DNA from: Gnetum montanum
Lineage: Eukaryota > Plantae > Gnetophyta
Direction: 5' to 3'
DNA: 64,000 nt
Assembly: GCA_015680685.1 (NCBI GenBank)
Contig: MNCI01000135.1
Coordinates: forward strand, 183,762 to 247,761
The notes below the pieces were generated by a model. That model made no database searches, was not told the origin of the DNA, and saw nothing but the letters and a program-made list of their open reading frames with translations. Positions 1 through 64,000 of this stretch are shown here, piece by piece. The position numbers and the translations under genes are program-made. The number at the start of each line of letters is the position of its first letter. Position 1 is the stretch's first letter.

Positions 1-3000
1 GTGGGAGAGAAGATCTAGGGACCTGGCGGCTCTGCGTTCTTGGCACGGGTCCCTCGAAAAAGGTCGCAACATCCTGTAGACCACGGATAGTGGGCAGGAC
101 GATTTCTCCTGTAGCTGGGGCCCCAAACAGCTGGCAATGGCAGATTCTGTGATATGAATCTCGCGTCCTTGGAAGTTGGTTCTGTCACCATTCCAGTTGG
201 CAAAAATCTCGTCGTCTGCAAGGTCCGGGTTGCTGACCAGCCGCTGCAACAGGCCAGACCAACCGCACCGGGTGACCAACCGCCAGAGCTCGTCATCATC
301 TCGGAAGGTGGCGCAGTCAGGCTCGAACGTTGGCGTGACACCCATGGTAGCCGTAAGCTTGCTCCACGCTTGGCAGGTCAACGCAATTATCTGTTGGGGA
401 GGAGGGGTCCTGTCTTGTTGAAAAATAGTGCGGTTGCGTGCCTTCCAAGCGACCCATAAAAGCATGGACGTCTAGGAGTTGCCTGTCAGCTGCCTCGGGG
501 GCGGGGGGCATCGTCGTTTCTTGCCAGGTGGCACGCATGCAGGGGTAGTCGTAAATGAAGTGCGTTATTGTTTCGGATGCAGCGTGACAGTGTGGACACG
601 TGTTGTCCTGCATGATGCCGCACCGTCTCAGGACGGTGCATACAGGGAGTGCCTTAGATTTGATTAGCCACAGAAACATTTTGATTTTTTCGGGGAGCCG
701 CTTGCGCCAGATCCGCTGCCAGCCATCCTCCGAGGGATATTTTTCTGTCAACAGGGTGCGTGGCTCGAGGTGGATCTAGCCCTGGGTCAACATTGTTTGT
801 GCGTGCTAGCAGATCGTCTGCCATGGCCGCGAGGCGCTCGTTCCAACATCCCACTGCGTGTACTTCCTTTGGGTGATGTAGGCCCACTGATTGAGCTCCC
901 CGTGTATGCGTGTTAGGCGGTGGAGGAGCCGTTGCTGTCCCAACATGATTTCATCCTCGAAGGACGTAATGCCCAGCCCCCCCATCTTACGAGGACGCAC
1001 AATGCGGGTACAATTAACGAGGTGAAGCTTGCCCCCCCCCCCCCCCCCCCCCCCCNNNNNNNNNNNNNNNNNNNNNNNNNNNNNNNNNNNNNNNNNNNNN
1101 NNNNNNNNNNNNNNNNNNNNNNNNNNNNNNNNNNNNNNNNNNNNNNNNNNNNNNNNNNNNNNNNNNNNNNNNNNNNNNNNNNNNNNNNNNNNNNNNNNNN
1201 NNNNNNNNNNNNNNNTGAATTTTTCCAGCCCCATTGGAAAAGCGGGATGCCCAGGTAGGTGTCGTTGGTTGTCCCCGGCTGGATGTCTAGGATTTGCACC
1301 ACCCTATCGTTCACTTGTGTATCAACCTTAATGAAGTGTGCTGCTGATTTGGTGCGGTTGATTTCCAATCCTAATTCTTCGGCCAATCGGGTCAGGGCTA
1401 TGTTAATACATCATGCTTGTGGGGCCGCTACCCGACTAAGTAACATGGTGTCATCGGCATAGTGTTCGACACGGCAGGCCACCCCAGCAATGTCCAATCC
1501 TTCCACCCCAGCCATGTTGCAATAATGTTGCATGAGGTCTATGGCAATGATGAAGAGTAGGGGCGAAAGTGGGTTACCCTGTCTCAAGCCCCTACCGGGA
1601 GATGAGAAACCCCACAACTACCCCCCCACATCGAAAGAGAAACCTGCGGAGGATTGGATGTGCAGACACAGTTGGATGAACCTTCGATCAAACCCTTTTT
1701 GATGCATAATGTCTTGCAAGGCTTCCCAATTGAGCGTGTCATATGCCTTAGCTATGTCAAGCTTCAAACATAGACTAGGGAAACCTGTGGTGCGGAGGGA
1801 ATGCAGGATCTCCTGCATGAGGAGAACCTGATCCTGGAGGGTCCTACCCTAAACAAAGCCAGCCTGATTGCTTCCCACCAATTTGGGCAGAAGAGGCCCA
1901 AGTCGGTTGACCAGGAGCTTGGAGAAGATCCTGATAAGGATGTTGCAAACTCCAATGGGACGAAAGTGTTCCGAGCGGTGGGCGTCCAACTGCTTGGGGA
2001 TGCACACGATTTGAGAGCAGTTGATTTCCCGTCGCACTTGCCACCTGGCCAACATGACGTTGAAAGCATCCAGGATATTGGGCCCCACAATATCCAGAAA
2101 ATTTTTGAAGAATTCAAGCGACCAGCCATCCAGTCCAGGTGCTTTCCCTCCTGGCATGTTGTTGATGGTGGTAGTTAGTTCCAGCCAAGAGAAGGGGGCC
2201 ATCAGTCGCCGGTTGTCCGCTTCGTGAAGCACCTTCACCACTTAGACCGAAATGGGTTTGGTAGGCCGCTTGGTCCAAATTTTCCCCTAGTATTGTGACA
2301 GCTCGTTGGCTATCCCTTGCGGGTCATCGATAACCTCGCTTGTCTGGGTTCAGAGGTAGCGGGCCTGGCTTTTGCCAAGCGTTTTGGCCATGGCAAAGAA
2401 GAATTTTGTCTGTTTGTCTCCTTCTCAGAGCCAGCTGATCCAGGAGTGCTGCCGCCAATACGTTTCCTCCTCCAGGTCAAGGTTCTGGAGTTGTTGTGAG
2501 AGACGCATCTCCTCCGAATGCAAGTCCTCCCCAGTCTCCTGCCGCGCCTGGACTTGTCCCAGCTGCTCACGAACCATCCTTAGGCCAGATCTGAAAGAGA
2601 ATTTCTCCTCCATCGGGAGGGCCTGAATGGCCCACTTTGGCCGGAGCAGGGCCTCTTTGAGGAAGTTCTGAGGATCAACCCGATTAGGTTGGTAATCAGC
2701 CCAGATATCCTCAACCAAAGGCCATAACCACGGTTTAGAGAGCCACGTGGCCTCGAACCGGAAGGGGCGTGGCGGCCGGGGCTTATCCGACCCAAGGGAA
2801 ACGACTAGCGAGCGATGGTTGGAGGTGACCCTTTCCTGCCCCGTCACGTGCATAGCGGTGCAGAGGAGGAGATCAGAGTTGACGCAAACCCGATTGATGT
2901 GGGAAAGGATACGGTTTGACCCTTTTCGCCGATTGCTCCAGTTGAACTGACAGTTCTTGATGGGTAAGTCAACCAGGGAGTGCGTAGCCAGGAAGTCAAG

Positions 3001-3748
3001 GAAAGCCTGTGCACCTGAAGGTGGGGGGGGGGGGGCAGCTCCCCCAGCTTTCTCCCAAGGGTGTAGGCGTTGGTTGGGGTCGCCCACCACCAGCCAGGAA
3101 TGGTGGTTTGGCACCAGCGGTGCCACCCGGTTCAGCTCCTGCAGCCGCGACTCCGAAGTCTGTGCCCCATAGAAGTTGGTTAGCCAGATCCCTTGGGCAG
3201 GAATTTGGACCGTGAGGGCCCATGGAGAGGCGTCTACCAAGCTCATGGTGTATTGTGCCAAGATGGCAAGACCCCCGGCTTTGCCCTGGCAGGGGTGCAG
3301 GTGGGTAGCCCAGCCCTCCCATTGGAGATGGCACGATTCTTCTGCTTGCAGTTTGGTTTCCTGGAGGCAGACGATGTCACAGTTTTCCTCTCTAACAATA
3401 CGACGCAGGGTATTTCTTTTATAGGGGGTGCCCTGTCCCTTGCAATTCCAGCTGAGAATCTTCATGTGCAACCAGAGGTGCAGCATTGGTAGACCTCCCG
3501 AAGGGTCTGTTGCTGTCTCAAGTCGATATTTCGTTGGGCTTGTTTGCTTCGGGATCTGGTCTTGGTCGGTCGGCCTTTGCGTCCCTCGCCATCCTGCACC
3601 ACAGGGCTGCATCCGGTCTCCTCGGCGGGGGACTCCTGCTTCTGACGCTGTCGGGTTCGGGTGCTGCCCCGAACAATGTTAACCCATTCCCCCAGAGGGG
3701 GAAGCTCTGGTTCCGGTTCCTGCGTGCTCGGCTGGATGATTGGTGATC
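1..3748 (-). mobile_element. L1-clade LINE copy 1 (ORF1 3' end + ORF2 EN-RT-zf-RVT + start of C-terminal accessory domain); runs off the left edge
   Basis: APE endonuclease motifs MKILSWNCKG, VCLQETK, VVGDPN, SNH, FRFEATWL (2425-3465); KAPGLDG, FRPIGVCN, KLDIAKAYD, GLRQGNPLSP, HYADD (1411-2241); YLGIP; zf-RVT KIKMFLWL..CPHC..ETITHF; LLWVAWKARNRTIF; then MGVTPTFEPDC from 345 leftwards. Frameshifts and stops present. Confidence 0.95.
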
Positions 3749-3796
3749 NNNNNNNNNNNNNNNNNNNNNNNNNNNNNNNNNNNNNNNNNNNNNNNN

Positions 3797-6530
3797 GTTC
3801 ATGTGGGTTGTGTGGGTTGGGATTATATTATAATAGAAAATGTACAAGATACATCAAAAAGGGGTGGGGGAGAGAACCCCCCCAAGAAGCCAAGAGGAGA
3901 GATCTCCTAAGGAAGACACATCTAGCAGCAAAAAGCGGCGAAACAGATCATAACATGTCAAACAGTAAACAGACCCTATCTCATGACCATGATCCCCAAC
4001 AAAATCAACAAACTGACAAGATAATTTTTTGATAAACTGGCAGAAACGACAAGCTATCACAGAATCGGTGGGGTTTCACAAGCACATCTGGGCCTTAACT
4101 CATTGTAGAACTTGTTCACAACATCCTGTTCATCCTTACAACTAAGGAAATATGCCACCTGTTGGAAAGTTTGGTACTTTTTCTCCACCTTGCTGAGGTC
4201 CTTGGATTTATCCAAGTGGTAGGCAAAGGAAACCTGTCGGACGAAAGAGCGAAGGTCATCCCATGAAGTGTTGATGTTTATGCCCCTTATGACATATGGG
4301 CATTGTCTAGAGCCCAACCAGTCCTTCACATTGGTTTCAGGATACTTCATTAATCTGATCCACATCTCCTCATGTTCTTGTCTCTTGGCCTCCTTCCTCT
4401 TGCCTCTCTCATTCTTGCCTCTTCTGCTTCATGCATAAGTTCAGCCTTGATGCTGTATCGAAGTTCATTTTCTACTCTGAAGTGCAATTCAATTGCTTCC
4501 CATTTGTGTGTCTGCCTAGCTTCCTCTGCTTCCTGTTTGTGCATCACCCTATCTTCCTCGTACTGAATTTGATGTCTTTGTGAGGCTTCCCACTTTAGAT
4601 GAATCTCCATGTTCTTGATAGCCTGCATAAGTTCTGTGGTTGCCTCCTGCTTTGGTTTATTCTTAATTTTTCTAACTCTTAGTTGAACATCATCTGCAAA
4701 TCTCTCTTTTGTCACCTTCTTCCAGGACTGCTTTAGAATCCTTTTGCTCTGCTCAAAGTGATCATGGAACTATGCTTTTAGCTCAACCCTTTAACTGCTC
4801 CTTCAGAATGCTAAATTAAGGATTTCCCTCATTCTGGATGATCCGATGAGATCCTTCCCATTTCACCGAACCTTCCACATGCAGCTCCCAAATAGCAGAG
4901 GAATCAACATCCCCCAAATTTAAATTAGGAGTGTTTGTCAATTGGTTAGCTGATCCCATGTAAGGCGTTGATGTTTATAGACTCTAGTGATGCTGGGTGC
5001 AGTCGGAGCCCACTGTGGGGCATGATTCCTCATATCAGCTTGCTAGAGAGCAAGAATTAATCCTGAGTGCTTATCCATTTGCCTTTGTTCTAATGCTGCC
5101 AGAAAGAATTTTGAAAGATTATCTTATCATCAAAGCAACAGGTACTAATTAAAGGTGAAGTGAGCACCCTACAATTTCCATGCATTCTCAGAGTGAATGA
5201 AAAATGTGTCTATGAATTTGGCAGCCTGATGCCAAAGTGAAGAAAGCTTAGAGTGTAAAACTTGACCACTGAACATCCACGGGATTGGGCCTTGAAAGAA
5301 AAGGTTAGCTTTGTGCAGGCTGGTGAGGTAGGAAGAATGAGCTCACCACTATAGGGAATGCCCAGGTACTTGCTGATGGACTCCTCTGTAAGTTGGATCT
5401 TCATGCCACGAGACTGAGTTGCATTACCACACCATTTGTTGACGAATTGTGTGTTCTTGAAGTCTTCATTACCACATAGTTTTGGCAGCAGTTCATCCCA
5501 ACTGATGGCCTCCTTTAGAGCCCTGAGCTCGACATTTGCTTGGAATTTGGCACATTGAGGCCTGAAAGTGGTTGTCACTCCCATAGCAATAGTGGCCTCC
5601 TTTCAAAGTCTCCAAGTAGAGCATGCTAGAATCGACAAATCACCTGGTATCTTAGCATTGGCTTTGATGCCTGCAAAGACCCAAACTTGTCTACTATAGC
5701 AACAATTGTAGAAGAGGTGCTCTGTTGTTTCCAAAGCATTAGAGTTGTAAAGCATACAATGTTCTTCCATGTTAAACTTTTGCACAGAAAGGAAAGAGCA
5801 AGTTAGAACTGCATGCCTTTGTAGCAACCAAGCAAACACTTTTATTTTCTCAGGCAGTCTGCCCTTCCACAAAATGTGCCACCCATGCATGGTGGGATAC
5901 TTATGATGTGTAAATTGCCTCTCTGTACCATGTATGGTAAATTGCGATTGAGTAATGAAATCAAAATGAGAACATAAACATTTCCATATCGTTGATGCCT
6001 TGAGGGTGCGCCATAGCTCATACTTCCTTCTCTCATGATTTGAATCCACAATGTGTCCTCATCATATTGAACACGATACATTAAATTATGCTGGCCCATC
6101 ATAATGTAGTCTTTGAAGTAGGTTACCCCCAGTCTTACCGCTCTTCTTGGTTTAGCCACAACTTCCCAACCAACCAAATGAACTTTAGGACCTCCCTTCC
6201 CCCCTGACTAGATGATGTTTTGGATCAAGCTATTCGCATTGTTAACACCTTTCTTGGGAGGTTGGCACATAGAGGCCATGTACCTAGCAATAGCAACCAA
6301 CACAAAATTTGCCAAAATAATTCTACCTTTACTGGTCAGGAAACATGTGCTTCAATGTTCAATTCTTATTTGGACCTTATGTGGGAAATTATTCCAAGTG
6401 CAAACCTTGTTCTACGAGAATATATGAATTCTCAGGTAAACATTTAGAATCAAGCCACTTCTGGTTGAAAGGAGTCTACAAATTTTTTCTTTTATGTTGG
6501 CATCAGTCTTGGTGAAATGAGCATGAGATG
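3797..6530 (-). mobile_element. 5'-truncated LINE copy 2 (ORF2 3' part: zf-RVT, accessory domain, coiled coil, J-domain, 3' UTR)
   Basis: HLVGWEVVAKP (~6180); LWKGRLPEKIKVFAWLL..CMLY..ETTEHLFYNC (5603-6049) in the same frame as MGVTTTFRPQC (5210-5584); E/K/R-rich ORF 4350-4715; J-like ORF 4057-4365. The 3' end runs into an N gap. Confidence 0.9.
4057..4365 (-). pseudogene. DnaJ/Hsp40 J-domain at the C-terminus of LINE copy 2 (HLD variant)
   Basis: CPYVIRGININTSWDDLRSFVRQVSFAYHLDKSKDLSKVEKKYQTFQQVAYFLS..EQDVVN fits the J-domain consensus (PYxxLG..S..EIK..YR..A..HPDK...F..I..AY..LS). Confidence 0.8.
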
Positions 6531-7010
6531 GCACTTTTGTGTGTGTGTTAATGTTCATGTTCGTATTTGAAGTTTGGCCATTTTACATTAGTACTGTTTG
6601 CATGGTGGTTAAAGCTTGTGACTTGCATCTCACAAGGCTAGTTGGTAAAGCTAAGATATATAGACTTTGTGCAAAAGGATTATGGCTGAAATTCAACATG
6701 TTGCAGTAGATTCCTAAAGTCTCCATATGAACATATTAAAACAGTTTATTTCAGTTTCATATTTGTTACATCTGCATCACTCGAATAAAAGTGGCAGCTT
6801 CGAATACTTACAAAAATGTATTTACTGTACAAGTGGATTGCTTTCATTTCAAATTTTTTGAGTGCATGAATGCAGCTGCAAAAATCATGGATGTGTTTAT
6901 ATTAATTCATTTGAAAATCCTAAAAGATGAATTTCAATCTTGTAAATTTATTGGCTATAGCTTATCATGCATAATGTAATGGCGTAATGTTTATTAATTG
7001 GCTGCAACAG

Positions 7011-7058
7011 ACATTCTTTATTGCTGCACTATTGGCTATGCAATACACGAAAGGATTG
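7011..7058 (+). CDS. CMT1: Internal exon of GDT1-like/UPF0016 chloroplast manganese transporter (CMT1/PAM71-HL-like)
   Basis: cag|ACATTC...GGATTG|gtaag; encodes TFFIAALLAMQYTKGL, the segment after the first E-x-G-D-K motif of UPF0016 proteins; 48 nt, phase 0/0. Confidence 0.9.
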
Positions 7059-8009
7059 GTAAGACTTTAGTTTTTAGGTATTTGAATTGTTGGTAATCAT
7101 GAAAATTGTTATGTTATCCATTATACATTATCATTTTATGTTAATGCTTTGATGATATTGACAGTTATGTGGTGTACTGAAACTATAGGTTCTGGAAATA
7201 ATTTCTGGGATTAAATAATATTGGATATTACCATTGTGACAATAAATCTAATTCAAAAGTAATACTGCGTCTTTTTCAGCTAGTTTGATTTTCTGAACAT
7301 GTTGAAATGTCTAAGTGTTTTTTATCCTTTTTTTCGGTCTGAATTCCGGGATGTAAAAATAACTAAAATTCATTAGGAAATTTTAAAAATTAAATAAAAA
7401 CTTTTGTATATAGTCAAACATATCATACAGACTCAAATCTAGAAAAAATATGTCAAATTCATCATACATAATCATTTTCCAATGTCTCATTGTTTTTCTT
7501 AATTTCTCTTTTTAACTTATTTCCACTGTCTCATTGTTGTCCTTAATTTCTCTTTTTAACTTTATTTTCATGTGATAAAATGTGCCCCTTGTCTCATGTA
7601 TGATGACCTACGGACATGAAATGCATTTTATATCCTGGTTTGCCTTCAAGATTGCCACATTTGATATGTCATGTGAGGCCAAGAAGTGGGTACAGGGTAC
7701 ATGCAGTTTTTCTTGGGAGCCGTGTTTGATGCCAAACCATTAGGTCCCAATTCCCTAAGGACTCATAAGTAAAGTGATAGACTATCAAATGGCACACTAC
7801 CAAATTGGTTAAGTTAGTATTCACTACTTGACTAAGGATACTGATGCTCTAATAAACAAACACGCTAAATTAAATCTAAAACATAATAGTTACTAAATTA
7901 ATTTAAAACAGAACAGTGACAGATGCTTAAATTTAATGCTACAGAAACCATGGACTCATTTGGTGAAAAAACCTTTTCAGTCAACACTAGTAAAATGGAA
8001 CTTGAAAGA

Positions 8010-11000
8010 ATCTAAGATGAGCAGTAGCGTGAGCAGGTGTGGGAGTGGGTGTGGGAATGGTGGGCGCAAGGGAGGAGAGGAGCAGAGTGGGCATGGTGGG
8101 TGCGAGGGGGGAGGAGCCTCATAGGACCTTAATGAGGATGCGGGTGGGGGCATGGCAAGTGCAAAAAGGGGGGGTGGGGTGGTGGTGGGTTGCTCTTTGG
8201 CAAGAGTGGAGTTGGTGGAGATAGATAGGGGATGAACCAACAACATGAAGGTGGAGGGGGCGGGGCTTGGTAGCCAAGCGTTGGGGGTGTTGATGCCATT
8301 GTTTGGGAAGGGGCTACATGAGGTTGTGGGTCAAGGGCCTCCCAAGAGGGCCTATGTATGATGGATCTTAGCCTCATTGGCCATTTTGTTTCTTTGGGGT
8401 CTAGGCCTCTGCTTGACCTTGTTCGGAAATGGGCAGTTGCTATCTAGGCCCTTGACCAGGTCTAGGTGAGGTCTCTTGTTGCTAATCTTCTTTAGTTCAT
8501 TTTTCAGTCCCCTACAGACAAAGATAGGGTCCTTTTGGGGGAACCCTGGTTTTTTGGGGTGCATGGCATGGCGCTCACATATTGGTGACCGGAAGCTCAT
8601 AAGGAAACAAAGCTGTTCTCTTACACTCTTGTCTAGGTGCGTGTCTTTGGGGTGCCATGGGATCTTTGGATGGATGGCTTCCTAAGGACTTTGGCTGAAC
8701 AGTTTGGGGAATTTATCTCCTTTGATAAATTCACCACAATGAAGGAACGCATGGGCTACGCCTACTTCTGTGTGTGGGGATCATTATCCCCTAAAAAACT
8801 CCTAAAGGAAGTTATCATTGACTTGCCCTTAGGAGAGGAATGCTTAAATGTGAAATATGAGAATGTTTTGCGAACAAAGCCTACACCAAGCTGTGAAGCT
8901 CGTGGGCACCAGATGGCCTGTGCAACCTATGGAAAGACAAACCATTGCACTCATGAGTGTAGAGTGCACCCTAAGGCTCCCACAAAGGGACTAAAAGGGC
9001 TGAAAAGAAATATGGATGAGGGTGGGTGATTGCTAGTGGAGAAAAGGGGAAGTCGTTGCTGGTGTCCCCCTCCAGCAGGGCCTGCACATACATCTTCAAG
9101 AGGTTTTGATGAGAAATTGAAGATAGTGGCTGAAGTTGCAAATGGGTCCTTGGGTCCCTATGCCCCCCTGTTGACCATGAGTTGCATGTTGGAGCCTCGA
9201 CTAAGGATAGGGTGGAAACCAAATCCCCTACAAGCCTTGCTGAAACTCTAGTTTTGGAGATTGCTATGCTAGCTTTCGGTAACCTTACTTAGGGATGAGC
9301 TTCCTTTGCTTGGCGATTGGGTGTTGGCTATGCAGGGTTCTTCCAAGCCTTCATTTGATTTGGTAGCAGAGAGGATTTTCGTGGAAGATTCACATGGGTT
9401 CCTTGTGATAGATGAGCCAAAGCGGCCTAGTAGGCCCTCCAACATACAATTGCAGACCAAGAAAATGCACTTTGAAATTGACCTTGGGGCCTAGAAGATT
9501 GTCAAGGAGGTCTATAAGAAACAATATGTGAGTAGACTATGAAGATTCTCTCATGGAATTGCAAGGATAGGGTACCCCTTACAAAATAAATACGCCTAAG
9601 GAATTGGCTCAAGAAGAGAAGTGCTCGTTGGTATGTTTACAAGAAACTAAGTTGAATGCCACTAACTGTGATACCCTTCAATGGCAGGGTTGGTATTGTT
9701 ATTTTGTGCATTGCAGGGGATAGGCTGGGGGCCTAGCCACGTATCCCAAAATCCTTGTGGTGCTAGATGAGTTGTTTTGGAGCCTCATCGTGTTCATTCC
9801 TGTGGAGGGTCTTTGGGTTACGAATTTTAATAGGCCTCAAGTTTGGAGTGATAGGCTGCATGAGATTATCAAGGTGGCAGGGCAAATCCCTGATTCCAAA
9901 TCCTGGATTATCATTGGGGATTTTAATTAACATCTATGTTCCTTGGAAAAGATGAGTATAGGTGATGTATCTGAATCTTTCCTAGGAAGTCAGGAGTTTT
10001 TGCAATTATTGCATAGGCATAGTCTAGTGGATCTTGACATTAAGGGATGTCATTTCACTTGGAGCAATAGGAGTGGCCATGATTGTGTTATGTCCCATAT
10101 TGATAGTCTTGGTTCACGTTGAATTGCTCACTAGATATGAGATTCTGGTCCAATGTTGTGAATAGCAAGCCTCAGATCACTGGGCTCTAGTTTGTTCAAT
10201 TACCCCCCTTGGACCCCCCATTGGCTCCTTTTCGGTTTGAGTGGGCATGGCTGTCCAAATGTTGGTTGCGTCAATTGATTGAAGATACTTGGGCTCTTTA
10301 TCCTACTACCAACACCAACCCAAGGGACTAACTCAAACAGGGCCTCAGTTGCTTGAAGAAACGAATTAAGAGTTTATAGGTGACCTAGAAGTACTCATTC
10401 TAGGAAATTAGGAGTTGTCTTCAACAACAATTGGCTGCCATCCAGTCCATGCAAGAAAATGGGGAACTTTTGGATGAAGAGGAGCATAACCTGCTGGTGG
10501 AGTTGTAAAGTTTGGATGCCTAGGAGGAACAATCTTGGAAGGAGAGGTCAAGGGCGAGTTGGCTCTAAGAGGGGGATCAACATACTTGTTTTTTCTTCAC
10601 GGCGGCCAAGGCTAATTGTTAAGGCAAACAAATTAATAGCATTTATAGAGCGTCAACATGCCTACATAAGCCACAAGACATTGCTCAAGAAATACAAAAT
10701 TTTTTGCATACAGTCTAGTTTGGGGGAGATTCCTTCCCTCTTTCTATTTTGACGCAAAAGGTTGTCAGCAAAGTAGACAATATGTCCCTCATTGCCCCAA
10801 TCTCCATGGTGGAGGTCTCTTGTGTTATGGATTCACTTAAGGTTGCTAGAGCCACAGGCCCGTATGGGTGGCCCATCCAATTCTTTTGGGAATTCTTTGA
10901 TGTTTTGGGGAAAAATGTGTTGGACACTTTCAATCTTATGCTTAGGTGGGGACAATTCCGAAAGGAGATTACTTGCTCTAGAATTGTCTTATTGCATAAG

Positions 11001-14000
11001 ATTTCCAACCCCTTGCTCCTTGCTTATTACATACCAATTGGGGTGTGTAACACCTTACGTAGGGTGTTCACAAAGATTTTGGTGCCTCATCTTCAGCCAC
11101 TAATGCCCACCTTAGTTGGTTCCCACTAAGTTGGTTTCATTAAGGGGAGGTCATTTAAGATCAGATTCTCCTGCTACAAGAAGTGGTCCATTCCATCCAA
11201 CAATCCAAATTCCAGGTATGTGCATTAAACTAGATATCACAAAAGCTTATGATAGTATTCAATGGCAAGCCCTTAGGGAAGTCATGCTTAAGAAAGGGAT
11301 TCACCAGCATTTTGTGGACCCCTCCATCAACATCTAGAAGGCTAGTGCCTATTCTTTTGATCTAGGTTGTTGGTTCTAGTGGTTTTCCTCCCTCATCAAG
11401 GGGTTACGCTAGGGGGATCCTCTTTCACCCTACCTATTTATTATCATCATGGATACCATGCAAATGTACTGTAGGGAGGAGGATGTTTGGGGATTTAGAA
11501 TTGTAGGCACTGCATGTGCTACTGAGCATTACACTGATGATACCATCATCATGACCTGGGCTAGGATGCCACAAGCTCTTGCTATAATTAGGTGTTGAAC
11601 TGTTTGGCACAAGAGATTGGCTTACAACCAAATAGGGGGAAGTTTGTGGTGCACTTTTTCCACACAAAAGCATCGATTTGGTTGTAGGTGTGCCAGTCTC
11701 TTGGGATCTTGCCAGGAACTGAGCATGAGTCTTACTTGGGTATCCCCATGTTTATGTGGAATAAACAAGTCACATGGACAAGGATGATTCAATGGCTACT
11801 ATTGTGGGTCAAGCATTGGACTGTCCTTTATCTTGCTTGCCATAACCCACTATGTTGCTTTTGTTGTCACTCTTCTTGTAGGGGTGATCAATAAAATCAA
11901 CCAAATCATCAGTAATTTCATGTGGTATGGTAGGAAAGGTGGGAATTGTCTGCACTTGATGTGCTGGGATACCGTGGCACGGCCCAAAGTTGTAGGAGGC
12001 TTGGGGGTGCTAAAATTTGAAGATGTCCTTTTGATGGGGCATCAGACTATGATCAATTAGTTGATGCAAGACTTGGGAAGCAAACCTTAATGGGCCCATA
12101 TCATGGCTTCAAAGTACATGCCTTGGGTTGCAGCACCAAGGAATTCACATGTGTGGTGAAACATTTGTGTTCATGCACACAAGTTGCTTCATGGCGGAAT
12201 GGTGGGATTGGCGTCCAAGGACACCATCAAGGTCAAGTATCCTGATTAGGACGGTTGGAAGTGTCTTTGGAGGGGCGGCTTCCTAAGAAAATCAAGTGGC
12301 TCACTCGACTTATTTTGCATGGTGCCTTACCGCTACGTGCATGACTCAAAGCATGGGGGAGGGGTTGGGTAATCAAATATGATGACTATCTATTATGTTG
12401 CTCATGCTCCGAATTTGCGACTCATCTTTTTGTCCATTGCTAGTTTGCTACTGAGGTGTGGGCTAAAGTAGGAACCTTTGTCACCTTGGGTGTGTCTAGG
12501 GACTCCTTTCATATTGTTGTTTTGTGGCAAATTTGGAAAGCCCGAAATGCTAGGATTTTCCATGGCCCACCTTATCTTGCCCCTGTGCATGTCGCTCTCT
12601 TAGCGCGTAGACTATGGGTTTAAGTGACAGCAACAATGGGGGTTATATTGACATTCGAGTTGGAGGTGGAGATGTTTTGTCAGAAGAGGCAACTCTGGGA
12701 TGTTGTGAGGTAGATGGGATGGGTTGAAGTGCTGTTGCTTCTTGTTGGTGAACCTGATCTTCCTGATAGTAGTTTCTTTTGGCAATGGCGAGGGGATTCG
12801 ATGATTTTCAGAGGGGTTTAGATTACCCTAATTGAGGATGCATTGGCGACTTACCTTGGGACGTTGACATCAGGTGAGGTCATCCTGCCTATGGGGAGGG
12901 GCCTATAAGATGCTAAGGGCTTCTTTGCTAGGCCGATCCCTAAGATTGCTAGTAGGCATGTACTGTGGTCTGCACTACCTCTCCTATGGCAAGAGCTAGT
13001 TGAAGTGGTTGATTGTTACTTTGTGCAGTTTGATAATGCTTGGAAGTTGCAAGGGGCTCACTTTGCCTTCCTACACTGCATGAGGGACGCATGGCTGGTG
13101 AATCTCCCCAAGTTCTTTCTAGCATCATTGCGTTGTGAGTGTAATGGGTGGAACTTGGGGCTCATTCTGGCCCTTTGGCAGGTGGCATAGCCTTTGGACC
13201 CTCCTGCTTGCTCTCTCCCTATTACTCGTGTTTATTGTAGGCGACATTTGTGTTAGGATGCCTCATCATCTTTAGCTCCAACTATGGGGGTTTCTAAGGA
13301 GTTGTCCTTTCCGTGGCCTCCTAGGGAAGTTGGGGTTTCAATGAATGCTAAGGTTGGAAGAAAGGAAGGACATAATGATTTGGAAGATAGACTCTAGCAG
13401 GTTCTGGCAAAAACTAAGGCTAGGGTCTATGAGGAGGAAAGGATGAGATGGTAGGCGGTTATGTTTCAATAGGCGCTGGATGTTTAGGCGAGGGCCTCGG
13501 CTGAGCACCGTTGACTTTGGGAGGAGGTTGAGGAGGTGTGGAGATAACATGAGTGTCGAGAGGCTAGTATTTGGCAGGAAAGGGAGGATGATCTTAGGTG
13601 GGAGAACATGGTGGAAATCCTCCAAGAGGAGGAGGATAGGAAATGTCTGGAGGAAGAAGCCAAAGTGTGGAGAGGTAGGACCCTTTTTGAAGAATAATAG
13701 ATGAGTGAGTGGCTTGATCAAGCTCACGAGTCTGAAGCTAGATGTTGGCTGTTGGAGGGGTGTTGCCCCTATGTAATTATGGACATCAACAAGAATGTGT
13801 CTTGGGCCACGTTGCTATGCTACATCCGGTCTTCTGCTGCTAGATTCCACCTGGATAAGATGAAAAATCAGCTTTTAGCGGAGATACAATGGAAGGAAGA
13901 GGAGTTCATTTGGTTGCAGCAGGCTACAACGTTCATGCCTTCTAAACACCAAAGGGAAACTCTTGACTAGGTTCACTCTAGGGTGCAACACATATGTGCC

Positions 14001-14400
14001 TGCTCCAGCTTGTTCCACTAGGGGTAATGGAGTGTTGTTTTGGGTGTTTGTTGTGTTTTTGGGGGTTGTTTCTAGGGTGCTGGGTGGTTGGTTTTGTTTG
14101 ATTTTTGTTTCAGTTTGTCTATGTACTTTTGTCTTTTCTGTTGGTCTGTTTCTATGTTTTTCGGATGCTTCCTTGCCAAATGCAGTATGCCATAGGAGGC
14201 CTATTGCAGGGACCCATTTTGCTTTGATGCTTTATGCTTTTTTGTGGCCTAAGGGTGGTCCTTAGGTGTAGTGGTGGGTTTGGGGATTAAGTCCCTAGGG
14301 GGGTGTGTCTCTCTCTTGTTGTTGGATCTAGGTCCTGATTGTACATACTTTTATTCTTAATTTATTTACTGGGCCCAACCTTTTTCCAAAAAAGAAAAAA
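8010..14400 (+). mobile_element. Near full-length decayed LINE copy 3 (ORF1 + extended ORF2 + GT-rich 3' UTR + A-rich tail)
   Basis: ORF1 DUF4283-like (RVFGVPWDLW..FGEFISFD) with CxxxGKxxHxxxxC; ORF2 ATG at 9539 (MKILSWNC), LQETK, KLDITKAYD, HYTDDT, YLGIP, LWQIWKARN, extension to ~14021; A-rich tail ~14388-14400. Confidence 0.93.
12501..14021 (+). pseudogene. C-terminal extension of LINE ORF2: accessory domain + coiled coil + J-domain + CxC
   Basis: One frame with no frameshift from LWQIWKARNARIF through MGVILTFE (ATG 12636), VNLPKFFLASL, the E/R-rich segment, CPYVIMDINKNVSWATLLCYIRSSAARFHLDK and HICACSSLFH; interrupted only by point stops. Confidence 0.85.
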
Positions 14401-14707
14401 AGGAATTTGAAAAAAAATAAAAGTGAAATTATGGTTGCCTTCACAAGATCCACATATCTACAAGATAAATTTTGAAAGAACAAAACCATTTTATTATTTA
14501 AATCTAAAACTTCTAGGCTAGAACCTTATTTTATAGTTCATCATAACTAGTAGAATCTTCATTGTGATCAACAACAAAGTTTCAACAAGAGATAAAGATG
14601 TTGCTGAACAAAAGGCAATGGCTTAGCTGGTAGGGGTGGAGGATGTTCTTGGTGGGATGTTGGGGACGGGTAGGGGATGTGGTGGTTCTCTCTTAGTGGC
14701 CGTTCGA

Positions 14708-14821
14708 CACTATGGACATTTTGGACTGGAGTATCTCCTTTCAGCTCTCAATGGGGATTGTTGTCACTATGGACATTTTGGACTGGAGTATCTCCTTTCA
14801 GCTTTCAATGGGGATTGTTGT
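14708..14821 (+). repeat. 57-bp in-frame tandem duplication within the LINE endonuclease remnant
   Basis: CACTATGGACATTTTGG...GATTGTTGT occurs twice (starts 14708 and 14765), 1 mismatch. Confidence 0.9.
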
Positions 14822-17800
14822 CACGAACTTCTATGGGCCACATCAATGTGAGGAGAGGCTCTACGAGTTGCAGAAGATTGTTGCATTGGTGGCCGACAAA
14901 CAATAATGGGTGTTGGTTGGGAACTTCAACCAGTGGCTGTTTGCCTTGAAGAAGTTGGACAAGGGATTGCATGAGTTGCCAAGGGCTTAGTTGTTTCTTC
15001 ACTTCTTGGATGTGCATGGGCTGGTGGATTTGGAAATTAGGGATGCCAATTTACGTGGTGTAATGGGTGCAAAGGTGTGGCTCCGATGTTGACCAGGATC
15101 GATTAGGTTTGGGTAGCATTGGCTCTGCTTCTATAGAGGGGTGTGACGATTTGGGGTCTGGCACGGGTGGCTTCAAACCACAGGCTGTTGTTGTGCATGA
15201 TGGGGCCCCAAGACCAAGGGAGATTGTTGGTTCTTTGGTTTGAATGATCATGGAGGATATCTGGCAAAGTTACAATAGGGTTTATGAGCCCTAGGAATTT
15301 TTGAAACAAGGATTAACTATGGTCAAGCACAATATCAGACAAATGTGGGTGGGTGATAAATATTCATTTTGGGTGTGTTGTGGGGAGTTGCTCAAACATT
15401 TGACAATGGTCCAAGCAAGGTAGGAACAAGGGGATCACTAGGGGAATGTAGAGTTGGAGGTGCTTGCAGAGCTTCACGCTTTGGAGGCTGATGAGGAGAA
15501 CTACTGGTGGCAACGGAGCAGGAGGGATTTGCTGAGGGAGGAAGATTGTAATTCCTGTTTCTTTCTTGTGGCAGCATGGTTGGCACGACATTCCAAAAGC
15601 ATTAAGTGTCTCATGGTGAATGGCTTGTAGGTGGAGGGGCAAGAAAAGGTGGCAAGGGTGTTACTCGATTTTTGGTTGGATATTTGGTGGCATTGGTAGG
15701 TCTCACCGATCATCATTCAAATTGAAAAAAATTTAAATGAGGTAGAAAACGGGCGTTTGTTGGTCCTGTTCATGTGGGCAGAATTAAGGCTAGCGTTGGC
15801 TTCGATGAAGGGGGGCCTGGCCTTGGGGCCAGATGGGTGCCTGGTAGAGTTCTTCTAGGCATTTATTGATGTGCTTGAGGACAACTTGTTGGATGCTTTT
15901 AATGCTATGCTACAATGTGGGGCGATTAGATGGGAAATTAATTGTGCTCGGGTGGTGGTTATTCCTAAGATGGCCAATCTATCTTGTCCCACGGATTTTT
16001 GGCCCATTGGCATTTGCAACATGTTGATGTGGCTCTTCTTGAAGTTGCTAGTGACTCGTCTGGGGTTGTTGATGCTACGTTTGGTGGGGGTGTAGTAGGT
16101 GGGTTTTGTCAAGGATAGGCACATATAGGACTAGATCATTTTGGTGCAGGAAGTCATTCATTTGCTTCGAGTGAGTAAGTTTTCAGGGATGTGCTTGAAG
16201 TTGGACATTATCAAAGCTTATGATACAGTTGCTTGGGATGTGCTTTGGGAGGTTATGCTTCGCAAAGGTTTCCACCACACTTCATCAATTTGTGCATTGA
16301 CATTTAGAGGTCGGGGGCTTTTTCCCTGGATTTGGAGGGTAGGCTGTGGGGATTTGAGACCATTGGGAGGGGACTTCGACAAGGGGATCCTTTGTCTCCA
16401 TTCCTGTTCATTCTGGTGATGGATACGATGTGGACTTACTATGAAGCTAAGCGAGTGAGGGGGTTGGATGTCAATGGGGTGCAGTGCATGGTGGAACATT
16501 ATGTGGACGACACCATTTTATTCTCGCAGGCTATCATGCCACAAGCATAGGTGATCAATAGAGCCCTCCACTGCATGAGGGAGGAGATTGGGCTCCAAAT
16601 AAATCGGGGTAAGTTGGCTATTCATCGATTAAATGTTGAAATGGGGATTTAGGGAAGGATCATTTAAGTGTTTGGGGATGTTGCCCGTACCAGCGGACGA
16701 CAAGTATTTGGGGCTCCCATTGTTTGATTGGCATTGTTGTAGAGCTTGGGGGGGGGGGGGGGGGGGGGGGGCTTGCTACGACATATATAGGAAAGGGTTT
16801 CCCATTGGATGACTAGATTCTTGTCCCAAGCTAGTAGGGTGCTTTAGGCTAGGGTGGTGTTGTCGGCCATTGCATGATTTGCAGTTAGTGCATCTTTTCC
16901 TCCGGCTGGGACAATTGACCAGGTGGATCGATTGATTCACAATTTTACGTGGTTGGGGGATAAAGGGGGTAACCGTTTGCATTTGGTGCTGTGGGACAAG
17001 GTGGCAAGGCCTAAGGATGTGAGAAGTTTGGGCCTTCTGAGATTCTATGTTGTTCTGGCGATGGGGCATTAGGCCCTTTTGAGTAAGTTAATGTTGCAGG
17101 ATTTGACTCCTGCATAGTGGGTTACTCTCCTGTGACGCAAGTACAAACCTTGGGAAGTAGGAAGGAATGTTTCAAAAATCTGATAGGCGAGTTGTGGGCA
17201 TGTGCAGATGCTGATGACAGCAAGGTCATTTAATGCTCCTCCTAAATAGCTGATCCGGGATAGATTTCCTTTAACTGGGGGGTGGTGCCAAGTGTGGAAG
17301 GGGTGTCTATTTGAAAAGATTAAAATGTTTCTTTGGTTATTGTGCCATGGTGCAATTCTTGTATGATGGAAATTGCAATGGTGTGACATGAAAATCGAGG
17401 ACAAGTGTCCCCTATGCATGGTAGGGATCGAAACAACCATGCACTTTGCTCATGAATGCATTTTTACCCAGCAGGTGTGGAGAGCGGCCAAGTTGCTAGT
17501 GGGAACGATGCACAGCAGGGATTCTTTGGCTATTGTGATCTTGTGGAGATTGTGGTGCACACATAATCTCTGAGTGTTTTGGGGGGTGCAACTGTCATTA
17601 CTTGCACAAATTGCTACAGAAGGTGTGCATTTGTGATAGGAGGCTTTGTCCACGATCAGGGTGACACCAACCATTGAACCCTTGTGTGAGGAATTCCAAC
17701 AAAACGAGGTGTTGTGGTGTCTTGTGATGTAGGTAGGGTGGGCTGAGCTGCTTCCTTGATTGCGAGGGGACCTTGAGCTAGAGGATGGGCCTTTTTTCAT

Positions 17801-18529
17801 CAACTAGGTGGGGGATTGGATGGTTTTTCATGGTACTTGGATCAAACTCACGGAGGTGGCCATTGCATGATTACTTTAGGTGCCAGTAGCAGGGGAGGAG
17901 GTCCCCTTGCGTAGCAGTGGTATGCAGGATGCTAGAGATTTTTTCCCTAGGGCTGTCCCTAAGACGAGGAGTGGGCAAGTGCCAAAGAAGGCTCTGGAGC
18001 TGCTGTGGCAGGAGGCAGCGGTCCTTGTGGATAGATTCTTTGTCGATTCCAGGAATGCTTGGAACTTTCTAGGGCTCCATTTTACTTTGATAAGCTGCCT
18101 GCGTTAGGGGTGCAGTGCTAATCTACCTTGTTTCTTTTTGGCTATGCTGCAGAGGTAGTGGCGTGGGTGCCATTTTGGTCTTAGTTTGGCATTGTGGAGA
18201 GCCGTAGGGGTTGCTACTCATTTGGAGGGGGTGGGGCCCTTAGTTTGTGTGGTTTATGTGTGGTGATTGCATTGTGCACCGCCGAATGTTGTGGAGCTTT
18301 CATTTGAGTTGGAGGGGTCTTGGCATGAGAGGAGGGGGGNNNNNNNNNNNNNNNNNNNNNNNNNNNNNNNNNNNNNNNNNNNNNNNNNNNNNNNNNNNNN
18401 NNNNNNNNNNNGGGGGGAGTTGACCTTGGGAGGGCATGTCGGGGGAGGAGGTACATGGGGAGGGGTTGGGGGATGTTTCTGGGGTTGAAGTGCTTAGGGT
18501 TTCATAGGAGGAGGTTGAAGACCATACAC

Positions 18530-19209
18530 GGGGGTTGGGGGGGTTCCCAAACTCAAGGGAGCTTGTCCATTGTGGGGGTGGAGCAGGGGCAGGCTGTAGA
18601 GAGGTTGGTGTGGGAGGGGCCGTGCAGTAGGTTGAGGTCATTTGGATGACCATCAAAGAAGAAAGAATCTGGTGGGATTTGGTCAAGGTGGTGTTGCGGC
18701 TTGAACATGAGGTGGAGCTTCGGGATAGAGTGACGTAGGAGTTGGAGGATGAGGCTAGGCAACAAAATGGGAGGTGGCCAAGTGTCGTGCCCGGGAAGAA
18801 GAGGAGGAGACTTAGATTTGGCGTTAGCTAGATAAGGCCCAAGGTGACAAGGTGCACTCTTGGTTGTAGGAGGGCATCTTATGTTATTCTCAATATTGAT
18901 AGGAATGCCCTGTGGTCGGCCTTGTGGTGGTACATCTGCAGGTAGGGAAGAGAATTCCACCCTGACAAGTAGGGGAGCGAGGTGGTGGAGGCTTTCAAAT
19001 GCTTTTTGGAGGAAACGGTCTTTGTTGACATGGAGCTACATAGGAATGTCCTAGATGCTATCCATGTGCAGGAGTGTGCTTATTGTCCTTGTACTCGATT
19101 GCTGTATCGACTGTAACCCCAGGGGGGTTGAGGGATGGTGTTTCCCCTGTCTTTGTTGGTTTTTGCATTAGTTGGGTTGGGTTGGGAGTTTGTTAGTGGA
19201 GGAGGGTTT

Positions 19210-19240
<31 letters not shown>

Positions 19241-20230
19241 GGGAAGCTTTGGTGTATAGGGGTGGAACTGGTAGGGGGTTTTGTCTAATCCTTACTGAGT
19301 TTTTAATGTTCAGGAGCCCTTTGTGCATCACAAGAGTGGGGGTGGGGGTGTGAGGGCGCATGCCCGCCGGGGGGGGGGGGGGGGTTCCCGAACTCAAGGG
19401 AGCTCGTTCGTTGTGGGGGTGGAGAAGGGGCAGGCTGTAGAGAGGTTGGTGTGGGAGGAGCGGTGGCACTAGGGGGAGGAGTTTCAATGGGAAAGTGAAC
19501 TCTAGGCCATGCAGTAGGTTGAGGCCGTTTGGATGACCATCAAAGAAGAAAGAATCTGGTGGGATTTGGTTGAGGTGGTGTTGTGGCTTGAACAAGAGGT
19601 GGAGCTTCGGGATAGAGTGAGGTAGGAGTTGGAGGATGAGGCTAGGCAACGAAATGGGAGGCGGCCAAGTGTCATGCCTAGGAAGAAGAGGAGGAGGCTC
19701 AGATTTGGCGTTAGCTAGATAAGGCCCAAGTTGACAAGGCACACTCTTGCTTGTAGGAGGGCATCTTATGTTATCCTCAATATTGATAGGAATGGCCCGT
19801 GGTCGGCCTTGTGGTGGCACATCTGCAGGTAGGGAAGAGAATTCCACCCTGACAAGTAGGGGAGCAAGGTGGTGGAGGCTTTCAAATGCTTTATGGAGGA
19901 AATGATCTTTGTTGACATGGAGCCACATTGGGATGTCCTGGATGCTATCCATGTGCAGGAGTGCGCTTATTGTCTTTGTACTCGACTGTAGCCTTGGCCC
20001 CGGGGGGGGGGGGGGGGGGGGGNGGATGGTGTTTCCCCTATCTTTGTTGGTTTTATTTTGTTGCTTTTTGCGCTGGTTGGGTTGGGTTGGGAGTTTGTCA
20101 AGGGAGGGGGGTTTTGGGGGGCTTTGGTGTATAGGGGTGGAACTAGTAGGGGGTTTTGCCTAATGGCCCTCCTTGCTGAGTTTTTTGTGTTTAGGAGCCC
20201 TTTGTGCATCGCAAGAGTGGGGGGTGGGGG
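18530..20230 (+). repeat. ~0.85-0.89 kb tandem duplication of the coiled coil/J-domain/3' UTR of LINE copy 4
   Basis: GTTCCC-AACTCAAGGGAGC at ~18543 and ~19384; CACCCTGACAAG at 18958 and 19845; the units are similar but not identical. Confidence 0.9.
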
Positions 20231-20619
20231 GTAGGGTGTGTGGTGTTTGGTGGGGCATCTAGTTTCCCCCGGTTTTGGGAGCTTGGTTTGTATATTCTGG
20301 AAGTTTTCTCATGTAATATAGCCCGAATTCCTCTCTCTCTCTCTCTCCCCCCCCCCACAAAAAAAAAGAGAAGTTTCAACAAGTTATCTTTTTGGCCAAC
20401 TACCAATCATACAAAAGGGCCTGATCCTATAACAATAAATTATATTTTGTCCATAACCATCCAGGTGTCTGATGTTGTAATGTTAAATTATATTTTGTTT
20501 ATAACTTTCTAGGGATATTTTGTCCATGACTTTCTAAGGAACCCAATTATGTAATGCTAAATTATATTTTGAAGAAAGAGATGAAATGAAATTGTTCTCT
20601 TTATTGAAGTTTATGAAAG

Positions 20620-23600
20620 GAGCCATGAAATTGGCTAGCGAAGGAGCAGAGAAACAGGCGAGGGGGGGGGGGGGGGGGGNNNNNNNNNNNNNNNNNNNNN
20701 NNNNNNNNNNNNNNNNNNNNNNNNNNNNNNNNNNNNNNNNNNNNNNNNNNNNNNNNNNNNNNNNNNNNNNNNNNNNNNNNNNNNNNNNNNNNNNNNNNNN
20801 NNNNNNNNNNNNNNNNNNNNNNNNNNNNNNNNNNNNNNNNNNNNNNNNNNNNNNNNNNNNNNNNNNNNGCGAGTGGGGGGCGAACGTAGGTAAGACAGCC
20901 GAAGGTGGAGCAACAGGTGCGGGAAACGCAAACTCGGGACACAACGTAGGACACACGAGCGGCGGTGAACTGACAAAAAATAGGAATGGTCCGGACCATA
21001 GGGGGACAAATATCGAGCACCAAATGGGAAGATTGAGGCTCACTCCCATATTGACTGCACCATGCGCCTCCGGGTCTGCGGACCACTAATGGAAGGGGTG
21101 CGGACGATGCAACGGAGCCTTATTGGCTGTTTCGTGTCCCTAGGAGCTCGCCCTCGGATGGAGTTAATCCATAGGAGGGTACAAGAAAATTGGAAGATTG
21201 GACAAGTTGAGGTTTGGAGCTAATATGAGGAGTTGCTTCTATTCATTTTCCCGACCCAGTAGGATCGGGACACGGTGTTGCTTGGGGGACCGTGGTTCTA
21301 TGGCGCCGAAGGGCTAGCTTTAACCCCTTGGTGACTGGGGGCACACTGTGAGAAAGACCTGTTTGCTTGTGCCCCGATGTGGGTAAGGGTGTTTAGGATT
21401 CCATGGGAGATGTGGAACTTGGGGTCCCTAGAACAGATGGTGGGGTATTTTGGGGAGTTAATCGCTTTCGACAGGGTCACGCAGTCAATGGCGTGGATGC
21501 GGTTTGCCCATTTTTGCATGTGGCGGAATTTGTTTGCCAAGGATCTCATTAGGGAAATAGTGTTGGAGCTCCCAGGAGGGGAGGAACACCTCCAGGTTGA
21601 GTTTGAAAACCTGGAGGTAGAGCCAGGCATGGAACAAGGACTGAAGGCCAAAGAGGGCAAGAGGGGAGGCTATGCAAGCTGTGGGAAACCCGGCCACAGG
21701 GAAGTTGATTGTTGCTTTCGGATGGCAGGGCCAACGCGGATGTGGGATCAAGTCCGGCAATATGTTCAGGGCGGGGATTGGGTTACGATAGGATGTAAGG
21801 GTCGACCAAACCCGCCACCAACTCAACTACCCCCCCAAAAATCGTCATCTCCCTCTAACCCCTTCCAACCACCTCGAACACAACCCCCACCCCCACCCCC
21901 CACTCTGCCTCCACCCCAGGAGACCCCAGGAATTTCTTACAGGGCCAAGGAGACCCCAGGAATTTTCTCAAAGACGGCTTGCTTCGGTTGAAGTGGGCTA
22001 TCCAGGCCTTGCCAATGGAGGACAAATTCTCCTTTAGGATGGGATAAGCTAACTTAGATCCAGACCAGACAGGAGGCTGGGGAGGACTTGCATGAAGAAG
22101 AGCAGAATATTCTGCAGCAACTCTAGGGCCTTGACTTGGAGGAGGAGACATACTAGAAACAAAGATCACAGATTAGATGGCTTTAGGAGGGGGACAGACA
22201 AATGAACTTCTTCTTTGCTGTTGCCAAGACACGGGGATGGAGCCAGCCACATAGTTTGCACACCACGGAGAGGGGGGGGGGGGGATAATTGATGAGCCAT
22301 AGAGCATCGCTAGGGAGTTGACACACTATTGGGAGAAGATCTAGGCCAAGCAACCCACAAAGCCCATATCGGTCCAAATTGACTAGGTGCTAAACGAGGA
22401 GGATAACGCTCGATTGCTGGCTCCGTTCTCATGGCAGGAACTCTTAGCCACAATCAATGACATGCTGGGAGGAAAGGTGCCTGGACTGGATGGTTGGAGC
22501 CTTGAATTTTTCAAGACCTTCTTGAATATAGTGGGACCCAACATCCTGGACATGTTCAACCTTATGCTAGCCAAGAGGCAGGTCTGAAGGGAGCTCAATT
22601 GTTCTCGAATAGTGTGCATCCCCAAGCAGTCAGAGAACATTCCGTTCAGAACAATTAGAGATACCTACTTGGGTATCCCACTTTTCCAGTGGGGACGGTG
22701 TATGTCTTGGGGAATGCTGTTGGAGATAGTTGAAAGACGGATGGGACACTGGGCCAATCGTTTCCTGACTAGGAAGTGGCGGTTGGTGGTGGCGTCGGGG
22801 CTACTCACGGTAGTAACCTGGTTTGTGGCCGCGGTTGCCACCCCTCCGAGTGCCTTTATTGACAAACTCAACATTCGAATCCGACGGCTTGTCTGGTTGG
22901 GGGGCAGAAGGTGGGGGGGGAGGGGCAAAATTCACCCTGCGAGCTGGGACCGGGTTGCGCGCCCCCGTAACACGGGGGGGGGGGGGGGAATTCCCCTTTG
23001 GGGGGGGGGGGGGGGTGGGGGTTCCGGTAACCGGGGGGGGGGGGGGGGGGAACCCCCTCGGGGGGGGGGGGGGGGGTTCGGGTAACGGGGGGGGGGGGGG
23101 GGGAGGTTGCGGGGGGGGGGGGGGGGGGATTTTCCCTTGGGTGGGGGGGGGGGGGGGGGGTTGGGTATTTCCAAATTTGAGGACGAGCTAATGATGGGAT
23201 AGCAGCGCCTGTTACTTTGATTTACGAGCCAGCTTGGGGAGCCGGCCCAGTGGGTTTGGGTAATGAATGCGAAGTACAGAAGGTGGGAGGCGGGGGCACA
23301 GGACTCGAAGCCTTGGCAGACGCTCTGCGGCCACGCGCGCAAAATGTAGACACAAGGGTGGTCATTTCTTGAGCTGCGTTGCCTGTTGGTAGCCATTTAC
23401 CCACCGGTACCAGGCTAGCGGCAAATTTGGAAGGGGCGGCTGCTCGAGAAAATTAAAGTGTTCCTATGGTTAATTAAGAACGACCTGCTACTTGTTTGGG
23501 CACTTTTATCTAGACGACGCCTTGTCTTGGATGACACTTGTCCCCTGTGCGGTGGCACGCCCGAGACCATGCAGCACTTCATTTACCAATGCGCCTACAT

Positions 23601-25457
23601 GCGCTCCACGTGGTGTTCTGCAGGTGCCCCCCCCGATGCACTTCAATTGCAATTCTTGAGCCACGCTACTTTTATAGGTAGTGTGGAAGACGAGAAATTG
23701 CACTATCTTCCAACAGCACAGACTACCCCCTTCCATAGGTGGTTTCCAAGGCCGAAGTGGCGTGGAAAGAAATTGAGGCGGTGATGGGAGTCACGTCGAC
23801 GTACGAGCCTGACTGTGCACCGTTCCAAGCAGAGGAGGAGTTGTGGTAGATGGTGGAGCAATGTGGCTGGAGCGATGCCCTACAACGGCTAGTCGGTGAC
23901 CCGAACCTCGCAAACGATGCTTTCTTCACCAACTGGCATGAGGACCAAACCTACTTTAGGGGTACAGAGGTCATCATCATGGAATCCTTGATTGCTAGGT
24001 GTTTGGGGGCCCAGGCCGATGGTGAAGTCATTCTACCATCCACATGTGGGCTACAGGAAGCCGAAATCTTTTTCAATGGGCTGGTGCCACACACGCAGAG
24101 TAGACAAGTTCCCAGATCCTCCTTGACAAGTTCCTAGATCCTCCTTGCCCCAGATCTGGGCCCGAGCGGTGGATTTAGTGGACAGATTTCTCATCCAGTC
24201 TAGCAACGGGTCAAAACTCCAAGGCATCCACTTCGCTTTCCTCACATGCCTTAAATTGGGAGTTAGGGTTAACCTGCCTAGGTTTTTTTTGGTGGCTCTA
24301 CAGCAGCAGAAGCAAGGCTGCCACTCTGGGCTCATCCTGGCCTTGTGGTGCGGGGTAGTGGGGGGCAACATCCTTCGAGGCCATGGAGTGCATCCCCGCT
24401 AGGAGGCTCCTCGTCTGACCCATCCCCTTCGACTTGTCGGGAGAGTCTATGGACCCAGCCCGCAGTAATGTATACTAGGAGAAGATGTAGCCGTTGGGGA
24501 CGGAGGCCTCCAAATCCCATAGCGGTGCTGGAGGTGTCACCGCTTGAAGCGTTGGGGCGCAATGATAGCAATGATGAGGCATTGCAGCGAGAAACACTGG
24601 AGGCCGTAGCAGCGGCATGTGACGCAGAACACCGAGAATGGGAGGCAAAGTGGGAGGAAGCCCTTGAACAATCATGGACCGAAATGGAAGCCCGTTTCGA
24701 TGAAAGGGAGTAAGAGATAATCAGGCACCAAGCCCTGCTGGCGGATGCCGCCCAGGCTTGTTTGGTGGATGAGATCCGGGCCTAAGTGAGAGACGAACTG
24801 CTCCAGGAGGAAATCGCCCGAAGAGAACACGAGGCAGCGGAGCATGCTCAGCAAGAGCGAGAACAGGAGGAGGCACAGAGATAGCACCAACTAGACCGGG
24901 TGCACGAGCAGAGTGCATGCCAGTGGCTTAGAGCTGGACGATGTCCATACATCATCCTGGGCATCAGTTGTGACTGCATGTGGGGGGAGCTTCGACGCCA
25001 CATTTGCCGAACCTCAACGCGTTTCCACCTAGATGTGGGGACATCGACAGAAGATCGAAACCAGCGTGAATCGGCCATGCAAGGACTCCAACAGGCCGCT
25101 AGCTTTGTGGACATGGAGCTCCATCATAACACGTTGGACATTCTACATGCTCTCGAACGTCCACACTCCGCCTATCACAGGCTGTTGTTGAGCCCATAGC
25201 GGGGCTGCGGTGTTTTGTTCCCCTCCCCCCCTTTAACGTGGCAGTAGGCCCTACGACTTTCTTTTGCCCCCGCCCTCCCCCCAGGGCTGGTTTGGCTTAG
25301 AGTTTTTTGATGTAAACGGATGGTGCACGGTTGGGCACAATGGGGGATGGCTGTAAAAACCTCCCACCTGGGCCAATGTCGTTGACCCACACTTTGTAAT
25401 ATCTTGTACTCTAATTTTCAGTAATTTAATCTCGAACATTTCCTCAAAAAAAAAAAA
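20620..25457 (+). mobile_element. LINE copy 5 inserted in the copia A LTR; 13-bp TSD AAGTTTATGAAAG; EN and RT core missing
   Basis: TSD at 20607-20619 and 25458-25470; poly(A) 25446-25457; ORF1 (LLGGPWFY, WVRVFRIPW, CGKPGHREVDC); KVPGLDG..CIPKQ followed directly by YLGIP; zf-RVT 23458; accessory domain 23784-24350; coiled coil; J-domain 24900-25199. Confidence 0.93.
24900..25199 (+). pseudogene. J-domain of LINE copy 5 (HLD variant)
   Basis: WLRAGRCPYIILGISCDCMWGELRRHICRTSTRFHLDVG..RESAMQGLQQAASFVDMELHHNTLD. Confidence 0.8.
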
Positions 25458-27029
25458 AAGTTTATGAAAGATTGCATACAAGGATTTATAGACCAGCCTT
25501 ATTCCGTATTTTAGGAAACAAACTAAAAAAGAAAACCAAGCTCCTAGAAATCAGAAATGATAAAAACAGAAGGTACAATTCAGGGAAAACAAACTCAAAA
25601 ATTGCAATTAATCTCACAAAATCAGGAACTTACTCGATCTTTCCAACACTCCCCCTCAAGCTGGAGAATAGATATCTATCATTCCTAGCTTGTAAACTAA
25701 AGACTCAAAACCCTGTTTTGATAATGCTTTGGTGAGGATATCGGCCTCTTGATCCGTAGTCAATCTCATGCTTGATAAAGCTTCTATCTATTTTAACATG
25801 CTTTATTCAATCATGTTAAATTGGGTTGTGGACAATGCTTATTGCTGATTTATTGTCATTGTAGAGCTTCGTAGGACTTGAGAATGAAATTTTTAGATCC
25901 TTTAGAAATCTCTCAATCCAAATAAGCTTGCACACTCCTTGAGCAATTGCCCGGTACTCTGCTTTAGCACTGCTCCTTGCTACAATTGACTATTTCTTAC
26001 TCCTCCATGTCACAATATTTTCCCATAATTTCACATCGTATCCAGTTGTGGATTTGCTATCTTCCACTGATTTGGCCTAATCTGCATCATCAAAGCCTTC
26101 CCACCTCTTGAGATTCACCTTTCTTGAACAGGAGTCCCTTGCCAGGAGATCCCTTTAGATATCTCAGTACATGATTGGCTGCCTCTAGATGTTGATTTGT
26201 AGGTGAATGCCTAAATTGATTGATCACACTCATATTGTAGGCAATGTCGGGTCTAGTAAGTGAAAGGTAGATCAGTTTTCCTACCAGATGTTGATACTGC
26301 TCATGGTCAACTGGGGAATCATTATTTGTAGCCTTTTATTTCTAATTCCTTTCCAATGGTATGCTAGCCGGTTTACAACCTATTTTTCCTGTCTCCTTAA
26401 GCAAATCAAGAACATATTTTCTTTGGGTTACAAAGATCCCTTATTTGCTTCTAGCAGTCTCCATACCAAGAAAATACCTGAGGATCCCAAGGTCCTTGAC
26501 TTGAAATTCGTTCTTCAGTTTAGTCTTCAACTTTGAAATCTCTAAGTGGTCATCACCAGTAATCACAATATCATCCACATATACAATGAGAATGGACTTC
26601 TTCCCACTCAATGATTGCTTAGTGAAGATTGTATGATTGGCCTGCCCTTAGGTGTATCCAAAACTTTGCAATGTTGAGCTAAATCTTGTGAACCAAGCTC
26701 TAGGAGATTGTTTCAAACCGTACAAAGACTTCTTAAGCTTGCACACTTAGTTGCTTCCCATCTCAAATGCTGGTGGCATCTTCATAAACACTTCCTCCTT
26801 CAAATTTCCATTCAAAAAAGCATTCTTTACATCCATTTGGTAAAGATCCCATTCAAGATTTACAACAAGTGACAACAATACCTTGATTGAGTTCATCTTG
26901 GCAATAGGGGCAAATGTTTCTTTGTAGTAACTCCATTAGTCTGGGTGTATCCTTGAGCAACCAAGTGAGCTTTATACCTCTCTATCTCCGCATTAGGCTT
27001 GAACTTCACTATGAATATCCACTTGCAAT

Positions 27030-30000
27030 TGTAGTTATTTAGAAAAGTAGAGAAACAAAATTTTTATTCCCTAATGTTTGAGTGTTACAATGAGCCCTTG
27101 TTATACATGAATATGGACACTATTTTTAGAAGGAATAATTAGAAATCCCTGATTATGGGGAAAAACAAATCACCATAAAATCAAGTACCATAAAATCAGG
27201 AAATTTGCCTAAAAAAAGCTGGATTTGGGATGACAGCAAATCCCATTAAATTGGGAAACTACCAATAAGAATTACAGTTGTAAACAATCCTAAAAATTGA
27301 TATGGATTTCCACACTCCCCCTCAAGCTGGGCTGTAGGTGTTGAGAAGACCAAGCTTGGATCGAAGTTCTTTGAAGGTAGTTCTAGGAAGAGCCTTGGTT
27401 AGGATGTTAGCTATTTGATTTGTGTTAGGAACATAATCAATTGGGATCATCTCCTTTTCTATCTTTTCTTTGATCAAGTGCCTATCTATCTCCACATGTT
27501 TTGTTTGATCATGATGTACCGGGTTCTTGGCTATGCTAATATCTGCTTGATTGTTGCACAACAACATGATGGAATTTGTAATTTGGATTTTGAGCTCATG
27601 CAATAGTCTCTGCAGCCATATTCCTTCACATATCCCTTGCACCATAGCTTTGAATTCTACCTTATCACTGCTATGGGCTACTACAGATTGTTTCTTGCTC
27701 CTCCAGGTGATGAGATTTCCAAAGACAAAGGTATAGTATCTTGATGTTGATCTTCTAGTAGTCTTGGAGCCTGCCCAGTTAGCATCTGTAAATATCTTGA
27801 TATCTCTGGTTGATGTCTTTTTGAAGTAGAGACCTTCACCAGGGGCACCTTTTAGATACCTTAGAATTCTGAACACTTTGCTCATGTGTTCTTTAGTTGG
27901 GTTGTTCATGAATTGACTAACAACACTAATTGAGAAAGCAATATCAGGTTTGGTATGAGAAAGATAAAGAAGTTTTCCAACAAGCCTCTGATACCTCCCC
28001 TTGTCCACTGGTTGACTTTTTTCATTTGAATATGACTTGCTGTCTATTGGAGTGTTAGTTGGTTTACATCCAAGCATTCCAGTTTTCTTGAGTAAGTCTA
28101 GGACATATTTACGTTGTGAGATTGAAATTCCCATTTTTGATCTTCCTATTTCCATTTCAAGGAAACATATGAGATTTCCCAAGTTCTTTATCTCAAATTC
28201 TTGAGCAAGGAAGTTCTTCAGGGTGGCTATTTCTCTTTCATCATTCCCGGTCAGGATGATATAATCAACGTAGACAATAATGATGGATGTTCGACCTTTA
28301 GAAGAGTGCTTGACAAACATAGTATGATCCATTTGGCATTGTGAATAGCTGTGTCTATAGTCTTTGCAAATTGATCAAACCATGCACATGCAGATTGTTT
28401 AAGACCATAAAGAGATTTCTTTAGTTTACATACTTTGTTGACATTTTCTACAGACTTGATACCTGGTGGAATATTTGTGTAAACTTCCTCTTCAAGATCT
28501 CCTTTCAAGAATGCATTTTTGATGTCCAATTGGTGTAGAGGCCAATCAAGATTAGCTGCAAGGGATAGAAGGACTTAGATGGCATTTAATTTGGCAACTG
28601 GTGCAAAAGTTTCTTGGTAATCAATTCCATAAGATTGTGTAAAGCCCTTGGTGACAAGGCAAGCTTTGTATCTGTCAATACTTCCATCTACCTTGTATTT
28701 AATCGTGAAGATCCATTTACATCCGACAGTATTTTTTCCTTCCAGTAGCTTGACTAAATCCCACGTTCCATTCTTTATTAGAGCATTGATTTCATCATGC
28801 ACCGCTGATTTCCACTCTGGTCTTTCAAGAGCCTCTTGAATATTACTGGGAATCTGAATATCTGTAAGGCTCATAGTAAATGCATGATATCCAGGTGACA
28901 ACTTATTGTAAGAAACAAAGTTCTGTACTGGGTGTTTTGTACATGATCTTATCCCCTTCCTTAATGCAATTGGTAAATCCAAAAGTTCATTAGAATCAGG
29001 AATTAAATTAGTGTTACCTAGATGTGAGTCATTCTGGATTGAATTTGGCACATTTTCAAGAATAGTGCTTGGGTAGAATTGTTCTTTCATATCCATTTGA
29101 CTTGGTTTCCTTCTTGAGTACACAATGAGCTCTTTGTTTACAGTCTCATGAGGAGGACTCAGTAGTGGACTGAGATTTGGGCTCCGGATGGATTGAGTCA
29201 GTGTCTCAACAGCAGAAGGATTTGGTTTGGGATCCTAAAAAAGATATTCCTAAATTTTTTTTTTTGAGAAAGTATTCGGGGTTCTATTATGAAAGATCAA
29301 AATATGTTACATAAGGTTACAAAAAGGGGGNNNNNNNNNNNNNNNNNNNNNNNNNNNNNNNNNNNNNNNNNNNNNNNNNNNNNNNNNNNNNNNNNNNNNN
29401 NNNNNNNNNNNNNNNNNNNNNNNNNNNNNNNNNNNNNNNNNNNNNNNNNNNNNNNNNNNNNNNNNNNNNNNNNNNNNNNNNNNNNNNNNNNNNNCCCTGC
29501 ATGGCCGCCTGCCTTCTATTTCTGTCGTCCGTGGAGGTGCCGGCGTCGGGGTGGCACTGTGCCGAGGTTCGGCGGATGTGCCTTCGAAGGCGACCCCAGG
29601 AACTTTCGCTGTTAATACCTAACATGAGGTATGGGCATCGTCCCCCCCGCAGCCACTTCCGGGCACTATGCTCGTGGGCGCGGTCGAGCTGCCGTTGTCT
29701 CTGCTCTTCCTCCTCCCTAAGTCGGGTCTGTTCCTCCTGCTCCGCCTGCTGCCGCTGTCTCTGGGACTCCGCCTCCTGTGCAAGCTCCTCCTGCACCTGG
29801 GCTCTGATTTCGTCGGCAAGCTTGGCCTTTGCCGCCTCCGTCATGAGGTCCTGATGTCTAGCCCTCTCTTGCTCCCTGGCCTGGAANNNNNNNNNNNNNN
29901 NNNNNNNNNNNNNNNNNNNNNNNNNNNNNNNNNNNNNNNNNNNNNNNNNNNNNNNNNNNNNNNNNNNNNNNNNNNNNNNNNNNNNNNNNNNNNNNNNNNN

Positions 30001-33000
30001 NNNNNNNNNNNNNNNNNNNNNNNNNNNNNNNNNNNNNNNNNNNNNNNNNNNNNNNNNNNNNNNNNNNNNNNNNNNNNNNNNNNNNNNNNNNNNNNNNNNN
30101 NNNNNNNNNNNNNNNNNNNNNNNNNNNNNNNNCCCCCCCCCCGCCATAGAGCCAAAATCAACCCCGAGTGCTTACCCCGGTGTTTGAGGCGAAGGGCCTC
30201 CTTAAAATAGAGGGGGAGGTTAACCTGGGCCCCTGTCTTCAGGCAACGGAGGAAGGTGAATCACTCTCTCCTTGAATGTTGGTTTTGGGATAATAAGGTT
30301 GTTTTTCCATGAATGTGACATCCAGTTATTGGTAAAATCATTTTGTACTAGGACAATAGCACTTATACCCCTTTTGATTTGGTGAATATCCTAGGACGAC
30401 ACATTTGGTGGCTTTGGGATCAAGTTTGCTACGAAATTGTTGGGGAATATGAACAAAAACTGTACAACCAAATACCTTGAGAGGGATTGATGAGATGAGT
30501 CGGGTTGTTGGAAAAGCTTTCAGAAGGACTTGACAAGGATTTTGGAATTTAAGAACTCATGATGGCATTCAATTGATGAGATATGCAGCAATAAGAGCTG
30601 TTTCTCCCCAAAAGAAATTTGGAACTTGAGAGGAAAGTAGGAGGGCTTGGTCAACTTCCAATAAATGCCTGTTTCTCCTTTTAGCTATTCCATTTTGTTA
30701 TGGGGTATCAATACAAGAGCTTTGATGGACAATACCCTCTTTAGATAGAAAATCCCCAAGAACAAAGTTGAAATATTCTTTTGCATTGTTGGTTCTCATG
30801 ATTTGGATTTTTGTTTTAAATTGTGTCTAAATCATGTTCATGAAATTTTTAAAGATTTGGCTGACTTCAAATTTTTTTTTCATCTGATCATCAACAAAGG
30901 ATACAAACCATCTCGCTCCTATCACATTTTTTATTTTTAACGGACCCCAAACATCACTATGAACCATAGAAAAAGGATGAGATGCTTTGTATGGTTGTAT
31001 TGGATAAGAGTTATGAACATGTTTTGAAAGCTGACAAATTTCACAATGAAGAACATTTGAATTTTTATTGAATAATAATGGAAAGAGTCTTTTGAGATAC
31101 AAAAAACTAGGATGGCCTAGTCTATAATGGCATAGTAGAATTTTATTTTTCCTATTTGACTTAAATATAGAAATAGATTGTTTTTCACTAATTGTATGTG
31201 GAGATTGTCTCTCAAGTTGGTTGCCTTTTTTGAAGATATAGAGTCCCGTACACACCTCAGCACTGCCAATCATCTGTCCCAAAGTCAAATCCTAAAAAAC
31301 ACAATGAAGGGAAGAAACTTAGCAACACAATTCGTATCCTAAGTGAGTTTACTAATGGATAACAAATCGCAAGTCAAGCTAGGGACAAGGAGAACAAATT
31401 TGAGGGTTAACCCCCTAGGTAATACAACAGAACCTGTATTAGACACCTTAGATAGAGAACCGTCGGCAATATGAACAGTATGGTTCTTAGTGCATGGTGT
31501 GTAGTCTTGAAGAATTCTAGAATCTCCAGTCATGTGATTTGATGCTTCAGAGTCAACAATCGAAGTGCTTAACTTATTACCCTTTTGAACTTTTAGAGCA
31601 GTGAGAAAGTTACCTTTTTGGGCCACTGAACCAATCCCTATGACCGGATTAGAAGTGCCAGACATTTGCTGAGTGAACAACTTCTACAGTACTTCCATTT
31701 GTTCCTTACTGAAGTGGTGTTTTGATGGTTTTGAAGGAGAGGAAGGTCTTTCTTTCATTTTTGCACTATTACCTTTGCTTTCTTTTTTAGATTTGGAGTG
31801 TGATGGTTTCTAGTCAGGAGGTTTCTCATGAATTTGCCAGCAAGTTTCTCTAGTATGACTAGGCTTCTAATAGTGATCACACCAGGGATGCCCTTTCTTC
31901 GTATGGGAACTAGAACCTTGTGCAGCTAAAGCTGAACCTTCATTGGTTGGATGGTTTGAATGAAGCATAACTTTCTTCCTGCTCTCTTCTTGTCGTACTT
32001 TAGAGGCAATCTCATGGAGACTTGGTAGTGGTTTGATTGCTAAAACATGCCCACTTCATCTAGGTTTTTGTTTAAACCTAGAAGAAACTTGTAGATTCAT
32101 TTCTTTTCAACAATCTTTTTATACTTGTTGGCATCATTTGAGCAGTCTGATTTTGTGGTCTTAAATAGATCTAATTGTTGCCAATATTGATTTAATCGAC
32201 TGAAATATTAAGTGACAGACAAGTCTCCTTGGTGTAAGTCATGAAGAATCCTTCCGCAGTGTCTTCTTTATTAAAGTAGGTTTCTCTTGCAACCTCCCAG
32301 ATCTCTTGGGTTGTTTCATAGAGCATGAAATCTTCTCCGATGTTGTTTGTCATCGAGGTGATCAACCATGACATAACCATGTTATTTTTAGCCTTCCAAT
32401 TTCAGTACTTTGGATCTTCCTTTGCCGGTTGAGTAGCTACTCTAGTGAGATAGTCATCTTTGCGCTTGTCACACACGAGCATCATAACTGAATGGGACCA
32501 TTGAAGATAATTTTGTCCATTTAGCTTGTGACTCATGATGAGGATAGCAGAATTTTCTGAACCACCATTAGTGCTCAGAATCGTGTTGCTATTAGGAGTG
32601 GAGGCTACATCTGATGTTGTGGATGTAGCCATGAGGATGGAAAGGGATATAACAAGGAGAGAGATGAACTGTTGTGACGGAAGAATGAGAGCCAACGTCT
32701 ACTTTTGTTGGAAGAGAGAGGGAAAGAAAATTCAACATCGCTGGTGATGAACACAGGTTTGATGTCGTTAGTGAGAAGGAAAAATTCACCATCGGACAGA
32801 ATTGCTCAGGAAATGCTTTGATACCATGTAGTTATTCAGAAAATTAGAGAAATTGAATTTTTATTCCTTGATTTTTGAGTGTTACAATGAGCCCTTTTTA
32901 TACATGAATATGGACACTATTTTTAGAAGGAATAATCAGAAATCCTTGATTATGGGGAAAAACAAATCACCATAATGTTAGGAACCATAAAATCAGGAAA

Positions 33001-33111
33001 TTTGCCTAAAGAAGCTGGATTTGGGATGACAACAAATCCTGTTAAATTAGGAAACTACCAATAAGAATTACAGCTGTAAACAACCCTTAAAAATTGATCT
33101 AGATTTCCACA
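27030..33111 (-). mobile_element. Ty1/copia LTR retrotransposon B nested in the RT of copia A
   Basis: LTRs 27030-27314 and 32827-33111 (TG..CA); TSD GCAAT/GCAAC; PBS rc GCTTTGATACCA 32815-32826; PPT 27315-27326; gag HKLNGQNYLQW; integrase HSDVWGP; RT GCKWIFTIK, YVDYI; RNase H DANWAG..KHVEID. It splits copia A at KNVVGC|KWIF. Confidence 0.95.
29254..30260 (-). mobile_element. Short 5'-truncated LINE (copy C) inside copia B, with intact-HPD J-domain
   Basis: Poly(T) on the + strand ~29255-29266; VNLPLY-like end of the accessory domain ~30150-30260; stop-free coiled coil plus WLRGGRCPYLMLGINSESSWGRLRRHIRRTSAQCHPDAG (HPD at 29545-29553). Confidence 0.88.
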
Positions 33112-36100
33112 GCAACCAACAACGTTCTTTCCACTAGGAAGATCAACTACCTCCCACATTCCATTCTCTTGAAGTGCTCTTATCTCTTCTTCAACAGCTG
33201 CTCTCCATTTCGGATTCTGAAAGGCTCTCTCAATATCTTTTGGAATCTCCATACCGTTGAGGCTAGTAACAAATGCCATGTAATGATGAGATAGATTTGA
33301 GTAGGTTAGTTGCCGAGAGATGGGATTTTGGGTACAAGTTCAAACACCTTTCTTGAGAGCAATAGGAAGATCCAAATTGTCAGATGACACCATACCTTCT
33401 TCCATGGTTTCAGGATCCTCCCTTGGTTCAGATAGTTTCACAGCATGGGGAGTCTCTAGTCTCCTTGAATAAACCATAATTGGTTTGGAGATGCTTGATT
33501 CTCCCTATCGATTCAATTCGTGATCACATTGATTTGAAGGGATTTGTTTAGTATGAAGATTGTCCGATTTGGTTGGATGTGGAGACTTGAATGAAGAATG
33601 AGACTCAGATGGAATATATATAGGAAGTGAGATACAGGGATCCCAATGGTCATCTTCACTCATCATCTCCCCTTGAAGAGAACTATTGGGATAAAACATT
33701 TGATCTTCCAAGAAAGTTACATCATAAGAGACAGAATTTTCTGGAAGGGGGGTGAAAGCATATTTATCCCTTTTGAGATGGAGAGTAGCTAGTAAAGACA
33801 CACTTAAAGGATTTGGGATCAAGTTTACTCTTTTGTGGGTGATGATTATAGACATATGTAATGCAACCAAACACCAAACACTATAGGAGAAAGAGAGTTA
33901 AGAATAAGGAAATGAGGATAGGTATCAAGTAGACAACTGAGAGGAGTTCGAAGATATAGAGTTTTGGATGGCATTCTATTTATAAGATAGGCTGCAGTTA
34001 ACACTGCTTCTCCCCAAAAAGAGTTTGGAACATGACCAGTGAACATAAGAGCTTGGGCTACCTCTAGTAAATGTCTATTTTTCCTCTTTGCCACTCCATT
34101 CTGTTGAGGGGTGTATGTACAAGAACTCTGATGAAACACTCCATTATCATTTTGGTTGTGTTAGGTCATTAGTGAAATACTCTCTACCATTGTCAGTTCT
34201 TAGAATTTTGATATTGGTTTGGAAAACATTTGAGATATGTTTGTGAAACTGTTTAACAATTGATTCAGTTTCGGATTTTTCTCTCATGAGATAAACCCAA
34301 CACACCCTTGTATGATCACCAATAAATGTGATAAACCACTTAGAGCCCGTGAGAGTGGATTGACGTGCGAGACCCCATATGTCACTGTGTATAAGATGAA
34401 ATGGCTTTGACACTTGATATGTATGAGAAGGATAATTTTTTCTAGTTTGTTTTGCGCCAATACAATGGTCACACTAGAAATCTGAAGGATTTTTATTGAT
34501 AAACAAAGTTGGATACAAAGATTTGAGATAAACAAAACGAGGGTGACCAAGGCGTCTATGCCAAAGTATTATTTCTGAACTTGACGAGGTTGAAAGGGAG
34601 ATGTTTTCATGAGATTGAATTTTTGAAGAAGAACCAACACCATTGAGAATGTAGAGACCATGTTTCTCCTCAGCACTACCAATCATCCTCCCCGAAGACA
34701 AACCCTGGAACACATAGAGAGAACGGAAAAATGTTACTGCACAATTTTGATCTTTTGACAATTTGCTGATAGAGAGGAGGTTATAATTTAACTCTGGAAC
34801 ATAGTAAACAAATCTTAAATTCATCCCAGAATTATGAATTGACTCACAACCTCCTACTCTTGACATAGTACCATCAGGTATAGTGATCTTAATGTCGTCA
34901 TGACACTCTTTTCATTCCTAGAATAAACTCTTGTTTCCAGACCTGTAATTTGAAGCATCCATGTCAACAATTCACTTATCATTTACATGGATACGTGTAA
35001 AACATGAAGTAGTTAGATTACCTCTATGTGCAACTGAGGCTATGGGAGTTTTTGATAATGTGTTGGCCTCCTTTATCAGGTTGGGATTACTCAATATTGA
35101 TTGTAACGCTTTAATTTGTTTAGTAGTGAGATTGAGATTACTAGACTTATCAGTCTTTGCAGTAGTCTCAATAGCAAGAGCTTTTTTTGGCTCCTTGTGG
35201 TTCTGTGGCTTGTAATTTGGTGGGTATCCATGGATTTTGAAGCAGTTATCCTGTGTATGATTCATCTTGTGGCAATGATCACACCACAACTTCTCCTTCC
35301 CAGATCTTTGACTCCTTTGATGTTGCTTGCTTTGGTGTGTGACGAGGGCTGATCCTACCAAAGGAGCATATGTTCTAGTTAGAAGCATAACCTTCTTTTT
35401 GCTTTCCTCTCCTTACTTTGGCGAAAGCCTCATGGATGGTGGGAAAAGGCTTTGTGCTCAACACTCTACCTCGTACCTCATCCAACTCTTTATTCAGCCC
35501 TTGTAAAAAGTCGAAGATCTGCTCCTTTTCAATCATCGGAGCAAACTTGACTCCATCTTTAGGACTCTCCCACTACATTTCATAAAATAAATCCATGTCT
35601 TGCTATAATTCATCAAAGAATTAAAATAATTAGTGACTTATTTGTCTCCTTGTTGCATCTCACGAAGCTTTGAACGTATTTCAAAACACCGTGACATGTT
35701 TTCCAGATCCAAGTAGATTTCTTGAACTATTGTCCATATGTCTTTAGCAGTTTTGTAGAATAGATATGTCCTTCCAATTTGTGGCTCCATCGAATTAATT
35801 AACCAAGCTAGCTCTATGGAATTGTCGGCATCCCAAGTATGATAGGCAAGGTCGGTAGATTCAGGAGGTGAAATTGTATTGGTGACATATCTGGACTTTT
35901 CTTTGCCTTTGAGGAGAAGAAAAACGGACTGAAACCATTCTTGGAAGTTGGCTCCATTGAGTTTGTGCTGGGTTATTTGAAGAGAATGATTTTCAAAGGG
36001 TTGAGAAGAAGAAGATAAAGGATTTGGGATAGTTGTCGTTGACGTGCTTTCAAGTGTGCTAGGCGAAGCGGATTTGTAAGAAGAATTTTTTTCAGCCATT

Positions 36101-37589
36101 TAACTTGGCTCTGATACCATGAGCAAAGAGATGAAATGAAATAGTTCTCTTTATTGAAGTTTATGAAAGATTGCATACAAAGATTTATAGACCAGCCTTA
36201 TTTCGTATTTAAAACAAATTAAAGTCTAAGTATTTAATAGAGTAATAAGGTCACATGTACAAATGTGGGGCATTATATTCTCTCAGCTTTACAGGCAAGA
36301 AGATTCAGGGTCAATTCATTCCACATATGCCTTAGAGAAAATAAAATAAAATATGTATCCATGTTCCTTACCAGCTAGGACAATTCAGTTACATTAAATT
36401 TTCATCAAAATTTCTTCTCATACATCAAAGTCATAGAGTGCAATGGATGAGGGTTCATCTAGCAAAATATAAAAATCATGAACTCAAGGCATCAAATCAA
36501 GAAAAACATCTTCTTCCAGTTACTAAATAGTGAAACTTTTCATTTTAGATCAATGACCCAATGCTGCATTGTCATATGAGCACTGAAAGATCATTACACA
36601 ACCTTTCTATAGCTACAGAGAGATGGAATTAATTTTTGACTAAAAAAGAAGTTGAGTATTTCTTCTATACTGAAACATTACCATAATAAAACATCCTTCC
36701 CTGACTCATAGGTGAGGTTACTCTCTTTGGACATCATGAAATCATAAAATAGTAGTAAGTCATACCTGTTCTTACTTGTTTGAATGTGCCAAGCTAAATC
36801 ATTTTCATTGCACCTAAAAAGGTTAACTCATATGCAAGCAAAATATATTCATATGAATATCCTTTCCTTTTTGGTTGTGAACAAGTAATTCATATAATCT
36901 ACTTATATCACATTTTCATCAGTCATAAAATCGAGAATAAAAAAAGAACACATTTAAAAGCAGCCAAGAGATAAAAAGCTTTTATTCAATATTTCAAAAT
37001 TCATCACAGCCAAAAACCAGTTTTATAATCAGAACAGAGCCAGGGAAAATCAGATTACCATAAGCGAAATGCAGAAGAACACACTACTAGACATCTCAAG
37101 ACAATCGCAAAAGAAGAGGGTTGTTACAGGTTTTAGAAACGGTCTATCCAACATCGTATAAATTGCATGGCATGTATTCTGGATGAATGGTTCTAAACCA
37201 GTAAAGATAACATGGATTCGTCATGGCTTAACCATATTTGATTGGATTTAGAGACCATAAGAATTACAAATGTAGTTGAATAACCCGTGCCTAAATGGTT
37301 ATAGCATTGAGTCTCTAACAATTAGGTTCCAAGCTCAAATCTACATAAAAATATACATTGAAGTTGATGTTAGGTAGACTACTAGCTATAAAAATCATTG
37401 TCAACCCATCTGTTAGTTCCAAATCTATTGGGATAATGGCCATGATGATGAAAATGATTAGCATAAAGAATAAACCTAGAGAAACCTGCCAGTTAATATA
37501 CTTTTTTAGGTGGGGTGTTAGAACTTGAAATAAGTGAAATATAGGTACACCCCAAAATATATAGTCTAGTTAGAACTTTATATAACTCA

Positions 37590-37662
37590 ACATTGCCCAC
37601 CAGAATTGAACCCATGACTTGGAGCTTCCAAATTATGTGTCATACCACTAGGCTAACCCACA
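37590..37662 (-). mobile_element. tRNA-derived SINE / tRNA-like remnant
   Basis: Reverse complement reads TAGCCTAGTGG (A box) ... GGGTTCAATTC (B box) at tRNA-like spacing. Confidence 0.55.
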
Positions 37663-37679
37663 AGCCTAGGCAGTTGTTG

Positions 37680-37900
37680 CCCAAGGGGTGCAAGTAGTAC
37701 GTGGTGGTGGGGGTGGTGTGGTTGGGGACAATCCTTGGAAGGTGTCTGATGTCTCCTTGATTACCTCCTCAATTGCCTCCCCAACAAAAAAAGGGGTGGA
37801 GCTTCCCTTGTTGGGGGATTGGGTTTTGGTTGTCCATGGGGGATCTTTGCCCCTTATGTCGGATGCAAAATCATGTGGGATGCAACATCATGTGGGTTAG
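37680..37900 (+). mobile_element. LINE ORF1 C-terminal fragment
   Basis: ELPLLGDWVL matches the same motif in copy 3 ORF1 (~9297-9330). Confidence 0.6.
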
Positions 37901-38338
37901 AGGACCCTATAAGCTTCCCTGTTTTGCTGGGGTTGGGTAGGCTTGGCCAACCTTCTGGTCCACTTGCCCACAGCAAGAAGACGTAGCTGGATATTGACTT
38001 GAGAATACAGCTGACCTTGAAAGAGGTCTACAAGAAGCATTCTGCACGTCACACATGAAGATTTTGTCCTAGAATTGTAGGGGTTAGGGTATGCCCTATA
38101 AAAGAAATACCCTGAAAGAGATTGTGTGAAGTGAGGCATGCCTTTTTTTTGTAGTTGTAAAATATATGAATCGGAAACCTCCTTTATATTGTGAGAATGT
38201 GTACTGTTCCTTCTTTAAAAGCGCAGCATAGTCATTTTTTCTTATTCTTTAATTTCTTTGTTATGGTAGTGTGGACTTTTCTCTTTGGTTCTTCCGAGTT
38301 GCCATTCATTAAACTGTTTCACTCTTCTATTTGATCAG

Positions 38339-38435
38339 GTGCTTCTTGGCTCTATGGCTGCTTTAGCTTTAATGACAATTATTTCTGTCTGGATTGGGAT
38401 AATGTTTCAGTGTATTCCGAGACAATTTCAAACTA
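38339..38435 (+). CDS. CMT1: Internal exon of the CMT1/PAM71-HL-like GDT1-family transporter
   Basis: cag|GTG...ACT A|gtaag; VLLGSMAALALMTIISVWIGIMFQCIPRQFQT (TM2 of UPF0016); 97 nt, phase 0/1. Confidence 0.93.
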
Positions 38436-39789
38436 GTAAGATTGCCTTTACCATTTTGTTCTTGTCATTCTAAATTAGGATTTGGAGAACATTTAAAGTG
38501 AAACATTTGCTCATTTCAAGATTGAATGTATCTTAATCCCTACATTTTGTTTGGTAATTGGTAAATGCATCGTATATTGCATATTGCATAGTTAAAAGCT
38601 ATATATGCTATTTCAAATTTACTGAAACAATTTTGAATCAACTTTTTCTTGGAAAACATTTGTACGGAATTTAAACCCCTTTATCATTTACTCCATAAAT
38701 AAATACCAACTGTGTACCCCATTTCTATGATGTCATTTGATTAACATGAAGTTCGAAAAACAAAAATCAGAGAGATATGGGCGGCTATGCTTTTGCTAAA
38801 ATGCTTAACTCAAATCTGGAATTTTGATTTCAAAATGCTACTTTGGATAGTCCAAGAAATCTGCATCCAAAAGCACTATTCTTAAGTAATGTGTTTTTGT
38901 AGTTTATAATTTTCAATAATGATATGGATCAGGACAACCACATGATACCAGTTTTTAAACGTTTTGAAACTCATCTGATTTTCTAATTAATAAGAGCAAA
39001 GTTCGAACTGTTTGGGTGAACATGGTTTATTTCTTAGAGCTAGGGATTGGTTTAATTTTGGTATTGTTCGTATTATTTCCATTCAATCATGGAATGCAGC
39101 TTTGGTTTGGTTGTTAAAAGGTTGTCTATGTTGGTTCCAGCCAAAAAAATAAAATAAAATTTGCAGTGAGTGGCCAGTAGAGATCTGGGTTTACCTTGCA
39201 TTAATATTTTTTTTTTTTGTATTTTCCCTTTATGCAATTTGCGATTGTTTTTTTTTTTAAAGCTTTAGCTGTTAAGGTTGCCTGTATCCCTGTTTGTTTA
39301 TCAGTGAACATACTACAATTGATCAGGTAGTTACTGCTTTCTCAAAAATACAAAAGCGGAAAACAAATTAAGAAAAAAAGGAAAAAAACACTTAAAAAAT
39401 AGCGAAAAGGAGGTTTATTATTACGATACTCTATTAATGAAAAGGAGGTTTATTATTACGATCCTGTATTCAAATAAAATCTTTCTGGTCGTTCGATTCA
39501 AAATTGAATTTTAATGCTTGTATCATTAAATAGAATTCTATAATCCATGCACAATTTTTTAAGGTAGACAAAACCACCATGGATATTTTGGATGCCAATC
39601 TCTATCTCATTCACAGTAACTGTCCCATGTTGACTTTAAGGATGTTATGAATGGATTATCTTCATATACTTTGACTAAGAGTTGACTGTTCTATTAACTG
39701 ATCACTTCTTCAATGTTCACATCATAAGTTAATGTCTTTTGATATAAATTATGCATTCAACTCACCGCATTGTTTGACTGTGTGGGCAG

Positions 39790-39950
39790 CCTTACCTATT
39801 GGGAAATATGCAGCAGTTGCTCTTCTAATTGTCTTTGGCCTTAAATCCATCAGAGATGCCATGGAAATTCCTCCTGAGTCAGGAGAGAATGATGGAAATC
39901 GAGCAGAACTTGGAGAACTTGTTGAGGCTGAGGAGCTGGTTAAAGCAAAG
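39790..39950 (+). CDS. CMT1: Internal exon of the CMT1/PAM71-HL-like GDT1-family transporter
   Basis: cag|CC TTA...GCA AAG|gtatt; (T)LPIGKYAAVALLIVFGLKSIRDAMEIPP...ELGELVEAEELVKAK; 161 nt, frame-compatible with the previous exon. Confidence 0.93.
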
Positions 39951-41933
39951 GTATTTGAAATGCAAAATGTTCATTTTTATATAGTAGTTCTTCCATTGAA
40001 TTCTCAGTTAATTTGAAATTATAATATACTTGATCATAGAGCTCGTAGATGACAGCTTTTTGACAAAAGAAAATCATGGACTTGAATAGTTTGATGTTTT
40101 TTAGATTAATCGTATCTGTGCAAGACAGTGGTCCACCTAGATACTAAGTAAGAAAAAATGATGCCATCTATCCACTGGGTAATTGTAGACAGAATTTTTA
40201 CCATGTGGACATGTCAAAAATTAAGTGATAGGGGTCCTGCCGGTATTGACAAATGGGATTTATCATACACAATGTAGTACGATCCAGTCATAAGCTTTGA
40301 AGACGTTGTTGAGTGGATTGCTAAGAACAACAAATATAAGAGATTATAATACATATTATACAAATGAAAACCCATGTTACCATGGTGGAAGATAGAGAAC
40401 ATATTTATAATTTTATGTTTTTTAATTTTTATGGATTTTACGATTATAAAAAACAAAATGAACATAAACACATGCATCACAATCCCTCTTGGGGATAGGT
40501 TGAATGTTCATGTTGCAATCTCTCTTGGGATAAGTGCAACGCCACATACGAAATGCAATAAAATGGCTCTTAGTCACGACCTTGATGCCCCAACACCATG
40601 CTGTAAAATTATGGTCTCCTTGGATAAGGAACGAATCATTACAGCTCAATTAAATGGAAATTAAATAAATATTTTTATTGTTTTTAATGTTTAATGCATG
40701 AATGGTGAAAGAAGGAAAAACCATGAGCTTTATTTATTACCCAAATATTAAACTTCGCATTGACCAAATGGCTTCAGGCTACATCAGCAAGGTAACACTT
40801 ATAGAGTCTGGTAGCATTTGTGAAAGTGACAACTCAAATACACATAAGACAAGGAAATAAAATCAAATTGCCCAAGGAAGAAAGAGCTCTTCACATAAAC
40901 TAGACACTAAAAGCTCAAATGAAATCAAAGTTATGAATAAGATGTGTAAATGAGCTCATCCTAGGTATTTATAGTTTTCGTGTAGAAACGGAGGAGGCTT
41001 GTTAGCCCCTAGGTGTCAATGGAGGTCCATCAACACAACCCAAGCTGATCCTAGTTACACGAAAGGCAAAGCTAGGTGAATCAGGCCTAGTAGGGGGTGC
41101 ATAAGTGCCCTTGCACTAATGCAGGATAGTCAACACACCCTTCCAAACCACATATTGCGTGAACAATTCCGAATGAAAGTTGGCACTCAAGGGAGCATGT
41201 TGAAAGGAGCAAATGATGTTTGAATGAAGCTAATCCTAAAGAGCTTGGAATCATGCACATAATCTCAAAATGTGACACAAGAGGCTAGGGTGCATCTTGG
41301 AAGAGCATGAATCTCGACTGAACATGCTAGACTACAAACATAGGGCATATTAAACACTTCTCCAAATCCTTGGCTCACAATTGATATACAAATGGCCACT
41401 GGATGCTTCATCATTCCCCCATGACTAGCTAAAGCTAGTCCCATAGCTTTAACACTTAAGACACAAGGACTGAGACTAGACACATGATAAGGTTGATGTA
41501 GAGGAATTATAGTTATACAATTACTTTGACACAAACACATTAGAAAATTGCCACATTGAGAAGAGGAGCCAAGGGATAATCGTTGACAAGAAGAGTCCCC
41601 TGGCATGCTTGCAAGTTGAAGACACCTCAGACTTGATAGAATGATCTTTGATAAGTCTTTTGGCTTGTATCTAATTGCTGATTGTTGTGCATGCCCCTTG
41701 TAGTTTGGGAATGTTATCCTTTCACCTCTAGATCTTCCTTTTGAGAGAGGCTTCAGGTCCTAGATTGAATAGGTATCTTTCAAGTGGATTGAATGGTGTT
41801 GTCTTCATGGGCTCTAGGAGTGCACTTGCCTGTCAACTTAAATTGCAACAATGCTAAAAATCTTGTGAAATCTTTAGGCATTAAACCACCATTGAAAAAG
41901 TCATGCATGATAACAATGGTAAGTATAATTCCC

Positions 41934-43501
41934 TAAGATTGCAAGAGTATAGAGTTTCTTTCTAGGTCTAGTCCCGAAGATTGCCAATGGGTAGGTCCCT
42001 AGGTCGATGCTTCCTCCTCTTTGGCATCAGGTTGCTGAGCTTATAGATTGCTATCTTTTCTACTCAGGGAATGTCTGGAAGTTGGAGGGTGTCCATTTTG
42101 CGTTTTTATGGTGTAGGTGTATGAGTTGACATGTGAATGCCCCTAAGTTCTTCTCGGTCTCCCTGCATTAGGAACGGCTAGAGAGGTATTCTAGGCTTAT
42201 CCTTGTGCTATGGAGGGTGGTGTAGCTTGTTGATCTGATGTTTGTTAGGCCCTTGCCTTTTACCTATGTGTATAGGTGGCAATGACTGCTGGAGGAGGCC
42301 TCCTCATCTTCTACCCTTGCGTCGGGGATAAATGTTGTGCATTTGGGGGAGTGGTTTGTGTCTGCTATGGCTTCGGCAGATGAGCAATTCCTCCTAGCTT
42401 AGGAAACCCTATGCCAAGAGTTGCAGGCCAAGTATGAGGAGCAACTCTGTAGGATGGTGGCAGAACATGGAGATTAGGGTGCATGAGGAGAAGCATGCAA
42501 AGTTGGAGGCCATGCTCCTTAAACGGACCTAAGAGGATCATGCCAAGGCTTTGGAGGAGAGCCTGCATTGCAAGGAGTCTTAGGAGCAAAACGGGCACCA
42601 AAAACGATGCAAGGTGGCCTTGTGGAGTGAAACGGAGGAGCTGTTGTGGAGATAGATCTAGTAGGATTTGCTTAGGGAAGAGTAGCAGCAGAAGTTGCAC
42701 GAAGAGGAAGAGGAAGAGAAATGTATTTGGACTCTTCTTGAGGAACAAGAAATGAAGAGCAGGTTGGATGAGGCACATGAATTTGATGCTTGCTGCTAGC
42801 TTAGGGAGGGGCGATGCCCTTACGTGATTATGGATATAAGAAGAAATGTTACGTGGATTGCTCTGCGCTACTATATTCAGGCCAATGTGGTTGAGTTCCA
42901 CCTTGACAGGGCTCAAAAGTTCCCTACTGAAGAGAGACAGGTGAAGGAGGAAAAGTACAAGCATTTTCAGGAGGTTGTGGCATGACCATCCAACATTGGA
43001 GGGGGGTCTTGGATGGGATCCACTCTCAGGAGAGGGTTAGGTGTGCCTACACCTGACTACTACATCATGTCTAATGTGGCCTTTGTTGTTGGGTTTTAGT
43101 CCATGTTTTGTCCTTGTTTGTGGTTTCCCCTTTGGTGGGTTTGTGTTTCCCTATGTGGGACAGATTGTCTTACTTGTGGTTGCTCCTTAGTGGGCCTATT
43201 GGTTAACTGTTTGTTATCCCTTGCACTATGGTTGCCCCTTCATCTACGGTGAGGGGGTAGTTATCTCCTTTGTGATGTAATGTTCCTTTGGATGGTGGTT
43301 CTCCCTTAGAGTTTTTGTATTGGGGGTGGTTCCCCCTTAGGATTTTGTTTTTTGTCTTTTTTTTGGGGGGTGGGGGGAGGGGAGGGGGAAGGGTAGGGGA
43401 GTGGGGTGCAGGTGGTGGTGGGATGGGGGCAGGGTCTCTTCCCTACCGATTGTACATACTTTCTCAGATTAATTTAACTTGACCATTTTCCAAAAAAGAA
43501 G
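41934..43501 (+). mobile_element. 5'-truncated LINE copy 6 (accessory-domain end, coiled coil, J-domain, 3' UTR); 13-bp TSD AAGTATAATTCCC
   Basis: TSD at 41921-41933 and 43502-43514; WKLEGVHFAFL..VNAPKFF; RCPYVIMDIRRNVTWIALRYYIQANVVEFHLDRAQK..EEKYKHFQEVVA (~42810-42985); A-rich tail. Confidence 0.9.
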
Positions 43502-43878
43502 AAGTATAATTCCCAAAAAAAAACATGAAAAACAAACTCATAGCCTAATGCTAAACACGTACACAGGTATGACAAATAAGATAGAATGGAAAACACATCC
43601 CCAACAGTGTCCTTGTAAAACTTTTTCTGTTTGCAATAAAGCTTTCTGTTTGTGCTTAAGTTTCTCTATTATTGCTGTGTTTGTGAAATTTGCTAAGAGA
43701 GAAGAGAGAGCTTAAGAGCTGGTATCAGAGCCTAGTTTGCGAGTCTTGGCATTCTGCCATCTTGACAAAACTGGTGTGCGTAAGACTGAAAGCATGGTTT
43801 GCTATGTTTCATTATGTGGAGCTTGAGATTGTGTAAGTCCTGCTGAAGTAGACGGACAAATGATAGGGCAGAGAGATT

Positions 43879-44508
43879 TTGCCCGTTGTTGTAAACAAAC
43901 ACCTGCAAATTTTTGTCAAGGAAGTCCTAGGTACATTGACTGTTCCGTACTTTGCTAGAATGTCTGAATTCATTTCCAAGGTAGATTGTTCAAAAACTTT
44001 GGTTCTTCTTGAAGCATCCGTGTCTGATCTGTATGCTACGAAGAAATTTAAGTTCAATGTCTCATCTAAAAGCTTTAAAATCTCTGAAATAGATCTTGAG
44101 ATTTCAGCTCAAGGGCTTAGACCGGTTTATCTTAACTTTTTCAGTAAGGATGATATACTTAAGTGGCAATCTATGGGATATAACTATATTTATTTCACAG
44201 AAGTTTCTATTGTGATCCTTCCACACTTTAATTACAGATTACAATGCCCGTATTTCATCACTCTTCTTGATAGAAGATTGAAGAAATACAAACAAGTTGT
44301 GATCTCACAAGTAAAAGGACACTTAGATTTTGATTTTGATGCGTGCATCATTACATTACCCAATATCACTATGTCACTTAATGATGCTAATATATTAAAG
44401 TCCTTGATGTTGGTTGTTTGTATTCATATATCTATAGAAATAGGATCTGTAAATATGGAAATAGGATCTGTAAATGCTACTGTAGGACCACGTTTGTGTT
44501 TTTTGTGA
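43879..44508 (+). pseudogene. Caulimovirid 30K-type movement protein
   Basis: GYNYIYFTEVSIVILPHF..YFITLLDRR..VISQVKGHL..LPNITMSLNDANILKSLML matches the 30K MP core (YIH..V.I.I.P..LLD.R..PN...SL.D..I.K.L). Confidence 0.88.
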
Positions 44509-45445
44509 TTCTTCTACCATTACCATTCCAACCTTAATCCCCTTTGCGCAACAAGTTATTCAAGCAGGTACCTTCAATGTCAAATGTGGCATTTTTGTTG
44601 ATTTGGAAGGGTTGCCTATCTCTTATCTGTGCCTTGATGACCTGGTCCAATCATACGATAAACTTTCAAAACCACAAACCTCTTTCTTTGGACCAGCCAA
44701 AATGCCATTACTTAGTACTTCTCAAGACCGAGAAATTCACACCTCACAAGCTTATTCTACTTGATTCCCTTGCTAGTTCTTCCAAAAGAGCTCTCTTATC
44801 TCCCTGAAGGATCTTCTTCTGATGAAGAAACCTTCATATCTAGACCATCAACCTTTGAAAGTGAACAACCTATATCTAGCACAGTGATTGATCCATCGTG
44901 TCCACACCTAGAACTCTAGAAACAAACACATACTTATAGGGTAAAGAATGTGCATCACTTCTCAATATCAACACGTTTAAAGTTTCTGAAGTCTTGAGAA
45001 TGGATCTGGATCAAGAATTCCAATATCATTTTAGTACCACTTTAGTTGATAAGCTTAGGGAACCTGATACTTCTACTTGAGCAGATCCCTGTCATAAATT
45101 CTATAAATTATGCATGAAACAATCTGAAAAAGCGGAAGATATTTCAGATACTGTCAAACTACAAAACTGGAATAATGAAGCTACTTATCATCTATACAAG
45201 AGTATCCAACTCATAGATAGAGATGTTCGGGGAATACAAAACAGTTTAAAGAAACATCCTCTAAGCCAAAATCCTCATCTACTCAGCCTAAAACAATTAT
45301 TCCTCCTACCGGCACATGTAAATCCTCTCCTCCTAGGAATGTACATAGGGCTCTTATTAAAGGAAAAACAAAACAAATATATGCTAGCCAAGTTATGCAG
45401 GTAGATCAACAATCTACTTATTCTCATTAGTCTGGAACACAACAG

Positions 45446-46343
45446 ATGCAAATAGATATTCCAAATATCCCCAACATACGTACTATCCCTACCAAAGAAA
45501 TTACCTTTAATATAAATAAAGCAGACTATGAAGAAAAAAACCTTACGATACAAAAAATAGGTGGTTTGATCAATACGTATGTTGTCCTCCACCGTAAGTC
45601 TATTAGAGAAGCCATACAAAGCATTATTTTTGGATTTACAGGCATCCCACGATTCTGGTGGGAAACTCTTCCTACACAACCTTTAGATGTTAAAGAAGAA
45701 TTATTAAATTCTTCAAATAAAGACTTCGTTAATGCTTTAATAAAGGCATTTCTGGTTATTAAAACTGAATTATCAGATTTTGCCAGAGAACGCTTCTTAG
45801 AAGCTAAGTTAGAGACTAGGTCTAAGATGAATATTTACACTAGAGGATTATTTGTTGTTATACTGGAGGTTCATTACATGATAATACTGCCAAAACAACA
45901 GTTTTACTCTTATTTATTGATTACTTTAAGGATCATTACAAAGTAGAAATGGGACCCCATAGTAAAGATATAGAATCCACGAGTTTCAGGGAAATATGCC
46001 AATTTATTAAAGAAGTCCAATTTCTTATGTGTTTTTAGATTAAAGCACAACATGCTATGTACAAACATAAGAAACAATTTGGACATTCCTTCTGTTATCA
46101 ACATTTCCTTGATTATTATGGCTTGCGGAAACCTCTTGAACTTAGAACTAGGAAAACAACTAAGAAGAAGTCTTGTGATAAATGTGGACTCATAAATCCA
46201 GGGCTTCTTACTTCTCCAAGCAATGTCCCAAACCTAAGTTCAACAAGAAAAAGAAATATTTTAGATGTAGAACTACTAGAAAATCCTTGAAGGAAATACA
46301 ATGTTTTATTTGTTGTCAAAATCATTATGCTCATAAATGTCTT
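45446..46343 (+). pseudogene. Caulimovirid coat protein region with CCHC zinc knuckle (continues at 58861)
   Basis: GFTGIPRFWW-type capsid motif; K-rich stretch; CFICCQNHYAHKC knuckle cut at the LINE TSD. Confidence 0.7.
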
Positions 46344-48594
46344 TGTTTTTCTGGAAAATGTTCGAGCGATATCATTCCAAAAAAGAAGGCTGTACAAATG
46401 TACAACATGGGTCATCGACCCTGGGCCCCAAGCCCCACCCCAACCATGTGGCTCCATAGCCCACTACAATGTGTCCCAAAACATGCGTCCGTAGGAATTG
46501 GTTGGTCTCATAGCCCCAAAATCCCCAACACCACTAGTTTGGAGGATAGACGCCCTAAAACCTTGGCATAGTCAATACACAACCACCAGGGCAAAAGAAA
46601 AAAATTGACACACCAAACAGCAAAAACAAACGGAGAGAAACCCACCGGTTTGGCCAAGCCACGTTGCATTACAGAGGCGTGTCCAGCCCCAAGCCACCGC
46701 TCCCCACTGTCATGGTCAGCTGTGAAACTGACCAATTGCGTTTAGCTGCAGCAAAGGCCTCGAAAGCCGCTAAGGTGGCCACAGTCTGCGTAACCATGGT
46801 GCTGGGCCCAAGCGCCAATCTCTAATTGGTTCGCTTCGATGAGCTACACTAGGCTCGTTTGGTGCTCAGCGAATGTTGTTTCCATCCATTGGAGGTCTTG
46901 CAACACCTCCTGTCTGGCCTCCTGCTACATGTCCTCCCATTGTTGTTTCCATAGCACATCCTTCTCCAAGCGCACCTGCTCTATGGCGACCAAAAACATT
47001 GGTGGCTAGAGCACTGAGAGGTTCATGGGTGCATAGCCTAACCCCACGTCTGCACGATGGCCTACTGGAGGTAGAGACAAGGTGCCTTGAATGGTCTTGT
47101 CGATCGAACAGGGACTTACCAAATCAACCGAGGGTGCAATGTGGTTAGTTACAATGCTAATGCAAAACGATGCGGAGTGTTTACGCGGTGTCAACGATGT
47201 TAATGGTGTTGAGCGTAGTCAAGTTTTTCGGCAAAAACGAGGGCGTCAACATGCGGGGACTATAGCTTGAGTGTAGTTGTAGGCACGACTATGCGATGAA
47301 ACAACGAAAAATGCAAATGAAATGCTAAAAATGCAAAGAGAGAGAGAGAAGTAGAACACCACCCCAAATGGGGTTGAGTGTAGTTAACACCAAAAGGGGT
47401 TAGAAGGTACACGTGGTATAATAGGCGTAGTGGAGAGCGTAGTCATAGTCTTAGAGGTGTTTGGTTGTGAAGNTGTAGTGGAGAGCGTAGTCATAGTCTT
47501 AGAGGTGTTTGGTTGTGAAGACTGGTGCTCGCCAAGGTGTTTGCATTTGCTGAGTTAGTCGCTGTGGTGTACCATGGGTTGTGGTGGGGCTACGATGGGG
47601 CCACGGTCATCTGCAACTTCACCAAATGCTAACCCAAAAATTTGCCAACCCTTGAGTTGCCAAAATGCCCACCCTGAAAACGTTGAGGGCGCAGGGTATA
47701 TATAGGGTTAGGGTTAGCACGAAATGCGACATGATCGCCACGTGGTAGAGGCAATGGTTGGGACTATACTCTCATTCAACTATGCTCTCCACTGGGTTGG
47801 TGGGTCGAGAGTAGTTACAATTTTGGGCAAGAGGGGATGCAAGAGAGAGAGAGATTCCACCGACTATGCTTGTTGGGGATGAGTTGATTGTGTTGGTGTG
47901 CTGTTGCTATGCTGTGGAGGCCACTAGAGGCTGTTATGGTTGACTACGCTATGCACTGGAGGCTGACTAGAGGCTAACTACGCTTTCAACTGGGGTTGAG
48001 CGTAGTCTCAACACTTAGAAAAATTTGCAAAAATTGGGCCTTCATGCTAACTATGCTCTCCACAAGAGGCTGACTACGCTCTGGGGCAGTGGAGAGCATA
48101 GTCTCATCACTTAGAAAAATTTGTAGCTTCTAGCTTCGCAATAACACTTAGAAAAAATTGCAAAACTGGCCTTTGTGTTGACTACACTCTCTACTGGAGG
48201 CTAACTACACTCTCAATTGGGGTCGAGCGTAGTCTCAATTGCAAAAATTGGGCCTTCATGCTAACTATGCTCTCCACAAGAGGCTGACTACGCTCTGGGG
48301 CAGTGGAGAGCATAGTCTCATCACTTAGAAAAATTTGTAGCTTCTAGCTTCGCAATAACACTTAGAAAAAATTGCAAAACTGGCCTTTGTGTTGACTACG
48401 CTCTCTACTGGAGGCTAACTACACTCTCAATTGGGGTCGAGCGTAGTCTCAACACTTAGCCAAATTTGTAGTCGAGACATTGTAGTCCAAATTCGGTGGT
48501 GTTTCATTGGCCCCTCATTGTTGATGTCTGGAGGAGTGGCCTAAGAGACGTCAACAAAGAACAACAAAACACCATAGTAGGCTACATGTAGTTG

Positions 48595-48790
48595 TGGTAG
48601 TTTAAGGCCATGAGGCCATTCCAGGCTGCAATGTTGCCAGTTTAAGGTGATGGCGGGTTGCGACGTTGCCAGTTTAAGGCCATGGCAGGCCACAACTTTG
48701 CCAGTTTAAGGCCATGGCGGGCCACGTGTTGCTAATTTAAGGCCATAGCAGGCCGCGTGTTGCAAGTTTAAGGCCATAGCAGGCCAATGC
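48595..48790. repeat. ~30-bp tandem repeat array in the Tat 3' UTR
   Basis: Six to seven copies of (TTGCC)AGTTTAAGGCCATGGCGGGCC-like units. Confidence 0.85.
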
Positions 48791-51700
48791 TATTTGTCTT
48801 CTTTTTTTCTAATTTTAGCTTTTATGATTTTTATGCATTTTGATGTTTTGTTAATAATTGCAAAGGTGTGAACTAACAAGGCGAGTGCGTAAACTAAGCG
48901 GATGAATGCGTAATCAAAGCAAATAAATGCATAAACAAAGCAAAACAATGCATAATCTAAGCAATTAGGCTAAATGTAAATGCGTCAACAAATGCGAAGT
49001 AAGCGAAAGGTAAAACACATGATGTGTAGAATCGAAGAGTAGGTAGGCACCTAGCGCATTTTGAGTTAAGGGGATACCTTAGTCACGTAGTTGCTTCCTA
49101 ATCTAGTGTGGGTTAGGGGGCACGTAAGGCATAGATTGCACTATTCGGTAGTCTCCTTGACCTTCGCTCATTACGTTAAAGGGAAATTCTGCCCATAGGG
49201 CATCTTCTGGTAGGTCATCGGTTTTTTCCATCCTTTTAGGTGTGTCAGCCTTATGCGTTTCGTTGCCATCCTTTATTGCGGATGCATCATTAGGGAACTC
49301 CACCTCTGACCCTTGCTTTGTATCGATGTTGTTGATAGCCAAAGTGGCAGCGTTATCACCATGGATGATAACTTCACCAGCTTCATACAGAAGGTGGATT
49401 TCTTGGTGGATCGGAGAGGAAACAGCTCGCAATTGGGCCAGCCATGGCCTGCCCAGAATTAAGTTAAAGCATGGCATTTCCTCTATGACGATGAATTCAG
49501 CAATGGTGGGGAATTCATCCCATACTACAAAGACTATGGTGATGGTACCCTTAACGACGACATGTGACTCGTTAAAGGACTTTAGGCATGTGGTTTTCAT
49601 TGGCTTGATTTGATTTGTGAGGCCTAGTTTGTCAATGACGGTGCAGGGAATTACGTTGTTGTTGCTTTGTCATCAACATGCACTCTCCATATCTTGCGTT
49701 GCCCGACATGTATGGTGATGAACATGGGTGCTGTTATGACCTCACCCTTCTTAGGATTGACCTTAATTGCTTTGTTGTGAAACGCTAGGGATGTTGGACT
49801 TGATTCCTATGGTGCAAGGGGCCAACATCACTGCATGGATGGAGTTCTCATTTTCCGGGATGTCTTTCGTGATAGGAATGGAGGTTAGCATCTGCACTAG
49901 TGCTTCGCGGTGGGCAGATGAGGTCATGATTAGGTCATAGAGGCTCAATGTTGTGTTTTTTTGTTTGAGTGCTTGCTTAAACTAGGCTAATGCATCCACG
50001 AAGTCTTTGCCATTAGTTGCGTTTTTATTGGCTTTGACTTCTTCCATACATCCTAAAAGAGGAATTTTGCGGGGAGGTGACTTTGGCTTTGTTGGTTTGG
50101 CTTATGTAGGGGCCTCAATGCTTGGTTGCGATTTGCTGGTCGTGGCCTATTCAGTTGCCTTGGCCATGAAGACTACTGAGATAGGGACTGGCTTCAATAG
50201 ACCAAACGCTATTTGGTTTCATTGTTGCTTAGCCATTTCATCTGTGAGGCATTTGTTGGGCCTCTTGTGTTGCCATCTAGTGGGTTTACCCATGTTGTCG
50301 ATGGGGTTGGCCCTTGGACGAGAAGGGGTCGATGCATCGCCCACTTTCGGGCTTCAGATAGGTGAGGGGCCAGCACGTTGTGGCACCCTAATGACAAATG
50401 GTAGTTGAGTTGTTGTTGCAACATGTTGTGGGACTTTGACCATGAAGGGTGTTGTGGGTGCTTGAGGTGGCACTTTGACGACAAAGGAGGGCCTCAAACT
50501 TGTGGAGGCTGAGTGGACCCTTGCACTACTGGAAGGCACTCGGACCACAAAAGGTTGCTACATCGATTATGACTTGCCAGCTACGTTGATGGTGTTTATG
50601 ACGTAGCTAGTACCATCCACGTTTAGAGGGTCATTGTACACCCCCATGGATTGGTTTTGGGGCCTAACAGGTTTGCCATGTCAAGCACTAGTTCACCGCT
50701 ATCTATCATCCTTTGCAGATCATTTTGCAAAGCTCGACAAAAGTCTGTGTTATGACCAAACAATTGGTGATAGTGATAGAATTGGTCCAGCCTGAAGTGC
50801 TGTGGGATCGGGGGCTCGTTGGGTGCTGGTTGTGTGGTCCATGACCTAGTTGTAGGTTGCAAGACCATGTGAGGTGCTTGTTGCATTGGTTGTGTTATGG
50901 GCACAATGATTGGGGCAAGCCACGTGTGTGTGGGTTCGACCATTGTTGAGGGTGCCAACGAAACAGGCAAGATGTAAGGTGCCTGAGTTGTTTGGGGTTG
51001 GAAGACATGCACTGTGTAAACGTAAGGTTGAGTTGGCGTGATTGTTGTTGGCAAAGATGAATGGGAAGGCTGCGATAATGCTACAAAGGGCAAGTTAATA
51101 GGAGGCACTATATTGTGATGTGTATGTTGTGTTTGGTGCATCGCTATCATAGGCGTTGACCTAGAAGGTGATGTTGGGGCTATGATTGTCTCAATAAAGA
51201 TAGGTGAATGGGATTGCAGGAGGGTTAGACTAGGGGTTGTTCGCTAGAAGATGGTGTGGAAGGAATCCTTGTGCTCGGAACGTGCTTCGAACTCGTCTTC
51301 CTTCCCCTATAAGGGCTCCTCGTAGTTTGTTCATACTTCATGCTCATTTGCTTGAATGAGTTGGGCAAGTATCCAATGGTAGGGTTCCATGAGTAGGATG
51401 AAGTTGATTGAGGAGGGGACGTACTCTTGCCCATTTCGGTGGATAAGCTTGTAGCCCCGTTTTGCTTCCATGTCCAAGTAGCCTACGAATAGGCTTGCTT
51501 GGGTCTTTGCACAAATAAAGTTATATTGTTCATTGTTTAGCGCGGTATACTCGTGGTCTTGACTACATAGCCTAAGGGATTGCCTTGGCTTTGCCATAGT
51601 AGGACTGGCAAGGTTGTCAATCTTGGTTTTTTGTTGGGTGGGCAAGACAACGAGTGTGCTCGAGATTGATGTTGAAGGTTGTTCAGAACTCATGTGCGGA

Positions 51701-52127
51701 TTAATTTTCAAGAGGGGATTGTAGAGGTTGCTAGTTGCGGAAAATGGCTAACTTTGTTGGTTGTAGAAAATGGCTAACTCTGGTGACTGCAAAAAATGGC
51801 TAACTTTGGTGGCTACGTTGTCTACACTGAGAGCTAACTACGTTGTCTACGCTAAGAGCTAACTATGCTCTCTATTGAGTGCTTAGAATTCGGCTAACTA
51901 TGGGAATGTGTGTTGCTACCCAGGGTTTTGAAGGAACCGACTACAGGGTCCAATCTACACTAACCGGTTAATAGACGACGTTTGCGTCAGCCTAAGATCC
52001 AACTACTGTTGCATGTGTAGTAGGTGCACAGGGGTGTCACGGTCTACACTAGCCCAAAGTTAGCAATGGTGATGTAGAGAGTATGCAAGACAATTGCAAC
52101 GGAGACTAAAGAGGAAAATGGTTCAGG

Positions 52128-52144
52128 CCCTCCTTCTAGTGCTA
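52128..52144 (-). promoter_or_regulatory. Primer binding site complementary to tRNA-Asn
   Basis: rc TAGCACTAGAAGGAGGG versus TGGCGCTAGAAGGAGGG expected from the plant tRNA-Asn 3' end (two G>A changes), adjacent to the LTR. Confidence 0.7.
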
Positions 52145-55100
52145 TAAACTGTGGCAATTAAAAACATCGGCGAATGGAACATTGAGAGGTTCACGAGTGC
52201 ATAGCTTAACCCCGTGTCTGCACAAGGGCTTGCTGGAGGCTAAGATGGGGTGCCTTGAATGGTCTTGTTGATCGAACAGGGACTTACCAAATGCAACTGG
52301 AGGTGCAGCGTAGTTAGTTGCCATGCTAATGCAAAATGATGCTAAGTGTTCGCATGGTATCAATGGTGTTAACGCTATCGAGTGTAGTCAAGTTTTTCGG
52401 TAAAAAAAGAGGGTGTCAACATGTGGGGACCGTTGCTCGAGTGTAGTTCTAGGTGCGGCTATGTGATGAAATAGTGAAAAATGCAAATGAATGCTAAAAA
52501 TGCAAAGAGAGAGAGAAGCATAACACAATCCCAAATGGGGTTGAGTGTGGTTAACACCAAAAGGGGTTAGAAGGTACATGGGGTACAACAGGCGCAATGA
52601 AGAGCGTAGTCATAGTCTCGGAGGTGTTTGGCCACAAAGAATGGCGCTTGCCAGGTTGTTTGCGTCTGCTGGGTTGGCCGCCATGGTGTGCTGTGGGCTA
52701 TGGTGTTCTGCTGGGTTGCGGTGGGGCTATGGTCATTTGCAACTTCGCCAAATGCTAATCCAAAAATTTGCCAACTCTTGATTTGCCAAAATGCCCACCC
52801 TAAAAATGTTGAGGGTGTAGGTGTATTTATAGGGTTAGGGTTAGTGCAAAATGTAGCATGGTCGCCACATGGTAGAGGGGATGGTTGGGACTACACTCTC
52901 ACCCAACTACGTTGACCACTTGGTTGGTGAGGTTGAGTGTAGTTACAATTTTGGGTAAGAGGGGATGCAAGAGAGAGAAAGATTCCACTGACTATGCTTG
53001 CTAGGGGTGAGTTGATTGCATTGGTGTGTCGTTGCTATGTTGTGGAGGCCATCGGAGGTTGTTCTAGCTGACTACGCTTTCCATTGGAGGCTGACTATGC
53101 TTTGTGATAGTGGAGAGCATAGTCCTAGCATTTAGAAAAAATTGTTGAACAATGGCCTTCATGTTGACTATGCTTTGGTGCAGTGGAGAGTGTAGTCCTA
53201 GCACTTAGAGAAAACTTTGCAGCGAATGGCTTTGTGTTAACTATGCTCTATACTGGAGGCTGACTACGCTTTGTGAGAGTGGAGAGTGTAGTCCCAGCAC
53301 TTAAAAAAATTTGTTGAAAGATGGCCTTCGTGTTGACTACGCTTCAGGGCAATGGAGAGCGTAGTTTTGGCACTTAGAAAAATTTGTAGCTTTTGGCTTC
53401 ACGATAACACTTAGAAAAAATTGCAAAATTGGCCTTTGTGTTGACTATGCTATCTACTGGAGGTTGACTATGCTCTCAGCTGGGGTCAAGCATAGTCTTA
53501 ACACTTATTCAAATTTGTAGTCGAGATGTTGTAGTCCAAATTTGGCGATGTTTCATGCTCCACGGCTAGCTAGCACTCGTCTGGCAACACTCCACCATCA
53601 GCACACCACCCTGGCACCAACTCCCCTTCCTCAGACTGGTTCTACTCCTCAGGCCTTCCCAAGATAGGTCCTCGATTGCCCTGAGTTTGCACCCTTTCTC
53701 CTTGCTTGTGCCCTTGCCTCTGTTATACAATTCTTGGCGTTAGATTCACGATTGGCGCACCCTTGTGTCAAAGTGCAAGAACCACCCTTGGGTGTTACCT
53801 TGGTTATTGCCTCTGGAGGGAATCTTAGAAAAACTACGGCAGATTGATAGGTGACCCATGCCACAAATGCTTGAGGAAAGTGAAATGCCCACAAGCTTGT
53901 GGGGGTACCCCTATTGAACAAAATATCGTTTCACCAGAACTGCTGCCTCCCTCTAGACACCCTACAACCCAAACTTCCGAATGTGTCCATTGGCAGTCCT
54001 GGGGATGGCCCCACAAAAGAACTCCACCGCATCCATTTGCACCCTCGTGACCGGCACCACAATCTCCCCTTCCGCAGCCACCCCCAATGTAGCAGCCAAC
54101 GCTTGCATTGACACCTCAATTGTTCTTCCCTTGTACTGCATGGTATTTCCCACCTAGTTGTCATAAAATTGTTGCGTGGACGGGTTCGGTTCTTTTTCCA
54201 AGCATTTCAGCAGGTCCACCCACCCCCTTTGTTCGACCAATGCCCATAGCTCGGGCATGCCAGCGAATTCCATCCATGATGGCTCAAAGATTGGCCTTTG
54301 TTCCATGGCCTCAATGGCCTCTTTTCATAGTAATCGTGCCTCTCGGACAACTATTGTGACCATAGGGAGCGGCTGCCCCTAAAAGATCACCGAATTCCTA
54401 CATTTCCGTAGGACTCACAACATGGCAAGCTCGAAAGGATCCTTGTTGAAGTCCTCTGTGCGAAAGATATTAGCCGCCAACCACATAGCCCTTGAAAACC
54501 CACACCCAAATATAAAGTGATGTAGCGTTTCGGGCTCTGCGTGGCAAAGGGGACAAACGTCCCCCACCTGAAGCCCTCGCTCCCTTAATGTGGCCCTCAC
54601 CGGTAGCACCCTATGCTTGAGGAGCCATCCAAAAGCCTTAATCTTCTCTAGAAGACGGCCTTTCTAGAGCTCCAACCAACTAGCCTCCTGTGGGTAAAGG
54701 AATTTGACTAGCTCCTTCAGGTCCTATCCAACTAGGCTAAGTGGCTCCACCTTAGCTGCATGATGGCAAAGATTTTTTGGAGCTAGGAACTGTCCAGTTG
54801 CACCTCCCAATGATTAGATTTTTGTCGCAGTAGTTGCACCCACGGCGTGTCGCCCTCATTTTGGCCCAAATACGTGTTCAACAGGCGATGTAGGCCTAAG
54901 GTCATCTCATACCCAAATTGCAACATGCCAATTGCCCCCATTGGCTTGGGCCATGCCATGACTGTCTAAGACACCAAATGTGCCTTTCTGCTCCCATTGC
55001 CACTTGACCACACAAACTCCCAAACAATGTTGTCAATTTTCTGCATCACCATAGCCGGTAGCTTTGCCATGGATGCCACAAATTGAGCAAACACCATCAG

Positions 55101-58100
55101 AATAGTGGTAGCTAGCATCATTTTCCCCTTCTGGAAGAGGAAATAGCCGATCCACAATGTGGTCTTTTGTTGGATCCGCTCAACCAATCCCTTCCAAGTC
55201 AGCTATCGGTTCCAATCAAATATGGGCATGCCCAAGTACGTGTCTTGTGCATGTCTTGGTAGAATGCCCAACACCTGAATTAGCTTGGCTTGCACTACAC
55301 TACTCCATCCATGTTGATGAAGTATATGGCCAACTGCCCTTTATTCACTTCGAGGCCCACCTTACGCTGCATCCTAGCCACCGCCCATAACAGGGCCGTT
55401 GCCTATGGCACTGCAGCCTTAGAGAAGATCATCATATCGTTCACATAGTGGGTTGCCAAACAGTGCACCCCAGTGACATGGAGCCCCTGCATGCCTTTGG
55501 CAAGACAATAGCTTTTGAACAAATCCATGACGATGGTCACCTTGTCTTAATCCATGCCTAGTCCCGGCGAATCCGCAAAGCTTCCTATCAATGTCAAATG
55601 AATAACAACCGCTTCGTTGCATTTGAATACATAGGTCGATGAACTTGGCATCGAAATTGTTCACCCTCATAATCATCTTGAGCGTTGCCCAACACACAGT
55701 GTCATAAGCCTTGGTGATATCAAGCTTAAGGCACATTCCCGAAAATCTAGGCATCTTAATTGAGTGTAGGATCTCCTACAATAGCAGCACCTGGTCCTGC
55801 CGATAATGACCCTTTATCAATCTAGCCTGATGCTCCCCAACTAACTTCACCATTAACGGTGCAACACGCCTGACCAACATCTTGGAAAAGACACGCAAAA
55901 GGGTATTACAAACCTTGATGGGCTGGAAATGTCTCGGTGATGACGGGTGAGGGACTTTGGGTAGTAGCACCACCCTTGAGCAGTTGATTTCTCTCATAAC
56001 TTGTTGCTAGTGAAGCATGCTATTGAAAGTGTCTAGCAAATTGGGTCCTAAGATGTCCTCATACTCACGGAAGAATTTGATGGGCCACCCATTCAGCCCC
56101 GGAGCCTTGTTGAACTGCATCGATTTCATTGCCCTTAGTAACTCCTCCCACACAAAAGGGCGCAGCAAATTAAGGTTGTCAGCACGTGTAAGGACCCTTG
56201 GAATTGGCCAGATATAGGCTATGTGGCCTGCCACCGCCATATCTCCCCCCAAAATGCTTGCAGGGCTTCCAACCCCCTTTCGCTGCTCTATGGCCCTCCC
56301 CCACCTATGCCCTCCAACAAGCTTTGGATTTTGTTTTTGTCGGTCCAATTGCTTTTGGCCATAACAAAGAAGCATGTGTGCTTGTCCCCTTCTCGTAACC
56401 ACGTCACCCTCGAACGTTAGTGCCAGTAGCTTTCTTCCTCCTTGTCAAGCTCCTTGAGTTCCCGCAACAACTCCTGCTCTTCAGTGTCGTAGGTGGCCCT
56501 AGCTTCCTGAAACCATTGGATCTTCCACAATTCCTCTTGCACATGTGTCATGTACCCTTGGAAGCTATACTTGTCATTGGTTGTTTTGGTCTTGTTGTCA
56601 ATTTTGAGGGTTTGTAGTCCATCTTTCAAGAATTGTCAGGGCTCCTGCATTGCTGTATAATTCTACCATATATTAGTCACCAATGGTTTCAGCCAAGCTT
56701 TGTGCAACCAGGTCCTCTCGAACCTGAGTGGCTGAGGTTCCTGACCCTCCTTAGATCAGAGCTGGCAGAGGATGGACTGATGGTCAGAGGCCTGACGTTC
56801 TTTACCTTTAGCCTTGATGTCACTCACCCATATCCAATCAATCCTTGATTGGACTTGATTCGGTCCCCTTCGTTGGTTGCGCCAAGTGTATTGACATCCC
56901 AAAGTTTCCAGGTCAACCAACTCATATTGGTGGAGGAAATCAACGCAATCCTTAGCCCCCAGGAGATTTGTGCAATCATTTCCTGTTTTCTCCCACAATA
57001 GTCTTTGATTGAAATCACCTAGCAACATCCATCTGGCCATATTGGGGATTACCCTTGCCACCTGTCTGAGTTCTTGGACTCGAGCCTCCCAATGTTGTGC
57101 CCCATAAGCATTTGTGAGCTAGAGATCCACTTGTCACACGCAATTAGTCTGCTCTAGTCCAAATCTTCTACGAATTTGACCAGGATTTTAGCCAAAATGG
57201 CCAACCCTCCCATGCGGTCCCTACTAGGCACCAAGTGTGCAATCTAGCCCTCCCAGCACAACAGTTGCCGTTCGGATGCTTGGACCTTTGTTTCCTGTAA
57301 AAAGACCAAATCACATCCTGCCTCCCTAACTAGCATTCGCAGGGTATTTCTTTTGTACGGGGTACCTTGGCCCTGACAAGTCCAGGAGAGGATCTTCATG
57401 GAGAGATAGACACTTGTCTATGGTATACCTCCCGCAGCATTTGCTGCACCCCCAAATCAATATCCAACTGTGTGGATTTCATGCATGTTGTTGTTTTATT
57501 TAGTTACCCAACCTTGTGCTCCAATGGAAACACAGGCACACCCATTGAGCTTGCTACCTACCTTGCCGGTAGGTCCTTCATTTTTGCTCTCAAAGACCCA
57601 CGTCCCACTATTATCCATTCCTCCAATGGGGGCAACTCCATCTTTGAAGCCATCAACTCATCCATCTGTTTGGCCAGTGGAGTTTGGGGAGAACCTTGGG
57701 TTTCCCCATCTCCCCTAGGCCCCCTATGGCAAATGACCCTTTAGTCCTGCCCCCCACTAGCAAAGGGTCCTCCGCTCCTTCCTCTACACGTGGTAATTTA
57801 TTACCCTTCATCAGTCCCTATCCATCGCCCTTTGTTGTGGGCTGTGGGTGTTGGGGCCCCTTGCTCCATTTGACGATGGCCCCTGCTTCCAAATCTGACC
57901 CTTCCAACCCACAAGGCTCTAGCCCTGAGTATTTTCAATCAACCCGTAGTGGCATTCTGACATGGGATGCCCTTTCCCATAGGTCTTTTAGATTGGTGCT
58001 TCCTCCTTGCGAATTGCTGGCAAGTTTTCAAATTTGACCTTGATCTGTTCTTCTTCCATTGCCATGTCTAGCATGACCTTAGTAACCCGATCCTCCAACC

Positions 58101-59574
58101 TCAATGACCGCCAAATGTAGAAACGGGCATAGCCCATTTGATCCATGTAGGCCGTAAAGGCATCAAACTTGATGAACTCTCCAAAGAGTCCCACTAGGAA
58201 TTTTAGAAACCTTGTTTCCTAGTATTCAAGTGGCAAGTCCATTAGCTGAATCCAAACCAGCACATGGTTGAATAGACTCTTATCTCTATGCACTCTCGGT
58301 TTCCAAGGAGCCAAGGCCAATCCTTGGGCTCCATAGAACCATGGCCCCCCTAATAGAATCCTATCCTACTCTTCCATCATTTGAAAACTAAAAAGCAATT
58401 GGTCATCCGCCAGGCTTCGAACACGAACATCCTCCACCGCCTAGGTCATGCAGACCTACTTTCGAATTAGTTCCATGCACGGCCGTACTCCTTCGAAAAC
58501 AAATTTGCCAAGGAGACTTTGCTCTAGCACCTGTATGGTCTCTTTGGACGGGTGCCCAACCCTAAGCCACATGATGGCCCCATCCTTGGAATAGGCATCA
58601 AATTTGGCACTACCACATTCCTTTGGGGGCTCCCTAACCCTTGTGTCCTGTTCATCAATATCCGCCTCCACCTCGCCACAGTTGGCAAACTCTCTACCCC
58701 CTTGGCCCTGCATGGGCTTGTTCTCGGCCCCTCCAGCCCTCCCCAATGGCTGCTCCCACGACACCCATGGATGTTCCTGTTGACCCTACATTCTCTCCTG
58801 CTCCTACGTTTGCTCTTGCTCCCACTACCATTTTTCAACAAACTTGCTCATAAATGTCTTAACTGTAAAAACAACAAAAAAGTTTAACTTTATTACTAAT
58901 CACGATATTAAAGAATCTTGGTTTGATTACCATGAAGATTTTGATTACAGGACAATGAACATTGAACACTCAAGGGATGAGACTTTAGAACCTAATCTCT
59001 TTGCTCTTGAGGACCAATGTTCACACTTGTCCCATAAAGTAGATGACATGTTTGATCAAACATTTTATTGTCATACCATTAGGATTAATACTTCTAGTCT
59101 ACATAAGGAATTTGAAGTTGTTGCAGAAAAATTTAAAAATCTCAAAAAAAGAATTCAAACAACTCCTTGTTTATGAAATAAATAAATGTATAGCCATTCA
59201 AAAACAAATAGATCAGCAAAATGATTTGCTAGATCAATTAAGACATAGATTAGTGGTTGAAACTACTAGAGAACAAACTCCCTCTAGACAAGACAAAGAA
59301 GAATCCCAAATAGAACTTGAATACACATGGAACCCAACTTGTGATCTATTTGTTGGATCTTCTTCTGAACTGCAACCAAAATTAACTAAACTAACCAAAC
59401 TAAGGCTATCCTTAGGCAGGCCAGGATCCAGCAATTAAAAGGGTTCCTATCTAGAGCCACTTCCAAACTCAAACAGTTAGAACAAGAAGAAGCATATCAA
59501 CAAGCTCAGTATGAACATGAAATTAATGCTTATGTCCAACAAAATGAGGATTCTCCTTACACTATATTTATGTG

Positions 59575-59920
59575 CAATACAACAATCCTGCCCATTTGCA
59601 TGTTAACTATAAAGATTCCTCACTTTGAACCTTATCCTATTGATGTTCTAATTGATTCAAGAGCTGAAACAAGCTTAGCTAGGTTTTCTATTATACTAGA
59701 AGACCTTAGGATTTGAAATAGGTTATCTTTACAATTTAATCATAGTAGACCAAAGTCAGAGTTTCACGCTAATGTTCCTTTCTTGATAGGAAATAAAATA
59801 GTCCAGATTAAAGTTTTGCATTGTGAATTAGCTGAATATGACATGTTGATAGGTACAAATAGTCTAGATCTAATAGGTCCCTACTCCATTAACACTAACC
59901 ATATTACCCTAGGATCTATA
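59575..59920 (+). pseudogene. Caulimovirid aspartic protease remnant
   Basis: LTIKIPHFEPYPIDVLIDSRAETSL (D-S-G>R active site) and downstream YDMLIG. Confidence 0.75.
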
Positions 59921-59923
59921 AGT

Positions 59924-62900
59924 TGATGTGGTAGAGCTAAAAAGTGAGCTTATTATGAAGACAAGTTTTGGTTCTATGAACCCGCTCTTTGAAATAGTTG
60001 ACATGGTAGAATGACAAAGAGTTGGTTAGGGAGGCTGAATTTTGTCTCTACATACACTACTCCTCTCCTAATGCTGACTTGGTAGAGCCAATTTTTGCAC
60101 CCTTTATAGAACTAGATTTCTTGGCTCTACGAACCCACATCACATGATAGCCTACATGGCAAAGCTAATTTTAACCTTTTCCTTTTGCTTTAATCCCATG
60201 AAGCTAAACTAAGTAGAATCAATTTGTAGATCCATTTTTAAGCACTATGAGCTGATCTGTCAAGTGTACTTAATGAGCCCCTTTTCAGAGTTAGGTTGAG
60301 CCCTTTTTCTTGAAACAAGGATTTCTATAAGTGCTTAACTGTTCATCCAAATGCCCGTTGAGACACAACTGATCCTTAAGCTTTGTGATTCTATTTTGAT
60401 AATCTTAACATGGTTAGCAGAGCACAAGTTTGAGGCAATTTAGCTTATGTAAGCTCTATCTTTGATGGCTAGCTCAGTTGCGGTGCTAATTTTACTTTGA
60501 TACCCTAGCTCTTCAAACTGTCTAAAAATTCTATGAGCTTTGTTATGTTGCAAAAACTTGAAATTCGTTCCTGTGCTCACATATGCTCTTCCAACCCATG
60601 AGCTCTCAATGTCTTGAAACTTTATTCATATCATAGCTTTCACCAAATCTTAGCTTTAAAACAAATCTTAGCTTTAAAATTTTGAAACTCATAATCGTGA
60701 TTAGGCATAAGCTTTTCATTCCTTTAAAGCCCTGAATTATTCTAGAATAGAGTTCCATTCTTATATAGGGTTGTATTAAATCAAAGAGTCGTTTGCAATT
60801 CATATACTTTAGCTCAACTATCTTAAGCCCTGCTCCATGAAATGGCTAAAATGCAACAACACCTTCGTTATGTTCATTGCTTCTGAATCAAATGATTTGG
60901 CATCAGATAAGGAAAGAGAATCAATTGGTTTTTCAAAGACTTGATTTGTGTCCTCATGGGCTGGACATTATTCAAGGCAATTAACATCTCTAATGACATA
61001 GAGATGTTTTGTGACACAATAGTTGCAACTATGCTTACCACATGACTAGGAAAGATCACATGAGATCTGTTTGTAATGTGTCTTCCCAATCACATCTTTC
61101 TTTCCGATTTCAAGGTGAAGGCCTTAGAAGACTAACATGACATCAATGGCACTCAACTAGGCTCTTCCCATGATGACAAGAAAGCTGTCTCCCACCTTGT
61201 TCTCCGATTTAATCACCAAGAAGTCTGTAGGATATGACCATCATGGAAATGTTGTTATTACATTATTTACCTGTCCCACAAGATATGTTTAGGATTGGTT
61301 TAGCAGCTCCAACCTAATGTTAGTACTCTTAGAGAGGGGAGACCCCAATCAAGGTACTGCTGCAATGAAATGATGTTGACTCCCAAATTAGAGTCACAAA
61401 GAGTGAGACAATGATCTTTCTCACCAGTCTGAATCTCCGTCATGAATTGCCAGGATTTGATTTCTTTATAGGTGGATGACCTCTTTTTACCACCCATTTG
61501 GTTGCCTTAGACATGGTAATGGTTATGACACTACTGCCATCAAGTGCCATCATAATTGACTTGCCAGATGTTGTTAAGGAACTTCTCTCGAAGGTGAGTG
61601 TTTCATTCTAACAACATTCAAGGAATGGTATTGGGACCTCCTTAATGTGGACTCTTGTTCTACTTGAAGTATTATCATGTCTACAAGATGAAGAGGATGG
61701 AGTGGACCTAGTTCCATGGTGCTCATGTCTGCAGTTATGGTAAAATTTTCTATCATGGGATCTTAAATTTACCCCTACAACCAAATCAACAGGAGATTGG
61801 TACTATTGCCCCATTGTGTAAGTAGAAGTAGGATCAATACCATAGGCAATATTACAAAATTTGGCTTGCCTTGGTTGCAGTTTACTAGGAATTTTGCCTT
61901 GCATGGGGCTAGGAAGTAGAAGCTGATGTTGATATTGTTGGGGAGCTTGAAAGGTAGGATTTCTTGATGTAGGTTGGTACTAATGAGGGGTTTTCTATGG
62001 AAGTGAATAAGTACATGCCTAGGCACCTTGAGAATAGGGATTGGACGAAACTGTCATTTGTTGTTGCATTGGAGTTGGAGAATTTCATGGAGTAGCACCC
62101 CAAGGATTTAGAGTTTGCCACTATTGGTACTGTTGCAGGGGTTGCAAGTACACACCTCGAAGATAGTATGCTTGGCCCAAGTATGGAGTCCTCCTTGTCT
62201 ACCTCTTGACAAACTAGGGATTGAAAGGCATCCCACCTTGTTCCATTTCACCAATCATGTGGGCCATGACTAGGTAGCACTATCTGTTATGAGGATTTGT
62301 GCAATGCTCACATGCGATCCTTATCACTGAAGGATGAGGAAGCCTCATTTGAATCTTCTCTTACACTCTTGAAATGCAAGAGCTTTTCCTTACCCTTGCC
62401 ACTATACTTCTTTCTACATCTAGGTGGTACAATTGCTTTAGCTATAGCTTCGAATATCCTACCCTCATTGTCCTTAAGGTAGTTGTCATCTTTTCACCCA
62501 TTACATCCCAAACTTGGTCCACCGAGTGGCCCAAGTCTATTAAGGCCTTGTTGGTTCTGACTTGGTCTTGCACCAAGACCTCAACAATAGTAGGAAGTTT
62601 AGTTGTACCTTCAATGAATTTGACCTCCTTTGTACGCATGGGATCATGATTGTACTCCTTTGATGATTGTCGTTTCTACCATTCACCTTACACACTAGCT
62701 ATGGTGTCTAGGAGTGCTTTGATTTGGGCCATGGACTTTTTGTGTACCTGGCCCATTGTATGCATGCTCACTTGCTCCCTTGTTTCCTACCTTGGGCCTT
62801 CCATGAGATGCATCAACTATTCTCCTTGGCTAAAGTCATGGTTTGGACAGCAATGAGCAATTTTCAAGTATCTTTTCCGAGGAATGTCTAGTGATTCACA

Positions 62901-63130
62901 GGCTCCTTGTCTCCATCCAACCATTTTCTTCTAGATGTTTGAAATGCAAGCATAGGTTTGGAATTTGGTGTAGAAAATTTTTACCACATCTATCCATTTT
63001 TGAATTAATTTATATGGCAAGGATTTATACCAAGTTTCTTCTTACTCAATAAAGGCATGGGGAAACAATCACAACTTTTGCCAATCATTAATGATCCCTT
63101 GCATATAGCAAGCATTATCAAATGCTTACA
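59924..63130 (-). mobile_element. Decayed Ty3/gypsy gag-protease remnant
   Basis: LCDSNLGVNIISLQQYLDWGLPSL (61300-61497) and YPTDFLVI..LVIMGR.LSAIDV (~61130-61240), protease-like; boundaries uncertain. Confidence 0.65.
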
Positions 63131-64000
63131 TGTGAAGTTGGGGATCATTGTTGGTATACCTTGTCATGGCCTCTTGAGTTGCCGCAATTGTAGGCTCATG
63201 TGCAGGTGTATGTGAGCTACAATTGATCCACACTTGGAGTGTGGAAAGACATCTGGTACCGCCAGGTGGAGCTAGGTGCGATGCATGTGAGGGGACTATA
63301 GTTGGGTTCACCCAGATGTAGTGCATGCACATCTAGAGGAAGACAGGTGCGACGCATGTGAGGGGGCTACAACTAGGTTCGCCCAGATGTAGCGCATGCA
63401 TATCCGTTATTGCCAGTTGGGGCGAAACAGATAGAAAACTGAACTGGCAAAGGGGTTACGTGCATACTCTTTGGAGATGCAAGTGATGTGTTTGTAACGC
63501 CAGTTACGGGAGTGCATTGGCAAGGTTGGGTATGCTCGTGCCTATAAAAGCAAGAGGTGATGCTCACATTGGGGTAACCTCCTATGCGTATTGTAACATA
63601 TTCCTTTGAGAGTAAAGGTTGGGAGTTTTCCTGTAAGTGTGTTTTTGTTGAGCTTGAGTATCATTGTGCATTCGTTGCGAGTAGTTGGCTAAGGTGGGCA
63701 CTTAGCGCTATCACCTGGTGAAAGAAATTTCTGTTGCGATTCACCCGGTGACAGTTGGTATCGAAGCAAGGATGTTTGTGATGGAGGACCTTGCTAAGCA
63801 TGTCGCTGTTTTGGAAACATTGATTGGAGCCCCTGCTCCTAATGCTCGATCCCTTGTGGACCAGGCGGTTTTGCACCATAGGGAGATTAACGAATTGCAG
63901 CAAAACAATGATGTTGTGCNAGTTCTGCACCATAGGGAGATTAACGAATTGCAGCAAAACAATGATGTTGTGCAAAGTGAACTTGAATCTCATGTTGGCG
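63131..64000 (+). mobile_element. 5' LTR, PBS and start of another LTR retrotransposon
   Basis: TGTG at 63131 ... GTGACA ending 63753; TATA box CCTATAAAAG 63541; PBS-like TGGTATCGAAGC 63756-63767; internal ~70-bp duplication 63271-63400. Confidence 0.65.

Follow-up and report, generated by a model that had tools for sequence, protein, structure and literature searches.

The adaptors that direct Hsp70 to its sites of action are J-domains, and some viruses carry J-domains of their own. The question raised by the present locus is whether a retrotransposon also encodes one. A preliminary description of the window (the whole 64,000-nucleotide stretch of Gnetum montanum DNA analysed here) proposed that the ORF2 of a LINE family ends in a DnaJ/Hsp40 J-domain, a combination for which its author knew no precedent. 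We likewise found no published description of a LINE with a J-domain, and no paper describing a J-domain in any transposon. On balance, we favour the reading that this family encodes an endonuclease, a reverse transcriptase (RT) and a zf-RVT region together with a J-bearing module, which would be fused to ORF2 in some lineages and separated from it by a TGA codon in others, and through which Hsp70 may be recruited.

The proposal centred on one copy, referred to here as copy 3 (c3), which has the following layout.

7992-8010, plus strand: candidate 5′ target-site duplication, pairing with 14397-14415
8637-9029, plus strand: ORF1 remnant, with the end of a DUF4283 domain and a Cys/His knuckle (PF14111, E 6.7e-05, below the cut-off)
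9250-12623, plus strand: decayed ORF2 (endonuclease, reverse transcriptase, zinc-binding tail), with an approximate 5′ limit and a TAA at 12621 as its end
12615-12638, plus strand: junction, with TGG at codon -7 (12615), TAA at codon -5 (12621) and ATG at 12636 in RNNATGG context
12636-13190, plus strand: accessory domain of about 190 aa, with collinear matches in seven copies
13395-13700, plus strand: charged helical linker of about 100 aa (coiled coil or single alpha-helix)
13767-13967, plus strand: J-like domain, with its HLD triplet at 13848-13856
13968-14021, plus strand: short Cys-containing C-terminal tail, after the decay stop; family stop at 14019
14022-14396, plus strand: G/T-rich 3′UTR, with an A-rich tail at 14385-14396

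Copy 3 had been described as holding a single frame across this region. The frame is indeed unbroken by any frameshift over 500 codons, from the terminal plant L1 motif of ORF2, which begins at 12522, to the stop at 14019-14021, but it contains 15 internal stop codons, the majority of them TAG. Because of these stops, copy 3 is a decayed pseudogene without an open frame. Including the terminal stop at 14019, there are 11 TAG, 4 TAA and 1 TGA (16 in total). The RVT_1 match in this copy is weak (11116-11334, E 0.0043), and so is the candidate target-site duplication, which has 16/19 matches by local alignment, a score equalled by 2.8% of shuffles. Other copies read past the decay stop of copy 3 into a similar Cys-containing tail. 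The module comprises about 460 to 510 codons and consists of the domain of about 190 aa, the charged helix of about 100 aa, the C-terminal J segment and the short Cys-containing tail. In four copies the linker is 45-66% E/K/R/Q/D, with nearly no P or G.

The window contains eight decayed copies or fragments of this one old L1-type LINE family, namely six insertions with J modules plus the copies c1 and c54, and none of the family members in the window is intact. A tandem duplicate brings the number of J-like modules to seven. Apart from copy 3, the members are as follows.

1-3612, minus strand: copy c1, with endonuclease, RT, zf-RVT, TGG, ATG at 345 and the start of the accessory domain
4057-6049, minus strand: copy c5731, with zf-RVT, TGA, ATG at 5584, accessory domain, linker and J (HLD) at 4114-4338
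17367-19116, plus strand: copy c17, with zf-RVT, TGA, former ATG at 17655, accessory domain and J (HPD) at 18847-19056
19371-20230, plus strand: tandem duplicate of that part of c17 which holds the J and the 3′UTR, with J (HPD) at 19767-19913
21377-25459, plus strand: copy c23, with ORF1, ORF2, TGG, ATG at 23784, accessory domain, linker, J (HLD) at 24891-25139, stop at 25197 and an A14 tail at 25446-25459
29254-30260, minus strand: 5′-truncated LINE 3′ fragment, with the end of the accessory domain, linker and J (HPD) at 29545-29685
41953-43537, plus strand: copy c41, with the C-terminal half of the accessory domain, linker, J (HLD) at 42731-42982 and an A-rich run near 43513
53863-54663, minus strand: copy c54, with zf-RVT, TGA, ATG at 54306 and accessory domain; it lacks the J part, where another repeat lies

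Copy c1 is interrupted by the start of the window.

That the J-bearing module belongs to an L1-type LINE is supported by its surroundings. The accessory domain, linker and J segment are collinear in 5/5 assessable copies (5/6 J-bearing insertions) and are followed by a 3′UTR and an A-tail, while zf-RVT lies directly upstream of the accessory domain in four copies. The zf-RVT family PF13966 matched above its cut-off in c1, c5731 and c54 (E 1e-12 to 1e-14), and Exo_endo_phos (PF03372) matched at 2425-3609 on the minus strand (E 4.4e-12). The ORF1 is probably of the DUF4283/CCHC type, as PF14111 scores 23 and 26.6 bits, short of its cut-off of 27.2. A-tails lie 250-530 nt past the stop in three copies; a fourth, the fragment at 29254-30260, ends in a 12-base poly(A) beyond an assembly gap of unknown size. 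This 3′ fragment of roughly 1 kb is nested in a copia element, and its 5′ truncation is of the kind that marks LINE integration. In its probable ORF1 type, its ORF2 domains, its poly(A) tail, its 5′ truncation and its nested insertion, the family resembles plant L1-clade LINEs, to which foreign modules have also been added at the ORF2 C-terminus. Some plant L1s carry an archaeal-type RNase H there. The window family, in contrast, has no RNase H; its place is taken by an uncharacterised domain, followed by a charged helix and then a J-domain, and, unlike in plant L1s, the added module is possibly a separate in-frame ORF. In insect R1 and TRAS LINEs, ORF2 ends in an SF1 helicase domain of viral origin (PMC4686597, PMC5563155). 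They are alike in that an extra C-terminal domain was acquired and retained through diversification, and differ in clade, host and domain, their module being a viral enzyme and not a co-chaperone.

The seven J-like modules had been placed from the sequence alone, and a tblastn search with the tail of copy 3 against the window recovered every one of them, at 13548-13967 in copy 3 and at the J coordinates listed above in the others. The helix pattern is also kept as described, with C-P-Y-V-I in helix I, a basic helix II and either HPD (three copies) or HLD (four). The stated strong divergence in DNA holds as well, since inter-copy identity is 66-68% or undetectable, except for the tandem duplicate, which is 80% identical to 18530-19348 and gives a dN/dS of 0.9. 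In comparison with Pfam, a check of the kind that the preliminary description had put forward, the best PF00226 score was 17.2 bits against a gathering score of 27.8, and all the others were likewise below; these queries are pieces of pseudogenes, so the result bears on the copies and not on the ancestral protein. Neither the J piece of copy 3 nor the other pieces of this copy submitted with it had any Pfam match. For two diverged copies, nevertheless, no family scored better than PF00226; these weak alignments are in register, starting at profile position 2, with E-values of 0.0054 (the nested fragment at 29254-30260) and 0.04, and of 0.0027 in a further search.

Profile searches point to the same family. 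With a profile of nine J pieces, 33/33 PDB matches were J-domain proteins (best E 0.0041), in alignments that span the whole domain (chain residues about 6-69), and an earlier J profile gave 35/36; the accessory-domain profile, unlike the J profile, had zero PDB matches. In the ESM Atlas, PF00226 was found in 29/30 named neighbour clusters (top score 0.91, recognition 3156). Together with the in-register Pfam matches, these results support the homology of the C-terminal segment to J-domains that was originally claimed, as judged by sequence comparison. AlphaFold models from two J-piece alignments had low confidence (pLDDT 60.6 and 54.3) and a compatible helix order; Foldseek with VIA-align on the first model returned generic helical matches that were non-significant and carry no weight either way. 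Compared with known DnaJ/Hsp40 proteins (PF00226), and especially the class C proteins with a lone J-domain, the window segments share the helix I/II/III pattern and, in three modules, HPD. They differ in being C-terminal, in lacking G/F and zinc-finger regions, in being encoded by a retrotransposon, in falling below the Pfam cut-off and in having HLD in four modules.

Classical dN/dS was unusable since synonymous sites are saturated, and we therefore used identity by codon position. In the J segment this identity was 0.54/0.62/0.35 for the three positions, which indicates that purifying selection preserved the module as the lineages drew apart; the accessory domain has the same pattern (0.53/0.60/0.33 and 0.62/0.67/0.34). 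The closest J pair has a pN of 0.21 vs a pS of 0.85. The mean pairwise score was 106 in frame, 32 and 45 in shifted frames and 23 in codon shuffles; the similarity thus greatly exceeds chance and is tied to the protein frame. These patterns show that purifying selection maintained the module as a protein, even between family lineages that are deeply diverged. We reject the reading of the module as a transduced host fragment, because all lineages conserve both its position and its protein sequence.

The accessory domain has its own relatives. Its profile finds Ginkgo gene models, in which it stands alone (about 250-490 aa), and one Welwitschia transcript. The nearest protein relatives are gymnosperm, and no close database relatives were found beyond one Welwitschia transcript fragment. 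No window piece of the accessory domain matched Pfam, and its search in the ESM Atlas was uninformative. An assignment to Transposase_32 (PF20167)/plant mobile domain was considered and set aside as unproven, as no window piece matches that family; one distant relative, P0005, does so at E 0.003 (17.9 bits against a cut-off of 45). An exhaustive search of 1.84 billion representatives with the accessory-domain profile gave 11 weak matches and no RT-plus-J protein, and a word-indexed search of proteins of 50-157 aa with the J profile gave no match and no RT-plus-J protein either.

How the module is joined to ORF2 is less uniform than first described. It opens with a conserved ATG whose first base lies at 345 (minus), 5584 (minus), 12636, 17655 (now ATC), 23784 and 54306 (minus). 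Relative to this ATG, codon -7 is TGG in c1, c3 and c23, and TGA in c5731, c17 and c54. The statement that ORF2 ends in a J-domain thus describes only one of two states, the other being that in which a TGA precedes the conserved ATG. The split between TGA and TGG, together with stand-alone relatives that start at the same Met, suggests that the module may be an in-frame ORF3, and part of the family probably made it either in this way or via readthrough. The tree of the copies is an unresolved star, which leaves TGG and TGA unpolarised.

Taken strictly, the preliminary description implies a single ORF2 polyprotein with J as its C-terminus in the whole family, all junction stops being post-insertion decay. 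In five copies the frame does not change across the junction, TGG occupies -7 in c1, c3 and c23, and the six spacer codons look peptide-conserved, with their differences at third positions. Further W-to-stop decay is present in c17 and c54; over the other conserved Trp codons, the three TGA copies show it at 0/4, 1/6 and 2/6. However, three mutually very diverged copies share TGA, never TAG, at that one codon, and the chance of three independent TGG-to-TGA hits is about 0.006 or less by a rough product of the copies' own decay rates, i.e., below about 1%. Moreover, a conserved ATG in good context follows the TGA, and both the stand-alone relatives and the ORF of the Welwitschia transcript begin at that Met. 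We therefore regard a polyprotein throughout the family as rather unlikely. Conversely, the module could have been an ancestral separate third gene (ORF3), secondarily fused to ORF2 in one lineage and encoding a trans-acting accessory factor with, for example, an anti-silencing role, and not a portion of the reverse transcriptase. The TGA at -7 in three deep lineages, the conserved Kozak-like ATG and the accessory-domain homologues that stand alone in Ginkgo would all fit, but the star tree does not give the ancestral state, and a separate ORF would need neither the strict in-frame layout nor the constant 21-nt spacer. In addition, TGA followed by A is a strong terminator, and reinitiation past a very long ORF2 would be inefficient. 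An ancestral ORF3 is therefore a serious possibility that we hold at somewhat short of even.

A further possibility is that the segment is not a working J-domain, being either a chance helical likeness or a captured host fragment that lost its Hsp70 activity (HLD) and has a different role or none. The sub-threshold Pfam scores, the poor predicted models and the HLD in 4/7 modules are in line with this. On the other hand, the PDB matches and the Atlas neighbours described above are J-domains, the signature of selection equals that of the neighbouring domain, and HPD is retained in two independent lineages. Each HLD is one C-to-T change away from a Pro codon, whose second C lies in the CNG context that plants are known to methylate; this context, together with TAG being the commonest stop in copy 3, points to C-to-T decay. 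We consider a non-working segment quite improbable. HLD would disable a canonical J-domain, and codons alone cannot date the change to after insertion.

In the reading that we favour, the module begins at its conserved ATG in the ORF2 frame and would be fused to ORF2 in TGG lineages, and in TGA lineages would be produced either as a third protein or through readthrough. The HPD loop would stimulate host Hsp70 and so load it onto the proteins or RNP of the element itself, where it may assist in the folding or remodelling of ORF2p and the RNP. The HLD variants would represent post-insertion C-to-T decay at a CHG site. A fuller version, in which a gymnosperm LINE evolved its own J co-chaperone (as an ORF2p tail or as a third protein after the TGA) and commandeers Hsp70 for RNP assembly, integration or anti-silencing, appears to us nearly as likely to be right as wrong. 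Polyomavirus T antigens carry a J-domain, and the hepadnaviral reverse transcriptase is chaperone-dependent. The likeness lies in a genetic parasite wiring host Hsp70 to its own replication proteins, as proposed here; these are viruses and not LINEs, so the comparison is functional and implies no homology beyond the J-domain. HSPA8 and HSPA1A are present in human L1 ORF2p complexes (PMC5821459). SILENZIO, a plant chromatin J-protein of the MBD5/6 complex (PMC10651127), brings a J-domain to silenced plant transposons and so makes an anti-silencing or mimicry role conceivable, although SILENZIO-type proteins, unlike the present module, are host genes with other partner domains. Among about 51 million RNA records from four runs, there were 75 partial matches to copy 3 (depth ≤1.2), with none on the J bin; they are too sparse to judge expression.

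If the favoured reading is true, this family would provide the first transposon-encoded J-protein, and its TGA lineages would represent a rare three-ORF LINE. The accessory domain ties the element to a large unannotated gymnosperm protein family, and the TGG/TGA junction may offer a case of ORF fusion, fission or readthrough inside a LINE. To our knowledge, the Hsp70s in human L1 ORF2p complexes have no known dedicated adaptor. A LINE in which such an adaptor is hard-wired would thus offer a natural way into the role of Hsp70 in non-LTR retrotransposition.

Copy 3, the decayed L1-type LINE, is ~6.4 kb long between its candidate target-site duplications and contains an ORF1 remnant with a DUF4283 end and a broken ORF2. 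From 12522, where the terminal plant L1 motif begins, 500 codons follow in one frame up to the stop at 14019-14021 with zero frameshifts. The single frame of the preliminary description thus holds in its continuity but is not open. Since it carries 15 internal stops, mostly TAG, copy 3 is a dead element. Part of this locus is also present in related species. Just 3′ of copy 3, 14708-14824 comprises 2.1 repeats of a 57-bp unit (98% identity) within overlapping short ORFs. A tblastn search of the window with the copy-3 tail as query revealed a recurring order of an accessory domain (~190 aa), a linker (~100 aa), and a J-like module. All seven J-like modules described previously were recovered.

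LINE features in the window
12501-14021, + strand: 3′ coding part of copy 3
7992-8010 and 14397-14415: candidate target-site duplication of copy 3 (16/19 matches, weak)
After the stop at 14019-14021: G/T-rich 3′UTR of copy 3, then an A-rich tail at 14385-14396
5731-4114, - strand: full order accessory-linker-J (tblastn)
17430-19056, + strand: full order accessory-linker-J (tblastn)
23751-25139, + strand: full order accessory-linker-J (tblastn)
30260-29545, - strand: full order accessory-linker-J (tblastn)
41953-42982, + strand: full order accessory-linker-J (tblastn)
465-2, - strand: accessory domain alone, cut by the window start
54519-53863, - strand: accessory domain alone, stopping at another repeat

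Two of the seven J modules belong to one tandem duplication (80% identical), and therefore the seven modules represent six insertions. The tandem duplicate has drifted neutrally since the duplication (dN/dS 0.9). DNA identity among the other copies is 66-68% at best. Pairwise nucleotide identity of the six independent J modules at codon positions 1/2/3 is 0.54/0.62/0.35, with similar values for the accessory domain (0.53/0.60/0.33 and 0.62/0.67/0.34); protein-guided alignment biases such figures somewhat, but not to the observed extent. Third codon positions are saturated, and the closest J pair has a pN of 0.21 versus a pS of 0.85. Furthermore, protein-level similarity is 106 in the proposed frame versus 32 and 45 in the shifted frames and 23 in shuffles. 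Based on these codon-position, pN/pS, and frame-specific patterns, the copies stem from long-diverged lineages that kept the module as a protein. Such conservation speaks against passive transduction of a host fragment.

The module was also within the LINE transcript. Specifically, three copies have zf-RVT matches above the Pfam cut-off directly 5′ of their accessory domain, and an endonuclease match lies farther upstream in c1. In three copies, an A-tail is located 250-530 nt past the module stop. In addition, 29254-30260 (- strand) is a 5′-truncated 3′ fragment of ~1 kb with a 12-base poly(A) end, and target-primed reverse transcription yields such fragments. A copia element harbours it, with the RT ORF on one side and the integrase ORF on the other. 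Therefore, the LINE family remained active beyond the time of the copia insertion.

Copia element hosting the LINE fragment
27030-33111, - strand: Ty1/copia element, LTRs 27030-27314 and 32827-33111 (90.6% identical)
27322-29123 and 30827-31288, - strand: copia RT and integrase ORFs

Homology of the C-terminal segment to J-domains is well supported by sequence comparisons. The search tools received stop-free pieces only, with X at breaks inside scripts. Single decayed pieces gave only sub-threshold Pfam matches; PF00226 was the top match for two very different copies (E 0.0054 and 0.04; 0.0027 in a further search), its alignment beginning at profile position 2 in both. Searched against all PDB chain sequences, a profile built from the stop-free J pieces retrieved almost nothing but J-domain proteins (35/36 matches, then 33/33; best E 0.004), the alignment spanning the whole domain. 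By the same procedure, the accessory-domain profile matched no PDB chain sequence. In a comparison of language-model features, 29 of the 30 named neighbours of a 93-aa piece (4060-4338, - strand) were DnaJ clusters, with a top score of 0.91 and a recognition value above the tool's benchmark. AlphaFold prediction of the C terminus, proposed earlier as a check, was run on the J pieces and gave low pLDDT values (60.6 and 54.3, from shallow alignments of pseudogene pieces); fold searches returned no usable match.

The HPD/HLD loop of the preliminary description divides into HPD in three of the seven modules (Pro codons CCT, CCT, CCC) and HLD in four (Leu codons TTG, CTG, CTA, CTT). The codons alone may also be compatible with an HLD subfamily. 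Any CTN codon is a single C-to-T step from a Pro codon, and TTG is two such steps from a Pro codon or one from Leu CTG. The affected C has a CNG context, to which plant methylation is targeted. The site differs within the closest J pair, and TAG, the commonest stop in copy 3, fits CAG decay. Post-insertion decay of HPD offers the simplest reading of HLD.

The accessory domain matched neither Pfam families nor solved structures. Across 1.84 billion representatives, an exhaustive search with its profile yielded 11 matches, all weak. The closest relative comes from the transcriptome of Welwitschia mirabilis; this 91-aa ORF clusters with the LINE copies (support 99/99). From the remaining matches, the family extends to at least 60 gene models of Ginkgo biloba that carry no Pfam annotation (P0006, P0012-P0078; Gb_... 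models; 250-490 aa). Their proteins show homology to the accessory domain of the LINE and share its Met-Gly start. The Welwitschia and Ginkgo relatives are the sole hint that the source is a gymnosperm. The domain is present twice in the related protein P0001, and one distant relative has a sub-threshold Transposase_32 match. The linker consists of 45-66% E/K/R/Q/D, almost without Pro or Gly; this composition indicates a probable long charged helix.

Whether the module was fused to ORF2 or formed a separate protein depends on the junction. An ATG in RNNATGG context opens the accessory domain in all copies (now ATC in one). Seven codons upstream, always in the ORF2 frame, stands TGG in c1, c3, and c23 and TGA in c5731, c17, and c54. 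Stops at other conserved Trp codons of the TGA copies number 0/4, 1/6, and 2/6. By a rough product of these rates, the chance that this codon was hit independently in three copies, each time yielding TGA and never TAG, is well under 1%, and the three TGA copies are mutually saturated at synonymous sites. Hence, TGA was most likely carried by active elements. The stand-alone relatives and the single Welwitschia transcript ORF start at the equivalent Met. The tree of copies lacks resolution and gives no ancestral state for TGG/TGA. Our reading is that working elements probably included both fused (TGG) and TGA-separated forms. In the latter, either readthrough or reinitiation at the ATG would produce the module.

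In four RNA runs of the same species (~2 billion letters each), 75 reads matched copy 3, only partially and mostly on conserved ORF1 and RT stretches; none of them fell in the J bin, and this count is uninformative on active family members. In runs X15 and X16 over 8500-14450, partial matches at ORF1 (~8700-8735) and RT (~11157-11230) continue into unlike sequence. Therefore, other, related LINE copies in the genome are transcribed.

Several N runs are bordered by long poly-G/poly-C (806-1234, 18330-18410, 20600-21000, 22967-23128, 29317-29496, and 29900-30135). These regions, which truncate two LINE copies, and the G-rich "tandem repeat" at 22967-23128 have the appearance of artefacts from assembly or gap filling and not of biological features. 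A different repeat is present in two 74%-identical copies (46981-48507 and 52149-53556) with internal tandem arrays of a 214-bp unit (48025-48452, 99% identical) and of 64/32-bp and 73-169-bp units; at the point where its J part is expected, c54 borders on the second copy of this repeat. Two ORFs of 165 and 175 aa at 49103-51150 (- strand) resemble the gag-protease portion of an LTR retrotransposon.

Taken as sequences, the copies show a LINE family with a conserved, modular C-terminal or third protein, in which a J-domain follows an uncharacterised domain and a long helix. In searches of the full-text literature, no LINE or non-LTR element with a J-domain or DnaJ turned up. The nearest precedents are LINEs with other gained C-terminal domains, e.g., the viral helicase of insect R1 and TRAS elements. 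J-domains bind ATP-bound Hsp70 via HPD and trigger hydrolysis, upon which Hsp70 clamps onto the cargo held by the remainder of the J-protein. Here, the cargo of the accessory domain or helix would be the RNP or ORF2p of the element itself, and the J-domain would recruit Hsp70 to fold, assemble, or remodel this cargo. Such a need for Hsp70 is plausible, since human L1 ORF2p complexes contain HSPA8 and HSPA1A (PMC5821459). As plant J-proteins work in methyl-reader complexes (PMC10651127), an anti-silencing role of the module is also conceivable.
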